Shown here: piece by piece, positions 1 to 38,781 of the stretch
Numbering within the stretch: position 1 is the first letter of the stretch
How the letters are laid out: every line of letters starts with the position of its first letter
Origin: Chloroflexota bacterium
GTDB lineage: Bacteria > Chloroflexota > Chloroflexia > Thermomicrobiales > UBA6265
Length of the DNA: 38,781 nt
Assembly: GCA_023424355.1 (NCBI GenBank)
Contig: JAFAEA010000236.1
Coordinates: 1-38,781 of the forward strand
Direction: 5' to 3'
The notes under the pieces: generated by a model
The model's database searches: none
Told to the model about the DNA's origin: nothing
Seen by the model: the letters and a program-made list of their open reading frames with translations, nothing else
Made by a program: the position numbers and the translations under genes

Positions 1-48
1 ACGGGCGTGGGAACTCCGGTTCTCCCGACGCCAAGGGGGTGATGTGCT

Positions 49-510
49 GTGGATGACTTGAAGCTGCGAGAAGCACTCCGGCCATTGGCGAATGCGCTCA
101 CACCGGCATCGGCACTGGACGCTGAACGCAAGGTGCGCGAGGGATTCCGATCTGACGGCCTCATCGACATTGGCGTGATCGCTGGTGCGTTGCCGGCGCA
201 ACGGTTTGATCTGGTGGTGCCAGGTGGGGCAACCGCAGGCGTGCAGCCAGCGCGGTTCTTTATCCCAGAGGCATCCAGAGGGGTACGGCTGGCGCTCATC
301 AGCAGCGGCAACGCCTCGGACACCTTCGGTGTGGATGTGCGGGTGAACGGCACCGTGCGAGCCAGCGGCGCTATCCGCTCGGGAACGAACCAATCAACTG
401 GCGTGTTCAGCGTGGCATTGCCGACCGGCAGCGTAGTGAGCATCGAGACGAAAGCCACCATCACCCAGGCCGTAACCGTGACCGTTTTCTATCGACCAGT
501 GGAGGACTAG
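49..510 (+). CDS. hypothetical phage protein (distal tail/fibre module)
   Basis: 153-aa ORF with a GTG start downstream of an AAGGGGG purine run. There is a 2-nt gap to the next ORF, and it lies upstream of the tailspike gene. No recognisable motif. Confidence 0.5.
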   Translation: MDDLKLREALRPLANALTPASALDAERKVREGFRSDGLIDIGVIAGALPAQRFDLVVPGGATAGVQPARFFIPEASRGVRLALISSGNASDTFGVDVRVNGTVRASGAIRSGTNQSTGVFSVALPTGSVVSIETKATITQAVTVTVFYRPVED

Positions 511-512
511 CA

Positions 513-893
513 ATGGCTATTACGTATTCATATGGGCGCATCGTGATTCAGCAAGGCACCAGCTTCGGCGCGGTGTTCCCGTTCCGCAATCCCGACCTGG
601 TGACGTGCGATGACTTTACCGAGTGGAGCGCCACGTTTGAGATCTTCGACGCTAACGGCGTGAGCCTCTACAAGTGGAGTTCCGCCACCAGCGCCAACGT
701 CGCAACCGGTCTGTGGAACCCCACCGGGAACTTTGCCTACAACGTGTATGTGGAACTGACCAAGGAGCAGACAGCGGCTATGAGCGACTGGGGGCAGGGC
801 CACTTTGACCTCGATGTGCTTGACCCGTTCGGTCATGCCCAGTACCGGGTGCACGACCAGATCGTGCTGGAGGAGGGTACGACACATGGCTAA
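513..893 (+). CDS. hypothetical phage protein
   Basis: 126-aa ORF. The ATG is preceded by GGAGGA. Its stop overlaps the start of the next gene (ATGGCTAA). Confidence 0.55.
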   Translation: MAITYSYGRIVIQQGTSFGAVFPFRNPDLVTCDDFTEWSATFEIFDANGVSLYKWSSATSANVATGLWNPTGNFAYNVYVELTKEQTAAMSDWGQGHFDLDVLDPFGHAQYRVHDQIVLEEGTTHG

Positions 894-2886
894 TGGACGA
901 ACACTGGTGAGGCCTGAATGGACAACGCTGCCGGGCGGGGATATTAGCGCAGCCGAGTGGGGCGTTGCGCTAACTGATATTGGCGACATCAAGGCGGGTG
1001 TCAACCTTGTGGAGACACGTACATTCGACGTGCGAAAGTACGGCTCGATTTTCACGGCCAACGACGCGCCAGCCTTCCAGGCTGCCATTGACGCGGTTCA
1101 TGCAGCGGGCGGAGGCGTCGTTACCGGGCCTGCCGGGTTCTACACCTTTACGGCGGGACTTACTGTGCCGGATGGGGTTTCGTTCGAATTCCCCGGGAGC
1201 GGTTCAACGGAATTTGACTTTTCCGCGATGACAACCAACGCGCCGGGGCCAGCGGGAATCTATGCAGGTGGGACACTCACCAACCTTGGTGGCCTTGGTG
1301 CTGACGTTCAAAAAGACACCTTGGCGATTACGCTGGCGGCCGCTCCGACCGGTGTTATGCCGGGCGACTACCTTATTATCTACAACAGCACAGATGGTTC
1401 ATTCAACCCCGCGCGTTCATACTATCGCGCTGGTGAGTTTCTGCGTGTCCTCTCGGTGTCTGGAACCACCATCACCCTCACAGCCCCCACGTACGCAAGT
1501 TACACCGTACACACGAACCGAACCGTCTATAAGGTCACCCCCGCCCGTGTGGCGCTATCGGGATTCAGGGCGGTATTCAAGCCTGGAGCGTCTGGCATTG
1601 TCGTTGACCTTGGGACAGGGGTGAAGATCGACGATGTGCGTGCTACCGGCTCGAACCACAGTATTATTCAACTTCGGCGCTGTGTAGACGTAACGCTAAA
1701 TGATGTGCACGCATGGGACGCCTCGCCCTCGGTCGCAATTAACTACGGCGTTTCCATCGTCAATTGCCAGAGCGTGACCATTGACGAGTCGTTCCTGGAA
1801 ACGACCCGACACGGCTTGACCCTTACCGGCATTGATGTGCCGGGGTGTGTGCCGAACCGCAACATCACCGTACGCGGTGGCCGCATCAGCTCGAACGGCA
1901 ATCTTACGCACGGCATGGGGCTTGACATGCACGGAAACGTTGAGCATGTGCAGTTCATTGATGTTGATATGCCAAGAGGCGTGATGATCGCAGGCGACCA
2001 CACATACCTGCGAGGCCGGGTTCGCTCTGGCCCTGGCGGCACGGCCATCCGATCTCGTGAAATGATCGGCTGGAGCCATGAAATCGACGTAAAGGTGACC
2101 GTAACCGAGCAAACCGTCGCGGGGTTTGGCTGGATTGATTTGAAGGAAACGGGGGTCACTCGGCAGAACGGTCACTTGCAGGTGAAGGCAGAGATTGACG
2201 CCGGCGCGTACGGTAATATTTCTGGCACACATTACGGCGTGTACATCTACAACAATGGTGGCAGTCACGTCAACGACGTGACGATAGACCTCACCGTGCA
2301 CTCTGGCCTTCCTGATCTTGGCTCCGGTGCGCTCGCACTCTGGTTGCGGGCGGCAGCAGGAACAGGGTGGCGCGATGTTGATTACACCGTCAAGGCAAAA
2401 CGCATGGGCGTTCGAATCGAGTGCAGTCCCCGCCTCATCACGCGCCACGACTGTGACATCTATGAGCCGCCCCGCGAAGGCATCATAACGGTTCCGGTCG
2501 CATCACCTATCTGGACATCGACCCGGATGCGCTCGTACAACAATCGCGTCTTGTCCGCAGGGTCGACGGGCATTTCGGATCAGATGTCGGGCGTGTCGGG
2601 TGGCGAGTTGATATCCGATAACGATCAATCGGTATCGTGTAACCGCCTTGGCATTGGCACGACCTATACCGGCACCAGTTGGTATATCGCAAATATCCGT
2701 CGGGTGGTTCGCCGGAACTGCGTGATCGGCGACGACCAGGGCACACCGACACAACTAAGAAGCGATGGGGTTGACAACGTCGGCACATTCATCGACGTGC
2801 GCCCCGTAATTGTAGGGAGTGTGACGACAAAACAGCGGGGCACCATCACTACATCGCTGGAAGATCCGCCGATCCTGGCGGGGTAA
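886..2886 (+). CDS. tailspike / tail fibre protein with pectate-lyase-like right-handed beta-helix domain
   Basis: The frame is open from 805, but the ATG at 886 follows GGAGGAGGG and overlaps the upstream stop. The N-terminal segment FDVRKYGSIFTANDAPAFQAAIDAVHAAGGGVVTGPAGFYTF resembles the start of pectate-lyase-superfamily depolymerase domains. Length 666 aa. Confidence 0.7.
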   Translation: MANGRTLVRPEWTTLPGGDISAAEWGVALTDIGDIKAGVNLVETRTFDVRKYGSIFTANDAPAFQAAIDAVHAAGGGVVTGPAGFYTFTAGLTVPDGVSFEFPGSGSTEFDFSAMTTNAPGPAGIYAGGTLTNLGGLGADVQKDTLAITLAAAPTGVMPGDYLIIYNSTDGSFNPARSYYRAGEFLRVLSVSGTTITLTAPTYASYTVHTNRTVYKVTPARVALSGFRAVFKPGASGIVVDLGTGVKIDDVRATGSNHSIIQLRRCVDVTLNDVHAWDASPSVAINYGVSIVNCQSVTIDESFLETTRHGLTLTGIDVPGCVPNRNITVRGGRISSNGNLTHGMGLDMHGNVEHVQFIDVDMPRGVMIAGDHTYLRGRVRSGPGGTAIRSREMIGWSHEIDVKVTVTEQTVAGFGWIDLKETGVTRQNGHLQVKAEIDAGAYGNISGTHYGVYIYNNGGSHVNDVTIDLTVHSGLPDLGSGALALWLRAAAGTGWRDVDYTVKAKRMGVRIECSPRLITRHDCDIYEPPREGIITVPVASPIWTSTRMRSYNNRVLSAGSTGISDQMSGVSGGELISDNDQSVSCNRLGIGTTYTGTSWYIANIRRVVRRNCVIGDDQGTPTQLRSDGVDNVGTFIDVRPVIVGSVTTKQRGTITTSLEDPPILAG

Positions 2887-2896
2887 GGAGGTATCT

Positions 2897-3724
2897 ATGA
2901 CCGACACGATCACATTACCAAGCGGTGTTGAAGTCTACGAAGGCAAAGTGCTGGTGCTTCCGGGCGCGAGCACGATCATGCCAGTCGGCGATCTCACTCC
3001 CGCTGACGTGCAATCTCTCATCGACGCGGTGAACGCCGCAATGGGCCAAGAGCTCGGCGATCTTGCCAACGTGTCTGAAGCCGGGAAGGTTGAGGGCATG
3101 GTACTCGGTGTACTGGCCGACGGCAACTGGTCTCCGCAGGTATTAACCGGCAAGCTCGAACGAGTGGGGACCAACTGGAATACCAAAGAAGTTCAGAACG
3201 TGTCATGGCTCACGGTCGGGAACGGAATTGATATTCATGACGGCACCTCAACTGGCGGACGAGCGCACCTGCAGCTCGTGTGGGGCGCGAGCGGGAGCTC
3301 GAATGCAATTGCCAGAGCCGATCATACTCACCCCCCGACGCTCAAAAGTCGATACATGTTCAACAAATCCGCCGCGGTGCTCGGCGGCGGCACGTCGGAA
3401 CTGGTGAACGAAACCGTTACCGGTTTGGTGAGCACCGTGATCTACGACGTGGATATCACCGGGCGCCTTGAGGCTGTTAACACAAACATGAGCGGCCGAC
3501 TTTACTTGCGCACACAAATTGGCGCAAACACCGAACAGAGCGTGACACGTGGGTTCAGTGGCGGCGTGTGGACGGAGGCTTCAACTACCGGCACTCAGAT
3601 GAGCGTCACAGGCGTCACCAGCCTTCAACTGAAGTTCTGGGCGGAGTACCAGACTGGCGATCCAACCGCGCTGTACACCGGTGAACTTGCGTATTCGATC
3701 ACACCGAGGGGAGGCACATCGTAA
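2897..3724 (+). CDS. hypothetical tail-fibre-associated protein
   Basis: 275-aa ORF with a strong AAGGAGG Shine-Dalgarno 6 nt upstream. It lies immediately after the tailspike gene. Ser/Thr/Gly-rich. Confidence 0.55.
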   Translation: MTDTITLPSGVEVYEGKVLVLPGASTIMPVGDLTPADVQSLIDAVNAAMGQELGDLANVSEAGKVEGMVLGVLADGNWSPQVLTGKLERVGTNWNTKEVQNVSWLTVGNGIDIHDGTSTGGRAHLQLVWGASGSSNAIARADHTHPPTLKSRYMFNKSAAVLGGGTSELVNETVTGLVSTVIYDVDITGRLEAVNTNMSGRLYLRTQIGANTEQSVTRGFSGGVWTEASTTGTQMSVTGVTSLQLKFWAEYQTGDPTALYTGELAYSITPRGGTS

Positions 3725-4026
3725 TGGCCATTGAAGGAAGTTTGGAAGTTGTGGTGGACGGCGTGAGTACCGCGCAGCGGGTTCGGGTGGCGAGCCTTGC
3801 CAGTGTCCCGGCGGTGCTTGCCAACAACTTCGGTATCACGGGCGCGGTGGAGATTGATCCGGTGAAAGTTGGGACGGTGACCGCAGCGGGTACGTGGAGC
3901 GGCACCAAGGATGGCAAGCCTGCGACCGCACGGCTGTGGCGCGATATCCCGTTCGAGGAGACGGCTATCGGCAGGGCTTTGGCATCTGGCGAGATCGATC
4001 CGCTGAATCCAGGAAGCGAGGTGTAA
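3724..4026 (+). CDS. hypothetical protein
   Basis: 100-aa ORF with a TAATG stop/start overlap with the upstream gene. Confidence 0.5.
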   Translation: MAIEGSLEVVVDGVSTAQRVRVASLASVPAVLANNFGITGAVEIDPVKVGTVTAAGTWSGTKDGKPATARLWRDIPFEETAIGRALASGEIDPLNPGSEV

Positions 4027-4080
4027 GCGATATGCGAGCGATACCGCGATATCCGCCGGAATTGGCGGTAGTGAGGGGCT

Positions 4081-4404
4081 ATGACGATGATCGAAACCGC
4101 GCTGGGGCCGTTGATCACCGTTGGGCTGCCGATATTGGCAGGTTTGGTCGCCTCCGTGTGGCGGCAGATCCAGAAGCAGCGCAAGACGAAGGCGACCGCG
4201 ATCAAGACGGTCGAATCGTGGGAATCCACGGTCGAAAAAAAGAACCAGCAGATCGAGGAGTGGGAGCGCCGGTTCAACCGTTTGTACGAAGACTATCAGC
4301 GATCGAGGGCGATCATTCGAGATCAGGACGCCCGACTCGCGCGCAAGGACGAAAGGATCGCACATCTGGAACTGCTGTGCGACTCGAAGGGAACACCATC
4401 ATGA
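4081..4404 (+). CDS. membrane-anchored coiled-coil protein (lysis-region accessory, function unknown)
   Basis: 107 aa. It has an N-terminal hydrophobic helix (LGPLITVGLPILAGLVASVW) followed by a charged heptad-like region. GTGAGGGG lies upstream of the ATG. Confidence 0.55.
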   Translation: MTMIETALGPLITVGLPILAGLVASVWRQIQKQRKTKATAIKTVESWESTVEKKNQQIEEWERRFNRLYEDYQRSRAIIRDQDARLARKDERIAHLELLCDSKGTPS

Positions 4405-4607
4405 GCCGATTGATAAAGCGGTTCATCAAGTTTCTCGACCCACGGCCAGAGCCGGAGTTCCAGCAACGGATGGATGAATCGCGCCGAAAGGCAGTACAGC
4501 AATCGAGAGCTGCGGTCCATGAGACGCGCCGGTTGCGTCGTGAGATCGACAGCATGTATGACCGCATTGTTATCGATGCACCAGGGCGAAAGGAAGGCCA
4601 ATCATGA
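4401..4607 (+). CDS. hypothetical basic protein
   Basis: The internal ATG at 4401 of the 3894-4607 frame overlaps the upstream stop as ATGA. Length 68 aa. The longer N-terminal extension would overlap two better genes. Confidence 0.45.
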   Translation: MSRLIKRFIKFLDPRPEPEFQQRMDESRRKAVQQSRAAVHETRRLRREIDSMYDRIVIDAPGRKEGQS

Positions 4608-4927
4608 CTGGCGCAAATATCGATTGGCTCCGGTTTCTCCCATTCATGTCGGTCGCGTTGATTGTATGGGGTTGGGCACTGATTGAGCAGTTCAGCGACC
4701 GGCCGTGGAATATCGCCAAGGTGACGATTGTGCTCACCGGATACAGCGTGGCGATCTACATCGGATCGCTGGCATTGAACTACAGCTGGATGAGCATCGA
4801 CTGGCCTGATGGCTATTACGATTGGGTGCGCGTGCTTATGGGACTGACGTTCTTTGGCGTTCCGTTCGTATGGCGCAATGTGTGGTGGTCAATCCGTGCC
4901 TGGCTGGATCGGAGACGTGACAGATGA
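4604..4927 (+). CDS. multi-pass membrane protein, holin-like
   Basis: 107 aa with about 3 hydrophobic helices and a basic C-terminus (RAWLDRRRDR). ATGA overlaps on both sides. It lies upstream of the endolysin. Confidence 0.55.
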   Translation: MTGANIDWLRFLPFMSVALIVWGWALIEQFSDRPWNIAKVTIVLTGYSVAIYIGSLALNYSWMSIDWPDGYYDWVRVLMGLTFFGVPFVWRNVWWSIRAWLDRRRDR

Positions 4928-5106
4928 GTACTTCCGGGATCCTGTGTCCAGACTGCGGTACACGACTGGCAACGATTACCAAGGGGCAGGCGGTGAGATT
5001 CATGCCAGGCACCATCGTTGAACGACTGTTCGCCCATTACGCTCTGGTGCGGTGCCAGTGTGGGTGCGAGCGCAAGATTCGATATCCGCTGGAGAAGGCC
5101 GCGTAA
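4924..5106 (+). CDS. small zinc-ribbon protein
   Basis: 60 aa with CPDC ... CQCGC cysteine pairs. ATGA overlap with the upstream gene. Confidence 0.5.
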   Translation: MSTSGILCPDCGTRLATITKGQAVRFMPGTIVERLFAHYALVRCQCGCERKIRYPLEKAA

Positions 5107-5199
5107 GGAACGGCACAACTGAATGAGGTGATGGCGATGGCTGTCGGGAACGCAGAGATGCGTTGCTGGCGGCTTCTTTCATTTAATCGAGGTGGAGAT

Positions 5200-6429
5200 A
5201 TGGCTACATATTCAACGGAGATCCCAGGCGTTCCAGGTGGCCCGATTGTCACCAGCTTTCCGGTGTATCTCAAGATCGCTCCAACGTGGCGCACCAACGT
5301 GCGACCAGGCATCAAGGCTCGCACGCCACGACGGCCAGTGCAGCACGAGACCGCCAACCCGAACAGCATGGCGGTGGATGATGCCACCTATCTCTACAAC
5401 GGCTCCGGCGGCCGTCAGGCCAGCTGGCACATCACCGTCGATGACATCGCGGCCTATGTCGGCATTCCGCTCGATGAGGTGACGTGGCAAGCGTCCGATG
5501 GTGCCGGACCCGGCAACTACAACGGGATCAGCTGCGAGCTGGCGGTTCATCGAAACATCGTTGCCAGTGATGCTCGACGCGCTGAATCACAGCGCAAGGC
5601 TGCCGAGATCATGGGCAAGATCGGTGCGCGGCTCGATGCTATGCCACCCGCGAAACGTCACCACGATTACGCTCCAGACAAGAAGTGGTGCCCTGCCCAG
5701 ATGATGAATCGCGGCGAATGGAATCGATACGTGGACTGGTGGGCCGGGTACTTCCAGGAGGAGAAGCGATCGATGGCTGGCGGTGGATCCGAATCGGCCT
5801 ACAAGAAGGGTGACCGTATCGAGGTGACCGCACAGGCACTGAATGTTCGTGTGGGCTATGGCCTCGACTACCGCATCGTCACCACGCTCACGCCAGGTCG
5901 AACCGCCACGGTGATTGCTGATGACGCTGGCAACTCCAGCGTGTATCGCGATGGATACCAGTGGCTGAACGTGGATATCGACAACTTCGGCACCGGCTGG
6001 ATGGCCATGGGCAACGCCTCGGAAAGCTGGGTCGGAAAGGCTTCCACCCCCGCGCCAGTAGAGCCGCCGAAGAAATACGCGCCAGTGGTTCCGGTGAAGG
6101 AACTGCTGGAGACGAACTTTAGCTTTGCCGATAAGTACAACACCGCCGAGGGCATCACCACCGTCAATGAATCGGAGTTCATCTTCGTGGCTGACGTGAT
6201 CGAGTTCAAGCGCAGCTCGCCAGCGAAGCAGTACGCGATGGAAGCCGCCAAAGATGTGAAGGCGCCGTATCAGGACGGCGATCGTGTGATTGCCGCATGG
6301 CTGGTGAAATCCAGCGAAGGAACCTGGTGGTATCTCCTCACAGGTGGAGACGATGAATGGGTGAGAGTGAAGTACATCGACACGGTTCGCATTGCCGATG
6401 CTCCGCTGCTGGGAGATGACGCTAATTGA
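5200..6429 (+). CDS. endolysin: N-acetylmuramoyl-L-alanine amidase (Amidase_2/PGRP-type) with C-terminal SH3-like wall-binding region
   Basis: The ATG at 5200 lies 1 nt downstream of a GGTGGAGAT purine run (the frame is open from 5128). Zn-ligand pattern as in T7-lysozyme-type amidases: VQHETANP ... HHDYAPDKKWCP. An SH3b-like segment follows (YKKGDRIEVTAQALNVRVGYGLDYRIVTTL...GYQWLNV). Confidence 0.85.
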   Translation: MATYSTEIPGVPGGPIVTSFPVYLKIAPTWRTNVRPGIKARTPRRPVQHETANPNSMAVDDATYLYNGSGGRQASWHITVDDIAAYVGIPLDEVTWQASDGAGPGNYNGISCELAVHRNIVASDARRAESQRKAAEIMGKIGARLDAMPPAKRHHDYAPDKKWCPAQMMNRGEWNRYVDWWAGYFQEEKRSMAGGGSESAYKKGDRIEVTAQALNVRVGYGLDYRIVTTLTPGRTATVIADDAGNSSVYRDGYQWLNVDIDNFGTGWMAMGNASESWVGKASTPAPVEPPKKYAPVVPVKELLETNFSFADKYNTAEGITTVNESEFIFVADVIEFKRSSPAKQYAMEAAKDVKAPYQDGDRVIAAWLVKSSEGTWWYLLTGGDDEWVRVKYIDTVRIADAPLLGDDAN

Positions 6430-6665
6430 GAAAGGCGGTGATCGTGGGCCTCTGCTCCGCGATGGCCGAGCAAGCCTGTATCTCCCACATGCCACCCGGT
6501 GGGTCGAAGTCGGGCGGCGGCAACTTACAAGAAATCCTTGTGAGTTCGAGTGTTCACAACTCCGGACATAAGGCCGGACATAGTGAGGTCATAAGGGACG
6601 CTAATGTCCACAACCAGTGACATAGCGACATTTCAGGCCGAAAACGACAAGAAGGAGACCCAACC

Positions 6666-6761
6666 ATGAGTGACCAGTGCGATAGCTGCCAATGTTGCGA
6701 TTGCAGCGCAGCTGAAGATTGTGGGCGAACGTGCCCCGATTGCAAGCGAGAAGGGAAGTAG
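6666..6761 (+). CDS. 31-aa cysteine-rich peptide (MSDQCDSCQCCDCSAAEDCGRTCPDCKREGK)
   Basis: Below the ORF-track cutoff. AGGAG at 6653-6657 lies 8 nt before the ATG. The TAG stop lies 2 nt before the ATG of the next gene. 8 Cys in 31 residues. Confidence 0.4.
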   Translation: MSDQCDSCQCCDCSAAEDCGRTCPDCKREGK

Positions 6762-6763
6762 AC

Positions 6764-7051
6764 ATGGCAACTAAACCAACCAACACCAGCATCACCCAGA
6801 GCGAACCGGCGCTGACCTATGGCACCATCGTGGCTGCCATCGCAGCTGCGTTCGCTGTGGCCAAGACGTTCGGCCTGCCACTCACTGAAGATCAGGAGAA
6901 TGCAATCCTGCAGTTCCTGACGATCCTCGGGCCGATCATCACAGCGGTAATCATTCGCCAGAAGGTGTACTCGCCGGATACCACTCAGCGGATCGCTGAC
7001 CACGCGGCCGAGACGGGCGATGCCACCATCGCACCGCCGCCGGCGAAGTAG
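6764..7051 (+). CDS. two-helix membrane protein, holin-like
   Basis: The ATG at 6764 follows GAGAAGGGAAG. Length 95 aa. Two hydrophobic segments (YGTIVAAIAAAFAVAKTF and ILQFLTILGPIITAVII) and a hydrophilic tail. A terminator follows. Confidence 0.55.
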   Translation: MATKPTNTSITQSEPALTYGTIVAAIAAAFAVAKTFGLPLTEDQENAILQFLTILGPIITAVIIRQKVYSPDTTQRIADHAAETGDATIAPPPAK

Positions 7052-7073
7052 AGTCTTCTCGGCCTTCTAGAAA

Positions 7074-7110
7074 CAAGAAACCCTGGGCACATTAGGCCCA
7101 GGGTTTCTTG
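7074..7110. terminator. perfect 15-bp stem hairpin (bidirectional terminator candidate)
   Basis: CAAGAAACCCTGGGC (7074-7088) and GCCCAGGGTTTCTTG (7096-7110) flank a 7-nt loop. It sits between the end of the + strand lysis genes and the 3' end of the minus-strand tRNA array. Confidence 0.6.
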
Positions 7111-7149
7111 TGACAAGGTTGAGACCGTTCGCGAGGATTTGATCCCCGG

Positions 7150-7222
7150 AGCACCTGGAGAGATTCGAACTCCCAACCGTCGGTTTACAAAACCACTGCT
7201 CTACCGTTAGAGCTACAGGTGC
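7150..7222 (-). tRNA. tRNA-Thr (anticodon UGU)
   Basis: Hand-folded reverse complement: acceptor GCACCTG/CAGGTGC, U8, D-arm GCTC/GAGC, anticodon loop TTTGTAA, T-arm GGGAG-TTCGAAT-CTCTC, discriminator T. CCA is not fully encoded. Confidence 0.8.
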
Positions 7223-7277
7223 CAAGCTGCGTAGGTCAGACACCCTGCAGAGGCGGTGTACACGTCCTCCCTACGCA

Positions 7278-7351
7278 TGGAGCGACAGGCGAGAATCGAA
7301 CTCGCATCCACAGCTTGGAAGGCTGGCATTGGGCCATTCAACTACTGTCGC
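7278..7351 (-). tRNA. tRNA-Gly (anticodon UCC)
   Basis: Reverse complement GCGACAG TA GTTG..CAAT G CCAGC CTTCCAA GCTGT GGAT GCGAG TTCGATT CTCGC CTGTCGC T CCA. Anticodon arm and T-arm closely resemble my recollection of bacterial glyT-type tRNA. CCA is encoded. Confidence 0.85.
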
Positions 7352-7363
7352 ATGAACGATCCG

Positions 7364-7433
7364 AACCGGCGACGGGATTCGAACCCGCAACCCCCTTCCA
7401 AAAGTCGGTGCTCTGCCGTTGAGCTACGCCGGG
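7364..7433 (-). tRNA. tRNA-like element with aberrant anticodon arm (possible pseudo-tRNA or attP-associated tRNA copy)
   Basis: Good 6-bp acceptor (CCGGCG/CGCCGG, with a C1:U72 mismatch), D-arm GCTC-AACGGCA-GAGC and T-arm GCGGG-TTCGAAT-CCCGT. Only 21 nt (ACCGACTTTTGGAAGGGGGTT) separate the D and T stems, and no 5-bp anticodon stem can be drawn. The best loop readings are UUG or UGG. Confidence 0.5.
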
Positions 7434-7610
7434 ACAGATCGCTCGACGCCGGCTATCCCGTAGGAAGTGATCCCAGATCACTTGTCACCAGCATCCTGCA
7501 AAAATTCTAGCAGAGTAGACGCGGTATTTGTGGATCTCCGCCACGACAACATCAACGCGAAAAACGGCCAAAATTGGACCAATTCACGCCTGCACTCACG
7601 CCTCCAACAT

Positions 7611-7632
7611 AAAACCGGGCCAAATGGCCCGG
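7611..7632 (-). terminator. intrinsic terminator candidate downstream of integrase
   Basis: CCGGGCC-AAAT-GGCCCGG hairpin (7615-7632). On the minus strand it is followed by TTTT (7611-7614). It lies about 150 nt downstream of the int stop. Confidence 0.5.
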
Positions 7633-7721
7633 TATCATCAACGTTTTCTGTTTTATGGTGCCGGGAGAGAGATTCGACAGTCTGCACAACGCTGCATATT
7701 TTCGCTTGAATCTACATGCTG

Positions 7722-7802
7722 ATACACGCGACTACACGCGCATGCACGCGCATGCGTGAATATCAATTCACGCGCGGAATTCACGCACCGCCTGATTCAC
7801 GC
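7722..7802. repeat. array of CACGC-core repeats (candidate integrase/excisionase arm-type or regulator binding sites)
   Basis: NCACGCG occurs at 7724-7730, 7734-7740 and 7744-7750, at exact 10-bp phasing. An inverted GCGTG lies at 7754-7758. ATTCACGC occurs at 7766-7773, 7779-7786 and 7795-7802, with a further ATTCACGC at 7582-7589. Confidence 0.5.
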
Positions 7803-8932
7803 ATGAGGATCTCTTCCATCGCGTTTGCTGCAGGGCGCTGCATATCGACATCTACATGCGAGTACACATCGGCTGTGGTGGCCAGGCTGGTGTGTCCAAG
7901 GATGCTGGAGACGACTTTGATATTGATTCCTGATCGCAGCATGGCCGTGGCTGCCGTATGCCGGAGATCATGTAGTCGGCAATGTGGCACGTCAGCGAGA
8001 TCACACACGTTCTTATGCCATCGTGCGATGCTCGATTGTGGAAGCAGCAAACCGTTACCTCGATCGAACACAAGATCCGTTGAGACCCATTCTTCCGATC
8101 GCAGCCGGCGCTCATTCTGATCGACCTTCAGAAGCCGAAGTGCCTTGATCGCGATCTCGGGTATGGCGATAGTGCGAGTGCGACTGGTTTTGGTTGTGAC
8201 TCCAACGTGCTGACGAAAGTTCTCATCACGGGTGATGGTTCGTTGGCATGAGATTGTTCCCGCCGAGAGATCCACATCTGCCCACATGAGAGCGCGCATT
8301 TCGCCAGGTCTCAATCCCGTTGAGAGTGCCAGCGTATAGAAGGCGTTGAGCGTAGTATCACCTCGCACTACCTTCATCACGGCATTGATGTGTGATTCTG
8401 ACCACACCATACGCCCAGAACGTCGAAGAGTTGGCGTCATAGTACCTAGCACTGGATTCGAGTTGATCACGCCGAGTGCGATGATCTCCTTCATGGTTCC
8501 GTGCAGAATGATTCGCGAGTTGCGAACAGACGACGAACTGTATCGAGAGGCGAGATTGTCTATCCATCGCTGAACATCGTGCGGTGTGAGTTCCACGACT
8601 TTGCGTTTTCCGAGATGAGGGTAGAGGCGTGTCTCGGCAACCTGCTCATAGCTGGCGTAAGTATTGCTCGACCAGCGACGTTTCCCGCGCTCCAGATATT
8701 CGATCACTGCCTCTTTCACCGTCATCTGGGACGCTGGCGAATATCGTCCGGAACGCTTCAGGCGACCCACAGTGCGTAGATGGTCTTCCGCGTCCTCGAT
8801 GGTTCCGAAGGTCTTGGATCGCCATTTCGTGCCTTCCTGCCATCGCGCCTGATACCGAATCTCGCCCTCACTGGTTTGCCGCTCGGTGACAAAACCGTCG
8901 CCTCGCCTTACCTCGTGTTTTCGCCTTGCCAT
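7781..8932 (-). CDS. int: tyrosine recombinase / phage integrase
   Basis: 383 aa. Catalytic signature TGLRPGEMRAL ... CRLHDLRHTAATAML ... LGHTSLATTADVYSHV (R..HxxR..H..Y). Adjacent to the tRNA genes. Confidence 0.9.
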   Translation of the reverse strand: MARRKHEVRRGDGFVTERQTSEGEIRYQARWQEGTKWRSKTFGTIEDAEDHLRTVGRLKRSGRYSPASQMTVKEAVIEYLERGKRRWSSNTYASYEQVAETRLYPHLGKRKVVELTPHDVQRWIDNLASRYSSSSVRNSRIILHGTMKEIIALGVINSNPVLGTMTPTLRRSGRMVWSESHINAVMKVVRGDTTLNAFYTLALSTGLRPGEMRALMWADVDLSAGTISCQRTITRDENFRQHVGVTTKTSRTRTIAIPEIAIKALRLLKVDQNERRLRSEEWVSTDLVFDRGNGLLLPQSSIARWHKNVCDLADVPHCRLHDLRHTAATAMLRSGINIKVVSSILGHTSLATTADVYSHVDVDMQRPAANAMEEILMRESGGA

Positions 8933-9014
8933 ATCGCCCTCCAGTCAATTGCCCATGATGACTACCGCACAAAAACTGCTGATATATCAACAACCTGTGA
9001 CAATCTGGTACATC

Positions 9015-9043
9015 TTGCCTAATCAGAACAAGTGTTCTAAAGT
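9015..9043 (+). promoter_or_regulatory. sigma70-like promoter candidate with embedded inverted repeat
   Basis: TTGCCT (9015-9020), a 17-nt spacer, then TAAAGT (9038-9043). The spacer contains GAACA-ag-TGTTC (9026-9037). It lies about 45 nt upstream of the 9086 ORF. Confidence 0.35.
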
Positions 9044-9085
9044 CTGTTTCAGGAACGATGGTATCACAACAGATCGGAGCGACCA

Positions 9086-9490
9086 GTGATCAAGCGAACT
9101 CGTGTTTTTCGTAGCGTGACCGTGACCAAGGAGGATGGGCGAGAGGGCAAGTACTCGGCTCAAGTGATTGTCGAGACCAACATCGAAACGGGCGCGGTGG
9201 TCTTCAAGGTGGTATCGCAGGTGTTGCCGAAGAGATGCGCAAAGTTCCGGGGCTCGGGCAATCAAGCTGCTGACCAGGAGCACTTGATGAAGCTCTGTCA
9301 GGACATGTACGAGTTCGATCGAGGATATGGGCCACGACCGGTGCCGAAGCCTGGCGGAGGGAAGCGCAAGGGATCCACACGTATGGCTATTGCGCCAACG
9401 TGCACCAAGTGTGGCGGCGATGGTTGGTACGTCGATGAGACGGGATACGAGTTCACCTGCGAGTGTCGAGGCAAATATGCAGACTTCTGA
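9086..9490 (+). CDS. hypothetical protein with C-terminal CxxCxGxG-type zinc finger
   Basis: 134 aa with a GTG start after GGAGCG. The C-terminus is CTKCGGDGWYVDETGYEFTCEC. Confidence 0.55.
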   Translation: MIKRTRVFRSVTVTKEDGREGKYSAQVIVETNIETGAVVFKVVSQVLPKRCAKFRGSGNQAADQEHLMKLCQDMYEFDRGYGPRPVPKPGGGKRKGSTRMAIAPTCTKCGGDGWYVDETGYEFTCECRGKYADF

Positions 9491-9815
9491 AACACTGCCC
9501 AACTGGCCACCACCAGATGGCGAAGTCATCGGTGTCGAACGTGCTCGCGAATACGTGGCGTGGATCCGCGAGCATGTGGCTCCGCTTCTCAAAGAAGGCG
9601 AGCGGATACTGCGAGATCGGTTCGGTGACACGGGAGTGACAGCGGTGTCAGCTCGTGTCGATCAGATCGCAGAGTGGAAGCTTGATCCTCGATCGGAACG
9701 TCTTAACGTGGGCGTGCTGTATTGCTCCATCAAATCCGGCGCCTGGGCGATGCTGGACATCAATATCAAGCGGGATGGTCGGTTGGAGCTGCGGCCTGGG
9801 TGGAATATGCGGTGA
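9477..9815 (+). CDS. hypothetical protein
   Basis: The ATG at 9477 (frame open from 9327) overlaps the end of the upstream ORF by 14 nt. Length 112 aa. Confidence 0.5.
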   Translation: MQTSETLPNWPPPDGEVIGVERAREYVAWIREHVAPLLKEGERILRDRFGDTGVTAVSARVDQIAEWKLDPRSERLNVGVLYCSIKSGAWAMLDINIKRDGRLELRPGWNMR

Positions 9816-9838
9816 GGAAACTATCGAGGTAGGAGCAC

Positions 9839-10207
9839 TTAAATGTGTTTTTCCTTCTGCACTCTTCCGATAATCTTCAACGCAGAAGCTCTGTGGCTCT
9901 CATAGTCGCCCATCAGTGTATCTATCGTCATATAGAGATCGTAATCTGCGGAGTTGCGAGCTTCTCTGAGCTGATTCAAATCGTCGGCCAGGTTCTCGTC
10001 AATCGATTCGAGTGCAGTTATGACGTCTCCGTGGACCTTAGAGCCTTTTCCGAAGCTAACGGACCTATCTCTCGCGAAAAAATCCCGACAAACCAGAAAT
10101 GTCGCATAGTAGAGACGGCTCATTGCGGTGCGCTGTTCAGCCTCTGAGCACGTACCCCAGCAATTCTTGCTTGCAACATCCAAGAATCCCATGGGATCGA
10201 ACATCAC
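9839..10207 (-). CDS. HEPN-like (UPF0332-type) small protein, candidate toxin/effector
   Basis: 122 aa. The pattern SRLYYATFLVCRDFF ... KVHGDVITALES ... LNQLREARNSADYD matches my recollection of the helical HEPN/UPF0332 profile (YYA..., H-containing helix, R-x3-ADY). 4-nt overlap with the upstream gene. AT-richer than the phage backbone. Confidence 0.6.
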   Translation of the reverse strand: MMFDPMGFLDVASKNCWGTCSEAEQRTAMSRLYYATFLVCRDFFARDRSVSFGKGSKVHGDVITALESIDENLADDLNQLREARNSADYDLYMTIDTLMGDYESHRASALKIIGRVQKEKHI

Positions 10208-10662
10208 TCAATGACTCTCAAAATGATCGGTGTCACCAATTGGCAATCCCCCGGGTATTCTGATTTGTATTCGGCCCGAATATCGGATTTTGCAATCTCG
10301 AACTCTTGATCAGGCAGACGAATGCGAAGGTAAAGTGAAAGCTTTACTTCATCGTCGATGTTAGTCGAAAGACGAACCTCGCCAACGGAGAGATCATCAC
10401 GGCTGGCGAATTGTTCAGCGATCGTGATGAGAGAAATGATCTGCTCAAGTGCAAGGGGATTGTTGTCAATGAAGTCTCTTACCGCTGCTCGATGATGTAG
10501 GGGGGCCGAGTCGATTGAAGCTTGAGCTTCGGCAGGAACAAGAATCGATCTGCGAGCCGCAACCCTATCCATTCCAGTTGACGGCCATGCCCATACCTTA
10601 TCGCTCGCACCCAGGGCACTTGCGAGGGTTTCTATCACTTGGTATTGGGTCAGTCTATTCAT
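10204..10662 (-). CDS. hypothetical protein, partner of HEPN-like gene
   Basis: 152 aa. Overlaps the downstream HEPN-like gene by 4 nt (ATGA-type) and the upstream ORF by 8 nt. I could find no nucleotidyltransferase (GS...DxD) motif. Confidence 0.65.
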   Translation of the reverse strand: MNRLTQYQVIETLASALGASDKVWAWPSTGMDRVAARRSILVPAEAQASIDSAPLHHRAAVRDFIDNNPLALEQIISLITIAEQFASRDDLSVGEVRLSTNIDDEVKLSLYLRIRLPDQEFEIAKSDIRAEYKSEYPGDCQLVTPIILRVIE

Positions 10663-11131
10663 CTATGTCACCTTCATCCAACTTGCTCTTAGCAGATACC
10701 ATCTCAATGCCTTCATCGAACCCTTCTCGATCAAGGAATTTTTTGATGGCACTATTCAAGGCAGTGCGCGCTGACCTTCTGGACTTGCTTGTGGTGATCT
10801 TTTTCTCGTTGTGGCCGTCAATGAGACTGCAATACCACGCCTCATCGGTTTTTAGAATGACGAACCCCGCCATCGCGGATTCTCCATCCTTTCCAACTAC
10901 CCTCATTTGAAGTACATTGTTTGAAACAAGCATTTCCTCGAGCAGCTCGTCCCTTTTCTGGTCATATGAGAGCTCTTGCTTGTCACCCACTGCGAATACC
11001 TCTCTATAGTGCCGCAAGTCGCAATCTTCTAGGACGGTCCTTCTGGATCCGTCGCTTGGAACTAGCACCCGTTCGTTTCTGCATTGTGGTTTACAAACGG
11101 CACTGATGTCAATAATTATTGACGCCTCCAC
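10655..11131 (-). CDS. hypothetical acidic-tailed protein (start uncertain)
   Basis: The frame is open to a TTG at 11251 (198 aa), but codons upstream of about 11116 look like the out-of-frame shadow of a GC3-rich 59-aa ORF. Candidate starts are GTG 11131 (coupled to that ORF) or GTG 10990 (preceded by GAGAGG, 8-nt spacing). The C-terminus DEGIEMVSAKSKLDEGDIDE is acidic. Confidence 0.5.
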   Translation of the reverse strand: MEASIIIDISAVCKPQCRNERVLVPSDGSRRTVLEDCDLRHYREVFAVGDKQELSYDQKRDELLEEMLVSNNVLQMRVVGKDGESAMAGFVILKTDEAWYCSLIDGHNEKKITTSKSRRSARTALNSAIKKFLDREGFDEGIEMVSAKSKLDEGDIDE

Positions 11132-11295
11132 ACAATCACGCCGTTCCCCACATGCTTGAACGTCGCCGGCTTCGGTGAGCACGGCTCGAAGCGATGGTCG
11201 CCCTGGGCATATCGGTCGTGCACGTCTCGGCGATACCCGCAGTGGCGGCAATAGGCGCCGTTCATCGGGAGCGGGCGGCGGGGTGGGGTGGTCAT
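11116..11295 (-). CDS. 59-aa zinc-ribbon-like protein (MTTPPRRPLPMNGAYCRHCGYRRDVHDRYAQGDHRFEPCSPKPATFKHVGNGVIVWRRQ)
   Basis: Just below the ORF-track cutoff. The ATG lies 3 nt after the TAA of the 331-aa gene. Third codon positions are strongly G/C-rich, unlike its AT-richer neighbours. CxxC...H...C pattern. Confidence 0.5.
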   Translation of the reverse strand: MTTPPRRPLPMNGAYCRHCGYRRDVHDRYAQGDHRFEPCSPKPATFKHVGNGVIVWRRQ

Positions 11296-11298
11296 GGG

Positions 11299-12294
11299 TT
11301 AGGGGCGATCTTCATGCGGTATATGGGAATATTCAGTCACATCGCCCACTGACTTCTTTTGTGGATCCCAAGACCCTGGGATGTCGCTTGAAGATGGAAT
11401 CGCAACTGTTGGGTCGTAAGGATAGCCAGCTACAATCGTTTCAATAGCGGTAATTGCATCAATATCCAATCCCCCACTCATGAACGACAGCACATGCCAA
11501 TCATGACGAACAAACACAATTGCAGTTGCTCCGGTTCCATTTTGGACCGCGCAAGTTTGATCACCCTCTATTCCTGTGTCTGCCCAATGCGCAGTGTCTC
11601 CGGTGCTTATGAAGTAGGCGGCGGCTTCATCACACATGCCCTGAAACGCGTCCGAGGCACTGGTGGCATCGACAAATTCATAGGAGGTGATGACAAGGAG
11701 GAGAGGCGAACCAGCAGCGGGGGATTTTGCGACCAGGCCTATTTGGGTAACCCGATCGGCCTGGGGGACGTAAGCGATTGGTTCAAGTGGTTTTTCTGAT
11801 TGGGAAACTGGTGGTTCACTGTCATCGGAAGGCACTTCTCCTCTTTCATCGGACAGGAGATAGAGGTTTGCTCCGTTCTTCAGATTTTCGAGAATACGGA
11901 AGTTCACTCTTTCGAGCTGGATCCCAAGCAATGAGAATTCATATCCCGATGTTTGGGGAAGCTCAACGTCAAACTCGTAGTAGCAGCCTCTATGCTTGTT
12001 ACCATTGTCGAATGTAGCGGTTGCTTCCATGCCCGTGGGAATATCGAATTTGAACTGATGGTCACCATCCCAACTCATCACTTCGAGACGAGCGGGCTGT
12101 CCAAAGTCGTCAACCTGGCAAGTTGCTGTATCCAGAGAAGAGACTTCATCGCTGACGAACAGCTTGATCGTCAGGACCAGCGAAGTTGAAGTGGACTGGT
12201 TGCTGTCTCTTGTGCCACGCTGGCCAGCCGTCATATTGACCGGGATCACCAGGAGTACAGAGATCACGATTGGCACAAGATATCTAGCCACCAT
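11299..12294 (-). CDS. signal-anchored / secreted protein of unknown function
   Basis: 331 aa. AGGAGG lies about 5 nt upstream of the ATG, and the stop of the repressor gene is embedded in that SD (9-nt intergenic gap). N-terminal hydrophobic helix (YLVPIVISVLLVIPV), two beta-rich regions joined by an acidic/Pro linker (SDDSEPPVSQSEKPLEP). Confidence 0.75.
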   Translation of the reverse strand: MVARYLVPIVISVLLVIPVNMTAGQRGTRDSNQSTSTSLVLTIKLFVSDEVSSLDTATCQVDDFGQPARLEVMSWDGDHQFKFDIPTGMEATATFDNGNKHRGCYYEFDVELPQTSGYEFSLLGIQLERVNFRILENLKNGANLYLLSDERGEVPSDDSEPPVSQSEKPLEPIAYVPQADRVTQIGLVAKSPAAGSPLLLVITSYEFVDATSASDAFQGMCDEAAAYFISTGDTAHWADTGIEGDQTCAVQNGTGATAIVFVRHDWHVLSFMSGGLDIDAITAIETIVAGYPYDPTVAIPSSSDIPGSWDPQKKSVGDVTEYSHIPHEDRP

Positions 12295-12303
12295 ACATTC
12301 CTC

Positions 12304-12681
12304 CTAATTTCGCTTCTTCAACATCCGGCCATATCCCTCAACCACATATCGTATGTGATCGATATCTTCCTCATCGAAATCGTATCTATCGAGTACTGGT
12401 CGCAGAGCAGCGATGGCGGGCGAATCTCCTTCTTTCCCAGTCTCAATGTCATATCCAGCGGCGGCAAGAATATCGGCGGACGACACCCTCAGCGCTTTTG
12501 ACAAAGCAAGAACATCCTCGGGAGGGGGTAGCTCTTTTGCCGCCCCTCGTTCAATTCGAGATACCCAATTTTGGGACTTGCCAATTGCGTTGGCCAGCTC
12601 CATCTGACTTTGGAAACCTGCGGATATTCGACTGGTTGCTATGAAGTTGCCCAATTTGTCCATGCTCCTAGTTTTGCTCAT
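12304..12681 (-). CDS. XRE-family helix-turn-helix repressor (CI-like)
   Basis: 125 aa. HTH segment SQMELANAIGKSQNWVSRIERG. Divergent from the Cro/Xis-like genes across a 96-nt promoter region. No SD before the ATG at 12681, so it may be leaderless. No S24 peptidase domain. Confidence 0.85.
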   Translation of the reverse strand: MSKTRSMDKLGNFIATSRISAGFQSQMELANAIGKSQNWVSRIERGAAKELPPPEDVLALSKALRVSSADILAAAGYDIETGKEGDSPAIAALRPVLDRYDFDEEDIDHIRYVVEGYGRMLKKRN

Positions 12682-12691
12682 TAGATAACTA

Positions 12692-12720
12692 TTGACAATC
12701 GCATAGTGAGTAGTTACTAT
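12692..12720 (+). promoter_or_regulatory. rightward early promoter candidate in the genetic switch
   Basis: TTGACA (12692-12697), a 17-nt spacer, then TACTAT (12715-12720). It is flanked or overlapped by the direct repeats TAACTATTG (12686-12694) and TTACTATTG (12714-12722), which are operator candidates. Confidence 0.45.
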
Positions 12721-12777
12721 TGGGTTACCGCGAGATGAGACGTAAGTATTCTCTCTCGATAGCTAAGGAGTGAGTCC

Positions 12778-12981
12778 GTGAGTCGCATGATCGTTATGGA
12801 CCCCGACACCAAGAAGAACGTAACCCTGGTGCTGACATGGGGCATTGATGCCTGGCTCAAAGAGCAGGCAGATATTCGCAGTGAGCGAGAAGGCAAGCGC
12901 GTTTCCAACGCAGTCATTGCTCGTGAGGTTTTCGAGAATGCCATGCGCGAATCCGAAGCCAAGTCCGGAAAGGCGGCATAG
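12778..12981 (+). CDS. small Cro-like / ribbon-helix-helix-like regulator
   Basis: 67 aa. GTG start 7 nt after AAGGAG (alternative ATG at 12787). First gene of the rightward operon, divergent from the repressor. Confidence 0.6.
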   Translation: MSRMIVMDPDTKKNVTLVLTWGIDAWLKEQADIRSEREGKRVSNAVIAREVFENAMRESEAKSGKAA

Positions 12982-13224
12982 ATGAGTGAGTTCGTGCCGA
13001 TCGAGGAGGTCATGCAGGCGCTTCAACTGACGAAGCGCCAGGTCTACCGCGATATCGACCAAGAGCGAATCCCTGGATTCTTTCGATACACCGGCAAGAG
13101 AAACCGAACCGCCTACGTGCTGCGCCATGAGTGGAACCTATTCCTCCGTCGTGAGTGGACGCCGAAGAGTGATCGGCCACGAGTTGGACTCCATGAGGTG
13201 CCGCGACTCGAAAAGGTGAGCTGA
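12982..13224 (+). CDS. excisionase-like / MerR-type HTH DNA-binding protein
   Basis: 80 aa. IEEVMQALQLTKRQVYRDIDQERIPGF resembles the Xis/AlpA-type HTH. The start immediately follows the upstream TAG. Confidence 0.55.
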   Translation: MSEFVPIEEVMQALQLTKRQVYRDIDQERIPGFFRYTGKRNRTAYVLRHEWNLFLRREWTPKSDRPRVGLHEVPRLEKVS

Positions 13225-13228
13225 TCAT

Positions 13229-13297
13229 CCTGATCCGGAGCTCAACCTTGAGGGCAATCCCTGCTGTAGCGGTGGAGATTGAGGGCTCCGGATCAGG
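13229..13297. repeat. 13-bp perfect inverted repeat with 43-nt spacer
   Basis: CCTGATCCGGAGC (13229-13241) and GCTCCGGATCAGG (13285-13297), in the intergenic region after the Xis-like gene. Confidence 0.5.
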
Positions 13298-13371
13298 GCG
13301 ATCGGCCCCACCTAGAGAGTACGGGATGCAAATCCACAGTTGATATATGCGCAGGAAGGGAGGTGAGACAC

Positions 13372-13677
13372 ATGGCACAGGCACCACGCATCACAAAGGA
13401 GACGGCGATTCGAACCGAGCTCGCATTTGATGCACTAACCGAAGGGCTGTCCGATGGAGTGCTCTGCGAGATCGAGCAATCCAACGTGATCCGACTGTTG
13501 TTCGACGCTCAGGCGAGCGCGACTCGATCAGATCTGGCAGCTCAGATCGCAGTGGGCGGTATGCGCGGCAGCATCGAGAGGCGGCATCACCAGGATTTGG
13601 TGAATGAGTTCACTCGACTCGGCTCGATCATGTCGCCGTTACCAGCGGAAGACATGGAACCGCTCGACGCGGCGTAG
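13372..13677 (+). CDS. hypothetical protein
   Basis: The ATG at 13372 follows GGAAGGGAGGTGAG (frame open from 13279). Length 101 aa. Confidence 0.55.
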   Translation: MAQAPRITKETAIRTELAFDALTEGLSDGVLCEIEQSNVIRLLFDAQASATRSDLAAQIAVGGMRGSIERRHHQDLVNEFTRLGSIMSPLPAEDMEPLDAA

Positions 13678-13745
13678 GCGAAACCCTGACCGGGTCGGAC
13701 CGATCAGGGCTTCAAGACAAGAGATTGACAACTGGAGTATACCAA

Positions 13746-14147
13746 ATGGACCAACAAAACGCTGAAAACACATCCCAGGCGCGACCTCTCGCAGACATTC
13801 TGCTTGAGCTCAAGTCTGCCCGTGAGCGCAGGGCCGCGATTGATCTTCAGATGGCAGACGCCATTGGGTGGGAAGCCAACCTCAAGGACGAGATCCGATT
13901 GGCGATGGAATCCCAGGGCGTGAAGACCTTCGAAGGTCATGGCCTGCAGATCCAGTCCAAGGTTCGCCGAGGGGTAGAGGTGACCGATCGAGAAGCATTG
14001 GTTGCCGGTTGCGCGATGGCTGGGAAGTATCAGGACTTCCTCAAGTTCGACGAGGTGCGTGCCAAGAAGGCCGCGCTCGAAAACGACTGGCCGGGCGTGA
14101 CACGCACCGAGACTCAGTATCTCGCGATTGTCGAGGTGAAGTCATGA
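13746..14147 (+). CDS. hypothetical coiled-coil protein (Gam / Gp157-like position in recombination module)
   Basis: ATG at 13746 (frame open from TTG 13725). Length 133 aa. N-terminal coiled coil then KTFEGHGLQIQSKVRRGVEVTD. It lies upstream of RecT. The family assignment is tentative. Confidence 0.5.
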   Translation: MDQQNAENTSQARPLADILLELKSARERRAAIDLQMADAIGWEANLKDEIRLAMESQGVKTFEGHGLQIQSKVRRGVEVTDREALVAGCAMAGKYQDFLKFDEVRAKKAALENDWPGVTRTETQYLAIVEVKS

Positions 14148-14410
14148 GTAGCGCGACCATCATCAGCTTCCCCGGCAGCAACGTCATCATCAATCACGTA
14201 TCGCGCTATGAGCGCGGCGACCAGACATTCTGGCGCCGCGCATGCCGCGATGCTGGTGTTCCAGGCGTGAATATCTGTCCGAAGTGTGACGACTCCGGCA
14301 TTGTTCCGAACTGCGAATGGCCAGACACCGATGACTTCACGGATTGTCCGCTGTGCTCGCAATCGGGCCCGATGAACCTTCCAGATCAGGGTGAGGTGCA
14401 AGATGCGTGA
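14144..14410 (+). CDS. small zinc-finger protein
   Basis: ATGA overlap with the upstream gene. Length 88 aa. CPKCDDSG ... CPLC. Confidence 0.55.
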   Translation: MSSATIISFPGSNVIINHVSRYERGDQTFWRRACRDAGVPGVNICPKCDDSGIVPNCEWPDTDDFTDCPLCSQSGPMNLPDQGEVQDA

Positions 14411-15083
14411 GATGTGCCGCTGGTGCTTTGGCACCGGCAAGGTTGACGCTGAGCGCTTCTTTAAGACTGACCTTTTGGGCAACGCCATCACGGGGCAGGT
14501 CGAATGCGGCCAGTGCCACGGGAGGGGCTATCAGGATTGGGTGGCGCAGGAGCTTCATGCGTTTCAGCTTGAGACCAACCAGAAGATTCTTCGCAAGGCG
14601 GTTGATCTCGGTGGCTCCGCCCAGTCGCGCGAAAGCAAAATGTTCGGCGTCACTGAGATCCGAGAGGGAAAGATCACGCATGTGTATTTCAAGCCCAAGG
14701 CTGTTTGCGAACTGCTGGGTTTGATCTTCCCTGGTGATGTCGAAGACATGGAGCGCACGATCGCTTCCGCCCGATACGGGATCGAAAGTGATTGGGTAGT
14801 GAAGCCACTCACCGAGATCGACGAGGAGCAGCTTCCAGCCGATCAGATCCGCCGTAATGGCATCACCTGCAAGGCTCTGCAGCTTCAGTTGAATCAACAG
14901 TACCGATTCACTGAGTGGGATGACCTCTGCAAACCGTTCAAGCGAAATGACCGGTTCTATTCGCCGATCCTGCGTCTCAAAGACGACGTGTGGAACATCC
15001 GGCGAGGCCGCGATGTGAAGTCGCAATGGCGAGCTGCAGTGGAGGCAGTCAGGGCGTCCACCAGCGAAGCAAAAGCCGCCTAA
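14403..15083 (+). CDS. protein with N-terminal DnaJ-type CxxCxGxG zinc fingers; C-terminal domain unknown
   Basis: ATG 14403 overlaps the upstream gene by 8 nt. CRWCFGTGK and CGQCHGRGY motifs. Length 226 aa. Confidence 0.6.
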   Translation: MREMCRWCFGTGKVDAERFFKTDLLGNAITGQVECGQCHGRGYQDWVAQELHAFQLETNQKILRKAVDLGGSAQSRESKMFGVTEIREGKITHVYFKPKAVCELLGLIFPGDVEDMERTIASARYGIESDWVVKPLTEIDEEQLPADQIRRNGITCKALQLQLNQQYRFTEWDDLCKPFKRNDRFYSPILRLKDDVWNIRRGRDVKSQWRAAVEAVRASTSEAKAA

Positions 15084-15096
15084 GGAGTAAATGATC

Positions 15097-16155
15097 ATGA
15101 CAGACACAAAACAGTCAACCAGCAGCGGTCTGGCAGTTCATCCGGGCCATTGGGTTCCAGCGGTGGACAACCGCCAGGACATTGACCTGATTCGCCAGAC
15201 CTATGCGAAGACACTCAACAACAACGAACTCGAACTCCTGGTGGCACACGGCAACCAAATGGGACTGAGTGTCATCAAGAAGCAGATCTACGGAATCAAG
15301 CGTGGTGACCAGATGAGCATTCAGGTCGGCATCGATGGATACCGCGCGATTACCGAATCCAACCCGGACTTCATGGGCTATGAGGGCCCGGAATGGTGCG
15401 GGCCAGATGGCCAGTGGGTGGATGTTTGGCTCAACCCAGAGCCGCCACGTGCCGCACGTATGGGTATATACCGCAAGGGATTCGCCAAGCCGATTTGGGG
15501 TGTCGCTGTCTACGATGAGTTCGTTCAGACCTTCTACGACAAATACACCAAGTCGCAGAAGCCGAACTCGATGTGGCAGAAGATGCCGGCCAACCAGCTC
15601 GCGAAGTGCGCAGAGGCCCAGGCGCACCGTAAGGCTACGCCTGGGGTGCTAGGTGGCACTGAAATGTACGACGAGGATTCACCTGAGGTTGAGCAGGTCC
15701 AGGCTATGGGTGTGGAGACAACAGTCACGGTGTCTGGTGGATCTGCCGCTGACGAATGGAACAAGGCCAACCGTCGCCTTCGAGCAATCGCTGCTCAATA
15801 CAAGGTTCCAGATGAGCATCTCGGCCTGTATCCGAAGGTCTACAAGAAGGATTCGTTGAAGGATCTCACGGCGCAGCAGCTCAACGCACTGGCGAACAGC
15901 ATGTCCACTGCTCCAGAGAAGATCGAGCCGTACTTTGCCGATCTCGTTGCGAAGTATGGCTCCGAGCCAGCGACCCACGACGAGGAAGTTGAGGCGGGTT
16001 CTGAACCATCCGACGACGTGGAGGATACGTACGAAGGAGAGTTCCAAGAGGTCACCGAAGACGGTGAAATCATCCCGGAAGGCGTCGGTCGAGGCAACTT
16101 CCAGAGCCCACTGATTGACGTTCCTTTGGAACATCCGAACCACGGCGATTCGTAG
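15097..16155 (+). CDS. recT: RecT-family single-strand annealing recombinase
   Basis: AAGGAG lies 9 nt upstream of ATG 15097 (ATG 15091 is too close to the SD). IQVGIDGYRAIT ... MWQKMPANQLAKCAEAQAHRKATP matches the RecT core. The C-terminus is an acidic tail. Confidence 0.85.
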   Translation: MTDTKQSTSSGLAVHPGHWVPAVDNRQDIDLIRQTYAKTLNNNELELLVAHGNQMGLSVIKKQIYGIKRGDQMSIQVGIDGYRAITESNPDFMGYEGPEWCGPDGQWVDVWLNPEPPRAARMGIYRKGFAKPIWGVAVYDEFVQTFYDKYTKSQKPNSMWQKMPANQLAKCAEAQAHRKATPGVLGGTEMYDEDSPEVEQVQAMGVETTVTVSGGSAADEWNKANRRLRAIAAQYKVPDEHLGLYPKVYKKDSLKDLTAQQLNALANSMSTAPEKIEPYFADLVAKYGSEPATHDEEVEAGSEPSDDVEDTYEGEFQEVTEDGEIIPEGVGRGNFQSPLIDVPLEHPNHGDS

Positions 16156-16161
16156 TTGGAA

Positions 16162-16190
16162 ACGGCCCGGTGGGGGATCTGCCGGGCCGT
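16162..16190 (+). terminator. 9-bp GC-rich hairpin after recT (weak terminator candidate)
   Basis: ACGGCCCGG (16162-16170) and CCGGGCCGT (16182-16190) with an 11-nt loop. No clear T-tract follows. Confidence 0.3.
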
Positions 16191-16213
16191 CCTATTCAAG
16201 AGGTGAACGATAG

Positions 16214-17023
16214 ATGAGTTGGGTAAAGCTGGATGATGGCTTCTTTAGAAACACAAAAGTTGTCGGAATTTCTGCGGAATCTCGACTGATTTATCTCGCC
16301 GGACTGTGCTACGCCAGCGCTTCGCTCTCTGACGGAACTGTGCCAAAAGGTGCCGTAAAAATACTCGCCGCAGAGGCAGGAGTTGCTTCAACCGCTAAGC
16401 GTATTCGCGAGCTGGTAGAAGCGGGGCTATGGGTCGAAAACCCTGATGGTTACGCCATTCATGACTACCTGGAGCATAACAGCAGTGCAGAAGATGTTCG
16501 CTCGAAAAAGGATGCTGCAAAGGAGCGGATGCAACGCAGGCGTTCGCAAAATGTTCGCGCGAACAAAGAACGAACTTCGCGCGAAGTTCGCGAGCCAGAT
16601 ACAGATACAGATACAGAGTTAACCACAACTAACGTTGTGGTTGGGCCGCAAGCGCCTGCCACCCAAGATCCTGAACCGGTTGAAGAAAAACCTAAACCGA
16701 AACGGGCAACGCAGATCTCTCCTGACTGGCAGGTGAGCGATCACTTGCGGGAGTGGGCTCATGGCGCCGGGTACACCGACGCCGATCTTGCCCAGGAAGC
16801 GCCGAAGTTTCGGGATCACTGGCTTTCCAAGGGCGAGCCCCGGAAAGACTGGGACGCGGGATTCCGGATGTGGATGGCAAACGCCAAGCAATACGGTCAC
16901 CTGTTTGCGAAACCGAAGCAGGCTGGACCGCCGCCCAATCTCCAAACCGACAGCTATCGGGGTGATGACGAGAGCCACTGGCTCGGTCAATACGCCCAAA
17001 CACACGGGAGAAAGACAGCATGA
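16214..17023 (+). CDS. replication initiator / replisome-organiser-like protein
   Basis: 269 aa. The N-terminal winged-helix-like segment (WVKLDDGFFRNTKV...RLIYLAGLCYA) is typical of phage replication organisers. It sits immediately upstream of the DnaC-like loader with an ATGA overlap. The central linker carries DNA repeats. Confidence 0.65.
   Translation: MSWVKLDDGFFRNTKVVGISAESRLIYLAGLCYASASLSDGTVPKGAVKILAAEAGVASTAKRIRELVEAGLWVENPDGYAIHDYLEHNSSAEDVRSKKDAAKERMQRRRSQNVRANKERTSREVREPDTDTDTELTTTNVVVGPQAPATQDPEPVEEKPKPKRATQISPDWQVSDHLREWAHGAGYTDADLAQEAPKFRDHWLSKGEPRKDWDAGFRMWMANAKQYGHLFAKPKQAGPPPNLQTDSYRGDDESHWLGQYAQTHGRKTA
16541..16642. repeat. candidate origin of replication inside the initiator gene
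   Basis: GTTCGC(A/G) at 16542, 16553 and 16586. 12-bp palindrome GTTCGCGCGAAC (16553-16564). 18-bp perfect palindrome GAACTTCGCGCGAAGTTC (16572-16589). (GATACA)x3 at 16598-16615. Hairpin AACCACAAC-taac-GTTGTGGTT (16621-16642). Confidence 0.4.
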
Positions 17024-17781
17024 AACACATTGGTGAGGTGATGCGGGATTCGAATATCGCCGACCTGGTGGCAAGTGTGACCGCCAAGCGTGAAGCGCGC
17101 AGGCAGGCCGGCATCGAGCAGTACGGTTGGGATGTTGATTGCGTCTGCGACTACTGCGGCGATACCGGAGTTGATCCGGAAACCGCAAGGGTATGCAACT
17201 GCGAAGTTGGCCGGAATCTCGAGACCGCGCGACGCCTCGAGCGCGATTGGCACACATTCGTGCCGTGGCGATTCAAAGACTTTCGCCTCGAGACACACCC
17301 AAACCGACGGGCCGCGAAGGAAGTGCAGGAGTGGGTCGCATCGGGATTCGACAATCGCGAAAACCTGATGCTCGTTGGCCCGGTTGGCAGCGGCAAGACA
17401 GGGTTGGCCATTGGTGCCATGCGTGAGATCTACATGACCGATGCGGTTTGCAGATTCGACACCTTCTCCGGTTACCTGGACCAGCTGCGGCCAAAGGATA
17501 CGCCTTCGCTCGATGCGCTCGAAATGGATCACCTCACCTCAGCTGGACTGCTGGTGATCGACGACCTGGGCACGCAAAAGATGACCGATTGGGTGGCAGA
17601 GCGATTGTACCTGATCGTGAACGATCGATACCAAAACGGTTTGCCGATGATCGTGACCACCAATCTGACCGGTGATGAACTCGATCGGATGCTGGGAGAG
17701 CGAATCATGAGCCGACTCTCGACATCTTCACGGATGGTGGCTGTTGGTGGATCCGATCTCCGAAAGCGGGGTGCAGCATGA
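17020..17781 (+). CDS. DnaC/IstB-like AAA+ helicase loader
   Basis: 253 aa. Walker A LVGPVGSGKT, Walker B LLVIDDLG, sensor region IVTTNL. N-terminal Cys cluster CVCDYCGDTG...CNC. Confidence 0.85.
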   Translation: MKHIGEVMRDSNIADLVASVTAKREARRQAGIEQYGWDVDCVCDYCGDTGVDPETARVCNCEVGRNLETARRLERDWHTFVPWRFKDFRLETHPNRRAAKEVQEWVASGFDNRENLMLVGPVGSGKTGLAIGAMREIYMTDAVCRFDTFSGYLDQLRPKDTPSLDALEMDHLTSAGLLVIDDLGTQKMTDWVAERLYLIVNDRYQNGLPMIVTTNLTGDELDRMLGERIMSRLSTSSRMVAVGGSDLRKRGAA

Positions 17782-18254
17782 TCGACGAAATGTCCATCGA
17801 GGAGTTCCACGAATACCAGGCAACAGGCAAAATGCCATTCCGATTTCTGGGCCAAAGTCGATCCAGAGTGCTGGATATGGTCGCCAAGAAGGCTCCAGAA
17901 CTGCTGGACCACGCGACAGAGGCGATGAGTTCACCGCCGGAGTATAGGCCCGGACCGGCACTCACGATTTCGGAGAAGGCGTTTCAGTCGCAGGTTGAGC
18001 AGGCCGCGCGTGCTTCCGGTTGGTATGCGTACCACACCTACAGCTCGCGTCGAAGCGAGCCGGGATTCCCGGACCTGGTGCTGGTGAATCCGACGCGAAA
18101 GCGCACGGTGTTCGCCGAACTCAAGACCGAGAAAGGTTCGGTATCGGATCACCAGAAGCGATGGCTTTGGGCGTTGAAGGAATCAGGTCAAGAAGCGTAT
18201 CTCTGGCGACCATCAATGTGGTCAGAAATCGAAGCAGTGCTCACGCGTAGATAA
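17778..18254 (+). CDS. VRR-NUC domain nuclease
   Basis: 158 aa. PD-(D/E)xK-type motif GFPDLVLV ... FAELKTEKG ... Q..W. ATGA overlap with the loader gene. Confidence 0.8.
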   Translation: MIDEMSIEEFHEYQATGKMPFRFLGQSRSRVLDMVAKKAPELLDHATEAMSSPPEYRPGPALTISEKAFQSQVEQAARASGWYAYHTYSSRRSEPGFPDLVLVNPTRKRTVFAELKTEKGSVSDHQKRWLWALKESGQEAYLWRPSMWSEIEAVLTRR

Positions 18255-18391
18255 ACAAGAGCCCCGAGGCGGCGGCAACCACCTCGAGGCGATGCCAAAT
18301 ACAAACCCTGACAGGAGTGATTCAGCATGAAAACGATACATGCTCCAGCCGGAGCCTACCTCAATTCACAAATCAAGCGTGCGGTGTCGTC

Positions 18392-18634
18392 ATGAACTAC
18401 CTCGACTACAACCGCAACGACGATACGACTCCAGAGACACGGGCGAAAGACAAGGTAGCCGACGCAGAAAACGCTGTGCGGCGTGAGATGCACCACGCTC
18501 GCGAGTGGCAAAAGCGGCCGGCAAGCTCGCTCCAGGAGAAGGCTATCGCCAACCATGTGGCACGAGCCCGTGAGGCAAACCGAGCTCTATTGGCGGCGAT
18601 GCGAGATCTGCGAACGTTAGAGGTGGCCTCATGA
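18392..18634 (+). CDS. hypothetical protein
   Basis: 80 aa from ATG 18392 (the ORF-track start at GTG 18317 lies inside an AGGAG). A 22-codon ORF (18327-18395) precedes it with an ATGA overlap. Confidence 0.45.
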   Translation: MNYLDYNRNDDTTPETRAKDKVADAENAVRREMHHAREWQKRPASSLQEKAIANHVARAREANRALLAAMRDLRTLEVAS

Positions 18635-18861
18635 TCAAGACCTCCACTCGGATCGATGCCCGATCCCTCATCAACCGCGCTCTTGGATATAGCGCTCCAT
18701 TTCGGTTCATCCAGACCAAAACAGGATTCTGGTGGTGCGAGATTCGACTGTCACCGATCCAGTACACCCGCGCGAGTGCCTGCTGCCCTGGAGAGACCCA
18801 GATGTCGGCAGCGGTGAATGCAGTGAAGCAGGCCGAACGCCTGAGAAAGGCGGCTGCATGA
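18631..18861 (+). CDS. hypothetical protein
   Basis: 76 aa with ATGA overlaps at both ends. Confidence 0.5.
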   Translation: MIKTSTRIDARSLINRALGYSAPFRFIQTKTGFWWCEIRLSPIQYTRASACCPGETQMSAAVNAVKQAERLRKAAA

Positions 18862-19055
18862 GCGCCTACACCAAGCAATCCAAACGGCCCAAGCCGGCCA
18901 AGCCGCAGGAACTGATCGACAGATTCAAGAGAGACATGGCCGAAGCGGGGTTCGATGTTTTCCCAATCTACAACCTGGGGTCGCCCTACATGCCAAACGT
19001 GACTATCGAGATTTGGCAGAGGCGAAACACAGAAGGCAAGGAGGCCCAGCCATGA
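18858..19055 (+). CDS. hypothetical protein
   Basis: ATG 18858 overlaps the upstream stop. Length 65 aa. Confidence 0.5.
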   Translation: MSAYTKQSKRPKPAKPQELIDRFKRDMAEAGFDVFPIYNLGSPYMPNVTIEIWQRRNTEGKEAQP

Positions 19056-19291
19056 CCCAGCGTGAACAGTACGAATTTGGTGACGGCTCCCTGATTCGAT
19101 TCATGAAGCACCAGATGGGGTTTACCCCAACTTCCGGCCAGCCTGACGATGCGCAGATGATTCAACGCCTGGCCGTGAAAGCGCAAGAGCTGGCGGCAGA
19201 GGAAGGCATCGAACTGACGAAGGAAGCGGCGATGGCGAGAGCGCAAGAGAACCTGGCGCATGTGCGAAAGATGGCGGGAGGTGTGAGGTGA
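19052..19291 (+). CDS. hypothetical protein
   Basis: ATG 19052 lies 9 nt after AAGGAGG. Length 79 aa. Confidence 0.55.
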   Translation: MTQREQYEFGDGSLIRFMKHQMGFTPTSGQPDDAQMIQRLAVKAQELAAEEGIELTKEAAMARAQENLAHVRKMAGGVR

Positions 19292-19395
19292 GCGAGATGT
19301 TGACCCTGTTCGCATCCACCGCGACCGGTTGCCTGCTGATCGGGATCCTGTACGCGGTGATTGCTAGCTGGTTCGAGGGGAGGGGGAAGAAATGA
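19288..19395 (+). CDS. 35-aa single-pass membrane peptide
   Basis: Below the ORF-track cutoff. Sequence VSEMLTLFASTATGCLLIGILYAVIASWFEGRGKK. It fills the gap between two genes exactly, with a GTGA overlap upstream and an ATGA overlap downstream. GGGAGG lies upstream. Confidence 0.4.
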   Translation: MSEMLTLFASTATGCLLIGILYAVIASWFEGRGKK

Positions 19396-19694
19396 TTGAG
19401 CGCCCAACCTACAAAGGCATGAACGTTGACGAGTATGCGCGGCACTACGTGAAGCGTCAGGCCGACATGGGATTCAATCTTGAGCTGATCAAGTACGGAT
19501 GTCATGGCCAGTATCACGGCGAGGATCTACGAACCCAAGTAGGGCATGGAGTTCTGGTGCGCGGCACGGGCGAGGACGTCAAGGTGAAATCAGACGAGTT
19601 GTTCGTGCAAATCGGTGATGAATGGAAGGTGTTCAGTCTGCCGAAGCTGTACGAAGAAGTGACCTCCGGCGCGATTCAGGCATCGCTGCTATGA
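19392..19694 (+). CDS. hypothetical protein
   Basis: 100-aa ORF, translationally coupled on both sides. Confidence 0.55.
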   Translation: MIERPTYKGMNVDEYARHYVKRQADMGFNLELIKYGCHGQYHGEDLRTQVGHGVLVRGTGEDVKVKSDELFVQIGDEWKVFSLPKLYEEVTSGAIQASLL

Positions 19695-19921
19695 CCCCCG
19701 CCGAGCACGACCGCCAGGGCAAGGCCGACTACGCCCGGTACGCGCTGACCTGCTGCTTCCACCACGAGGGCAGCGTGTACATCCGGTGCGAGTGGAGCAT
19801 CAAGCGGGTATGCAGCGAAGAGGAATGGCCGGGGATTCTGGCGAGAGAGAACGCATACATCGCGCAACAGGAGGAATTGGCAGCAACCGTAGCAGCGCCG
19901 CAGCAGGCGAGCTTGTTCTAG
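19691..19921 (+). CDS. hypothetical protein
   Basis: ATG 19691 in an ATGA overlap. Length 76 aa. Confidence 0.5.
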   Translation: MTPAEHDRQGKADYARYALTCCFHHEGSVYIRCEWSIKRVCSEEEWPGILARENAYIAQQEELAATVAAPQQASLF

Positions 19922-19937
19922 CAAGGAGTGAAGAACG

Positions 19938-20243
19938 ATGACCGAGAACGAACCGATGAGCTTTGCCCGCAACGACATTATGCGGGCGACAGAAGCGGCT
20001 CTAAAAGCCTACGACCAGGGCGTTGAGGACGGCATACGACAGGAGCGGGAGAGGATCAGGGAGGCGCTGTTGAGTGACGAGGCGAATGATGTCGCCAAGC
20101 AAGCCTACAGGAATGAAGCCCATGCACATGACGTAGCACCGACAGGTGTTGCACTGCAAGACCCGCTCGACGCAGCGATTGACGCAATCTACGACCACAT
20201 CGGCCTCGGAGCCGTGACCACGGAGGCCACGAATGAACGATGA
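19938..20243 (+). CDS. hypothetical protein
   Basis: 101 aa. AAGGAG lies 8 nt upstream. Confidence 0.55.
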   Translation: MTENEPMSFARNDIMRATEAALKAYDQGVEDGIRQERERIREALLSDEANDVAKQAYRNEAHAHDVAPTGVALQDPLDAAIDAIYDHIGLGAVTTEATNER

Positions 20244-20745
20244 GCAGAGCGCCGAACTGGTGGAGGAACTGGCCGACGCGATGTGGACGGGAGTGTTAGA
20301 AGACTCCACACGAATGGAGCGATACCGCCTGATCGGAACTTCAATCATGCCCATCATCGACCGCCTGCTGGCCGACCGCGCCACCACGGTAGCGGAGCCG
20401 GACGCGGAGACGGTGGAGCGTGTGGCATCCGCCATATCGGAGCATGGTCGGGCCGGAGATGTGGAAGCCATGGCCCGAGCCGCCATCGCCGCGATGCCGT
20501 CGTGTGCGGATGCGGAGTGGCTGGATGAGGCGCTCGATAGCGTGCATCCGGAAACGTACGTGTCATACGTCCACCAGTGGAACAGTGAGGATGGAATGCA
20601 AAGAGCATGTATCCGCTGGCCAAGAAAAGACGCGAAGAACTGGAACGGATATCCCCACCACGATTCCGTAGGATATGGCACCACGCGCAAGGCCGCGATT
20701 CTGGATGCTGTGAAGAAGGCCAAGGAGGCGAGCATCAATGGCTAA
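20233..20745 (+). CDS. hypothetical protein
   Basis: 170 aa, with an 11-nt overlap with the upstream gene. Confidence 0.6.
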   Translation: MNDEQSAELVEELADAMWTGVLEDSTRMERYRLIGTSIMPIIDRLLADRATTVAEPDAETVERVASAISEHGRAGDVEAMARAAIAAMPSCADAEWLDEALDSVHPETYVSYVHQWNSEDGMQRACIRWPRKDAKNWNGYPHHDSVGYGTTRKAAILDAVKKAKEASING

Positions 20746-21046
20746 GCCAATCATGCTATTCGAGAGCCAGTTGAGCCGTACCGTCTATGCCACCAGAAGC
20801 TACAAGACGACGGACGGCAACAACTTCACCTGCACCGGCCAGAAGGATGACGTGACGGACTACGTCGGCCACATCGCAACCCGCGCCATGCTCCGCAATG
20901 GTGCGCTCGCCAAAGCGGTCAGTGTGTATCAGACCGCCATTGAGAACGGCAACGACCCGGTAGACGCGATGCACGATGCAATCCTTTCCGCCGGAGACAC
21001 CGCCTTCCCTGGCGTGGCAGCAACAGAGGAGGCGAGCGGTGAATAA
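20738..21046 (+). CDS. hypothetical protein
   Basis: 102 aa, with an 8-nt overlap with the upstream gene. Confidence 0.55.
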   Translation: MAKPIMLFESQLSRTVYATRSYKTTDGNNFTCTGQKDDVTDYVGHIATRAMLRNGALAKAVSVYQTAIENGNDPVDAMHDAILSAGDTAFPGVAATEEASGE

Positions 21047-21290
21047 CGTCATGACAATCGTGCAAGTCGAGGAAGCCATCGTCTGGAACTCGTACCGCGC
21101 CACGACCGAGGCTATACAGAAGGCCCAGGAGATCGCAACTGAATCCGGCACCAGCGAACTGATGGTGGAAGTGATTGTCAACATCGTTTCCGATGCCTTC
21201 CCAGGTGAGCACAGCTCTGGCCGGTCGCGGTCACGCAGAGCTGGATATGCGGTGTGTATCTACCGCTCAAAGGAGGCGAGTTATGAGTAG
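21039..21290 (+). CDS. hypothetical protein
   Basis: GTG 21039 lies 6 nt after GAGGAGG (alternative ATG 21051). Length 83 aa. Confidence 0.5.
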   Translation: MNNVMTIVQVEEAIVWNSYRATTEAIQKAQEIATESGTSELMVEVIVNIVSDAFPGEHSSGRSRSRRAGYAVCIYRSKEASYE

Positions 21291-21483
21291 TGATGTTGTA
21301 CTCGCAGTGCTTCTGGCAGTTACGAATATCTTCTGGCTCTGGTTCAACCTGGGCACCATTCAGCGGTGGGAAAGGTCATCCGATAAGTGGTCGGAACTCT
21401 GCCGAGAACAGAACAACACATGGTCCGAGTACGCCAGCGGCCTAGTGCGTCAGTTGCAAGACAAGGAGCACACCAATGGATAA
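21283..21483 (+). CDS. small membrane protein
   Basis: ATG 21283 follows AGGAGG. Length 66 aa. N-terminal hydrophobic helix VVLAVLLAVTNIFWLWFNL. Confidence 0.5.
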   Translation: MSSDVVLAVLLAVTNIFWLWFNLGTIQRWERSSDKWSELCREQNNTWSEYASGLVRQLQDKEHTNG

Positions 21484-21694
21484 CCGCGAATTCACCGACC
21501 CGCCTCATGACTACTACACGACCGGCAATGGATACCTGGCGCACAGTGCCTACCTCAACAACAGTCGATTGTGGAATACGAGAGAAGGCGCAGAGCGGTA
21601 TGCGAAGCGCGGAGAATTTGTCTACAAGGTGACCGTCGAGCTTGTTGGCAGGGCACCTCGTGACTTTGGACATGAGGAGTCCACCAATGGATAA
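21476..21694 (+). CDS. hypothetical protein (cassette flanked by 17-bp direct repeats)
   Basis: 72 aa. Both its start junction and its stop junction lie within identical CACCAATGGATAACCGC 17-mers. Confidence 0.5.
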   Translation: MDNREFTDPPHDYYTTGNGYLAHSAYLNNSRLWNTREGAERYAKRGEFVYKVTVELVGRAPRDFGHEESTNG

Positions 21695-22091
21695 CCGCTT
21701 CACCACCGTACCGAATGGCCACCCAGCGCCGCTGTGGTACCAGCCGACCGATGGCTCGCCACGCCTCTACTGGACCGACGAGGAATGGGACTACCAGCAA
21801 CGGATCTACCGCAAGGGCGACAACAGCGCCGACGCCATCCAGGAAGCAATCGACACCCGCAACCACCAGCCGGTGGGGATCCAGATCAGGCCGCAGATGA
21901 TCGATCGGCCACGAACCTGTGGTCATTGCAAGAACACGTTCTATTCATCGTGGCCGCAAGCCAAGACATGCGGGAATCCGGTGTGCGCTACCGAGTATCG
22001 AAAGGCAGCGGCGCGAGAAGCGTATCACCGGAGCCCAGAGAAGCATCGAGCGGCGAAGCGTGAGCGCGATCGAAAGGCGAAAGCGGTATAG
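21687..22091 (+). CDS. zinc-ribbon protein with basic tail (last early gene)
   Basis: ATG 21687. Length 134 aa. CGHCKNTF...CGNPVC followed by a Lys/Arg-rich C-terminus. It is the last + strand gene before the late region. Confidence 0.55.
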   Translation: MDNRFTTVPNGHPAPLWYQPTDGSPRLYWTDEEWDYQQRIYRKGDNSADAIQEAIDTRNHQPVGIQIRPQMIDRPRTCGHCKNTFYSSWPQAKTCGNPVCATEYRKAAAREAYHRSPEKHRAAKRERDRKAKAV

Positions 22092-22116
22092 CTAGCGAGG
22101 CCGCTTTCCTGCGGCA

Positions 22117-22800
22117 TCAGGACAAGTAACCCAGTGCCATTGCGAAAGCAGCTGGCGCCTGGCTGACAATCGCCCCAGAGATCGTGCCAGCGAGAACCTC
22201 GTTCGTGAGCGTTCGTACCCACTTTCTCACCACAGACCTCTTTCCGTCAGGATCCGTTTCCTGTTCGAGCAAAGTCTTTAGCTCCTCAATTCGCTCTGAA
22301 TCCAGGCCGATGGATTTCAGCCCCTCTAGCAGCGCATCGTCTTGTCCTGATGTCACCTCGTAGGATGGGGATTGTGACAGATCCCCTCCTGCGACTCCCA
22401 CGGTAGTTTGATTTGCGTCTCCAGTAATCGTAATGTGCTGGACGATCGTGCCCGAAGGTAATGAGGCTTCGGCGAAGTGCGATAACAGACGGCTACCAAG
22501 GGAGCGAATTCTCTCAGGGTCAACTTTCTTCATATGAAACTCAGGAGGCAACCCCGAGAACCCGGATCTAGGTGCCATCTGGCTAAATTCATCCACGGCA
22601 GACTTGAGTTCGATATCCGAAATGTGATACTGCGAGAAGTCGCGATCAGTCAGTGCTTCCAGCGAACGAACCAGCCACATGTAGTCAGCTAGGTACCTTT
22701 CCGGCACTCGTTGATTGGATGAAGGAAGTGAGCCAATAAATGCCGTGAGTTCATTTACGACCTGGTTGATTTTGCCGTCGTTTGAAATCGCCATGATCAA
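22117..22800 (-). CDS. hypothetical protein with C-terminal hydrophobic helix (moron-like accessory gene)
   Basis: 227-aa ORF on the opposite strand to all its neighbours. A sampled line is about 48% GC, against about 58% in structural genes. The C-terminus LAGTISGAIVSQAPAAFAMALGYLS is hydrophobic. No motif recognised. Confidence 0.7.
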   Translation of the reverse strand: MIMAISNDGKINQVVNELTAFIGSLPSSNQRVPERYLADYMWLVRSLEALTDRDFSQYHISDIELKSAVDEFSQMAPRSGFSGLPPEFHMKKVDPERIRSLGSRLLSHFAEASLPSGTIVQHITITGDANQTTVGVAGGDLSQSPSYEVTSGQDDALLEGLKSIGLDSERIEELKTLLEQETDPDGKRSVVRKWVRTLTNEVLAGTISGAIVSQAPAAFAMALGYLS

Positions 22801-22892
22801 TCCTTTCCTGTAGACATGAGGGCGCAGGGTTTACATCCAAGTTTAGGTGAATATCCCGTACCAAACTTGAAATCTGCTATTCTATGACCATC

Positions 22893-22923
22893 CACCGCTA
22901 CGGATTATCGTGGCGGTGTTTTT
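22893..22923 (+). terminator. intrinsic terminator-like hairpin upstream of the late operon
   Basis: CACCGCTACG (22893-22902) pairs with CGTGGCGGTG (22909-22918), 10 bp including one G:U. 6-nt loop, then TTTTT (22919-22923). It lies 46 nt upstream of the terS start. Confidence 0.5.
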
Positions 22924-22968
22924 CATGCCTGACGTTAATGGCGTCAATTTGTATCAGGGGCTTGTATA

Positions 22969-23388
22969 GTGGCCCGTCGGGGCGCTACGCAAACTGAACA
23001 AGCTGCTCGTGAAGAGCGGTTGCGCAGTGTTGCCCGTGAACTCTTGGCAGAACCTCATCTTAAGCAGGTTGACCTTGCAGAGCGCCACGGTGTCACGCAG
23101 CAGCAAATCAGCCTCGATATCAAACTCATCAACAAGAGATACCAGGACGCAGCGCGCAAAGATACGACCGAGCGCATCGGCAAGCAGCTGCAGATGTACG
23201 ATGCCATTCGCGAGGCGCACATGCCGTTTGCGCTCCAGGGCAAGACGCGTAATGCCGAGATTGTGATGCAAGCGAACGCTGGTGAAGCAAAGCTGCTTGG
23301 CATGGATCGGCCTGTGAAGCAAGAAATCGCACTGGATGGCGGTGTGCGTGTGGAAATCATCGGCATGGCCGAAGAGGATCTGCCGTAG
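22969..23388 (+). CDS. terS: terminase small subunit (HTH-containing)
   Basis: 139 aa with a GTG start. HTH-like LKQVDLAERHGVTQQQISLDI. It lies immediately upstream of the large terminase gene. Confidence 0.7.
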   Translation: MARRGATQTEQAAREERLRSVARELLAEPHLKQVDLAERHGVTQQQISLDIKLINKRYQDAARKDTTERIGKQLQMYDAIREAHMPFALQGKTRNAEIVMQANAGEAKLLGMDRPVKQEIALDGGVRVEIIGMAEEDLP

Positions 23389-25629
23389 ATGCTTGCAACC
23401 GCTTCGCCACATCCACGAGCCACGATCCGCTATCAGCCGGTGGGATCTGCAAAGGATCTCATTGCTGCTCGCGATCTCGAGGTGCTGGCGGTCGGCCCGG
23501 CCGGCACAGGCAAGACGCTCGCTGCCTGCTGGAAGATTCACCTGGCGTGCCTGCGATATCCCGGCATTCGCGTGCTGATGGTGCGTAAGACGCTGGAATC
23601 GCTCAAGAGCGGTGCGCTCAACACGTTCATCAACGGTGTGCAACCGATCCGGTTCGGCGTCGAGACGTTTGGCGGCAACAAGTTCTTTCCCGCGGAGTTC
23701 CGATATCCCAACGGCAGCGTGATTCTCGTATCCGGCATGGATAAGGCGGAGAAGATCTTGTCCGCCGAGTTCGACATCATCTACGTCAACGAGATCACCG
23801 AGCCAGGCTTCATGGAATCTGATCTTGAGGTACTGCTCACCCGATTGCGCAACGGCAAGATGCCATATCAGCAGATCATCGCAGACGGCAACCCGAGTGG
23901 ACCGCGCCATTGGATGAACCGACGCTGCAACGAAGGTAAGACCCGGCGCATCACATCGACCCATAAAGACAATCCTGTGTACTGGGATGCCAAGAAGAAT
24001 GATTGGACCGACGTTGGCAGGCAGTACGTGCAAACGGTGCTTGCTGGCCTGACCGGTGTGCAGCGCAAACGCTTGTTCGAGGGCGTGTGGGCAGCCTCCG
24101 AAGGTCTGGTGTACTCCGAGTTCAATCCCGATGTGCACATCAAGTCGATACCACCCGAAGAGCTTGCCACCTGGAAGCGCGTCGTGCTCGGTGAAGACGT
24201 GGGTAGCACGAACCCGACCGTGATTCTGGTTGGGCACCAGCGCGGCGATGGCTACCTGCACATCAGTCACGAGATGTATCGCCGCGGCATGAGCAGCTCG
24301 GATATCACCGACGCCACCGTAGAGTTCTGGAAGCAGCACAAGCCTGACAAGCTCGTCATTGACCCGAGCGCCAAGGGGTACATCACCGATCTTCGACGCC
24401 AGGGCATTTACGTGGAAGCGGCACAGAATGACATTCTCGTTGGTGTCCAACGTGTGCATGGTCAGTTACAGGCTGGCTTCAGTATCGACCCGGCGTGCAC
24501 GAACACGATCGATGAGTTTGGCATGTATGCGTACCCCGACAACCCCAAGGTAGATACCGACAAGCCGATCAAGGAGAACGATCACTGCCTGATTGCCGGG
24601 ACTATGGTGACCACCATCAGCGGGGACAAGGCTATTGAGGCAGTTCAGAATGGCGAACTTGTGCTGACACGTGACGGATATCGGGAGGTTGTGTCCGCTG
24701 GTATGACGAATCCATCCGCCGAAGTGATGACCGTGCACTTGTCAAACGGGAAGTCGATAACTGGTACTGCGGGGCACCCTGTGTTTGCCAATGGGCAATG
24801 GGTCCTAATGGATGAACTGCGATACGGTGATATACTTATGGAGACAAGAGAGGTGTCTTCATGCGAGTTGAAATCATCGTCTATCGCGGTATCAAGTTCC
24901 GACGGTATCCAGATTCAGATCGGCTGTCAGACCAGCGATACTACCGGCCGCATGCCGGGCTCATTCGTAACGGCGTTCAAGCATTGCATCGAGAAATTTG
25001 GAAAGACCACAACGGACCAATCCCGGAAGGGCATCATATCCACCACATTGACGGGAACCCCGACAACAATGCTGTTGAGAATCTTGCATGCGTTCCGGCA
25101 GGTGACCATCTCAGCCATCACGGCAGCCAGCCATCGTCTGAACGAAAGCTGGCGCACTTGGAATCCATCCGCGACGCTGCTGCTGAATGGCATGGATCTG
25201 AGGCCGGTATTGAGTGGCACCGTGAACACGGTAGGCGTTCATGGGCAAAACGGCAGCCAGAGACAAGAACGTGCGAACAGTGCGGATGCGAGTTCGACGA
25301 TATTGCGCGGCGCTCTCGGTTCTGTTCAAACAAATGCAAGTCGGCATGGCGTAGAGCCAGCGGTGTCGATGATGAAGACCGAACCTGTGAGAACTGTGGG
25401 GCATCTTTCCGAACCGACAAATACAGCAAGACACGCACATGCACTCGTGCATGTGCTGGGCGTCTCCAAAGTCGCACAAAGGCAAGCAGTCTATAACCTG
25501 ACAGTAGCCGGTACGCCTGAATTTTTTGCGAACGGGGTGCTCGTCCACAACTGTATGGACGCGCTCCGGTACCTGGTGATGGGCATTACGGAACCGACGA
25601 TCGATCTCAAGAACTTCTTTGGCGTTTAG
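23389..25629 (+). CDS. terL: terminase large subunit, interrupted by an intein
   Basis: Walker A VGPAGTGKT, Walker B FDIIYVNEI. The nuclease-domain motif KENDH / CMDALRYL is split by a 322-aa Hint element. The exteins are 23389-24585 and 25552-25629. Confidence 0.9.
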   Translation: MLATASPHPRATIRYQPVGSAKDLIAARDLEVLAVGPAGTGKTLAACWKIHLACLRYPGIRVLMVRKTLESLKSGALNTFINGVQPIRFGVETFGGNKFFPAEFRYPNGSVILVSGMDKAEKILSAEFDIIYVNEITEPGFMESDLEVLLTRLRNGKMPYQQIIADGNPSGPRHWMNRRCNEGKTRRITSTHKDNPVYWDAKKNDWTDVGRQYVQTVLAGLTGVQRKRLFEGVWAASEGLVYSEFNPDVHIKSIPPEELATWKRVVLGEDVGSTNPTVILVGHQRGDGYLHISHEMYRRGMSSSDITDATVEFWKQHKPDKLVIDPSAKGYITDLRRQGIYVEAAQNDILVGVQRVHGQLQAGFSIDPACTNTIDEFGMYAYPDNPKVDTDKPIKENDHCLIAGTMVTTISGDKAIEAVQNGELVLTRDGYREVVSAGMTNPSAEVMTVHLSNGKSITGTAGHPVFANGQWVLMDELRYGDILMETREVSSCELKSSSIAVSSSDGIQIQIGCQTSDTTGRMPGSFVTAFKHCIEKFGKTTTDQSRKGIISTTLTGTPTTMLLRILHAFRQVTISAITAASHRLNESWRTWNPSATLLLNGMDLRPVLSGTVNTVGVHGQNGSQRQERANSADASSTILRGALGSVQTNASRHGVEPAVSMMKTEPVRTVGHLSEPTNTARHAHALVHVLGVSKVAQRQAVYNLTVAGTPEFFANGVLVHNCMDALRYLVMGITEPTIDLKNFFGV
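24586..25551 (+). mobile_element. intein within TerL (Hint domain split by about 213 aa)
   Basis: Block A CLIAGTMV directly after ENDH. Block B ITGTAGHPVF. Blocks F/G VYNLTVAGTPEFFANGVLVHN followed by +1 Cys (CMDALRY). Confidence 0.8.
24861..25496 (+). CDS. HNH homing endonuclease encoded out of frame inside the intein
   Basis: 211 aa in a different + strand frame from terL. GAGAGG lies 8 nt upstream of the ATG, and an in-frame TGA at 24828-24830 blocks any upstream extension. HNH motif HREIW...GHHIHHIDGNPDNNAVENL. Two C-terminal CxxC...CxxxC zinc modules. The TAA lies inside the Y-N codons of intein block F. Confidence 0.8.
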   Translation: MRVEIIVYRGIKFRRYPDSDRLSDQRYYRPHAGLIRNGVQALHREIWKDHNGPIPEGHHIHHIDGNPDNNAVENLACVPAGDHLSHHGSQPSSERKLAHLESIRDAAAEWHGSEAGIEWHREHGRRSWAKRQPETRTCEQCGCEFDDIARRSRFCSNKCKSAWRRASGVDDEDRTCENCGASFRTDKYSKTRTCTRACAGRLQSRTKASSL

Positions 25630-25644
25630 GCGGGAGCGGGACAC

Positions 25645-27798
25645 ATGAGCAACTGGCTACAGGATATTGGCAGGTTTATTCGCGGTGAAACAGGCTACGA
25701 CGATCGCGCGATGCCGCACCAGCTCGACATTCGAGAGGCGGCTGGCGATCAGATCATCAAGTGGAACACAGGCCGGCCGCAATGGCTGGAAAAGAACGTC
25801 CACCATCTCGACAAGCATGCCTATCGACGTGTGAGCCTCATCTTTGCGTGCATCCAGTACCTGTCGAACTCATCGGCTGTTGCGCCATTGAAGCTCATGC
25901 GCACGCTCAGCAACGATCAGGAAGAAGAAGCGCCAGACCACGACCTTACGCGATTGCTCCAGCGACCGAATGAAGGCCAGGGAGGTGGACGCTTCATTTC
26001 GTTCTGGACGCTCATGGCCGTGCTGACTGGCTTTGGCATTGTCGAGAAAGAGCGCGATCAGTATGGCCGTGTGATCGGCCTGTGGGTACTGCGCTCTGAC
26101 TGGCTGCGGCCGATCCCGCGATCTGCTGGCATCACCGATTGGGAGTACGCCGTGCCAGGGCATGATCGCCCGTTCATCATCGAGGCCGAAGACACCATCC
26201 CGCTTTCGTATGCCGACGTGATGACCGGCGACCCGACCGGTATTGGTCCAGTGGAGGTGATCTTCCAGGAAGCGCAGATCCTCAACGAGCTTGACGATTA
26301 CATCAAGGAGTTCCTCGACAACAAGGCGATGCCGCAGTACTTCGCTATTCCGGATACCGATGGCCCGTTGGCAGCGCAGTGGGGCGATCCTGATACCGTT
26401 GACGCGTTCCGAGAGAAGTTCAACCAAACCTATGGCGGCCTGCGACGCACGAGCAGCGTCATGGTCTCGCCAGCGATCAAAGATCTGAAGCAAATGGGCT
26501 TCAACATGAACGAGCTGGCGTATCGCGACCTGCGCGCCGTGAACGAGGCCAGCATCACCACCGCCTTCGGTATTCCGCCGATCCTGCTGAACACGCTATC
26601 GGGCCTCGAGCACGCCACGTACTCGAACTACGGGCAGGCGCGGCGAGCGTTCTACGAAGACAAGATGGTGCCGTGGTGGAGCAGGATCGATGATGCGCTC
26701 ACACGCCACTTGCTGCCAGAGTTCGAAACCGACAGTGCATACAATCTCGTATTCGATCTCTCCGAGGTGCCGGCGCTTCGAGACGATGAGAGCGCGACAC
26801 ACGATCGAGCAGTAAGCGCCTTCACATCGGCGCTGGTGAGCCGCCACGCCGCCCAGCGCATGGCAGGCATCAAGCCACACGGGCCCGATGTGTTCATGGT
26901 GCCGTTTAGCTCGATACAACAGCCAGTGAACTCACTGCCAAAGGCAAGCGCCACGATCTCCCAGCTCGATGACGACGCTCGAGCACTTCCGGCGCCGAGA
27001 TTCATTCGCCGCGATGGCCGCCTTTACATCAACGAGGCCACAGAAACGCCGCAGGAGCGTGCATCGGCACAACAGTTCATCCAGCATCAACGAGAGCTTA
27101 TGGGACGCCTGGGCGGCTTGCTCGAGCCACGCGCTGAAGCGTTCCTGCGTGCCCAGGGTGCGCGAATGATCGAAGAAGCGACGAACGAGCGCTCGGCAGA
27201 GACGTTCGAGGTTAGAGCGATCGATCAATACGACTGGTTCGCCGATGACGATGAGTTGATGAGCATCATGCGGCAATGGTGGGCACAGGTTACCGAATCG
27301 GCGTTCGGATCGGTATCGCAATCCCTTGGCGTTGATTTCGCGTTTGGCGGCAGTAATCCGTTCCTTGGCGAGATCGAAGGGATGCTTGGACACCGTATCC
27401 GCGGCATCAACGAAACCACCCGCGACATGGTGGAGACAATCGTACGCGAGCAGCTGCAGCAAGGCACCAGCATTCCGGACCTGAAGGAAGCGCTCGAGGA
27501 GTGGATCGAGCCGACCTACAAGAACCGCGCTCAGGCGATAGCACGCACCGAGAGCCAAGTCGCGTTGAACACCGCCACCGAGAAGGCGTACGCAGCCACA
27601 GGGCAGGTGAGCCATGTGCGCATGTTCGATAACCCGCTGTGTGACGGTAAGGCCGGAAGCGATGGCCTCACGTGCCCGCAACGCAACGGATTGGTGGTGC
27701 CCCTGGCTCAAATCCAGGAACACATCAATGGTGAGCATCCTAATGGGACTCTCGCATATGCCGCTGTGCTCGATCCGATCGAGGGGGTGGACTGGTGA
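25645..27798 (+). CDS. portal protein fused to a MuF/SPP1-gp7-like head-morphogenesis domain
   Basis: 717 aa immediately after terL. The C-terminal roughly 250 aa contain NRAQAIARTESQVALNTATEKAY, the ARTE-type motif of Mu F-like proteins. The N-terminal roughly 430 aa have portal size and position. Confidence 0.75.
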   Translation: MSNWLQDIGRFIRGETGYDDRAMPHQLDIREAAGDQIIKWNTGRPQWLEKNVHHLDKHAYRRVSLIFACIQYLSNSSAVAPLKLMRTLSNDQEEEAPDHDLTRLLQRPNEGQGGGRFISFWTLMAVLTGFGIVEKERDQYGRVIGLWVLRSDWLRPIPRSAGITDWEYAVPGHDRPFIIEAEDTIPLSYADVMTGDPTGIGPVEVIFQEAQILNELDDYIKEFLDNKAMPQYFAIPDTDGPLAAQWGDPDTVDAFREKFNQTYGGLRRTSSVMVSPAIKDLKQMGFNMNELAYRDLRAVNEASITTAFGIPPILLNTLSGLEHATYSNYGQARRAFYEDKMVPWWSRIDDALTRHLLPEFETDSAYNLVFDLSEVPALRDDESATHDRAVSAFTSALVSRHAAQRMAGIKPHGPDVFMVPFSSIQQPVNSLPKASATISQLDDDARALPAPRFIRRDGRLYINEATETPQERASAQQFIQHQRELMGRLGGLLEPRAEAFLRAQGARMIEEATNERSAETFEVRAIDQYDWFADDDELMSIMRQWWAQVTESAFGSVSQSLGVDFAFGGSNPFLGEIEGMLGHRIRGINETTRDMVETIVREQLQQGTSIPDLKEALEEWIEPTYKNRAQAIARTESQVALNTATEKAYAATGQVSHVRMFDNPLCDGKAGSDGLTCPQRNGLVVPLAQIQEHINGEHPNGTLAYAAVLDPIEGVDW

Positions 27799-28004
27799 TG
27801 CAGCCAGCGATTGCCAAAGCGAAGATCACCAACGAGCACGGCGTGAAGACCTGGCGCTGCCCGAACTGTGAAATGAAGATGGCGGAGTTTCATGGAACGC
27901 GCATTGTCATAAAGGCCGGTCAGGGTATCATTTCGATACGGACTCCCGAAATCGAGCAAACGTGCCCACGATGTGGGGAGTGTAGCGAAGTGAGAGCAGC
28001 GTAA
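27798..28004 (+). CDS. zinc-ribbon protein (Mu Com-like cysteine pattern)
   Basis: 68 aa. WRCPNCEMKMAEFHG ... CPRCGE. TGATG overlap with portal (the ORF track starts 3 nt earlier, at GTG 27795). Confidence 0.45.
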   Translation: MQPAIAKAKITNEHGVKTWRCPNCEMKMAEFHGTRIVIKAGQGIISIRTPEIEQTCPRCGECSEVRAA

Positions 28005-28252
28005 TGTGGCTGACCGGTAACGAAAAGCTTGATGAAGATCTAAAGTGCATCGTGCAGAGCCTTCCAGGTCTGAAACTCACGGTCGGACCGGTGCTCACAG
28101 CGATTGGGGACCAGTCGTATCGATCGGATGGTGTCGTTGTATGGACTCAATATGGAGACTCAAACGAGAACACCAGAATGTTTCACGGAGAAAAATTGAT
28201 GACGGAACTCTCGGCATTTGTGAGGGAGCTTCGAAAGTCTGAGGGCGTCTGA
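28004..28252 (+). CDS. hypothetical protein
   Basis: 82 aa with a TAATG overlap with the upstream gene. Confidence 0.5.
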   Translation: MWLTGNEKLDEDLKCIVQSLPGLKLTVGPVLTAIGDQSYRSDGVVVWTQYGDSNENTRMFHGEKLMTELSAFVRELRKSEGV

Positions 28253-28315
28253 TATACTGGCCATAAGTAAAGACGGCGATACACCACCCGCCGCAACGTA
28301 GAGCACAGATTAGTG

Positions 28316-28360
28316 CCGTGGTGACCGGTTCCGAGCAGGAGCCAGTCATCACGGTTTTTT
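28316..28360 (+). terminator. strong intrinsic terminator-like hairpin inside the late gene cluster
   Basis: CCGTGGTGAC (28316-28325) pairs with GTCATCACGG (28345-28354). The inner extension GGTTCC / GGAGCC adds to the stem. TTTTTT follows at 28355-28360, then GTGTTTT. Confidence 0.55.
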
Positions 28361-28380
28361 GTGTTTTCGGCGAGGTGGCA

Positions 28381-29166
28381 ATGCAGTCCGTACCGACGAT
28401 TCGAAGAGGCAATCGAGAGATAGAGAAGCGATCGACACTCGACGTTCGCCTGAACGGGCATGTCGATGGATTCTCAGGCTACGCGTCAACTTTCTGGGTT
28501 GCCGATTCCTACGGTACCGCCATGGCTCCCGGCAGCTTCAAGAAGAGTATCCGCGAGCGTGGCGAGAAGATCCCCGTTCTGTGGAACCACAACTCCGACC
28601 ATGCCGTTGGCAAGCATCTCAGCATCAAAGAAGACAAGAAGGGGCTCAGCGTCGATATCGGCATTGCCGATGACGGCGATGCCGGTAGCGTTCTGCTGAA
28701 GCGTTTGCGCTTTGGTGTGCCGCTGGGCATGAGCTTCGGCTTCCAGCGCATCAAGAGCCGATCCGGCACAGACGATGATCCCATCGACCTCAGCCAGCTC
28801 CCTGCTGGCGTGAAGAAGAGCGAGATCGAGGTGTATCTGGAGAACGCGTACTGGGAATCCAGCGCGGTAACGTTCGCCGCAAACCAATCCGCAACCATCG
28901 ACACAATCCGCAGCGATCAGGATATCGAAAGCCTGGCTGCACTTTCCCAAACATTGGAAGACCTGCGTTCTGGCGACCTCGATCTCGAGGATGGCCGCTG
29001 GGCGCTGCTTCAAGAGATGGTCGCCGCATTCCAGGAGCGAAGCGAGCCGGAGCCGGATCCCGACGAGGATTCCACTCCACTCATTGCCGTGAATGCACGA
29101 CGCAGAACGATTGACATTGAACTTGCGCTGGCGAACGCCAGGGCCATTACAGGAGCCTACAAATGA
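28381..29166 (+). CDS. HK97-family prohead protease
   Basis: ATG 28381 follows GAGGTGG (the ORF-track GTG 28318 lies inside the hairpin). GYASTFWVADSYGTAMAPGSFKKSI...IPVLWNHN...VG resembles the prohead protease family core. It lies directly upstream of the capsid gene. Confidence 0.85.
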   Translation: MQSVPTIRRGNREIEKRSTLDVRLNGHVDGFSGYASTFWVADSYGTAMAPGSFKKSIRERGEKIPVLWNHNSDHAVGKHLSIKEDKKGLSVDIGIADDGDAGSVLLKRLRFGVPLGMSFGFQRIKSRSGTDDDPIDLSQLPAGVKKSEIEVYLENAYWESSAVTFAANQSATIDTIRSDQDIESLAALSQTLEDLRSGDLDLEDGRWALLQEMVAAFQERSEPEPDPDEDSTPLIAVNARRRTIDIELALANARAITGAYK

Positions 29167-30422
29167 ACACCAAGGATCTGATGGGCCGCATGGATGCGGT
29201 GATTACCGAACTGGAAGACCTTCGAGCCAAGGATTCACTCAACGACGATCAGGAAGCGCGCGTTGATGCGCTCATGGTCGAGCTCAACGATCTCGGTCCG
29301 AAGATTCAGCGCAGCCAGGCGGCCGACGCTGCTATCGAGGCCCACAAGGCACAGAGCCAGAGCCGTGGCGCAGCTGCCAACGTGCAGCCGAAGGGCGAGG
29401 CTGGCAAGGTCTCTCCTGCCGAAGCTCGCAAGAGCATCGGCGATCAGGTTGTCGAATCTGCCGAGTACAAGCAGTTCATCGCGAGCGGTGGCGCTCGTGG
29501 CCAGTTCTCGGTGGACGTTGAGTCTCGAGCGCTGGTTCACACCGGTCTGCTTCCGGCTGACTACGTTGAGCCGATGCGCATCCCAGGCATCATGCGGCCA
29601 GCCGATCCGTTCGGCAGCCTTCGTGATGTGATCACCGTTGGCCAGACCGACAGTGACGCGCTCATCTACTTCCGCGAAACCGCGTTCACCAACAATGCTG
29701 CGGCAGTTGGTGAATCCACCGCCATGGATGAGACCAGCGGCCTCAAGCCAGAATCTGGCCTGACGTTCGCCCAGGTGGTTGACGGTGTTGCGACGATCGC
29801 TCACTGGATCCCGATCACCAAGCAGACGCTGTGGAACGCTCCAGAGCTTCGCAGCTACATCGAAGGTCGCCTGATTGATGGCCTCAACATGGAAGAGAAC
29901 GATCAGCTGCTGAACGGCAATGGCACTGGTGACAACCTCACCGGCCTGCTGAACGTCTCTGGCGTGCAGGCGCTGGACGCTGCGTACTTCACCGCCAACG
30001 CTGTGAACGATACCGGCACCGATAACGAGAATTTCAACCGCGTGCTTCGCGGTCGAACCCTGGTGAGCACCATCGGTCGCGCTCAGGCGAACTTCGTGGT
30101 GCTGAACCCGGTTGACCATGAAACCTTCATGGCGAGCACCGATGCCCAGCAGCAGTACTTCGGCGCTGGCCCGTTTGCGGCTGGCAACGTGCCGACGCTC
30201 TGGGGCATGCGCGCTGTGGTGAACGAGAACATCACCGCTGGCAGTGTGCTGGTGGGAGATGGCCGCCAGGCAATGATTCTCGACCGCATGCAGGCCACCA
30301 TCACCGCTGGCTGGGCCGATAAGGACTTCATCCAGAACCGACTTCGCTTGCTCGCTGAGAAGCGCGTGGGCCTCGCAGTCTTCCGACCGCAGGCATTCGC
30401 AGTTGTTGAGCTGGCTGCCTAG
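29163..30422 (+). CDS. major capsid protein (HK97-like)
   Basis: 419 aa with an ATGA overlap with the protease gene. N-terminal coiled-coil delta-like region then a roughly 300-aa core. Size and position match HK97-type capsid genes. Confidence 0.85.
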   Translation: MNTKDLMGRMDAVITELEDLRAKDSLNDDQEARVDALMVELNDLGPKIQRSQAADAAIEAHKAQSQSRGAAANVQPKGEAGKVSPAEARKSIGDQVVESAEYKQFIASGGARGQFSVDVESRALVHTGLLPADYVEPMRIPGIMRPADPFGSLRDVITVGQTDSDALIYFRETAFTNNAAAVGESTAMDETSGLKPESGLTFAQVVDGVATIAHWIPITKQTLWNAPELRSYIEGRLIDGLNMEENDQLLNGNGTGDNLTGLLNVSGVQALDAAYFTANAVNDTGTDNENFNRVLRGRTLVSTIGRAQANFVVLNPVDHETFMASTDAQQQYFGAGPFAAGNVPTLWGMRAVVNENITAGSVLVGDGRQAMILDRMQATITAGWADKDFIQNRLRLLAEKRVGLAVFRPQAFAVVELAA

Positions 30423-30424
30423 GA

Positions 30425-30709
30425 ATGAAATGGCTTGGCGATAAAGCCGAGAGCCTGAACGGTGAGGATGCGTACGACGGTGTGCGCATCCTCACCCCAG
30501 AGGAGCAAGAGCGCATGACCAAGGCCGACCGAAACACCACCTACACCCTCAACGGGCACCGATTCCGCATCAAGGCTGGAGACGTGATTCCGGAGGGGGC
30601 AGTGCTGGATGAAGAACGTTCCGCAGAGAAGGCGCCCGAGAACCGAGCCGAAAAAGCAGCGCCGGAGAATCGTTCGGCAGCAAAGAGTAAAGCCAAGAAG
30701 GACGACTAA
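30425..30709 (+). CDS. hypothetical protein (head-associated position)
   Basis: 94 aa. The C-terminal tail is charged with an imperfect EKAPENR/EKAAPENR repeat. Confidence 0.5.
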   Translation: MKWLGDKAESLNGEDAYDGVRILTPEEQERMTKADRNTTYTLNGHRFRIKAGDVIPEGAVLDEERSAEKAPENRAEKAAPENRSAAKSKAKKDD

Positions 30710-31308
30710 TGGCATTCCGCTACGCCAACCAGTCCGATGTGATGCACGAACTCGAGATCGATACCAGCGATCCCGAGAATGATGCCGTCATCGCTCAGAT
30801 CGAGCGCATCGAGGCTGGGTTGGCGAGCGCGTTTGACCACCGAGTAGGTAGGGAATGGGGCGCAGTGCCTGTGCCTTCCACACGCACGATCGCCAATGGG
30901 TGCACAAGAGGCGTCATGGTGTTTGCAAAGCCAGCGCGATCGATTGTGAGTGTTTCGCATGGCGGGAGCTTCGACGGCAGCGGCTGGGCTGATGAAACCG
31001 TCGAGACGACCTGGCATGAACGATTCAACGCTGATGGCCTGATCTATGGCCTCGAGCGTGAGAGCGGTCTGTGGCCAAGCCGTGTGCGTGTGGAGGCAAT
31101 CTGGGCAAGCGATACCGATCTCGCGGTGCCGGAAGACGTGAGTTACGCGTTGACGTGGCTCACGATTCGCCAGTACCGCAAGATGACCGCTTCACCGATG
31201 GAGATGGTAGGCCCGGACGGCATGACTGTGCCGACACCGGACGCCTGGAGCGATCCCACGGTGAAGGCGCTGATCGACAAGTACCGCGTGGTGGAGGTGA
31301 TCGTCTGA
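30709..31308 (+). CDS. head-tail connector / adaptor protein
   Basis: 199 aa with a TAATG overlap. The assignment rests on its position after the capsid gene. Confidence 0.55.
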   Translation: MAFRYANQSDVMHELEIDTSDPENDAVIAQIERIEAGLASAFDHRVGREWGAVPVPSTRTIANGCTRGVMVFAKPARSIVSVSHGGSFDGSGWADETVETTWHERFNADGLIYGLERESGLWPSRVRVEAIWASDTDLAVPEDVSYALTWLTIRQYRKMTASPMEMVGPDGMTVPTPDAWSDPTVKALIDKYRVVEVIV

Positions 31309-31772
31309 TGGAGATCAACTTCGAGTTTCCGGACGCATTCGACTTTGCTCGGCGCTTTGGTATTGCGCCGCAGGTCGTGCAAGAGGAAATGACCACCGCT
31401 GGCAACCGTTCGTCTCTCCAGGGCGAATCGTTCACCAAAGAGGCCACGCCAGTTGTGAGTGGTCATGCTCGACGCTCGATCACTACGATACCGGCAACGT
31501 TCGCTGGAGGTCAGATGCGTGCCGGCTGGGGGAGCTACGGCACGAACTACATCGAATGGCTGGAGAAGGGGCGTGGGGCCATCGTGGCTGGTCCTGGCAA
31601 GGTTCTGCGATTCAAGCCGAAGGGCAGCAGCACCTACATCTACCGCAAGCGTGTGGGCCCGGCAAAAGGTCGATTCATGTTCGAGAAGGCATTGCGACGC
31701 CTGGAGCCAATCTTCTATCGCGAAATGGATGGTGCGCTTGTTCGCATCATCAACCGCATGGGGGGTGCGTAA
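31308..31772 (+). CDS. head-tail joining protein (HK97 gp10-like)
   Basis: ATG 31308 in a TGATG overlap (frame open from 31071). Length 154 aa. Synteny-based call. Confidence 0.55.
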   Translation: MEINFEFPDAFDFARRFGIAPQVVQEEMTTAGNRSSLQGESFTKEATPVVSGHARRSITTIPATFAGGQMRAGWGSYGTNYIEWLEKGRGAIVAGPGKVLRFKPKGSSTYIYRKRVGPAKGRFMFEKALRRLEPIFYREMDGALVRIINRMGGA

Positions 31773-32218
31773 TGGACGTTCCTGCTGTGCTCACTGCGAT
31801 GGCTGAGGTGATTCGGAGTGTGCCAGGCGTGAAGTCTGCTCACTACCCGGCGCCGAACAGCCTCTCGGCTAACAACTGCCCAGCGGTGGTGATGTATTGG
31901 GGTGGCACAGACGAAACGATGGTCAGTGATCTCAACGTCTCCAGCGGCACGATGTGGCAGCCGTCCGTTATGGCGCAGATCCTCATTCCTCGCTCGGGCG
32001 ACACACCGCAAGAGTTTGCGAGTGTCGATGCACTTATCACGCCGATCGTTGATGCGTTCGCGCGCCCAACGGCAGAGATCCCAGCGCTCGCTGGCAAGGT
32101 GCACCGGTGCCATGCCACGCGGATCCGTTCATCTCTGCAACTCGACTATGCCGGTAGTGCGTACTACGTGGCCGAGATCAACTTCGATATCAAGTTCCAC
32201 CGGAGGAAAACACCATGA
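31772..32218 (+). CDS. tail completion / terminator protein
   Basis: ATG 31772 in a TAATG overlap. Length 148 aa. Synteny-based call. Confidence 0.5.
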   Translation: MDVPAVLTAMAEVIRSVPGVKSAHYPAPNSLSANNCPAVVMYWGGTDETMVSDLNVSSGTMWQPSVMAQILIPRSGDTPQEFASVDALITPIVDAFARPTAEIPALAGKVHRCHATRIRSSLQLDYAGSAYYVAEINFDIKFHRRKTP

Positions 32219-32427
32219 GCGACGTGAAGTATCGCTACAAGGGTCCAGGGCGGCTGTACGACGTACCAGCTCGCGATCTGACCGCAGATGAGTTCGAGGC
32301 GCTGCATGGCGTCTCACGGCGCCGGGTGATCGAATCCGGCTTGTACAGCGAAGTGAAAGACACCAAGCCGGCTGACAAGCCAGCTGCCAAGACTGAGAAG
32401 GCATCTCAGAAGGACGGTGAGAAATGA
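32215..32427 (+). CDS. hypothetical protein
   Basis: 70 aa with ATGA overlaps on both sides. Confidence 0.5.
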   Translation: MSDVKYRYKGPGRLYDVPARDLTADEFEALHGVSRRRVIESGLYSEVKDTKPADKPAAKTEKASQKDGEK

Positions 32428-33659
32428 CCTGGACAATCGGCAACGAGGTAGGCAACAAAGCCGCATACGCTGGTACCGAAACTGTCACCGGCACTCCGGT
32501 GGCAGCTACGCACCAGTGGCTCGGCACCCTCGAGATCACCAAGACGCAAGACCTGGTAGCGACCGAAGAGGCGACCGGCGGCTACCACCGCATGGTGACC
32601 CCGCAGCTGGGAACGCCATCGTTTAGCGGTACCTACGCTGAAAACCTGACATTCGAATCGCTGCCAATGCACATGCGGTATGCGATCAAGGAAGGCAGCA
32701 CGGGCATTGGTGACGGCGGTGCCGTGGAAGCCTTTACCTACGACAAGTCGCCATCGTTCAACAAGGACGATATCGATAGTGCCACCGTGTACTACGGCAT
32801 TGATGGTCTTGCATGGCGATCGACTGGTGTGCGCCACAACGAGTTCACCATCAATATCGATGTCGATGATGCAGACGGCGTGTGGAAGCTGAACAGCAAC
32901 CTCATGGTCGGCAGCAAGGTGGAGATCACTTCGTTTGAGGGTGTCGCCACTGCTGGCACCACCACGACAGTGACGATGACTGGCGCGGCATGGACTGTAG
33001 ATCAGTTCGCTGGCCAGTTTGTGTTCCTTGACTTCGGATCCCACATCGGCGATGTGCGGCTGATCGCCAGCAACACTGCCGATACGATCACCTTCGATGA
33101 AGCCGTAGCCGTCGCACCGCCAACCGGCACGCCATTCCGCGTTGAAGGCAACCTGCCGACCCTGCCGGTACCGGATTACGAGAAGATCCCGACGTACGGC
33201 ACCAAGGTGTACATCGATGAGGTGGGATCACTTGGCGACACCCTGGTGACTGATCGCGTGATCAGCATTTCGGTGAGCGTCAATACGCAGCGCACCACCA
33301 AGCGCTTCATGGAGCAGCCGAGTGATCAGGTGAGCAAGCGATCCGGTCGTGGTGCCCAGGCAATCACTGGTTCGATCAGGCTGGAGCTTGATCGCCGTGA
33401 CGAGTACGTCGCGTGGCAGAACTTGCAGGAGCGCGCGATGTTGATCGAGCAGGTTGGCTCGGTGATCGATCCGGACGCTACTCCAGATCCAACCCGCAAG
33501 CGTGCAGCCATCGAGCTGGAGCGCGTGGCGTTTGGCACGCCGACCGAAGACAGCCGCGAAAACAACATGACCATCACCGTTCCGTTTACCGCGTACTTGC
33601 CGGAGACTGAGCCGATTCTCACGGTAAGCGCCACAAATGAGCTGACCGTTCTTCCGTAG
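32424..33659 (+). CDS. major tail (tube) protein
   Basis: 411 aa, immediately upstream of the G/GT chaperone pair and the tape measure gene. Thr/Gly/Val-rich and beta-type. Confidence 0.65.
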   Translation: MTWTIGNEVGNKAAYAGTETVTGTPVAATHQWLGTLEITKTQDLVATEEATGGYHRMVTPQLGTPSFSGTYAENLTFESLPMHMRYAIKEGSTGIGDGGAVEAFTYDKSPSFNKDDIDSATVYYGIDGLAWRSTGVRHNEFTINIDVDDADGVWKLNSNLMVGSKVEITSFEGVATAGTTTTVTMTGAAWTVDQFAGQFVFLDFGSHIGDVRLIASNTADTITFDEAVAVAPPTGTPFRVEGNLPTLPVPDYEKIPTYGTKVYIDEVGSLGDTLVTDRVISISVSVNTQRTTKRFMEQPSDQVSKRSGRGAQAITGSIRLELDRRDEYVAWQNLQERAMLIEQVGSVIDPDATPDPTRKRAAIELERVAFGTPTEDSRENNMTITVPFTAYLPETEPILTVSATNELTVLP

Positions 33660-33708
33660 TGATGTATGAGGCGGGGTGGTGTTCAACCCCGCCCAGGAGT
33701 GCAAAAGC

Positions 33709-34071
33709 ATGCCAGGCAAAGAAGCAACCTTCACACCGTATCTCCGTTACAAGACGGTGGCCTATATCGAAGACGGAGCGCCAGTTGACGCCGAGCCGTT
33801 CGAGATCACGATGCGAAGCAACCTCACGATGGAGGAGGTTGAGGAAATCGTGATCAAGCCAGATTCGAAGCTCACGAACGCTGAGCTATGGGATCTGATG
33901 GCTCCGCACATTGTGAAGTGGCCGTTTGCAGATCCGAAGACTGGTGAGCCGATTCCGCCGCCTGCTGAAGCTGGTGGACAAGTCTTCAAGAAGGCACCTC
34001 CAGGATTGGCAAACCTGATCTACAGCGATCTATTGAAAGTCAATCTGGGGCATGCGGACCCAAAATCCTAA
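33709..34071 (+). CDS. tail assembly chaperone (gpG-like)
   Basis: ATG 33709 lies 9 nt after AGGAG (the ORF-track GTG 33676 is an alternative). It ends 4 nt past a CCCAAAA slippery heptamer. It lies directly upstream of the tape measure gene. Confidence 0.7.
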   Translation: MPGKEATFTPYLRYKTVAYIEDGAPVDAEPFEITMRSNLTMEEVEEIVIKPDSKLTNAELWDLMAPHIVKWPFADPKTGEPIPPPAEAGGQVFKKAPPGLANLIYSDLLKVNLGHADPKS

Positions 34072-34301
34072 AGCAGGCGTACTGGTTCGGAGTCAACTAC
34101 CAGCGATCCCTACAAGGAGAGCATGTAGCACCGCGAGAAGCGCCTGTTGGGCTGAGTGAAGCCATGCAGTGGGAGTTAGGGCCACTTCCACCTGCGGAGT
34201 GGGATCGAGAGTGGAGTGCCAGGCGGCGATTCGCAGTCGCTTTGGTTAGCAAGTTTCGAGAGGGCATTGAGTTTGCCCGTAGTGAGAAAGGGAGGCGCTA
34301 A
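33709..34301 (+). CDS. tail assembly chaperone gpGT-like -1 frameshift product
   Basis: After C CCA AAA (34059-34065) the -1 frame stays open for about 79 codons. It ends at TAA 34299-34301, immediately before the tape measure ATG at 34302. No conventional ORF explains this 230-nt gap. Confidence 0.65.
34059..34065 (+). promoter_or_regulatory. -1 programmed ribosomal frameshift slippery heptamer
   Basis: X XXY YYZ pattern C CCA AAA in the zero frame of the chaperone gene, 4 nt before its stop. Confidence 0.6.
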
Positions 34302-37300
34302 ATGGCACAGACTCTTGAAGTCATTATCAAAGGCCAAGATGGCGTCTCTCGCATTTTCAAAGAGGTGTCCAAAAGCGCCGATGCTGCCGGGAAGGCGGTT
34401 GAATCTGCTGGCAAAAGTGGCGAACAGGGATTCAAGCGCGTTGAGCAGGCTGCGGACAAGGCAGAGAAGGAAGTCAAGGATGTAGGTTCCGCCGCAAAAT
34501 CTGCGGAAGCGGACTTCCGAGCACTGGGCACTGTAGCCACGATTCTGGGCACGGGGCTGGCGTATGCCGGCAATAAGGCGATGGAGCAGGAGCGCCAGAT
34601 CATCGGCCTGCGTGCTGCCTACCGTGAAGCGTCCGATGAGATGCTGCGGTTCGCCGAGGAACTCGATAACCTCACCATCTTCAGCGACGATGATATTCGC
34701 GCTGGCGAGCAGTACTTCGCAACCCTCTATAACAACTACGACATGAGCATTGAGCAGATTCAGGAAATGATGAGCCTGACTGCCGACCTCGCATCGATGC
34801 GAGGCATCACCTTCGAAGATGCCAGTAATCGCATTACAGCCGCGATTCGCGGTGAGGCGGAAGCTGCTGAGTTCCTCGGCCTTACGATGAACCAGGCATC
34901 GATCGATGCTGATAATCTCACTCTCTCAATGTCCAATGCTGAGGCCGCACAGTTTCGCTACAACGCGCTTCTCGAGCAAACTAATACATATCGCGGTGTG
35001 GCTGCAGAAATCGCAGCCAGCGATGCGGGAACGATCGCCGATTGGAAAGACTCTATCGATGATGCAGCTGCATCGGTTGGTAACTTCCTAGGACCGGCGG
35101 CCACGTTTGCGAGCGGACTGGCCACTATCGGATTCGGCCTCACTGGTGTCACTGGTGGATTCGCAGCCATGCGAGCTGGTGGGCAAGCCCTCGCCTCGAT
35201 GTACACGACGCGGTTGGTACCTGCGCTTACTGCTACGAATCTGGCACTTGGTGGCGTTGGCGTGGTGCTGGCGCTTGCGGGCGCTGCATTCCTGAAGAGC
35301 CGCAACGACGCTGAGCGCCACCGAGAAACCATCAAGGCGCTTGCGGGCGAATACCTTGATCTACAGGTTGCTGCCGATCATCTCCGACTGTCGGGCGATT
35401 ATGAAGGGTCCGCACAGCTTTTACAGTTGAAGCACCAAATAATGGATGTTCGTGTTGAAGCGGATGCGCTGGCATTTTCTATCGGCGATACCAAGATGTT
35501 CAACGGCGAGGAACTGTCTGGTGACCGGTATCGAGAACTGTTTGAGTCTTACCGAATAACCTCTGAAGAATCGGAACGACTTTCTGCTACGCAGGAAGTG
35601 CTAAAAAATGCGTTGATGGATCCACGTATCAATGCTACCGCCCTCGCCGCCGAGATGGATAGGTTGTATTGGGAGTTCAAGCGTGGAGAAATCACTGCTG
35701 ATCAGTACATCGATCAGATGGAGTATCTCTCCCAAAATACCTCCAAATACGCAGTAGAAGCCGAAAAAGCGACCGAAGCCACAACCGGACTTGGCGCCGC
35801 ATTCAACCTGATCAATCAGGAAGCGCAAGGCTGGCTCGAGACGCTGCTTTCGCTCAACGATATCGACGAAGACGATACGTTCATCACGAAGCTACTCAAG
35901 TCTCTGGGAACTAGTGAGGGAGATCGTGCAGCAGTCAGCACGTTCCTGAGCGACCTCGGCGACATGTATACCAACCTCGACGATATGCCCGGGCCAGATG
36001 CCACGCATGAAGAGTGGGTGGCCTGGGTAAACGAGGCTGAGCACGGCACGCTCCAGTGGCGGTATCGCGTCGCCGAGGCCAACCAGGCAATGCTCGAGCA
36101 AGATGCGGCGCTGGAAAGTAACACCAGAAAGCAACGCGGTAGCGCCCAATACATTTATGAGAATGCCACCGCCAACCAGCGACTGGGTATTGATATCCGC
36201 AACACTGCGGAGGCAGCGATTGAGGCCGCAGAAGCGCAGGAACGATACGAGCAGGCTGTTCATGGCGCTGGTGCTGCCGTTCGTGAGCAGGCATTCGCTC
36301 TTGTCGAAATGCAAGAAGAATACGAGGAGATGGTTGCTGGCAACTTGCAGCGGCTACTCGATGTCGCAGGTTACGGCGATCCGCTGAGTAGCTGGAACCT
36401 TGCTGGTAATGCCACAGACATGAGCCTGCTGGCCATGGAGACGCAGCACGCCGCGACAGCGCTGGATACCATATATCGCGTCGCGGTTGGCAATACCGAT
36501 GCGATTGCGAACCAATCTGACGCGATCCACTCATGGGCCGAAGAGCTTATCGGCGTCCAGGGCGAATACAGCAAGCTCGATGAGCTGGTGCAGGCTGGAC
36601 GCATCACCGGACAGTCTGGCGTATTCGATGACAATTCTGAGTATGCCCAAGCACAACGAGCCTACAACGACATTGCCCGTGAGAATGCCGAGATACAGGA
36701 ACATGTCCTCACCATTCAGGCGAAGCAAGTGCCGCTCATTCGCGATCAGATGGCAGCGTATGAGAACTACATGCAAACAGTGGCAGACATGCCAGCGCAG
36801 CAGCAGTTGATTGCGCTCGGTTGGATGGATACGACCACGGCGGCACGGGCAATGGAGTTCCAGACGCTTGCTGTGGCCGCTGCGACGGGCCAGCTCGGTG
36901 CCAACGGTGAGGCCGTCTTCACGGACATGATCACTGGTGCCGCGCAAGCAGATCCAGTTCTGAAGGCATTGCTCATTGACATGGGGCTCATTAGTGAAGG
37001 GGCCGACGGTACGATCACCGTCAATCTCGATGGTGCCGAAGGTGCCAAGAGCGAGATCGGTCAGTTGACCGATGCCATCGTGAACCTCATCGATCTGTTT
37101 GACGATGGTGTCATCAACGGATCGTTTGTAATCGATGCTGAAGACAACGCGACCGGCCCGATTCGAACGGCACGCACGGAAGCTGAGGATCTCGATGGCA
37201 CCACGTCCACGATCAACGTCGTGGCAAATGATCAGGCGTCAGGTGTGCTTCAGGGCCTTGCAGCTAACTGGGGCGGCACCATCGCAACATCGTTCATCGA

Positions 37301-37655
37301 TGTCATCACCCGCCGATACGAACAGGGCACGCCAGGTAAGGCGCTCGGCGGCGTGGTGGAAGGATACGCCTCTGGAGGTGTGGTGATTCGAGCTGGCGAG
37401 GTTGGGGCAGAGATCGCGCACTTCGCTAACGGTGGCACCGCGCTCTTGCCGTCTGACGGCTACTACAGCGTGCCGCCTGGTACCTACATCACGCCGAACC
37501 ACGCGGTGAGCAACAGCTACGGCGGTGATACGCACTTCAACATCACGGTCAATGGTGGCGATGCCGAGCAAATCAAGCGTGTGTTCATCCAGGATATCGC
37601 GCCGGTACTTGCTGACGTGGCTGGCGAACAGCGACGCGCTGCGGGGGTGATGTAA
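34302..37655 (+). CDS. tape measure protein
   Basis: 1117 aa. Ala/Gly-rich hydrophobic segments (for example LATIGFGLTGVTGGFAAM) and extensive coiled-coil-like sequence. Canonical position after G/GT. Confidence 0.9.
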   Translation: MAQTLEVIIKGQDGVSRIFKEVSKSADAAGKAVESAGKSGEQGFKRVEQAADKAEKEVKDVGSAAKSAEADFRALGTVATILGTGLAYAGNKAMEQERQIIGLRAAYREASDEMLRFAEELDNLTIFSDDDIRAGEQYFATLYNNYDMSIEQIQEMMSLTADLASMRGITFEDASNRITAAIRGEAEAAEFLGLTMNQASIDADNLTLSMSNAEAAQFRYNALLEQTNTYRGVAAEIAASDAGTIADWKDSIDDAAASVGNFLGPAATFASGLATIGFGLTGVTGGFAAMRAGGQALASMYTTRLVPALTATNLALGGVGVVLALAGAAFLKSRNDAERHRETIKALAGEYLDLQVAADHLRLSGDYEGSAQLLQLKHQIMDVRVEADALAFSIGDTKMFNGEELSGDRYRELFESYRITSEESERLSATQEVLKNALMDPRINATALAAEMDRLYWEFKRGEITADQYIDQMEYLSQNTSKYAVEAEKATEATTGLGAAFNLINQEAQGWLETLLSLNDIDEDDTFITKLLKSLGTSEGDRAAVSTFLSDLGDMYTNLDDMPGPDATHEEWVAWVNEAEHGTLQWRYRVAEANQAMLEQDAALESNTRKQRGSAQYIYENATANQRLGIDIRNTAEAAIEAAEAQERYEQAVHGAGAAVREQAFALVEMQEEYEEMVAGNLQRLLDVAGYGDPLSSWNLAGNATDMSLLAMETQHAATALDTIYRVAVGNTDAIANQSDAIHSWAEELIGVQGEYSKLDELVQAGRITGQSGVFDDNSEYAQAQRAYNDIARENAEIQEHVLTIQAKQVPLIRDQMAAYENYMQTVADMPAQQQLIALGWMDTTTAARAMEFQTLAVAAATGQLGANGEAVFTDMITGAAQADPVLKALLIDMGLISEGADGTITVNLDGAEGAKSEIGQLTDAIVNLIDLFDDGVINGSFVIDAEDNATGPIRTARTEAEDLDGTTSTINVVANDQASGVLQGLAANWGGTIATSFIDVITRRYEQGTPGKALGGVVEGYASGGVVIRAGEVGAEIAHFANGGTALLPSDGYYSVPPGTYITPNHAVSNSYGGDTHFNITVNGGDAEQIKRVFIQDIAPVLADVAGEQRRAAGVM

Positions 37656-38122
37656 TGCCTATCTACGGAAATCAGGAAACCTACGCAACCTCGTTCACTG
37701 CCTTCGACGGGATCCCGTTCTCGGTGTTGGCAGATCGATCGGGCGTCTATGGCAAGTGGAATGCACCAATGATCGTGGCCAGTCGCCATGTGCCGCGCAG
37801 CAATCGCGTGTATCGGCAGAACATGGGGGCCGGTTTGGCGACCATCACACTTTCGATTGAGTTCAACAACCTCGCAGACTATCGACGTTTCTATGCCCTG
37901 TACGCCTCCCAGAAGGAAGCGCGGCTTACGCTGCTGGCAGAGTTTGCGTTGCTGAAGGGCATCCCGCACACCATCCACCGCGATTACGAGCACTTCGATT
38001 ACGTGGTGATCGATAGCATCGTTGAGCCGCAGGGTGGAGGCATCGGGGTGGATCGCTTGCCGACGGTTCAGGTGACCTTTGCCGCCGCGTGGGATCCCGT
38101 AACGATGCAGGTGGTGGATTGA
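37655..38122 (+). CDS. distal tail protein-like
   Basis: 155 aa with a TAATG overlap with the tape measure gene. Synteny-based call. Confidence 0.55.
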   Translation: MPIYGNQETYATSFTAFDGIPFSVLADRSGVYGKWNAPMIVASRHVPRSNRVYRQNMGAGLATITLSIEFNNLADYRRFYALYASQKEARLTLLAEFALLKGIPHTIHRDYEHFDYVVIDSIVEPQGGGIGVDRLPTVQVTFAAAWDPVTMQVVD

Positions 38123-38123
38123 T

Positions 38124-38781
38124 ATGGCTGTAGCAGCACTTGTCAGTCAAACACCGGTCGTCATGGCCACCATCGGACAGGTCTCCACACGCGTCACTGC
38201 TTTGGATACCACTCACGATGTAGACCGCGGCATCGGGCAATGCACCATTCGCACGCCTGCGCTGTTCAGCTGGGTCGTGTTGGGCGCTTCTGTATCGATT
38301 CAGATCGGGTACGAAGATACGGGCACACAGCCAGTGTTCACCGGCACTGTGGTGAACGTGAGACGATCGTTGAGCGAAACCGGTGGCTGGGAGCTTGTGG
38401 CGAGCTGCGAAGGCCAGCTGGCAAGGATGGTGGACGGTGAAGAAACCACTGTGCAGTTCCCGCGGATCTATTTGGGAGACATTGCGAGATCGCTGACCTC
38501 CATGCGTGGCGTTGGGCCGTTGATGCTCGATCGCATCAAGAGTCCGGTGCTGTGGGATCAGGATACGAACTGGATCATCCTGGGCGGGAATCGCTACGTC
38601 GATGACGGCATGGTCGTGATCAACAACCGCAGCGGCCTGTACGGCTGGCTGTCACAGAAGCTCGAACTGTTCGGCTATCGCATCTTCGATCGACCGGCAG
38701 CCGACGTGAAGGTCGCACGACTGTTTGGATCTCCAACGCATCCGCAGCACTTCGCCACCGAAGGCGTGGATATCTTTCGCG
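38124..38781 (+). CDS. tail tip / baseplate-hub-like protein, open at the window end
   Basis: The ATG lies 1 nt after the upstream TGA. I translated all 219 codons by hand and found no stop before the window edge. It is absent from the ORF track, presumably because it has no stop. Confidence 0.6.
   Translation, partial: MAVAALVSQTPVVMATIGQVSTRVTALDTTHDVDRGIGQCTIRTPALFSWVVLGASVSIQIGYEDTGTQPVFTGTVVNVRRSLSETGGWELVASCEGQLARMVDGEETTVQFPRIYLGDIARSLTSMRGVGPLMLDRIKSPVLWDQDTNWIILGGNRYVDDGMVVINNRSGLYGWLSQKLELFGYRIFDRPAADVKVARLFGSPTHPQHFATEGVDIFR

Follow-up and report, generated by a model that had tools for sequence, protein, structure and literature searches.

A block of about 3.1 kb, comprising a repressor and the genes behind it, is probably a temperate-phage immunity block that can be exchanged as a unit, its cargo consisting of morons, namely a HEPN toxin/neutraliser module and an exported ORFan. 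The window, that is the whole stretch of DNA analysed (38,781 nucleotides), probably belongs to a temperate phage of an actinobacterium. The sequence-only reading had taken six minus-strand genes of this region for a single novel defence system; that reading is overstated, since the mosaic composition of the cassette, an internal promoter-like site with a palindrome, the replacement of the cargo in a sister phage and the two-gene organization of the HEPN unit elsewhere all speak against it.

The exchange unit was delimited by comparison with the sister phage L168, whose integrase falls in the same 90% cluster (at least 90% identical) and in which both flanks of the block are kept. The identities to L168 were 86% for p112, 76% for xis80, 47% for p134 and 40% for the repressor. 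On one side the homology at the DNA level begins again near 9811, at the 3' end of p112, and on the other near 12949, within the final ~10 codons of the 67-aa gene. The genes of the 331-aa, 111-aa, 152-aa and HEPN proteins are missing from L168, which carries unrelated cargo behind its repressor at the same TAGGAG-9 nt junction, the first product, in the same layout, being an unrelated anchored protein. The two phages share flanks and differ entirely in cargo, and therefore the slot can be regarded as a cargo hotspot; the immunity regions of prophages are known to serve as a reservoir of defence genes.

The swapped block, repressor included, coincides with a low-GC trough spanning 9501-13000. 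The cassette genes showed a GC content of 0.47-0.505 and a GC3 of 0.47-0.56, compared to 0.55-0.59 and 0.58-0.71 for the backbone genes of the phage, and the repressor (GC 0.497) is as low as the cargo. The earlier claim of an AT-richer cassette holds for the region overall but not for the 59-aa ORF, a GC-rich outlier (GC 0.65, GC3 0.78) among neighbours of GC3 0.47-0.56.

Table 1. Features of the immunity block and its cargo (positions in the window)
Feature	Position	Strand	Remarks
Swapped immunity-plus-cargo block compared to L168	9812..12948	.	limits of DNA homology
122-aa HEPN protein, PF05168 / AF0298-like	9839..10207	-	121 aa from ATG 10204
152-aa ORFan	10204..10662	-	translationally coupled to the HEPN gene
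111-aa acidic ORFan	10655..10990	-	first gene of the three-gene operon; realistic start GTG 10990
Candidate internal promoter and overlapping palindrome	11083..11123	-	consensus matches
59-aa basic ORF	11116..11295	-	pI 10.2; CxxC...H...C pattern; absent from the public gene calls
331-aa ORFan	11299..12294	-	N-terminal signal peptide or signal anchor; acidic two-part ectodomain; 4 Cys
XRE-family immunity repressor	12304..12681	-	125 aa; 116 aa from ATG 12654 (call of the public collection)
Divergent switch region, repressor to 67-aa Cro-position gene	12682..12777	.	promoter-like site and inverted repeat

The six ORFs and their junctions were reproduced, and the ORF map bears out that the cargo lies directly downstream of the immunity repressor in the same orientation. 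The stop codon of the repressor lies inside TAGGAGGAATGTATG, where it is overlapped by the Shine-Dalgarno (SD) sequence of the 331-aa gene. The 331-aa and 59-aa genes follow contiguously, at gaps of 9 nt and 3 nt (TAA-CCC-ATG) and with no intervening terminator, as expected of an operon linked to the repressor. The 111-aa and 152-aa genes overlap by 8 nt, and the 152-aa gene overlaps the 122-aa gene by 4 nt, or by 1 nt when the ATG start of the latter is taken. No terminator-like site was found on the strand of the cassette in 8900-13400, the single match there being on the plus strand within the XRE gene. Co-orientation and junctions thus agree with the six-gene chain described before, but its continuity does not, a gap of 125 nt separating the stop of the 59-aa ORF (11116) from GTG 10990 and hence dividing the chain into two halves of three genes each. 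The cassette had been called antisense to the flanking early genes; on the left it is convergent with two plus-strand genes (9086-9815), beyond which the integrase is again encoded on the minus strand. Identical cassette sequences were obtained from separate Logan and ENA assemblies.

The repressor matched Pfam HTH_31 (8e-12) and HTH_3 (1e-6) as well as PHROG families of transcriptional repressors/regulators, and is composed of an HTH and a short acidic C-terminal domain, without an S24 peptidase domain. The adjacent switch region contains a promoter-like TTGACA-17-TACTAT on the plus strand (12692..12720) and an imperfect inverted repeat (12686-12699 / 12703-12716) that includes TATTGAC.

Besides the HTH and HEPN products, the only ones matched by PADLOC models, no family was recognised among the cargo by the sequence-only reading, and the 331-aa, 152-aa and 111-aa proteins were indeed found to be ORFans. 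The 331-aa protein matched only itself among 5.8e9 proteins and gave nothing in Pfam, PADLOC, PHROG, NCBIfam, PDB or a phage tblastn; its AF2 model has a pLDDT of 38.6. Its description as signal-anchored fits: the protein (pI 4.3) has one hydrophobic segment only, residues 1-25, with a hydropathy of 2.32 over residues 1-19. If any product of the block acts at the envelope in superinfection exclusion, or in lysogenic conversion, this protein is the best candidate.

The 59-aa ORF had been designated a zinc ribbon. It shows the cysteine pattern listed in Table 1, but it has just three Cys plus His residues and its match to DUF6083 is sub-threshold (E=0.019). Its start region, TAACCCATGACCACCCCA, recurs in L168 in an ORF of 61 aa that occupies the corresponding junction. 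In the gap that follows, a promoter-like TTGACA-18-CACAAT (11112..11083) agrees with the consensus at 10 of 12 positions; such a site alone is weak evidence because the scan found 4 sites where 3.3 were expected. It is overlapped by a perfect 16-bp palindrome, GTCAATAATTATTGAC, at 11108-11123, which also overlaps the gap. The palindrome scan returned one match; of 100 shuffled sequences, 9 yielded one or more when up to 3 mismatches were allowed. The palindrome may be considered a candidate operator of the downstream three-gene operon. The ORF of the fourth gene extends over 10655-11251, and a GAGAGG followed after 8 nt by GTG 10990 indicates the start adopted here.

The HEPN-like character attributed to the 122-aa protein was confirmed at the family level by profile matches to HEPN proteins of known structure. 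Taken alone, the protein lies below every Pfam HEPN threshold; it matches phrog_5176 (7e-10) and, as the only PADLOC model, HEPN_IX (2e-5). The family around it comprises at least 420 representative clusters (E<=1e-3), Pfam HEPN (PF05168) being matched by 26 of 56 relatives, and the family profile found in the PDB 9xbd (3.5e-11), the Retron-Kva2 HEPN (3e-6) and AF0298 (2hsb, 8e-5). The canonical Rx4-6H catalytic motif is absent: it is replaced by R84-N-S-A-D88-Y89-D, with no His 4-6 residues from R84, and among the retrieved relatives, all scanned with a regular expression, 131 matched, 96 of them with Tyr at the His position. Therefore the 122-aa HEPN could be non-catalytic. On the other side, in an alignment of 56 sequences, the relatives being 28-38% identical to the 122-aa protein, no variation occurs at R26, R31, Y34, H59 or R84, and at least 90% keep D88 and Y89. 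H59 corresponds to the second His, N-terminal to the motif, of AF0298/AbiV-type HEPNs, for which an alternative active site with a conserved N-terminal His was described (PMC3710099).

The relatives of the HEPN protein are encoded in a two-gene unit without a recurrent third neighbour. A tightly coupled ORF precedes the HEPN gene in 71 of 75 genome loci and in 69 of 69 metagenome loci, and 132 of 140 such partners belong to one unannotated family of ~100-residue core, for which we coin the name X (eV..Fl...L...FP...l.le..DPE...l..v). Family X gave no NTase, Pfam, PADLOC or PDB match, none of 71 upstream partners matched NTase families, and two plain X members found nothing significant in NCBIfam. 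One example is WP_012599546.1 with WP_012599545.1 on pP742401 of Gloeothece citriformis, a cyanobacterial plasmid. The chromosomal neighbours are heterogeneous (191 Pfam families, none dominant) and do not clearly form defence islands. An X-like partner precedes the HEPN gene in three viral contigs; in two of them, L082 and L085, a TIGR04255-X-HEPN arrangement adjoins a CI-type repressor, on the same strand and behind it in L082, and in one viral contig the partner-HEPN module adjoins a type I R-M methyltransferase.

By position the 152/122 pair resembles this module, an RNxADYD-type HEPN gene being preceded by a same-strand gene that ends at its start. The 152-aa protein itself matched only itself among 5.8e9 proteins, its AF2 model has a pLDDT of 51, and neither it nor the 111-aa protein gave anything significant in Pfam, PADLOC or NCBIfam. 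Compared to family X, the full-length protein reached an hhalign probability of 4% and hmmsearch scores of 3.4-3.5 bits, which were equalled by 44 and 73 of 2000 shuffles (p 0.02-0.04). Residues 51-152 gave a weak global hhalign score of 10.7 (shuffles 3.4+-2.1; 3 of 300 reach the score, p ~0.01), and in this weak match the C-terminal ~100 residues align to X collinearly from end to end, so that this part is possibly a very divergent family-X domain, as judged from the alignment. The protein is not significantly X-like by standard searches, and therefore the analogy with the partner is mainly positional; the 152-aa protein is a candidate for the neutralising partner of the HEPN protein. The 111-aa protein, a singleton cluster without family match, does not match family X and may be a regulator.

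Several known systems are similar in part. In lambda cI-rexA-rexB, and with Sie-type membrane proteins placed between integrase and repressor, exclusion genes are linked to the repressor; the cassette likewise has co-oriented cargo right downstream of the repressor, the first product being membrane-anchored or exported, but, apart from the HEPN_IX match of the 122-aa protein, the cargo has no similarity to PADLOC models or to functionally annotated PHROG families. With the AF0298 (2hsb)/AbiV type (PMC3710099) the 122-aa protein has in common the length of ~120 aa, the retained Arg of Rx4-6H, D/Y at the His position and the second invariant His, and 9xbd, a "HEPN domain-containing protein", shows the motif RNxSDYD. 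The differences are that the 122-aa protein is below the Pfam threshold, the RNase activity of its subfamily is only predicted, and its partner gene is no nucleotidyltransferase. The MNT-HEPN systems (COG1708-COG2250; PADLOC PDC-M05) also couple a small upstream partner translationally to a small HEPN, and some members of the HEPN family match the PDC-M05B models; however, the minimal nucleotidyltransferase (GSx..DxD, NTP_transf_2 / Polbeta) is absent from the cassette and from the partners of the relatives. The X-HEPN module shares the HEPN subfamily, the upstream gene overlapping or abutting the HEPN start and a partner core of ~100 residues, but the 152-aa protein, whose resemblance to X is weak, has ~50 extra N-terminal residues and there is an additional 111-aa gene upstream. 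AbiV, with its alternative-His arrangement (PMC3710099), and the Retron-Kva2 HEPN (PDB 36ht_I), whose alignment with the family profile covers the N-terminal half of the latter, are likewise small HEPN effectors of anti-phage systems. Unlike Retron-Kva2, the cassette has no reverse transcriptase or ncRNA nearby; unlike AbiV, a HEPN protein reported to be an rRNA-cleaving RNase and to have an RNA antitoxin (bioRxiv 10.1101/2024.05.05.592566), and type III TA systems, it has a coupled protein-coding gene occupying the space upstream of the HEPN gene, and neither tandem repeats nor an Rfam match at E<=1 were found in 8900-13400.

These data suggest the following model. Besides the XRE repressor and its operators, the block would take in the 5' portion of the Cro-position gene; independently acquired morons would lie behind the repressor. 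The repressor, 331-aa and 59-aa genes would form a first unit read from the repressor promoter and therefore presumably expressed in the lysogen, whose exported or membrane-anchored 331-aa protein may act in exclusion. The 111-152-122 genes would form an autonomous second operon with its own promoter-like site and palindromic candidate operator. Its effector would be the HEPN protein, an RNase or RNA binder acting through an alternative R84/H59 site, and the coupled 152-aa protein its stoichiometric neutraliser; the 111-aa protein is set apart as a third unit, possibly a regulator. Disturbance of the partner, whether by superinfection with another phage or by prophage loss, would release HEPN activity, and the ensuing growth arrest would amount to abortive infection or to prophage addiction. 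Expression in the lysogen, toxicity and its neutralisation, RNase activity and the anti-phage effect of the cassette are what we infer from this arrangement.

The co-orientation of all genes on a strand where no terminator-like site was found, the tight junctions, the low GC common to all but the 59-aa ORF and the same-strand arrangement behind the CI repressor of L082 would agree with the repressor and all five cargo genes being co-transcribed and acting together, in defence or exclusion, as a single system of several components of the cI-rexA-rexB kind. We consider this quite improbable, given the gap with its promoter-like site and palindrome, the deviating GC3 of the 59-aa ORF, the lack of four of the genes in L168 and the two-gene unit of the HEPN family; moreover, the 331-aa, 111-aa and 152-aa proteins have no homologues on which co-occurrence could be assessed. 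That the 152/122 pair, alone or together with the 111-aa gene, is an addiction (TA) module of a selfish kind, stabilising the prophage or hitch-hiking on it without an anti-phage role, appears unlikely, although the relatives occur as scattered, isolated two-gene units among unrelated housekeeping neighbours and on a plasmid, as is typical of mobile TA modules. Against it stands the repeated location beside phage repressors, and once beside the R-M methyltransferase, which is the usual place of prophage defence cargo. The related MNT-HEPN pairs are classical TA systems (PMC2701414), yet addiction and defence are not mutually exclusive.

The replacement of the motif His (RNSADYD) and the existence of non-catalytic HEPNs such as MtlR and NTase-fused forms (PMC3710099) could also mean that the protein is a catalytically inert RNA- or protein-binding regulator, the cassette then being regulatory or lysogenic-conversion cargo. 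There is little probability of this, because the invariant residues persist at such low identity and match the alternative active site proposed for AF0298/AbiV, AbiV itself being reported to be an RNase. It is very improbable that the 331-, 152-, 111- and 59-aa ORFs are decaying or spurious frames in acquired junk DNA: the first three have no homologues among 5.8 billion proteins and the AF2 confidence of the 331- and 152-aa models is low, but the frames are long and uninterrupted in DNA of 50% GC, every junction has SD sequences and start/stop coupling, the separate assemblies agree, and the HEPN gene keeps every family-invariant residue.

Going further than this model, it is tempting to speculate, though with considerable doubt, that the 111-152-122 operon represents a new abortive-infection system carried by prophages, in which a non-canonical HEPN (alternative R/H site, RNxADYD) would be restrained by a protein partner of an undescribed class comprising family X and its divergent 152-aa relative, and that the 331-aa protein is a new superinfection-exclusion protein. 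If so, X-HEPN, which is unnamed in Pfam, PADLOC and PGAP, would be a new widespread TA/defence family distinct from MNT-HEPN and represented by at least 420 HEPN clusters. The general lead is a large HEPN subfamily without the canonical catalytic His, paired with the ~100-residue family X where a nucleotidyltransferase would be expected; should X be a protein antitoxin or a sensor, this would be an overlooked and widely distributed TA/defence family.

The six minus-strand ORFs reported by the sequence-only reading, with their junctions, were all found at 9839-12681. The stop codon of the XRE repressor gene is contained in TAGGAGGAATGTATG, 9 nt ahead of the 331-aa start, the 59-aa ORF is entered through TAA-CCC-ATG, and the 111-aa gene runs 8 nt into the 152-aa gene. 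The 152-aa gene overlaps the HEPN gene by 4 nt if the latter begins at its GTG, or by 1 nt (TGATG) if it begins at ATG 10204, which is the start of the public gene caller and agrees with the family N-terminus 'MFDP'. For the fourth gene GTG 10990 is the most plausible start, giving 111 aa. The AT-richness ascribed to the cassette was likewise confirmed, the GC content being 0.49-0.53 over 9501-13000 versus 0.55-0.61 elsewhere in the window, and 0.47-0.505 per cassette gene versus 0.55-0.59 for backbone genes; the repressor also belongs to the low-GC block. The picture of one AT-rich chain did not hold in two respects: the 59-aa ORF is a strong composition outlier (GC 0.65, GC3 0.78), and the chain is broken by a 125-nt non-coding gap, 10991-11115.

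Coordinates of the window features and composition of the cargo of the sister phage L168
Feature	Coordinates	Strand	Remark
Gp49-type tailspike	805-2886		left of cassette
Amidase/SH3 endolysin	5128-6429		left of cassette
Three tRNA genes	7148-7433	-	ARAGORN; left of cassette
Tyrosine integrase	7781-8932	-	left of cassette
122-aa HEPN protein	9839-10207	-	cassette
152-aa protein	10204-10662	-	cassette
111-aa protein	10655-10990	-	cassette
59-aa ORF	11116-11295	-	cassette
331-aa protein	11299-12294	-	cassette
XRE repressor	12304-12681	-	cassette
Large terminase	23389-25629	+	746 aa
135-aa membrane-anchored (TM-anchored) protein			L168, between repressor and p112
121-aa protein, unrelated to HEPN or X			L168, between repressor and p112
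61-aa membrane ORF			L168, between repressor and p112

On the cassette strand the gap contains a promoter-like TTGACA-18-CACAAT, weak evidence alone since the consensus scan gave 4 sites versus 3.3 expected. Its -35 hexamer is located inside a perfect 16-bp palindrome, GTCAATAATTATTGAC (11108-11123), whose half-site TATTGAC is also present between the repressor and the Cro-position gene (12690-12696) and within the 331-aa gene (12234-12240). The half-site occurs six times in the window, four of them in the cassette, and six copies were reached in just 4 of 100 shuffles. From this distribution, both the palindrome and the intergenic site may be bound by one cassette protein, the XRE repressor or another. 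The stop region of the HEPN gene folded no better than shuffles and is therefore not an intrinsic terminator, and neither an RNA antitoxin nor a known ncRNA was found at the cassette.

The window, which is the entire contig of 38,781 nt, is phage DNA from end to end. Early genes follow to the right of the cassette; gene calls from an independent assembly place homologues of RecT and VRR-NUC among them. Since the closest matches of the terminase are Streptomyces and Thermobifida phage terminases (37% identity), the phage host is probably an actinobacterium. The terminase is unusually long; the actinophage matches cover only residues ~14-403 and those of other phages ~219-745, which would fit an insertion or domains arranged in an unusual way. 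The tRNA-like trio between the lysis genes and the integrase comprises Thr-TGT, Gly-TCC and a third member that ARAGORN could not assign (two-base anticodon); these could be phage tRNAs or attP-related. The tail and lysis genes are placed upstream of the integrase, no exact terminal repeat of 11-200 nt was found between the contig ends (1-60 versus 38722-38781), and the break in another assembly of that sample is near the integrase instead; the contig may represent either a prophage fragment or a circularly permuted phage genome.

The decisive comparison was that with L168 (1578-3000, Logan SRR27294600), a sister phage found through its at least 90% identical integrase. Two plus-strand genes at 9086-9815, convergent on the HEPN gene, are kept in it: p134 (134 aa, 47% identical), whose product has a C-terminal Cys-rich CxxC...CxC segment, and p112 (112 aa, 86%); neither protein had a family match. 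An excisionase-like 80-aa protein is 76% identical, the repressor 40%, and the 67-aa protein in the Cro position 50% over its last 34 residues. The TAGGAG-9 nt junction, with the repressor stop embedded in the Shine-Dalgarno sequence, is common to both phages, though the downstream genes are unrelated. On the left the DNA of the two phages is homologous again from about 9811, on the right from about 12949, which puts the exchanged block at about 9812-12948, coincident with the low-GC trough. Inside the block the two phages have just 18 nt in common, TAACCCATGACYACCCCA, where the 59-aa ORF begins; the rest of that ORF, the 331-aa gene and the 111-152-HEPN operon are thus cargo specific to the window phage. 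The composition and the internal promoter and palindrome point to two or three separate acquisition events at the least. A p112 search of viral contigs found no further sister phages.

The XRE protein is a genuine repressor-type HTH protein (Pfam HTH_31, 8e-12) and lacks an S24 protease domain. In a set of about 15 billion proteins the 331-, 152- and 111-aa products each form a singleton cluster; they are ORFans and, as had been stated, belong to no recognisable family: no Pfam, PADLOC, PHROGs, NCBIfam, PDB-sequence or phage-genome match was obtained. Word-indexed homology searches matched the 331-, 152- and 122-aa proteins to nothing but themselves, and tblastn against phages gave nothing for the 331- and 152-aa proteins and only E about 0.5 for the 111- and 59-aa proteins. 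With one hydrophobic segment, at the N-terminus, four Cys and an acidic ectodomain (pI 4.3), the 331-aa protein is predicted to be exported or anchored. Single-sequence AF2 models of the 152-aa (pLDDT 51) and 331-aa (38.6) proteins were too poor for use, and Foldseek of the former against the PDB gave only fluorescent-protein noise at E>0.2. YegP/HicB-like patterns seen by eye in the 111-aa protein were backed by no library, and a common fold of the anchored L168 protein and the 331-aa N-domain, proposed from an eyeballed C..E[IL]P..Y motif, was rejected (Smith-Waterman z = -0.4).

The one informative cassette product is the 122-aa protein. Exhaustive phmmer retrieved 420 representative clusters at E<=1e-3, all of about 110-150 aa, the best being 39-48% identical. 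The family invariants are R26, R31, Y34, H59, L80 and R84, with motifs SRAYYAxF and RNxADYD, and 26 of 56 members reach Pfam HEPN PF05168. Against the PDB the family profile matched 9xbd, a 'HEPN domain-containing protein' with the same RNRSDYD motif (3.5e-11), the Retron-Kva2 HEPN effector (3e-6) and AF0298 (2hsb, 8e-5); the companion entry 9xbc has Phe in place of that motif Tyr, and no publication on either entry was found. The family profile and the conserved residues bear out the label 'HEPN-like', but the motif is non-canonical.

In reference genomes (80 loci) and metagenomes (80 loci), the HEPN start lies within a few nt of the end of an ORF on the same strand in 71/75 and 69/69 evaluable loci, respectively, the overlap commonly being 1-4 nt. 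BLASTP links join 62 of the 71 genome partners. After two HMM iterations a single family, here called X, takes in 132 of 140 partners; the large PF05168-type RNxADYD subfamily (at least 420 clusters, loci L002-L167) is paired with X to that extent in the sampled loci. X has a core of ~100 residues (consensus eV..Fl...L...FP...l.le..DPE...l..v) and no match in Pfam, PADLOC or the PDB, two plain members had no significant match in NCBIfam, and RefSeq labels it 'hypothetical protein' (Gloeothece citriformis plasmid pP742401, L172:2073-2800). The classical partner of PF05168 HEPN proteins is the minimal nucleotidyltransferase (MNT), PADLOC PDC-M05 being the MNT+HEPN pair (PMC12988326, PMC2701414). 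X is not a nucleotidyltransferase, and X-HEPN is therefore a distinct pairing, apparently so far undescribed. Among the 75 genome loci no conserved third gene was found beyond antisense shadow ORFs, and on chromosomes X-HEPN has varied neighbours, with 191 Pfam families in 132 flanking ORFs, the pattern expected of a mobile two-gene module.

The 152-aa protein occupies the position of X. The odds that it is a divergent X homologue are roughly even: standard tests on the full-length protein did not establish this (hhalign probability 4%; hmmsearch 3.4-3.5 bits, equalled in 2-4% of shuffles), and residues 51-152 aligned end-to-end and collinearly (global score 10.7 versus 3.4+-2.1 for shuffles, reached by 3/300), with AVRDFIDNNP on the eV..Fl motif and IDDE on DPE. 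An MNT identity was ruled out, as a nucleotidyltransferase family match was found neither here nor in the partners of relatives.

The HEPN family is rare in viral contigs, where five loci were found. L082 (2991-5345, IMG/VR) encodes a CI-type repressor, TIGR04255, an X-like protein and HEPN on one strand and adjoins a divergent Cro-like gene; in L085 (3608-6088, IMG/VR) TIGR04255, X-like and HEPN genes abut an S24 CI repressor. The L084 version has three genes, the middle one unassigned, and adjoins a type I R-M methyltransferase; in L083 and L084 the first gene (~290 aa) differs from the TIGR04255 gene. These placements lend independent support to the view that such HEPN modules ride beside phage repressors.

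The cassette had been proposed as one novel six-component defence system. A single six-gene system is unsupported, given the same integrase and flanks with different cargo in L168, the mosaic composition, and the internal promoter-like site and palindrome. What the sequence data support is a block of cargo linked to prophage immunity, containing an exported ORFan and a HEPN module of non-canonical type. The first unit (xre-331-59) would be expressed together with the repressor in lysogens, and the 331-aa ORFan would most simply be a superinfection-exclusion or surface-conversion factor, since it is exported, lies behind the repressor and is mirrored by the unrelated anchored protein of L168.

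The second unit (111-152-122) looks like an autonomous toxin/neutraliser operon, with GTCAATAATTATTGAC as a possible autoregulatory operator. The HEPN effector would act through R84/H59 and be neutralised by the coupled 152-aa protein; infection or prophage loss would release its activity and lead to growth arrest. A pure addiction module is a rival reading of this arrangement, and the HEPN protein could also be non-catalytic. Anantharaman et al. 2013 (PMC3710099) describe this motif variant for AbiV and for the HEPN-T proteins exemplified by AF0298: another residue stands in for the Rx4-6H His, and an alternative active site may be completed by a different conserved His that lies closer to the N-terminus; the 122-aa protein keeps all these residues and is therefore a normal member of this AF0298/AbiV-like subfamily. 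Of more interest than this prophage cargo is a by-product, the X-HEPN pairing, which is widespread and unannotated and may represent a toxin-antitoxin-like family not described before and different from MNT-HEPN.

Follow-up and report, generated by a model that had tools for sequence, protein, structure and literature searches.

The locus raises the question of whether two small overlapping genes, the second of which is HEPN-like, form a toxin-antitoxin module, and with what kind of partner. In toxin-antitoxin, abortive-infection and CRISPR systems, HEPN RNases have a central part as effectors. The small 'classical' HEPN proteins have, to our knowledge, a single established mode of control, nucleotidylation by an adjacent minimal nucleotidyltransferase (MNT). 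We analyzed the pair within its window, by which we mean the whole stretch of DNA of 38,781 nt. This DNA is the complete genome of a temperate phage, which encodes a large terminase with an intein, a portal, an HK97-type capsid, a tailspike, an Amidase_2/SH3 endolysin, three tRNA genes and RecT. As the capsid is ~35% identical to capsids of Arthrobacter phages, an actinobacterial host is only a guess. The pair belongs to a minus-strand block, the cassette, that lies between the integrase and the repressor genes:

7781-8932, tyrosine integrase
9839-10207, minus strand, gene B, HEPN-T (AF0298-like) domain gene, predicted toxin/effector
10204-10662, minus strand, gene A, 152 aa, ATG start, acidic partner gene, predicted antitoxin/regulator
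12304-12681, XRE-type repressor

The GC content of the cassette block (0.47-0.50) is the lowest in the window, compared with 0.569 overall, and its GC3 is 0.47-0.56 compared with ~0.72 in the structural genes. Low GC and GC3 in a lysogeny region commonly mark an accessory cassette that was acquired, and the lysogeny region is where prophage-encoded exclusion genes usually sit.

Gene B can be read from a GTG at 10207, giving 122 aa, or from an ATG at 10204, giving 121 aa. On the coding strand, the sequence across the junction is ...ATT GAG TGA TG TTC, and the two genes therefore overlap by 4 nt (GTGA) from the GTG start; from the ATG one codon on, the overlap is 1 nt (TGATG). Public gene calls use the ATG start for gene B (P0001, 121 aa), and both genes are called identically in an independent 5.5-kb assembly (L004). 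Translational coupling of A and B would be compatible with either start of gene B. The preliminary description of this DNA had proposed an overlapping pair of 152 and 122 aa with a toxin-antitoxin-like layout, and both open reading frames (ORFs) are indeed found at these positions, with the 4-nt overlap from the GTG start, as small co-directional genes in which the HEPN gene comes second.

To what extent is the product of gene B a HEPN protein? Numbering its residues by the 121-aa version, we obtained an AlphaFold2 model from a 118-sequence alignment (pLDDT 91.3, pTM 0.86) that is a five-helix bundle, with helices at residues 5-14, 21-46, 56-66, 70-88 and 94-119. The fold of the HEPN superfamily is a compact up-down alpha-helical bundle with four core helices. 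A Foldseek search of the PDB with this model returned HEPN structures at all of ranks 1-27 (probability 0.8-1.0, TM 0.5-0.69, with E-values of only 0.03-1), headed by AF_0298 (2hsb) and followed by HepT SO_3166, 1wwp, YutE and the sacsin HEPN domain; the same search against BFVD was uninformative. By sequence, the protein alone matches the PDB entry 9xbd, a 'HEPN domain-containing protein', at E 0.07, and a four-sequence profile that includes weak phage relatives reaches the same entry at E 1.4e-6.

The window protein matches neither PF05168 nor any other HEPN model in Pfam at E up to 1, and its link to PF05168 is transitive. A profile search of 5.8e9 proteins retrieved 151 relatives, the more distant of which are annotated as PF05168 (HEPN) and 'UPF0332 family', and the PF05168-annotated proteins are reached at E 1e-14 to 1e-10; one relative itself matches PF05168 at E 0.026. 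The sole PADLOC match is a partial one to HEPN_IX (E 2.3e-5, residues 14-46), and in PHROGs the protein matches PHROG 5176, of unknown function (E 7e-10). Membership of the AbiV group was considered and rejected, there being no HEPN_AbiV match in Pfam or PADLOC. The model with its 27 top PDB matches, the profile match to 9xbd and the profile search agree that the 121- or 122-aa protein is a genuine HEPN domain, of the AF0298-like HEPN-T variant. The earlier assignment as HEPN-like is thus borne out, and the structure check that had been proposed for it, run here by AlphaFold2 and Foldseek, returned a HEPN fold. Our literature searches found no paper on this HEPN clade, nor any on 9xbd, UPF0332 or TIGR04255.

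The motif places the protein more precisely. It reads R83-N-S-A-D87-Y88, and the histidine of the Rx4-6H position is missing throughout the clade. In an alignment of 30 closer sequences (A4), the residues R25, S29, R30, Y32, Y33, H58, L79, R83, A86 and Y88 never vary, and D87 is conserved in at least 90%; the window protein retains every invariant position. In an alignment of 118 relatives (A6), only R30, Y32 and H58 are invariant, and the remaining A4 positions, including R83 and D87, are conserved in at least 90%. H58 lies in the short helix 56-66 of the model, between helices 21-46 and 70-88. An AF0298-like type of HEPN-T/PF05168 protein has been described that has D instead of the His and a further conserved His between helices 2 and 3; this second His could form an alternative active site, an activity that has only been proposed (Anantharaman et al. 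2013, PMC3710099). The window protein has this pattern: R83 is kept, D87 replaces the His, and the additional conserved His (H58) is N-terminal to the motif. The preliminary description had stressed R-N-x-A-D-Y in place of the classical motif; the observation is correct, and the His is absent, but the motif is not new, because R83...D87 together with H58 is the AF0298-like pattern of the 2013 HEPN-T variant (PMC3710099).

A HEPN domain that lacks the histidine of the Rx4-6H position may be no enzyme at all. The HEPN-T protein could be a non-catalytic RNA or nucleotide binder, or an adaptor, and the pair a non-toxic regulatory or structural phage complex; motif-less HEPN domains can be non-catalytic binders, as in MtlR (PMC3710099), and with a pI of 5.3 the window protein is on the acidic side, which most of its relatives are not. 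We regard this as unlikely. The polar residues R25, S29, R30, Y32, Y33, H58, R83, D87 and Y88 are conserved over many phyla, being invariant or present in at least 90% of the 118 relatives, which argues for an active site, and the alternative-His arrangement is one that has been proposed to be catalytic (PMC3710099). The nature of the partner, to which we now turn, bears on the same point.

Direct searches with the 152-aa protein returned no match in Pfam, NCBIfam, PADLOC, PHROG or PDB and no nucleotidyltransferase signature. The protein itself was the sole match both by phmmer in 1.84e9 representative proteins and in a word index of 5.8e9 proteins, and tblastn against phages gave no match. 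Its single-sequence AlphaFold2 model is unreliable (pLDDT 51) and thus too poor for a fold search. The preliminary description had reported no MNT signature in this protein, in agreement with the library searches. We rejected an MNT identity of the partner: no nucleotidyltransferase match was obtained for the 152-aa protein or for 40 members of the partner family introduced below, and the family profile has no PDB match to MntA.

The relatives of the HEPN gene were more informative. Three weak matches from phages already show the HEPN gene in second place within an overlapping pair. We scanned the GTDB species representatives with the peptide RSAVSRAYY, which identified 259 HEPN relatives from many phyla, and fetched 80 loci. 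The clade ranges over Chloroflexota, Cyanobacteria, Acidobacteriota, Actinomycetota, Proteobacteria, archaeal viruses and phages, with more than 250 species-level representatives; it is rare in viral contigs, where about 8 loci of the HEPN/partner family were found. Nearly all of the fetched loci contain a same-strand ORF of 100-250 aa that ends -10 to +20 nt from the HEPN start, and pairwise phmmer (E<1e-3) groups 75 of 81 upstream proteins in a single family. Using HMMs of both families, we considered the 97 HEPN genes for which sufficient upstream sequence was available, and 85 of them have the partner domain directly upstream. Conversely, among 67 metagenome loci seeded with the partner, 58 carry a HEPN gene directly downstream. 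Several of the exceptions are truncated HEPN remnants beside an intact partner, and another lies in an island of toxin-antitoxin genes between gyrB and gyrA, genes which from their translations, not from HMM matches, we take to be YoeB-, DUF433- and MqsA-like. One locus contains two tandem partner+HEPN modules. The pair thus recurs outside this genome at the level of the family, which was the co-occurrence check that had been suggested for it.

The partner domain is C-terminal, of ~110 aa, and follows N-terminal extensions of variable length, in one member an XRE helix-turn-helix (HTH) domain. Its consensus is eV..FL..hP.L..lL.EA...I..hFG......LEVv.DPE....eLf..I.T.l...A...L..lD..WWL....G.L.IdvEf, with a conserved F-G and, ~12 residues on, a D-P-E; only two positions (F and D) reach 90% conservation. 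Searches of the family against Pfam and NCBIfam gave no match except to the fused HTH, and the family has no match in PADLOC or PDB. Partner and HEPN genes typically overlap by 1-4 nt, and in ~20-25% of the loci a TIGR04255-family gene lies directly upstream, giving a three-gene form. The partner proteins are acidic (median pI 4.6) and the HEPN proteins basic (median pI 8.6), the HEPN protein being the more basic in 98.6% of the pairs. Small co-directional overlapping genes that co-occur across many phyla and phages, as found here, are the generic mark of type II modules. Further features of the partner are also toxin-antitoxin-like, namely its strict 5' position, its acidity, the HTH fusion, the decayed HEPN genes beside intact partners and the occurrence in a toxin-antitoxin island, and they speak against a non-catalytic HEPN protein. 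The HEPN motif variant is already known, as are HEPN toxins with protein antitoxins as a kind; what appears to be undescribed in the libraries and literature that we searched is that this HEPN-T clade is coupled to a conserved, unannotated domain and not to MNT.

Whether the 152-aa protein of the window belongs to this family is a separate matter, as it might be a phage ORFan without relation to the family, placed by coincidence before a solo HEPN gene, with a profile match due to chance and no functional module at all. The failure of phmmer to retrieve anything but the protein itself from 1.84e9 proteins fits such an ORFan, and its pairwise BLAST and phmmer scores are all below significance. 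The partner HMM nevertheless matches the protein at residues 55-126 with 10-10.9 bits (E about 2e-5 for one target). None of 5000 shuffles of the protein reached its score (best shuffle, 9.9 bits), nor did any of the decoys in a set of 3546 six-frame ORFs from 101 loci (~2950 decoys; best decoy, 7.6): the ORFs with at least 10 bits are all partner genes upstream of HEPN or one of two window ORFs. An hhalign comparison with the partner family aligned the same region in the same register as HMMER, at E 0.0024 and a probability of 12%, the latter again in favor of an ORFan.

In pairwise phmmer searches, partner genes account for 8/15 of the top matches of the 152-aa protein, compared with 1/15 for a control protein, and they make up 2.6% of the ORF set (hypergeometric P 8e-10, or 4e-4 with a conservative background). 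A Mann-Whitney comparison of partner with other ORF scores proved to be confounded and was discarded because the control protein (win_111) was 'significant' too; the top-15 counts and the decoy maxima were used instead. The predicted secondary structure of the 152-aa protein (helix, helix, strand, strand, final strand; model pLDDT 51) is compatible with the family alignment and agrees with it in order, and its gene occupies the exact position of a partner, 5' and overlapping, that is seen in 85/97 loci. In the HMM alignment the protein is without the near-invariant D of DPE, and neither the DPE nor the WW signature can be clearly recognized. On balance we judge the 152-aa protein likely to be a member of the partner-domain family, although a very divergent one, and the ORFan alternative to be improbable. 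The preliminary description had suggested that the module may have a new partner or regulation mechanism; the partner is probably not a one-off but a divergent member of a conserved unannotated family, through a weak link of 10-11 bits.

A second partner-like gene is found on the other side of the HEPN gene:

9477-9815, plus strand, 112-aa gene, convergent on the HEPN gene, match to the partner HMM

A gap of 23 nt separates its end from the HEPN stop codon. Its product scores 11.2-13.9 bits against the partner HMM (best of 5000 shuffles, 7.5), and apart from this ORF and the 152-aa one, none in the window exceeds 4 bits. The top two of 227 window ORFs against this HMM are therefore the genes that flank HEPN, which is unlikely to arise by chance. 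The 112-aa gene has a GC content of 0.578, like the phage backbone and unlike the cassette. Direct BLAST of the 152-aa against the 112-aa protein detected no similarity, and no second HEPN gene was found within the window. The 112-aa gene is possibly a second partner paralogue, which would be expressed separately.

Upstream of gene A we identified three further features that suggest how the pair may be expressed:

10655-10990, minus strand, 111-aa gene with GTG start and GAGAGG ribosome-binding site, public gene call in L004
11083-11112, minus strand, sigma-70-like promoter candidate (TTGACA, 18-nt spacer, CACAAT)
11108-11123, perfect 16-bp palindrome GTCAATAATTATTGAC, overlapping the -35 hexamer

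The 111-aa gene has the low GC content of the rest of the cassette (0.467), and family searches with its product, including PHROGs, gave no match. This gene, which the preliminary description had not noted, shares 8 nt with gene A. The unit therefore probably comprises three genes, and the 111-aa gene is probably the first of an operon in the order 111 aa, 152 aa and 121 aa. The promoter candidate was found by a consensus scan (10/12 consensus matches) and lies ~90 nt upstream of the 111-aa gene; as sigma-70-like sites are no more numerous in the region than expected by chance, it is suggestive by position only. The palindrome GTCAATAATTATTGAC is unique in the window even with 3 mismatches allowed (0.10 matches expected) and is a candidate operator.

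The module can be compared with several known systems. The AF0298-type HEPN-T/PF05168 protein (2hsb) has the same fold and the same R/D/alternative-His variant as the window protein. It differs in that the window protein falls below the Pfam HEPN models and in the gene partner of the window protein's clade, which is an unannotated acidic domain and not MNT. The type VII HepT/MntA modules (Shewanella SO_3166/SO_3165, Legionella HEPN-MNT) likewise have a small HEPN gene second in an overlapping operon, and HepT resembles the window HEPN protein in structure (TM 0.6-0.68) and in the conserved Tyr adjoining the motif. In HepT/MntA, however, the partner is an MNT and the motif Rx4HxY, whereas the window pair has a non-nucleotidyltransferase partner and R-x3-D-Y with a distal His; the chemistry of neutralization is therefore probably different.

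In an alternative closer to type VII, the partner would be an unrecognized enzyme acting on the HEPN protein by covalent modification, for example of Tyr88, much as MntA AMPylates a Tyr of HepT. MNT antitoxins act by NMPylation of HEPN (PMC11586414). Tyr88, which follows the motif, is invariant in A4 (30 sequences) and present in at least 90% of the 118 relatives; the PDB entry 9xbc is a variant of 9xbd in which DY is changed to DF, from which we infer that its depositors probed this Tyr; and the partner family has its conserved F-G, followed ~12 residues later by D-P-E. Against such an enzyme, the partner profile matches neither MntA nor any nucleotidyltransferase in the PDB at E up to 10, and 40 partner proteins have no nucleotidyltransferase match in Pfam (E up to 0.1) or NCBIfam (E up to 0.01). 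Conservation of at least 90% is confined to F and D, unlike in an enzyme, and the D is missing from the window partner in the HMM alignment. The predicted order of helix-helix-strand-strand-helix-strand would also misfit a pol-beta nucleotidyltransferase core. We consider covalent modification by the partner very improbable.

The conceptually closest mechanism to the one we propose is that of RnlA-RnlB and LsoA-LsoB, anti-phage systems in which a HEPN RNase is kept inactive by the binding of a labile protein partner (PMC3710099). They differ from the window pair in having no sequence relationship to it and in the large, multidomain RnlA. AbiV, the lactococcal HEPN protein of anti-phage abortive infection, shares the alternative His with AF0298-like HEPN-T proteins (PMC3710099) and is reported to be neutralized by an RNA in a type III-like manner (bioRxiv 10.1101/2024.05.05.592566); the antitoxin of the window HEPN protein is predicted to be the upstream protein partner instead. 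As to gene order, the position of the window partner may be compared with that in the RnlA-RnlB and LsoA-LsoB systems. In these systems the antitoxin gene is downstream.

We propose that the pair is probably a copy of a widespread, unnamed two-gene cassette that resembles a toxin-antitoxin or phage-exclusion module. Its HEPN-T protein is predicted to be a metal-independent RNase, with an active site that would combine R83 and D87, at the end of the motif helix, with the alternative His58. The conserved R25, S29-R30 and Y32-Y33 lie on helix 2. In the acidic 152-aa protein, the C-terminal ~100 residues would be a very divergent form of the partner domain that is elsewhere almost always encoded immediately 5' of this HEPN clade. 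The 152-aa partner is predicted to bind the HEPN protein and neutralize its presumed toxicity, and translational coupling would ensure that the antidote is synthesized before the toxin. Transcription of the operon of 111, 152 and 121 aa would probably be driven from the promoter with the palindromic operator, and expression of the cassette from the prophage may exclude other phages or stabilize the prophage. The reading that we favor, with reasonable though far from complete confidence, is that the temperate phage carries here, in its lysogeny region, an accessory ('moron') cassette that acts as a type II-like toxin-antitoxin or abortive-infection module.

A more far-reaching reading, which we hold to be speculative and rather unlikely in its entirety, is that HEPN-T and the acidic partner constitute a widespread uncharacterized toxin-antitoxin or defence family with a new antitoxin fold, which includes the three-gene TIGR04255 form of ~20-25% of the loci. 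In this phage, the 112-aa paralogue would then be a separately regulated antidote that protects the phage during lytic growth, or an orphan antitoxin that serves as counter-defence against host-encoded copies of the toxin.

For the family as a whole, the finding is that the AF0298-like HEPN clade is coupled to an unannotated acidic domain in place of MNT. If the partner proves to be an antitoxin, it would represent a new antitoxin family and would open a route to testing whether the 'alternative-His' HEPN site put forward in 2013 is a real RNase site. The phage copy provides a compact and testable example of the HEPN-T and partner cassette.

In about 20-25% of loci (genome loci L001, L002, L006, L010, L021-L026, L035, L039, L050, L060, L064, L073, L075, L086, L092 and L099), the gene immediately 5′ of the partner gene, which encodes the predicted antitoxin, belongs to TIGR04255, a family of about 240-260 aa with no assigned function. 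The conserved three-gene order is TIGR04255, partner, HEPN-T, and in the window the TIGR04255 position is taken by an unrelated 111-aa gene.

The partners of the phage-borne copies seem more divergent than the chromosomal ones. In this set of Burkholderia/Achromobacter and other proteobacterial phages or prophages (L003, L005, L007-L009, L013-L015, L102, L103), the gene 5′ of the HEPN gene encodes a product of about 255 aa, which may have TPR-like repeats, judging from a reading of the sequences and from one NCBIfam match (TPR-end against the L003 protein, sub-threshold at E 0.065). The C-terminus of the upstream protein matches the partner domain faintly, at 4-7 bits only, in the Burkholderia/Achromobacter loci (L003, L008, L009, L013-L015); the upstream proteins of L005 and L007 gave no match to this domain, nor did any of the upstream ORFs of L102 and L103.

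In seven metagenome loci (L113-L117, L157, L183) the partner gene is intact, and the HEPN gene after it survives as a remnant that is truncated or frameshifted. The predicted toxin has decayed and the putative antitoxin has been kept, a frequent pattern in decaying toxin-antitoxin loci. On a further metagenome contig (L104, Ga0247727_10000378), a toxin-antitoxin-like gene cluster between gyrB and gyrA includes a partner gene that lacks a HEPN gene; its YoeB-like, DUF433-like and MqsA-like neighbours were identified by eye.

Two recent PDB entries, 9xbd and 9xbc, hold the same small "HEPN domain-containing protein" and read RNRSDYD and RNRSDFD, respectively. The change has the appearance of a Tyr-to-Phe mutation at the position that corresponds to Tyr88 of the window protein; a literature search for the two entries found no paper.

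Elsewhere in the window, the large terminase gene (23389-25629, + strand) carries an intein, with Intein_splicing, PT-HINT and Hint_2 matches within residues about 400-720. Three tandem tRNA genes (7148-7433, − strand) adjoin the integrase within the phage genome: Thr-TGT, Gly-TCC and a third with an abnormal 2-nt anticodon (ARAGORN).

Further features around the window's 111-152-121 aa operon:

11108-11123, perfect 16-bp palindrome GTCAATAATTATTGAC, candidate operator
9477-9815, + strand, 112-aa gene in convergent orientation to the HEPN gene, matching the partner-domain profile
9086-9490, + strand, 134-aa gene upstream of the 112-aa gene, its product ending in a zinc-ribbon-like region (C-terminal motif CxxC...CxC)

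The palindrome, which occurs once in the window, overlaps the −35 hexamer of a promoter-like site ahead of the operon and is a candidate operator; the stop codon of a 59-aa ORF (11116-11295, − strand) also falls within it.

The 134-aa and 112-aa genes overlap by 14 nt. The partner-domain profile scores the 112-aa gene, whose GC content is of the phage-backbone type, at 11-14 bits, exceeding every shuffle and decoy. This gene may encode a further antidote that is expressed separately, or else an orphan antitoxin.

Follow-up and report, generated by a model that had tools for sequence, protein, structure and literature searches.

A lone minus-strand gene of a Thermomicrobiales phage is a predicted head-variant of the C-terminal module of AbiTii-domain proteins

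Between the plus-strand early and late operons of a siphophage-like genome from the Chloroflexota lies a single gene that runs in the opposite direction. What kind of protein does it encode, and what might such a gene do for the phage or for its host? The window, i.e., the whole stretch of 38,781 bases that was analyzed, is an entire contig of a 2.7-Mb, 84%-complete MAG, and its gene layout and family matches are those of a temperate siphophage-like genome. It carries a tail protein (805-2886), lysis genes (5.1-7.1 kb) with an endolysin at 5128-6429, tRNAs (7148-7433), an integrase on the minus strand (7781-8932) and, also on the minus strand, a lysogeny block of lower GC content that includes a repressor (9.8-12.7 kb). 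The early genes are on the plus strand and encode RecT (15091-16155), a replication initiator (16214-17023), a DnaC-like loader (17020-17781), a resolvase-like protein (17778-18254) and, as the last early gene, a NinG-like zinc-ribbon protein with weak matches to NinG and phrog_171 (21687-22091). The start of the last of these is likely the ATG at 21687, because its Shine-Dalgarno sequence and MDNR start form a repeat (D2) common to the preceding gene. The late genes, again on the plus strand, encode a 139-residue helix-turn-helix (HTH) protein (22969-23388), TerL with an intein (23389-25629), the portal (25645-27798), the major capsid protein (29163-30422) and the tape measure (34302-37655). 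The HTH protein is called terS-like by position only, because it abuts TerL.

The lysis genes, the tRNAs and the integrase follow one another on the contig without interruption, so that what was assembled is not a prophage integrated beside int. A lysogenic state was assumed, the integrated form not being seen in the contig. When the contig ends were joined in silico, no clearly continuous tail gene was obtained. In a megablast search against phages, no relative came up in which the junction of the NinG-like and terS-like genes is empty, and searches with the portal and terS-like proteins across the genome contigs, viral contigs and 400 genomes of the class recovered only distant or truncated relatives.

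The initial annotation had placed the gene between the last early gene and terS, and had called it the only minus-strand gene from 13 kb to the end of the window. Both statements were borne out. The NinG-like gene ends at 22091 and the terS-like gene starts at 22969; plus-strand ORFs tile 13-22.1 kb and 22.97-38.8 kb, and the target is therefore the sole convincing minus-strand gene there. Other minus-strand ORFs in this part of the window (e.g., one of 501 codons at 22954-24459) are shadows of plus-strand genes and not genes themselves. The ORF finder had called the target at 22117-22800 on the minus strand, as 227 residues from a TTG codon. The ORF proved to be real, but the TTG start at 22800 was wrong. 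Translation almost certainly begins at the ATG at 22794 instead, because a Shine-Dalgarno-like sequence read from the DNA (AGGAAAGGA, 22801-22809, minus strand) lies 6 nt upstream of it, and because all three full-length homologues start with MAI(S/T)NDGK at the same Met. The gene (22117-22794, minus strand) thus has 225 codons plus a stop codon. Its reality is attested by these homologues, which are 45-53% identical and come from unrelated contexts, and by the lack of any competing plus-strand ORF of at least 60 codons within 22092-22968. It is present as a single copy in the 2.7-Mb MAG.

At its 3' end the target converges with the last early gene, with 25 nt between the two stop codons. A hairpin was read from the sequence of this spacer (GCCGC-TTTCCT-GCGGC, 22100-22115), and is weak because it lacks a T-run. 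On its other side the target diverges from the terS-like gene across an AT-rich intergenic region of 174 nt (22795-22968, 44.8% G+C), which presumably contains the promoter of the target, although a consensus scan upstream of the gene detected no sigma-70 consensus promoter. Such a scan did yield a terminator-like hairpin of 11 bp (seven of them G-C) followed by TTTTT, on the plus strand upstream of the terS-like gene (22893-22918). We infer that this hairpin would halt read-through from the early operon running antisense over the target. The gene had also been described as AT-richer than its surroundings, and this is true, though the difference is modest: its G+C content is 52.2%, versus 56.9% for the window, which puts it in the 8th percentile of 678-nt windows (1.6 standard deviations). 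Its GC3 of 55%, compared with 62-73% in the replication and structural genes, resembles that of the lysogeny block. The separate upstream region, the opposite orientation, the lower GC3 and the hairpins on both sides are in keeping with an accessory gene that is transcribed independently.

In agreement with the initial annotation, no family was recognized when the protein was compared with Pfam, PHROGs, PADLOC and NCBIfam; an AbiTii match, in particular, was seen neither with Pfam (E up to 1) nor with PADLOC (E up to 10). The three full-length relatives mentioned above came from a word-indexed search over 5.8 billion proteins. A profile of these three and the target, run against 1.8 billion representatives, yielded about twenty more proteins, which aligned only to residues ~108-225 and had different N-termini. 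This profile reached intermediates at E values of 1e-6 to 1e-12 and AbiTii-type proteins at 1e-4 to 1e-5, and five of the proteins that it found carry an N-terminal AbiTii domain (E 1e-37 to 1e-43). According to both Pfam and PADLOC, AbiTii covers only the first ~185 residues of these AbiTii-type relatives. An HMM made from 12 members that lack AbiTii matched more than 100 AbiTii proteins over their last ~115 residues, with scores of 30-71 bits, and more than 100 clusters of ~305-residue AbiTii-N-domain proteins end in the same module. The reciprocal HMM, made from 98 AbiTii C-termini, had the target as its sole match among 38,757 six-frame ORFs of the genome (E 2.1e-8), and hhalign aligned the target-side module with the AbiTii C-termini over 128 columns (probability 99.1%, E 7.5e-19). 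By profile comparison, then, the target is homologous, in its C-terminal ~130 residues, to the module that ends AbiTii-N-domain proteins.

The remainder of the protein has a much narrower distribution. Its N-terminal part, which we term N1, aligned only with the N-termini of relatives P0006-8, P0010, P0013, P0018, P0019 and P0029 and with an ORF in locus L040, and a database search with N1 by itself returned the query alone. That N1 might be a divergent AbiTii domain was rejected, since hhalign against 60 AbiTii heads gave a probability of 3.9%. Five long, repetitive proteins (P0009, P0011, P0012, P0014 and P0025) were set aside as summed-repeat artifacts rather than true relatives. Comparison of 44 module sequences with Pfam gave no recurrent family, and none of the module proteins bears a functional name. 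In the literature mentioning AbiTii we found no description of the module, and we know from the literature of no experimental test of any member of the family, AbiTii-fused or not.

We modeled the protein with AlphaFold2 from a 44-sequence alignment (mean pLDDT 84.4). The lineage-specific N1 head (residues 1-92; 22519-22794, minus strand) consists of two long helices and short elements, with predicted helices at 5-22, 32-49 and 66-73. The conserved module common to AbiTii-N-domain proteins (residues 93-225; 22120-22518, minus strand) was predicted to comprise one helix (93-108), an N/Q/G-rich β stretch and four helices. The β stretch (residues 117-148, IVQHITITGDANQTTVGVAGGDLSQSPSYEVT; 22351-22446, minus strand) has strands at 119-126, 129-136 and 144-148, modeled at a lower pLDDT of 58-79. 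Its family consensus is QVFNTyI.GNVqNVATGS....Q, in which Q141 is present in 87% of members. The four-helix part (residues 150-225; 22120-22347, minus strand) was modeled at a pLDDT of at least 90, with helices at 152-161, 166-178, 182-202 and 208-224. It runs from a first helix through a turn at G163 to a second, then through a DPDGK loop to a cationic amphipathic helix containing W192, and ends in the tail. The positions conserved in the family are Q141, G150/D151, L155, L159, G163, L172, W192 and G203, and no catalytic-type residue is found among the conserved positions of the module. The target matches Q141, G150, L155, L159, G163, L172, W192, G203 and Y223; the family's GD is GQ in the target, and the family's final Y-x-G is Y-L-S. 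When two AlphaFold2 models (pLDDT 74.5 and 84.4) were compared with PDB and BFVD, no fold match was better than E 0.03 and TM-scores were at most 0.3, and a profile comparison with PDB sequences gave nothing significant. A SAP-domain match to the helix pair 152-178 (E 0.78) was treated as noise.

The initial annotation had drawn attention to a terminal hydrophobic helix. A hydrophobic stretch is indeed present, the last 26 residues being the most hydrophobic part of the protein, but as a single transmembrane helix it is marginal. The Kyte-Doolittle maximum over 19 residues is 1.40, compared with the usual threshold of 1.6, and the Wimley-White octanol sum of the tail is about 0. Holin-like and signal-anchor proteins encoded by this phage are also more hydrophobic than the tail. 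The AlphaFold2 model, moreover, splits it: following the amphipathic helix there is a turn at G203-G207, and only then an Ala-rich hydrophobic helix ending in Y-L-S. This last helix (208-224, mean hydrophobicity 0.59) has only 17 residues in the model, and contains Pro214. The preceding segment, residues 186-203, has a hydrophobic moment of 0.51, which ranks it among the top 0.6% of the protein's windows. The C-terminal 45 residues of AbiTii-type members carry a net charge of +2.7 and are amphipathic, not hydrophobic. An amphipathic plus hydrophobic terminal hairpin, together with the β stretch, would suggest assembly and membrane action as modeled; membrane action is the weakly based part of this, because the tail of the target falls below transmembrane thresholds.

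The module occurs in a variety of arrangements: N1 plus module, N1 plus N2 plus module, N2 plus module, AbiTii plus module, the module alone, and, once, N1 and the module split into adjacent ORFs beside an integrase. Here N2 denotes a second domain with an HPGLPRGF motif. The genes encoding these proteins are found mainly in mobile or defense-related settings. Among the three full-length relatives, one, from the genus of the host MAG, lies in a Thermomicrobiales island that also holds a DUF3800 gene and a capsid remnant; another directly follows an MmeI-type restriction-modification gene and precedes a transposase; and the third is on a short contig with no usable context. Because the first of these is from a Thermomicrobiales MAG, the host lineage is placed in the Thermomicrobiales as well. 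Genes for AbiTii plus module were seen at the end of a P2-like prophage (also an IMG/VR contig), inside a HicAB/transposase island, and on 132 plasmid records, whose carriers include B. glumae, Ralstonia, Klebsiella, Enterobacter and E. coli (IncFII). On plasmid pANL of S. elongatus the gene adjoins a replication gene, on the E. coli IncFII plasmid it lies beside an AAA ATPase and helicase pair, and a disrupted copy was present in a complete genome of the same order as the target. In a setting that is not obviously defensive, one family member lies beside a contractile injection system cluster.

How should such a protein be understood? The leading explanation, to which we give about an even chance, is that the target may be a single-gene, prophage-borne abortive infection (Abi) or exclusion protein, in which a lineage-specific sensor head is followed by a non-enzymatic output module that would probably assemble or act on membranes. 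The gene itself is best explained as a "moron", i.e., an accessory gene that moves horizontally and is carried here by a temperate siphophage of the Thermomicrobiales. The most economical reading of the module is that it is a portable, non-enzymatic output unit with interchangeable sensor heads; it is read as the output because it sits where HEPN does in other AbiTii proteins, and because it is constant behind variable heads. The initial annotation had proposed a layout like that of abortive infection or membrane-disrupting effectors. Its defense-type reading gains from the homology of the module and from the mobile and defense contexts, but the terminal helix of that layout is marginal as a transmembrane segment. 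Several features of the target point against the leading explanation, i.e., the absence of an AbiTii domain, of an AbiTi partner, of a fold match in PDB or BFVD, and of a recognized promoter. The low hydrophobicity of its tail and the one relative beside a contractile injection system cluster likewise speak against it, and the lysogenic state that it presupposes is an assumed one.

In mechanistic terms, the target would be transcribed from its own promoter, with convergent early transcription opposing it during lytic growth. The N1 head would be triggered by an infecting phage, and the triggered protein would then act without catalysis, most plausibly by self-assembly, while the terminal helical hairpin would bind or attack the membrane. 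Toxicity and an anti-phage phenotype would be expected of such a protein. A more specific version, which we regard as rather improbable, is that the module is a self-contained, non-enzymatic cell-killing switch, in which the β stretch, once the head is triggered, would drive higher-order assembly (possibly of an amyloid-like kind) and free the C-terminal hairpin into the membrane. If so, it would be an all-in-one mirror image of HET-S or Bab.

Four other explanations were weighed against this defense reading. The module might be an adaptor or assembly domain that docks the head onto a conserved host component or a separate effector, such that the role would still be in defense but the killer would lie elsewhere. 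This would agree with the precedent of lactococcal AbiT, which needs two proteins and in which AbiTii itself has no effector domain and works with AbiTi; with the lack of catalytic residues in the module; and with the helix-turn-helix pair 152-178, faint and non-significant as its SAP-like match is. However, no partner gene is conserved across contexts, the target stands alone in the phage between convergent and divergent neighbors, and the PADLOC model for AbiTi (PDLC02333, E up to 10) was silent in the target genome, in two related genomes and in three module-bearing plasmids. We consider an adaptor unlikely. We rate as still less probable a constitutive, tail-anchored inner-membrane protein that blocks entry of superinfecting DNA, i.e., classical superinfection exclusion, to which the terminal hydrophobic helix of the initial annotation would point. 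In its favor, hydrophobicity in the protein is highest over the last 26 residues, relatives P0010, P0013 and P0016 reach Kyte-Doolittle values of 1.6-1.9, and the target is an accessory gene that stands alone and has an upstream region of its own. Against this, both hydrophobicity measures are low in the target itself, its tail ranks below the holin-like and signal-anchor controls from the same phage, the conserved Gly turn and Pro214 break the stretch to leave a helix of 17 residues, and in more than 100 AbiTii-type members the corresponding, homologous helices are amphipathic and carry charge.

The genomic contexts bear on the two remaining alternatives. In three loci of non-AbiTii members (L017, L018 and L040), homologous XRE-type HTH genes encoding 75-77 residues, 43-57% identical to one another, lie upstream of the module gene on the same strand. 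This raises the prospect that the target is the toxin of an addiction pair resembling a toxin-antitoxin system, whose XRE-type partner was lost or never present, and whose role would lie in maintaining the mobile element, not in defense. Yet no XRE HTH gene is next to the target or elsewhere in the window, and such a gene is absent from loci L001-L005 and from beside the AbiTii-fused members. Moreover, small proteins of the XRE type are commonplace as repressors in mobile elements. We regard an addiction toxin as improbable, and assign a similarly low probability to a function in the lytic cycle of the phage itself (in lysis timing, in association with packaging, or in regulation) or to an anti-defense function. 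The target does adjoin the packaging genes, and no defense library recognizes it. It is opposite in strand, however, to both operons, the lysis genes are elsewhere (5.1-7.1 kb), and its relatives occur on plasmids, and on chromosomes in islands that contain no phage genes. In addition, a pattern search found no relatives in 50,697 deposited phage genomes (INPHARED), and none of the target subfamily in IMG/VR.

Returning to the leading explanation, the features read from sequence indicate that the target is probably a good candidate for a phage-exclusion gene, rather than a simple membrane protein. What is new is that, by homology, it is a head-variant of an uncharacterized, widespread module family attached to AbiT-type systems. 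The profile link ties a near-orphan hypothetical protein to a large, unnamed module of AbiT-type proteins, which is widely carried by plasmids of Klebsiella, Enterobacter, E. coli, Ralstonia, Burkholderia and cyanobacteria, and which no family library covers. That it follows at least three heads unrelated to one another, and is also encoded by a phage of uncultured Thermomicrobiales, argues for a portable functional unit. The homologues in E. coli and Synechococcus elongatus are tractable cases for the role of nuclease-free AbiTii-type systems, and the target is one of few candidate defense genes in a Chloroflexota phage. If the cell-killing switch were the correct version, the many AbiTii-headed plasmid proteins of enterobacteria and the protein of this Chloroflexota phage would have in common a single, undescribed membrane effector that is gated by assembly.

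Several known systems invite comparison. The Bab/Agp amyloid-signaling Abi system of E. coli and the Bell/BASS pairs (bioRxiv 10.1101/2024.11.07.622273, 10.1101/2020.01.06.895854) share with the target a setting in prophages or defense islands. The target also resembles them in having a short G/N/Q-rich, β-forming stretch that adjoins a small helical domain whose terminal helix is hydrophobic, but the order is mirrored, with the motif preceding the helical domain and the hydrophobic helix at the C-terminus. The G-φ-Q-φ-G core of the RHIM/PP/BASS3 type is absent, the target having TGDANQTTVGVAGG and the family GNVQNVATG, and no match to RHIM, HeLo or Bell was found in Pfam. Amyloid signaling between two proteins was considered and rejected, since a motif HMM found only the target among the 38,757 six-frame ORFs of the MAG (84% complete), the next match being at E 0.05.

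Elsewhere, AbiTii heads are followed in the same protein by C-terminal HEPN nucleases, of the c2405 and Ymh families (Anantharaman et al., 2013, PMC3710099), for which it was proposed that the head interacts with the phage and the tail is the effector (PMC3710099). The target has the same general plan, i.e., a head domain followed by a C-terminal domain. HEPN was nevertheless excluded for the module because of the strands at 119-148 and because the module has no Rx4-6H motif and no conserved Arg or His; comparison of the target and the module sequences with Pfam gave no HEPN match. With AbiT of Lactococcus lactis (AbiTi plus AbiTii) the target is connected only via its AbiTii-headed relatives and its accessory, mobile-element setting, and it is a single gene without either an AbiTii domain or AbiTi, whereas the lactococcal system has two genes.

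The closest counterparts are the AbiTii-headed proteins of ~305 residues, in which a PF18864/PDLC02334 head is followed by the unnamed module. Examples, all annotated as hypothetical proteins, are WP_045341327.1 from an E. coli IncFII plasmid, WP_011055120.1 from Synechococcus elongatus pANL, and WP_252836563.1 from a Burkholderia glumae plasmid. Like the target, these are stand-alone genes on mobile elements, and they agree with it in the module, its layout and the conserved Q/GD/L/L/G/L/W/G positions (GQ replacing GD in the target). In place of the AbiTii head, the target has a helical head of ~90 residues, and its tail is more hydrophobic and less cationic than theirs. It is also the only member of the module family that we found in a phage between the early and late operons.

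Two relatives of the target gene carry their head and their conserved C-terminal module in separate ORFs. At one locus, an integrative element (L040, 590-4081), a homologue of the target's lineage-specific head (N1; ORF 1829-2128) and the module (2236-2586, protein P0015) are encoded by separate ORFs in different frames, with a homologous XRE HTH gene about 1 kb upstream and an integrase just downstream. Either the gene is naturally split here, or it is a pseudogene that has undergone a frameshift. At another locus (L030, 7998-8820), in a complete genome (G087) from the same order as the host of the window, separate ORFs likewise hold a 115-aa fragment of the AbiTii head and the 129-aa module. 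Here the pair is a disrupted version of a gene in which an AbiTii head is fused to the module, and it adjoins transposase remnants.

The target gene itself (minus strand, 22117-22794) is similar in composition to the lysogeny block at 9839-12681 (minus strand), where the G+C content of the contig is at its lowest (48.5-51%, with GC3 of 47-56%) and where the repressor (12304-12681) was the only gene matched by PHROGs. Inside the target gene, directly upstream of the internal Met89, there is a minus-strand 7-bp hairpin followed by UUUCAUAUG (22540-22558), and no SD precedes the Met89 codon. Because four terminator-like sites were found where 1.4 were expected, this intragenic hairpin is probably a chance occurrence.

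On the early-gene side of the target, a 39-nt direct repeat, with copies at 21464-21502 and 21675-21713 that are 77% identical, spans the SD and initial codons (AGGAG..CCAATGGATAACCGC, MDNR...) of two neighbouring small early genes, which appear to be tandem paralogues. Judged by this repeat, the NinG-like gene begins at 21687 and not at the TTG at 21642. On the other side, the coding sequence of the large terminase (TerL, 23389-25629) is interrupted by a Hint/intein domain at approximately 24586-25551 (Intein_splicing match, E = 2.6e-11; boundaries C...HNC), inside which a 211-aa ORF is nested in a different frame (24861-25496, plus strand). The interval separating the lysis genes from the integrase holds three minus-strand tRNA-like genes (7148-7433); ARAGORN assigned two of them as Thr-UGU and Gly-UCC, but made no assignment for the third. 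The contig is unbroken through this region, which is therefore not the junction of an integrated prophage.

Another module-bearing protein, P0016, is encoded upstream of a gene cluster for a contractile injection system (L016, 2886-8447), with genes for an AAA ATPase, Pvc16_N, sheath and tube. On an E. coli IncFII plasmid (NZ_CP019904.1; L035, 574-5921), an AbiTii-module fusion gene adjoins genes for a 712-aa ATPase of the AAA family and a 594-aa ATP-dependent helicase, close to repA; the ATPase-helicase pair looks like a candidate Gabija-type system.

Follow-up and report, generated by a model that had tools for sequence, protein, structure and literature searches.

Organization of the terL locus

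The window analyzed here is a 38,781-nt stretch of DNA (contig JAFAEA010000236.1, positions 1-38,781; assembly GCA_023424355.1) from a Chloroflexota bacterium of the lineage Thermomicrobiales, UBA6265. It carries a terL gene that lies directly upstream of a portal gene (25645-27798) and is interrupted by an intein. The N terminus of the terL product matched Terminase_3 (2e-11) and Terminase_6N in Pfam. The features read in the terL frame are as follows.

23389..25629, + strand: terL precursor ORF, 746 aa (N-extein, intein, C-extein and stop; ORF list, Pfam)
23389..24585, + strand: terL N-extein, 399 aa, with the ATPase domain and most of the RNase H-like nuclease domain (Pfam)
24586..25551, + strand: class-1 intein, 966 nt / 322 aa, from Cys1 (CLIAG...) to ...VLVHN
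24586..24852, + strand: N-terminal Hint half of the intein, residues 1-89, with Cys1 and block B (PT-HINT, Hint_2 and Intein_splicing; Pfam)
24853..25431, + strand: terL-frame read-through linker, intein residues 90-282, the terL-frame translation of the HNH DNA
25432..25551, + strand: C-terminal Hint part of the intein, blocks F and G (...QAVYNLTVAGTPEFFANGVLVHN; Hint-C HMM)
25552..25629, + strand: terL C-extein CMDALRYLVMGITEPTIDLKNFFGV and stop codon (sequence reading)

The Intein_splicing model of Pfam matched the terL product with 47 bits against a cut-off of 35.8, and both Hint parts matched HMMs, that for Hint-N having been built from 89 relatives. The nucleophile Cys1 is encoded at 24586-24588, block B reads TGTAGHP (TxxH type), and the C-terminal junction reads ...VYNLTVAGTPEFFANGVLVHN followed by C, the terminal residues of the intein being HN and the +1 Cys codon lying at 25552-25554. 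Downstream of the insertion point, which is close to the end of the nuclease domain, 25 codons of terL remain. Because these motifs are intact, terL is essential, and cultured phages with the same architecture are viable, the window precursor probably splices as a class-1 intein. The terL frame contains no stop from 23389 to 25629; the gene is therefore distinct from a fractured gene, in which the host ORF ends after Int-N and Int-C is encoded by a second ORF with its own start.

In an AlphaFold model of the intein, the Hint-N half had pLDDT values of ca. 90-93 at residues 1-80, which decreased to 77 at residues 81-89, and the Hint-C part had a value of 67 at residues 281-290 and ca. 89-91 thereafter. 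The linker between them (residues 90-282) had values below 50 and is predicted to be disordered in this model, which was based on a 13-sequence alignment. A search of the linker with Pfam and PHROG gave no domain. Its Thr and Ser contents are 11.8% and 11.4%, respectively, and its conservation among relatives is low, in agreement with an earlier note on this DNA, which had described the terL-frame reading as low in information.

An HNH endonuclease ORF in a second frame of the intein

The linker DNA and the beginning of the Hint-C coding region contain another ORF. Its features are listed below.

24828..24830, + strand: TGA closing the HNH frame, 10 codons before the ATG (sequence reading)
24848..24855, + strand: Shine-Dalgarno (SD)-like sequence GAGAGGTG, 5 nt 5′ of the HNH ATG and within the last Hint-N codons
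24861..25496, + strand: HNH endonuclease ORF, 211 aa and TAA, offset by +2 from terL (HNH_3 of Pfam, PHROG 15471)
24981..25121, + strand: predicted HNH beta-beta-alpha-metal catalytic core, residues 41-87 (HHIHHIDGNPDNNAVENL...H83...H87; Pfam match 41-82)
25272..25337, + strand: zinc ribbon 1, C138 and C141 ... C155 and C159 ('RFCSNKC', FCS-like)
25386..25454, + strand: zinc ribbon 2, C176 and C179 ... C194 and C198
25494..25496, + strand: HNH stop codon TAA, formed from the terL codons TAT and AAC (Tyr303-Asn304 in 'VYNLTV' of block F)

Since (24861-23389) mod 3 is 2, this ORF occupies 'frame 3' with respect to terL. The earlier note had reported the ORF together with its SD sequence, ATG, upstream stop, two zinc modules and a TAA inside block F, and each of these was found exactly as described. 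The ORF product matched HNH_3 (PF13392) with 58.6 bits (cut-off 24.8, E 4.7e-16) and PHROG 15471, 'HNH endonuclease', at 1.5e-43; its other PHROG matches were plain 'HNH endonuclease' entries and one 'intron-like DNA endonuclease'. The AlphaFold model of the protein had a mean pLDDT of 94.6, with strands at residues 58-62 and 75-79 and a helix at 80-89. In homologue alignments, H61, H62, N70, N74, and H83 were invariant, as was H87 in alignment A1, its conservation in A3 being 90% or more, and the Cys residues of both CxxC...CxxxC modules were invariant among 22-50 homologues. The profile of zinc ribbon 1 matched the FCS zinc finger 2l8e (E 0.009). The best PDB relative of the HNH protein was I-HmuI (1u3e), a weak match with a sequence E of 0.012 and a Foldseek E of 0.1 at a probability of 0.57. 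Coordinates and the AlphaFold intein model together place the last two Cys codons of zinc ribbon 2 over the first Hint-C strand (intein residues 285-290). Dual coding for structured proteins is confined to ca. 20 codons at the 3′ end, where C194 and C198 overlie the Hint-C strand.

The HNH start of the window has an SD match of 6-8 nt. Among the relatives described below, 79 of 92 loci have an ATG start codon, and 46% of the HNH starts have an SD match of 5 nt or more vs 6% of control start-like codons; ca. 30% of the starts lack an SD-like sequence. No promoter- or terminator-like site was found inside the element. It seems probable that the HNH protein is translated by internal initiation at the SD and ATG. 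A programmed frameshift near 24831-24860, which would fuse Hint-N to HNH within the intein precursor, was considered as another route to an HNH product. The HNH start is only a few codons past the end of Hint-N, and one contig (L125, see below) encodes a Hint-N/HNH fusion. However, the stretch from the upstream stop to the ATG contains no slippery heptamer, most family loci have a stop in the HNH frame shortly before the start (median, 10 codons), ATG and SD-like motifs are enriched, and truly free-standing homologues share this N terminus. A return shift would also be required before block F. Such recoding is accordingly regarded as very improbable.

Openness of the terL frame at the window locus

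Across the HNH ORF, the terL frame contains no stop codon vs 15 in the third frame, which confirms the 212-codon stop-free run pointed out previously. The probability of an open terL frame was 0.134 when synonymous codons were permuted within the HNH ORF and 0.123 when the ORF was recoded by the codon usage of the phage itself. With uniform synonymous codons it was 0.0015, and a value of about 0.0015 was likewise obtained given the off-frame stop density normal in this genome. The equivalent +1 frame of 12 real window genes contains 4.3-10.9 stops per 212 codons, and none of 3,089 sliding 212-codon windows in these genes was open in that frame. Taken alone, the openness at the window locus is weakly improbable under the strictest null, and the verdict hangs on the null chosen.

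Nesting and frame conservation among homologues

More than 379 full-length HNH homologues, mostly of ca. 200-230 aa, were found, and representative clusters numbered at least 1,196 (E ≤ 1e-30; 50% identity clusters). The family set consisted of 122 loci encoding homologous HNH proteins. At 93 of them, with GC contents of 29-66% and distributed over many phyla, HNH is nested in a terL intein, and 91 of these 93 nested copies have the identical frame relation and no stop, compared with 12.0 expected. The combined sum of log10 P was −132, or −120 once the loci were clustered at 60% identity, and either value overstates independence because the loci share ancestry. The mean number of terL-frame-equivalent stops was 7.4 in split copies and 5.5 in free-standing copies. 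Selection on both frames, as the earlier note had proposed, is thus established by the family comparison and not by the window locus taken alone (P ca. 0.13 with permuted synonymous codons).

The nested inteins have a median length of 320 aa. Cys1 is present in 90 of 90 inteins with a complete N terminus; 92 of 92 end in xN (HN in 68), each with C, S, or T at +1; and the HNH stop precedes the end of the intein by 31-79 nt (median, 55). The mean pairwise identity was 37% in the HNH frame, with 25 conserved columns, vs 20.5% in the terL frame, with 2 columns. Judging from these alignments, selection on the terL frame across the HNH DNA is essentially against stop codons.

It could be argued that the window element is a mini-intein with a long junk linker, in which HNH is unexpressed or inactive and has remained open only through recent invasion. 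Homing-cycle theory predicts decay of the endonuclease after fixation, decayed relatives are known (HNH-deleted P0178 and P0241, and the frame mosaic P0245), and the P value for terL-frame openness at the window locus alone is only about 0.13. On the other hand, the window ORF is full length, has all the invariant catalytic and zinc residues, is modelled at the high pLDDT given above, and has retained the ATG and the SD match. Furthermore, the amino acids of the HNH frame have been conserved over the long term among homologues at 35-60% identity, which is not expected of an unexpressed relic. A decayed HNH gene is therefore considered unlikely.

A survey for in-frame HNH versions, already envisaged in the earlier note, revealed none fully in frame among the 122 loci, the 120 best word-indexed hits, and the 150 best representatives from an exhaustive HMMER search; these proteins were all 172-395 aa long. 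Two divergent copies were observed in the family. In L125, a 1.2-kb metagenomic contig, Hint-N is in frame with HNH via a single frame shift, and P0245 is a mosaic of both frames.

An assembly or sequencing artefact, in which two compensating indels near 24850 and 25496 disguise a canonical in-frame HNH intein, would have the merit that just two frame changes at domain borders restore the ordinary architecture, and L125 and P0245 mean that indel-bearing copies or errors do exist. This explanation has a negligible probability in our estimation: 91 independent loci share the +2 offset, their sources being isolates, MAGs, viromes, and cultured phages with finished genomes; fully in-frame versions were absent from the above searches; and a stop lies 10 codons before the HNH ORF, which begins at an ATG with an SD sequence of its own. 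The homologues thus strongly imply that the two junctions are correct as assembled.

The nested element with the +2 offset is found in the finished genomes of Tetrasphaera phage TJE1, C. difficile phage phiCDHM19, and Acinetobacter phage Highwayman, in each case within a single annotated terL CDS. The host TerL proteins belong to the Terminase_6N (42), Terminase_3 (32), and T7 (3) types and are only 10-32% identical to the window extein, and the element is at the homologous site. In 15 relatives, terL contains a split intein with HNH between the halves. A free-standing HNH gene lies directly 3′ of an intein-less terL and before the portal gene in PAE1, CL2, L021, L035, L038, and others, ca. 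100 nt from the intein insertion site, and that of BP10 lies upstream of terS. On a rough NJ tree of HNH, the nested, split, and free-standing copies are intermingled. Gene callers give either the long terL or HNH but not both, and at the three NCBI prophage loci examined HNH alone was called and terL was left uncalled.

Empty alleles and mobility

The closest TerL homologues (93, 84, 81, and 76% identity) are intein-less proteins of 418-426 aa, and only scattered relatives carry the element. The intein-less allele of P0121/L122 is colinear with the window N-extein, with identities of 85% at the nucleotide and 93% at the amino acid level. The insertion is exact: in the window, ...AACGATCAC is followed by the 966 nt of the intein and then TGT..., whereas in the empty allele ...AACGATCAC is followed directly by GGT.... 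The L122-type empty site consists of AAGGAGAACGATCAC joined to GGTATGGACGCT, and at the C-extein start this allele reads GMDALRY.... No conserved nucleotide target around the insertion site was found family-wide beyond the Asp and Cys codons. P0241 and P0178 are HNH-deleted mini-intein derivatives; the Hint parts of P0241 are 85% identical to those of the window and are located in a different terL. By sequence comparison, the distribution of the HNH/intein element is sporadic, resembles that of mobile elements, and is tied to one site. The exact 966-nt insertion, the empty alleles, and this distribution support the earlier suggestion that the intein and HNH form one composite mobile unit, and the window copy may still be capable of homing.

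Every member of the HNH family examined is inside or adjoins terminase genes, whether nested, split, 3′ of terL, or, in BP10, upstream of terS, and a role in DNA packaging therefore has to be weighed. In this case HNH would be a packaging accessory, as in the HNH-terminase partnership of HK97-like cos phages, and a function shared with TerL instead of homing would account for its location in or near terL. HNH genes that adjoin terminase genes and are required for cos cleavage are well established, work by Kala and colleagues from 2014 being reported to have found this (see also PMC3592412). However, the closest TerL relatives are without this HNH gene and are presumably functional; among the genes called in 8.2 kb around L122, the closest of them, no HNH_3 match was recorded. 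HNH has been cleanly lost from the mini-intein derivatives with terL intact, and the module occurs in widely divergent TerL families and in the intein slot, the classical homing position. Unlike the HK97 gp74 type, a small PF01844-type HNH protein that is required for cos cleavage by terminase and kept among close relatives, the window HNH matches only HNH_3, its PHROG matches are HNH endonuclease families, and its nearest solved relative, by a weak match, is a homing endonuclease. The proximity of free-standing copies to the insertion site is also reminiscent of free-standing homing endonucleases beside their targets. A packaging role in place of homing is accordingly judged improbable, somewhat more so than a decayed HNH gene.

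Comparison with known systems

The earlier note considered the arrangement to be undescribed. This view is no longer tenable, because reports from 2025-26 describe inteins with an out-of-frame endonuclease; the architecture is already on record with endonucleases of families other than that of the window HNH. In what they reported as architecture D, Gosselin, Arsenault & Gogarten (bioRxiv 10.1101/2025.01.02.630785) found an endonuclease VII-like homing endonuclease (HEN) 'in frame 3' of actinophage terL inteins. As in the window, a same-strand nuclease ORF lies in the +2 frame between the splicing blocks, the host frame is open, and the host-frame linker has no recognizable structure (in the window, pLDDT < 50 vs 94.6 in the HNH frame); those authors also inferred intein invasion by a free-standing HEN. 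Their HEN is, however, Endonuclease_7-like, of ca. 130-180 aa, and not of the HNH_3/zinc-ribbon type, their intein is different and shorter (265 vs 322 aa), and their group is reported from actinophages only, whereas the window HNH family spans many phyla. A blastp comparison of the window HNH with the Keitabear frame-3 ORF gave an E of 1.7, and none of their phages was matched by tblastn with the window HNH.

A +2-frame LAGLIDADG endonuclease in cyanobacterial dnaX inteins was described by Phillips, DeSimone & Gogarten (bioRxiv 10.64898/2026.09.14.751524) and, according to the citation in that preprint, by Gorbalenya in 1998. In both the dnaX and the window elements, a contiguous intein contains a homing endonuclease in another frame, the nuclease frame is under purifying selection and the host-frame reading under relaxed constraint, and the distribution is sporadic, with mini-intein and empty alleles coexisting. 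They differ in that the former places a LAGLIDADG enzyme in a cellular replication gene and the latter an HNH enzyme in phage terL.

In the fractured genes of Dassa et al. (2009; PMC2677866), a free-standing endonuclease gene lies between the halves of a split intein. The window resembles them in having a free-standing-type endonuclease gene in the endonuclease position, with its 3′ end overlapping the downstream intein part. Their model of a free-standing endonuclease gene invading an intein fits the window, and the 15 split relatives have exactly their arrangement in terL. In contrast, the window terL is uninterrupted and encodes one precursor, for which cis-splicing is expected. The endonucleases in that study (PMC2677866) were of the GIY-YIG and Vsr-like types; for HNH, the ability to take up such a position was no more than a prediction. 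In the 'hidden' out-of-frame HNH of ShiLan in mycobacteriophage DNA methylases (Arsenault, Gosselin & Gogarten 2025; PMC11855218), an HNH ORF likewise lies out of frame in a phage gene with a stop-free host frame and ends in the last bases of the insertion. Unlike the window element, it has no splicing domains, its read-through peptide stays in the host protein, and it has a GTG start with no detectable ribosome-binding site. In canonical HNH inteins, the nuclease is translated in frame as part of the intein, whereas the window HNH is out of frame. These inteins and I-HmuI have an HNH beta-beta-alpha-metal core with modular DNA-binding extensions, and the window HNH is predicted to have such a core as well. 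I-HmuI is intron-encoded in phage SPO1, has no zinc ribbons, and resembles the window HNH in the core only (E 0.012, TM ca. 0.2).

A probable composite homing element in terL

The locus is most probably a composite homing element, in which a class-1 intein and an out-of-frame, free-standing-type HNH gene occupy the terL of a temperate-type tailed phage. The endonuclease 'slot' of the intein is filled by an HNH_3/I-HmuI-like core with two zinc ribbons in the +2 frame. Ribosomes translating terL would read through the HNH DNA and produce a stop-free, disordered linker of ca. 193 aa between the Hint halves, which would fold and excise the whole 322-aa intein to yield a 424-aa TerL. Other ribosomes would initiate at the internal SD and ATG (24848-24863) of the same late mRNA and produce the 211-aa HNH enzyme. 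As for its cleavage specificity, we infer that the enzyme would nick or cut the intein-less terL of related phages or prophages in a shared cell, and repair off the occupied allele would copy the intein and HNH into the empty site.

At the family level, the HNH_3/zinc-ribbon lineage may be a cross-phylum, terminase-specific mobile module that has repeatedly switched among free-standing, split-intein, and nested states. Nesting, the commonest state, would then be stably maintained as a selected, durable solution and not a rare transitional accident. We put this forward tentatively, with slightly less than even confidence. Possible reasons for durable nesting are that the dosage of the endonuclease is uncoupled from that of TerL, or that invasion is restricted to the frame in which off-frame stops are fewest. 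No description of this family-level picture was found in the literature that could be searched.

The locus is a clean and well-supported case of a gene within a gene: a protein-splicing domain and a homing endonuclease of the free-standing type, both selfish modules, use different frames of shared DNA. Since terL can be left uncalled at such loci, intact prophages could seem to be terminase-less. For protein engineering, the intein may offer a natural demonstration of a Hint domain that tolerates a disordered insert of ca. 190 residues. The cultured phages carry different states, nested in TJE1, phiCDHM19, and Highwayman and free-standing in PAE1, CL2, and BP10, and the origin of intein-endonuclease associations and split inteins, a matter of long debate, is therefore experimentally approachable. 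If the family-level picture is true, the HNH_3/zinc-ribbon family would include living examples of the intermediate stages through which full and split inteins arose by 'splicing-first, then endonuclease invasion'.

An HNH endonuclease ORF is nested out of frame in the terL intein

The terminase large-subunit gene (terL) of the window contains an intein, and an ORF encoding an HNH endonuclease lies inside this intein in another frame. The features of the region are as follows.

23389–25629, + strand: terL ORF, 746 aa, with Terminase_3 and Terminase_6N matches (Pfam) in its N-terminal part
24586–25551, + strand: intein, 322 aa, from the Cys of 'CLIAGTMVTT...' to '...FFANGVLVHN' (Pfam Intein_splicing)
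24861–25496, + strand: HNH ORF, consisting of ATG, 211 codons and TAA, offset by +2 from the terL frame
25645–27798, + strand: portal-MuF gene, directly downstream of terL

The intein scored 47 bits against Intein_splicing (cut-off, 35.8), also matched PT-HINT and Hint_2 in Pfam, and is followed by Cys at position +1 (25552), the first residue of the C-extein. The HNH ORF matched HNH_3 of Pfam and PHROG 15471 ('HNH endonuclease') with E values of 4.7e-16 and 1.5e-43, respectively. A Shine-Dalgarno (SD)-like sequence, GAGAGGTG, is located 5 nt upstream of its ATG, the frame is closed by a TGA 10 codons upstream of the ATG, and the product has two CxxC...CxxxC zinc modules. The TAA is composed of the adjoining TAT and AAC (Tyr-Asn) codons of intein block F. 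Over the 212 HNH codons, the terL frame has no stops and the third frame has 15. Every element of the observation in an earlier note, made from the sequence alone, proved correct.

With Rfam at gathering thresholds, the region showed neither an intron nor any other RNA family, and only three tRNAs were detected elsewhere; an explanation by a group I or II intron is thus without support. When the terL region was compared by blastn with 50,697 phage records, no close relative emerged, the only hit being a 7% match to terL of Streptomyces phage Dagobah, and relatives were therefore sought at the protein level.

A 139-aa ORF with no Pfam match (22969–23388, + strand) ends exactly at the terL start, and its position suggests that it encodes the small terminase subunit. 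The gene at the equivalent position of L122, the locus with the closest intein-less terL allele, matches Terminase_2. Downstream of terL, a portal and a Mu F-like head-morphogenesis domain are combined in one 717-aa ORF (Phage_portal, 2e-52; Phage_Mu_F, 1e-5), a fusion also present in the related locus L021. Two antisense ORFs opposite terL (22954–24459, 501 aa, and 25111–25644, 177 aa; both − strand) lack domain support and most likely arise simply from the 57% GC composition; evidently, long open frames are no rarity on the strand opposite terL. Three tandem tRNA genes (7148–7433, − strand; Thr-TGT, Gly-TCC and one left unassigned by ARAGORN, its anticodon loop being unusual) adjoin a tyrosine integrase gene (7781–8932, − strand). 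This arrangement suggests an att region, or else a temperate phage or prophage that carries tRNA genes of its own.

The nested arrangement recurs across diverse terminases

More than 379 word-indexed homologues of the HNH protein were obtained, most of them ~205–230 aa and the best 120 covering at least 91% of its length, and an exhaustive HMMER search gave 1,196 clusters at 50% identity with E <= 1e-30. We surveyed 122 loci, namely the window and 121 with relatives, taken from three NCBI genomes, annotated phage records, 80 viral contigs and 34 genome contigs. In 93 of them a long ORF spans the whole HNH gene, and the frame relation is that of the window (host frame = HNH +1) in 91 of these 93. 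The other two, L084 and L121, are the only nested loci with the host frame at HNH +2 and belong to a short subclade of ~170 aa with a single zinc ribbon; their frame may have arisen through a pair of indels or because nesting occurred independently.

In the nested loci, the N-terminal splicing half (Hint-N) lies immediately 5' of HNH, and block F/G ('VYNLTV..EFFANGVLVHN', followed by C) lies immediately 3'. The inteins, of median length 320 aa, start with Cys in all 90 cases with a complete N-terminus and end with xN in 92 of 92 (HN in 68), and the +1 residue is C, S or T in 92 of 92. The host TerL families are diverse (Terminase_6N, 42; Terminase_3, 32; T7-type, 3) and show 10–32% identity to the window extein. 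The element occurs in Actinomycetota, Chloroflexota, Bacillota, Bacteroidota, Pseudomonadota, Myxococcota, Verrucomicrobiota, Acidobacteriota and CPR bacteria. The exact arrangement, with the +2 offset inside one annotated terL CDS, is carried by three cultured phages, Tetrasphaera phage TJE1, C. difficile phage phiCDHM19 and Acinetobacter phage Highwayman. This excludes an assembly artefact and indicates that the layout is compatible with viability; the probability that assembly or sequencing error created the window arrangement is negligible.

Nested elements were also seen on binned contigs from a MAG labelled Nitrosotalea sp., an archaeon (L120, host ORF of 1,458 aa), and from CPR bacteria (L111 and L121); the binning could be wrong, or the range of the element may be very wide. 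In prophages of Streptomyces xanthochromogenes, Rhodococcus zopfii and Corynebacterium sp. A21 (L001–L003), HNH and a small C-terminal fragment were called and the terL body was left uncalled, an unrelated antisense ORF being called in its place in L001. The nested architecture breaks the automatic annotation of an intact terminase.

Split and free-standing states accompany the nested one

A survey of related inteins for in-frame HNH domains, proposed in the earlier note, revealed none fully in frame among the 122 loci or the 150 best exhaustive HMMER matches (172–395 aa). Several longer homologues were rejected as in-frame versions: the extra length consists of additional C-terminal zinc ribbons in P0042 and P0079 and of a duplicated N-terminal HNH-like module in P0264, P0293, P0324 and P0350, and the N-terminal extensions of P0260, P0269 and P0365 are spurious. 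Among the longer homologues, Hint-N is in frame with HNH only in P0378 (locus L125), where one frame shift on a JGI contig of 1.2 kb joins them, and Hint-C is still in a frame other than that of the Hint-N-HNH fusion. P0245 (265 aa, ENA) is a frame mosaic, switching repeatedly between the terL and HNH frames of a close relative of the window intein. P0245 and L125 are either decaying copies or sequencing errors.

In 15 loci (L020, L026, L027, L030, L034, L039, L041, L049, L050, L056, L060, L086, L098, L105 and L107), Hint-N and the C-terminal half (Hint-C) flank the HNH gene and the terL frame does not run through. The N-terminal ORF ends within 1–42 codons of the Hint-N end (15 or fewer in 14 of the 15), and an Int-C ORF of ~70–130 aa begins inside the HNH 3' end. 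In these naturally split terL inteins, HNH separates the two halves; the loci are HNH-type 'fractured' terminase genes and match the fractured-gene layout of Dassa et al. (2009), in this case in terL and with an HNH.

No Hint domain was found near HNH in 14 further, free-standing loci. In most of them the flanking ORF examined was an intein-less terL with HNH directly 3', and the portal gene followed HNH in those cases in which the downstream ORF could be identified. Such loci include Pseudomonas phage PAE1 (L006), Lactobacillus phage CL2 (L124), L021, L035, L038, L063, L087, L100 and L113. HNH lies upstream of terS in L022 and in Acinetobacter phage BP10 (L123). That the HNH protein serves as a packaging accessory, a reading to be weighed with these positions beside terminase genes, seems quite improbable. 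Immediately downstream of the free-standing HNH in L035, a gene of the ADP-ribosyltransferase exoenzyme family (2324–2959; E = 7e-24) lies between terL and the remainder of the head module. On a rough NJ tree of the HNH proteins, which has no support values, the three states are intermingled, and Fitch parsimony requires at least 16 changes between them.

Empty, full and decayed alleles coexist

When the intein was removed, the window TerL had homologues at 93, 84, 81, 76% identity and lower, which are intein-less and 418–426 aa long; the element is carried by scattered TerL relatives only. The exteins are colinear with the 93% relative (P0121, encoded by L122), and a precise insertion of 966 nt lies in the window between ...AACGATCAC and TGT. 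The empty allele reads AAGGAGAACGATCAC up to the insertion site and GGTATGGACGCT after it, with GGT (Gly) at +1 versus Cys in the window. A search with the terL-frame intein, which under a word prefilter gave only 13 matches, served for mini-intein and mosaic derivatives and not for counts. Most or all of the HNH DNA is missing from P0241 and P0178; the Hint parts of P0241 are 85% identical to those of the window and reside in a different TerL. The coexistence of empty, full and decayed alleles is the prediction of a homing cycle. The decayed relatives, HNH-deleted (P0241, P0178) or mosaic (P0245), also lend some weight to the view that the window copy is itself an inactive relic, which we regard as unlikely.

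Around the insertion site in 90 loci, only an Asp codon at −5 to −3 and TGC at +1 stand out as conserved nucleotides, so that no family-wide homing site can be stated. Since the intein site is ~25–33 codons from the terL 3' end, a free-standing HNH downstream of terL is ~100 nt from that site. P0184, a TerL homologue of 718 aa, contains a different intein elsewhere, after 'EYDIIF' in the ATPase domain, and none at the nuclease-domain site. LAGLIDADG-type inteins occur in two other surveyed TerL N-exteins.

The terL frame is kept open across the family

The chance of an open terL frame, whose calculation the earlier note had proposed, varied with the null. The frame was open in 13.4% of trials when synonymous codons were permuted within the HNH ORF, in 12.3% after recoding HNH with the phage's own codon usage, and in 0.15% with uniform synonymous codons. 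In twelve bona fide genes of the window, the corresponding +1 frame contained 4.3–10.9 stops for every 212 codons, and none of their 3,089 sliding 212-codon windows was open. Off-frame stops are unusually scarce in the HNH sequence and, conditional on its own codons, the openness at the window locus alone is not decisive.

Across the family, 91 of the 93 nested loci were stop-free in the host frame, compared with 12.0 expected from synonymous permutation (sum log10 P = −132; GC 29–66%), and 80 of 82 remained so after 60%-identity clustering (10.7 expected). In that same frame, non-nested members have 5.5 (free-standing) and 7.4 (split) stops. Selection on both frames, as claimed in the earlier note, is thus borne out by the family counts and not by the window locus, where permutation left 13.4% of trials open. 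In free-standing members the +1 frame has about one-third the stops of the +2 frame (5.5 vs 17.3), which may be why nesting almost always adopts this frame relation.

The HNH frame is the protein-like frame

Over the same nucleotides, mean pairwise identity was 37% in the HNH frame and 20.5% in the terL frame, and 25 and 2 columns, respectively, were at least 90% conserved. All eight Cys of the zinc ligands, as well as the His, Asn and His residues, are among the conserved HNH-frame columns. AlphaFold gave a mean pLDDT of 94.6 for the HNH frame. In the terL-frame intein, the Hint halves (residues 1–89 and 283–323) were mostly at ~90, lower at the edges, and the linker (90–282) was below 50. 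The low conservation and the linker pLDDT indicate that selection on the terL frame is essentially against stops. Only for ~20 codons at the 3' end, over which the final zinc ligands and the first strand of Hint-C share DNA, do both frames encode structured protein.

We base the HNH identity on conserved residues and on the matches in Pfam and PHROG rather than on structure comparison: when the HNH model was compared with the PDB by Foldseek, no global match was significant, I-HmuI ranking first and the remaining hits being zinc-finger noise. This homing endonuclease is the best solved HNH relative, weakly (sequence E = 0.012; Foldseek E = 0.1).

HNH starts with ATG in 79 of 92 loci, and SD-like motifs of at least 5 nt precede 46% of the HNH starts versus 6% of control sites. 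A scan of 24400–25800 found no promoter- or terminator-like site. A search for slippery heptamers found none, and a programmed frameshift as the source of the HNH protein is very improbable. Taken together, these features make internal initiation on the terL mRNA the likeliest route to HNH.

Comparison with published elements and proposed mechanism

The earlier note knew of no description of such an arrangement, a statement overtaken by reports from 2025–26. Actinophage inteins, many of them in terL, contain an endonuclease VII-like homing endonuclease 'in frame 3', and invasion by a free-standing enzyme was proposed (Gosselin, Arsenault & Gogarten, bioRxiv 10.1101/2025.01.02.630785). A LAGLIDADG enzyme in the +2 frame of dnaX inteins was reported by Phillips et al. 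(bioRxiv 10.64898/2026.09.14.751524), who follow Gorbalenya (1998), and an out-of-frame HNH occurs in a methylase insertion with no splicing domains (Arsenault et al. 2025, PMC11855218). The actinophage case has the same frame relation as the window. Membership of the window HNH in the endonuclease VII-like family was rejected: the Keitabear intein, translated from the supplement of Gosselin et al., is different from and shorter than the window intein, its frame-3 ORF showed no similarity (E = 1.7), and tblastn with the window HNH matched none of their phages. In the literature searched, nothing tied terL of TJE1, phiCDHM19 or phiCD119 to an intein or to an HNH nested in another frame. The window thus adds a case, with a different nuclease module, to an architecture recognised only recently; the picture at the level of the family, in its breadth and three states, appears to be unreported.

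The interpretation in the earlier note as a composite mobile element is supported, its claim of novelty aside, and we consider it probable that the architecture is that of a composite homing element. Ribosomes would read through the disordered linker in the terL frame, and protein splicing would then yield TerL. HNH would arise by independent internal initiation and would target empty terL alleles. For this element, expression, splicing and cleavage are inferred. For the field of inteins and homing endonucleases, the main value of this family is that it offers tractable intermediates for endonuclease acquisition and intein splitting.
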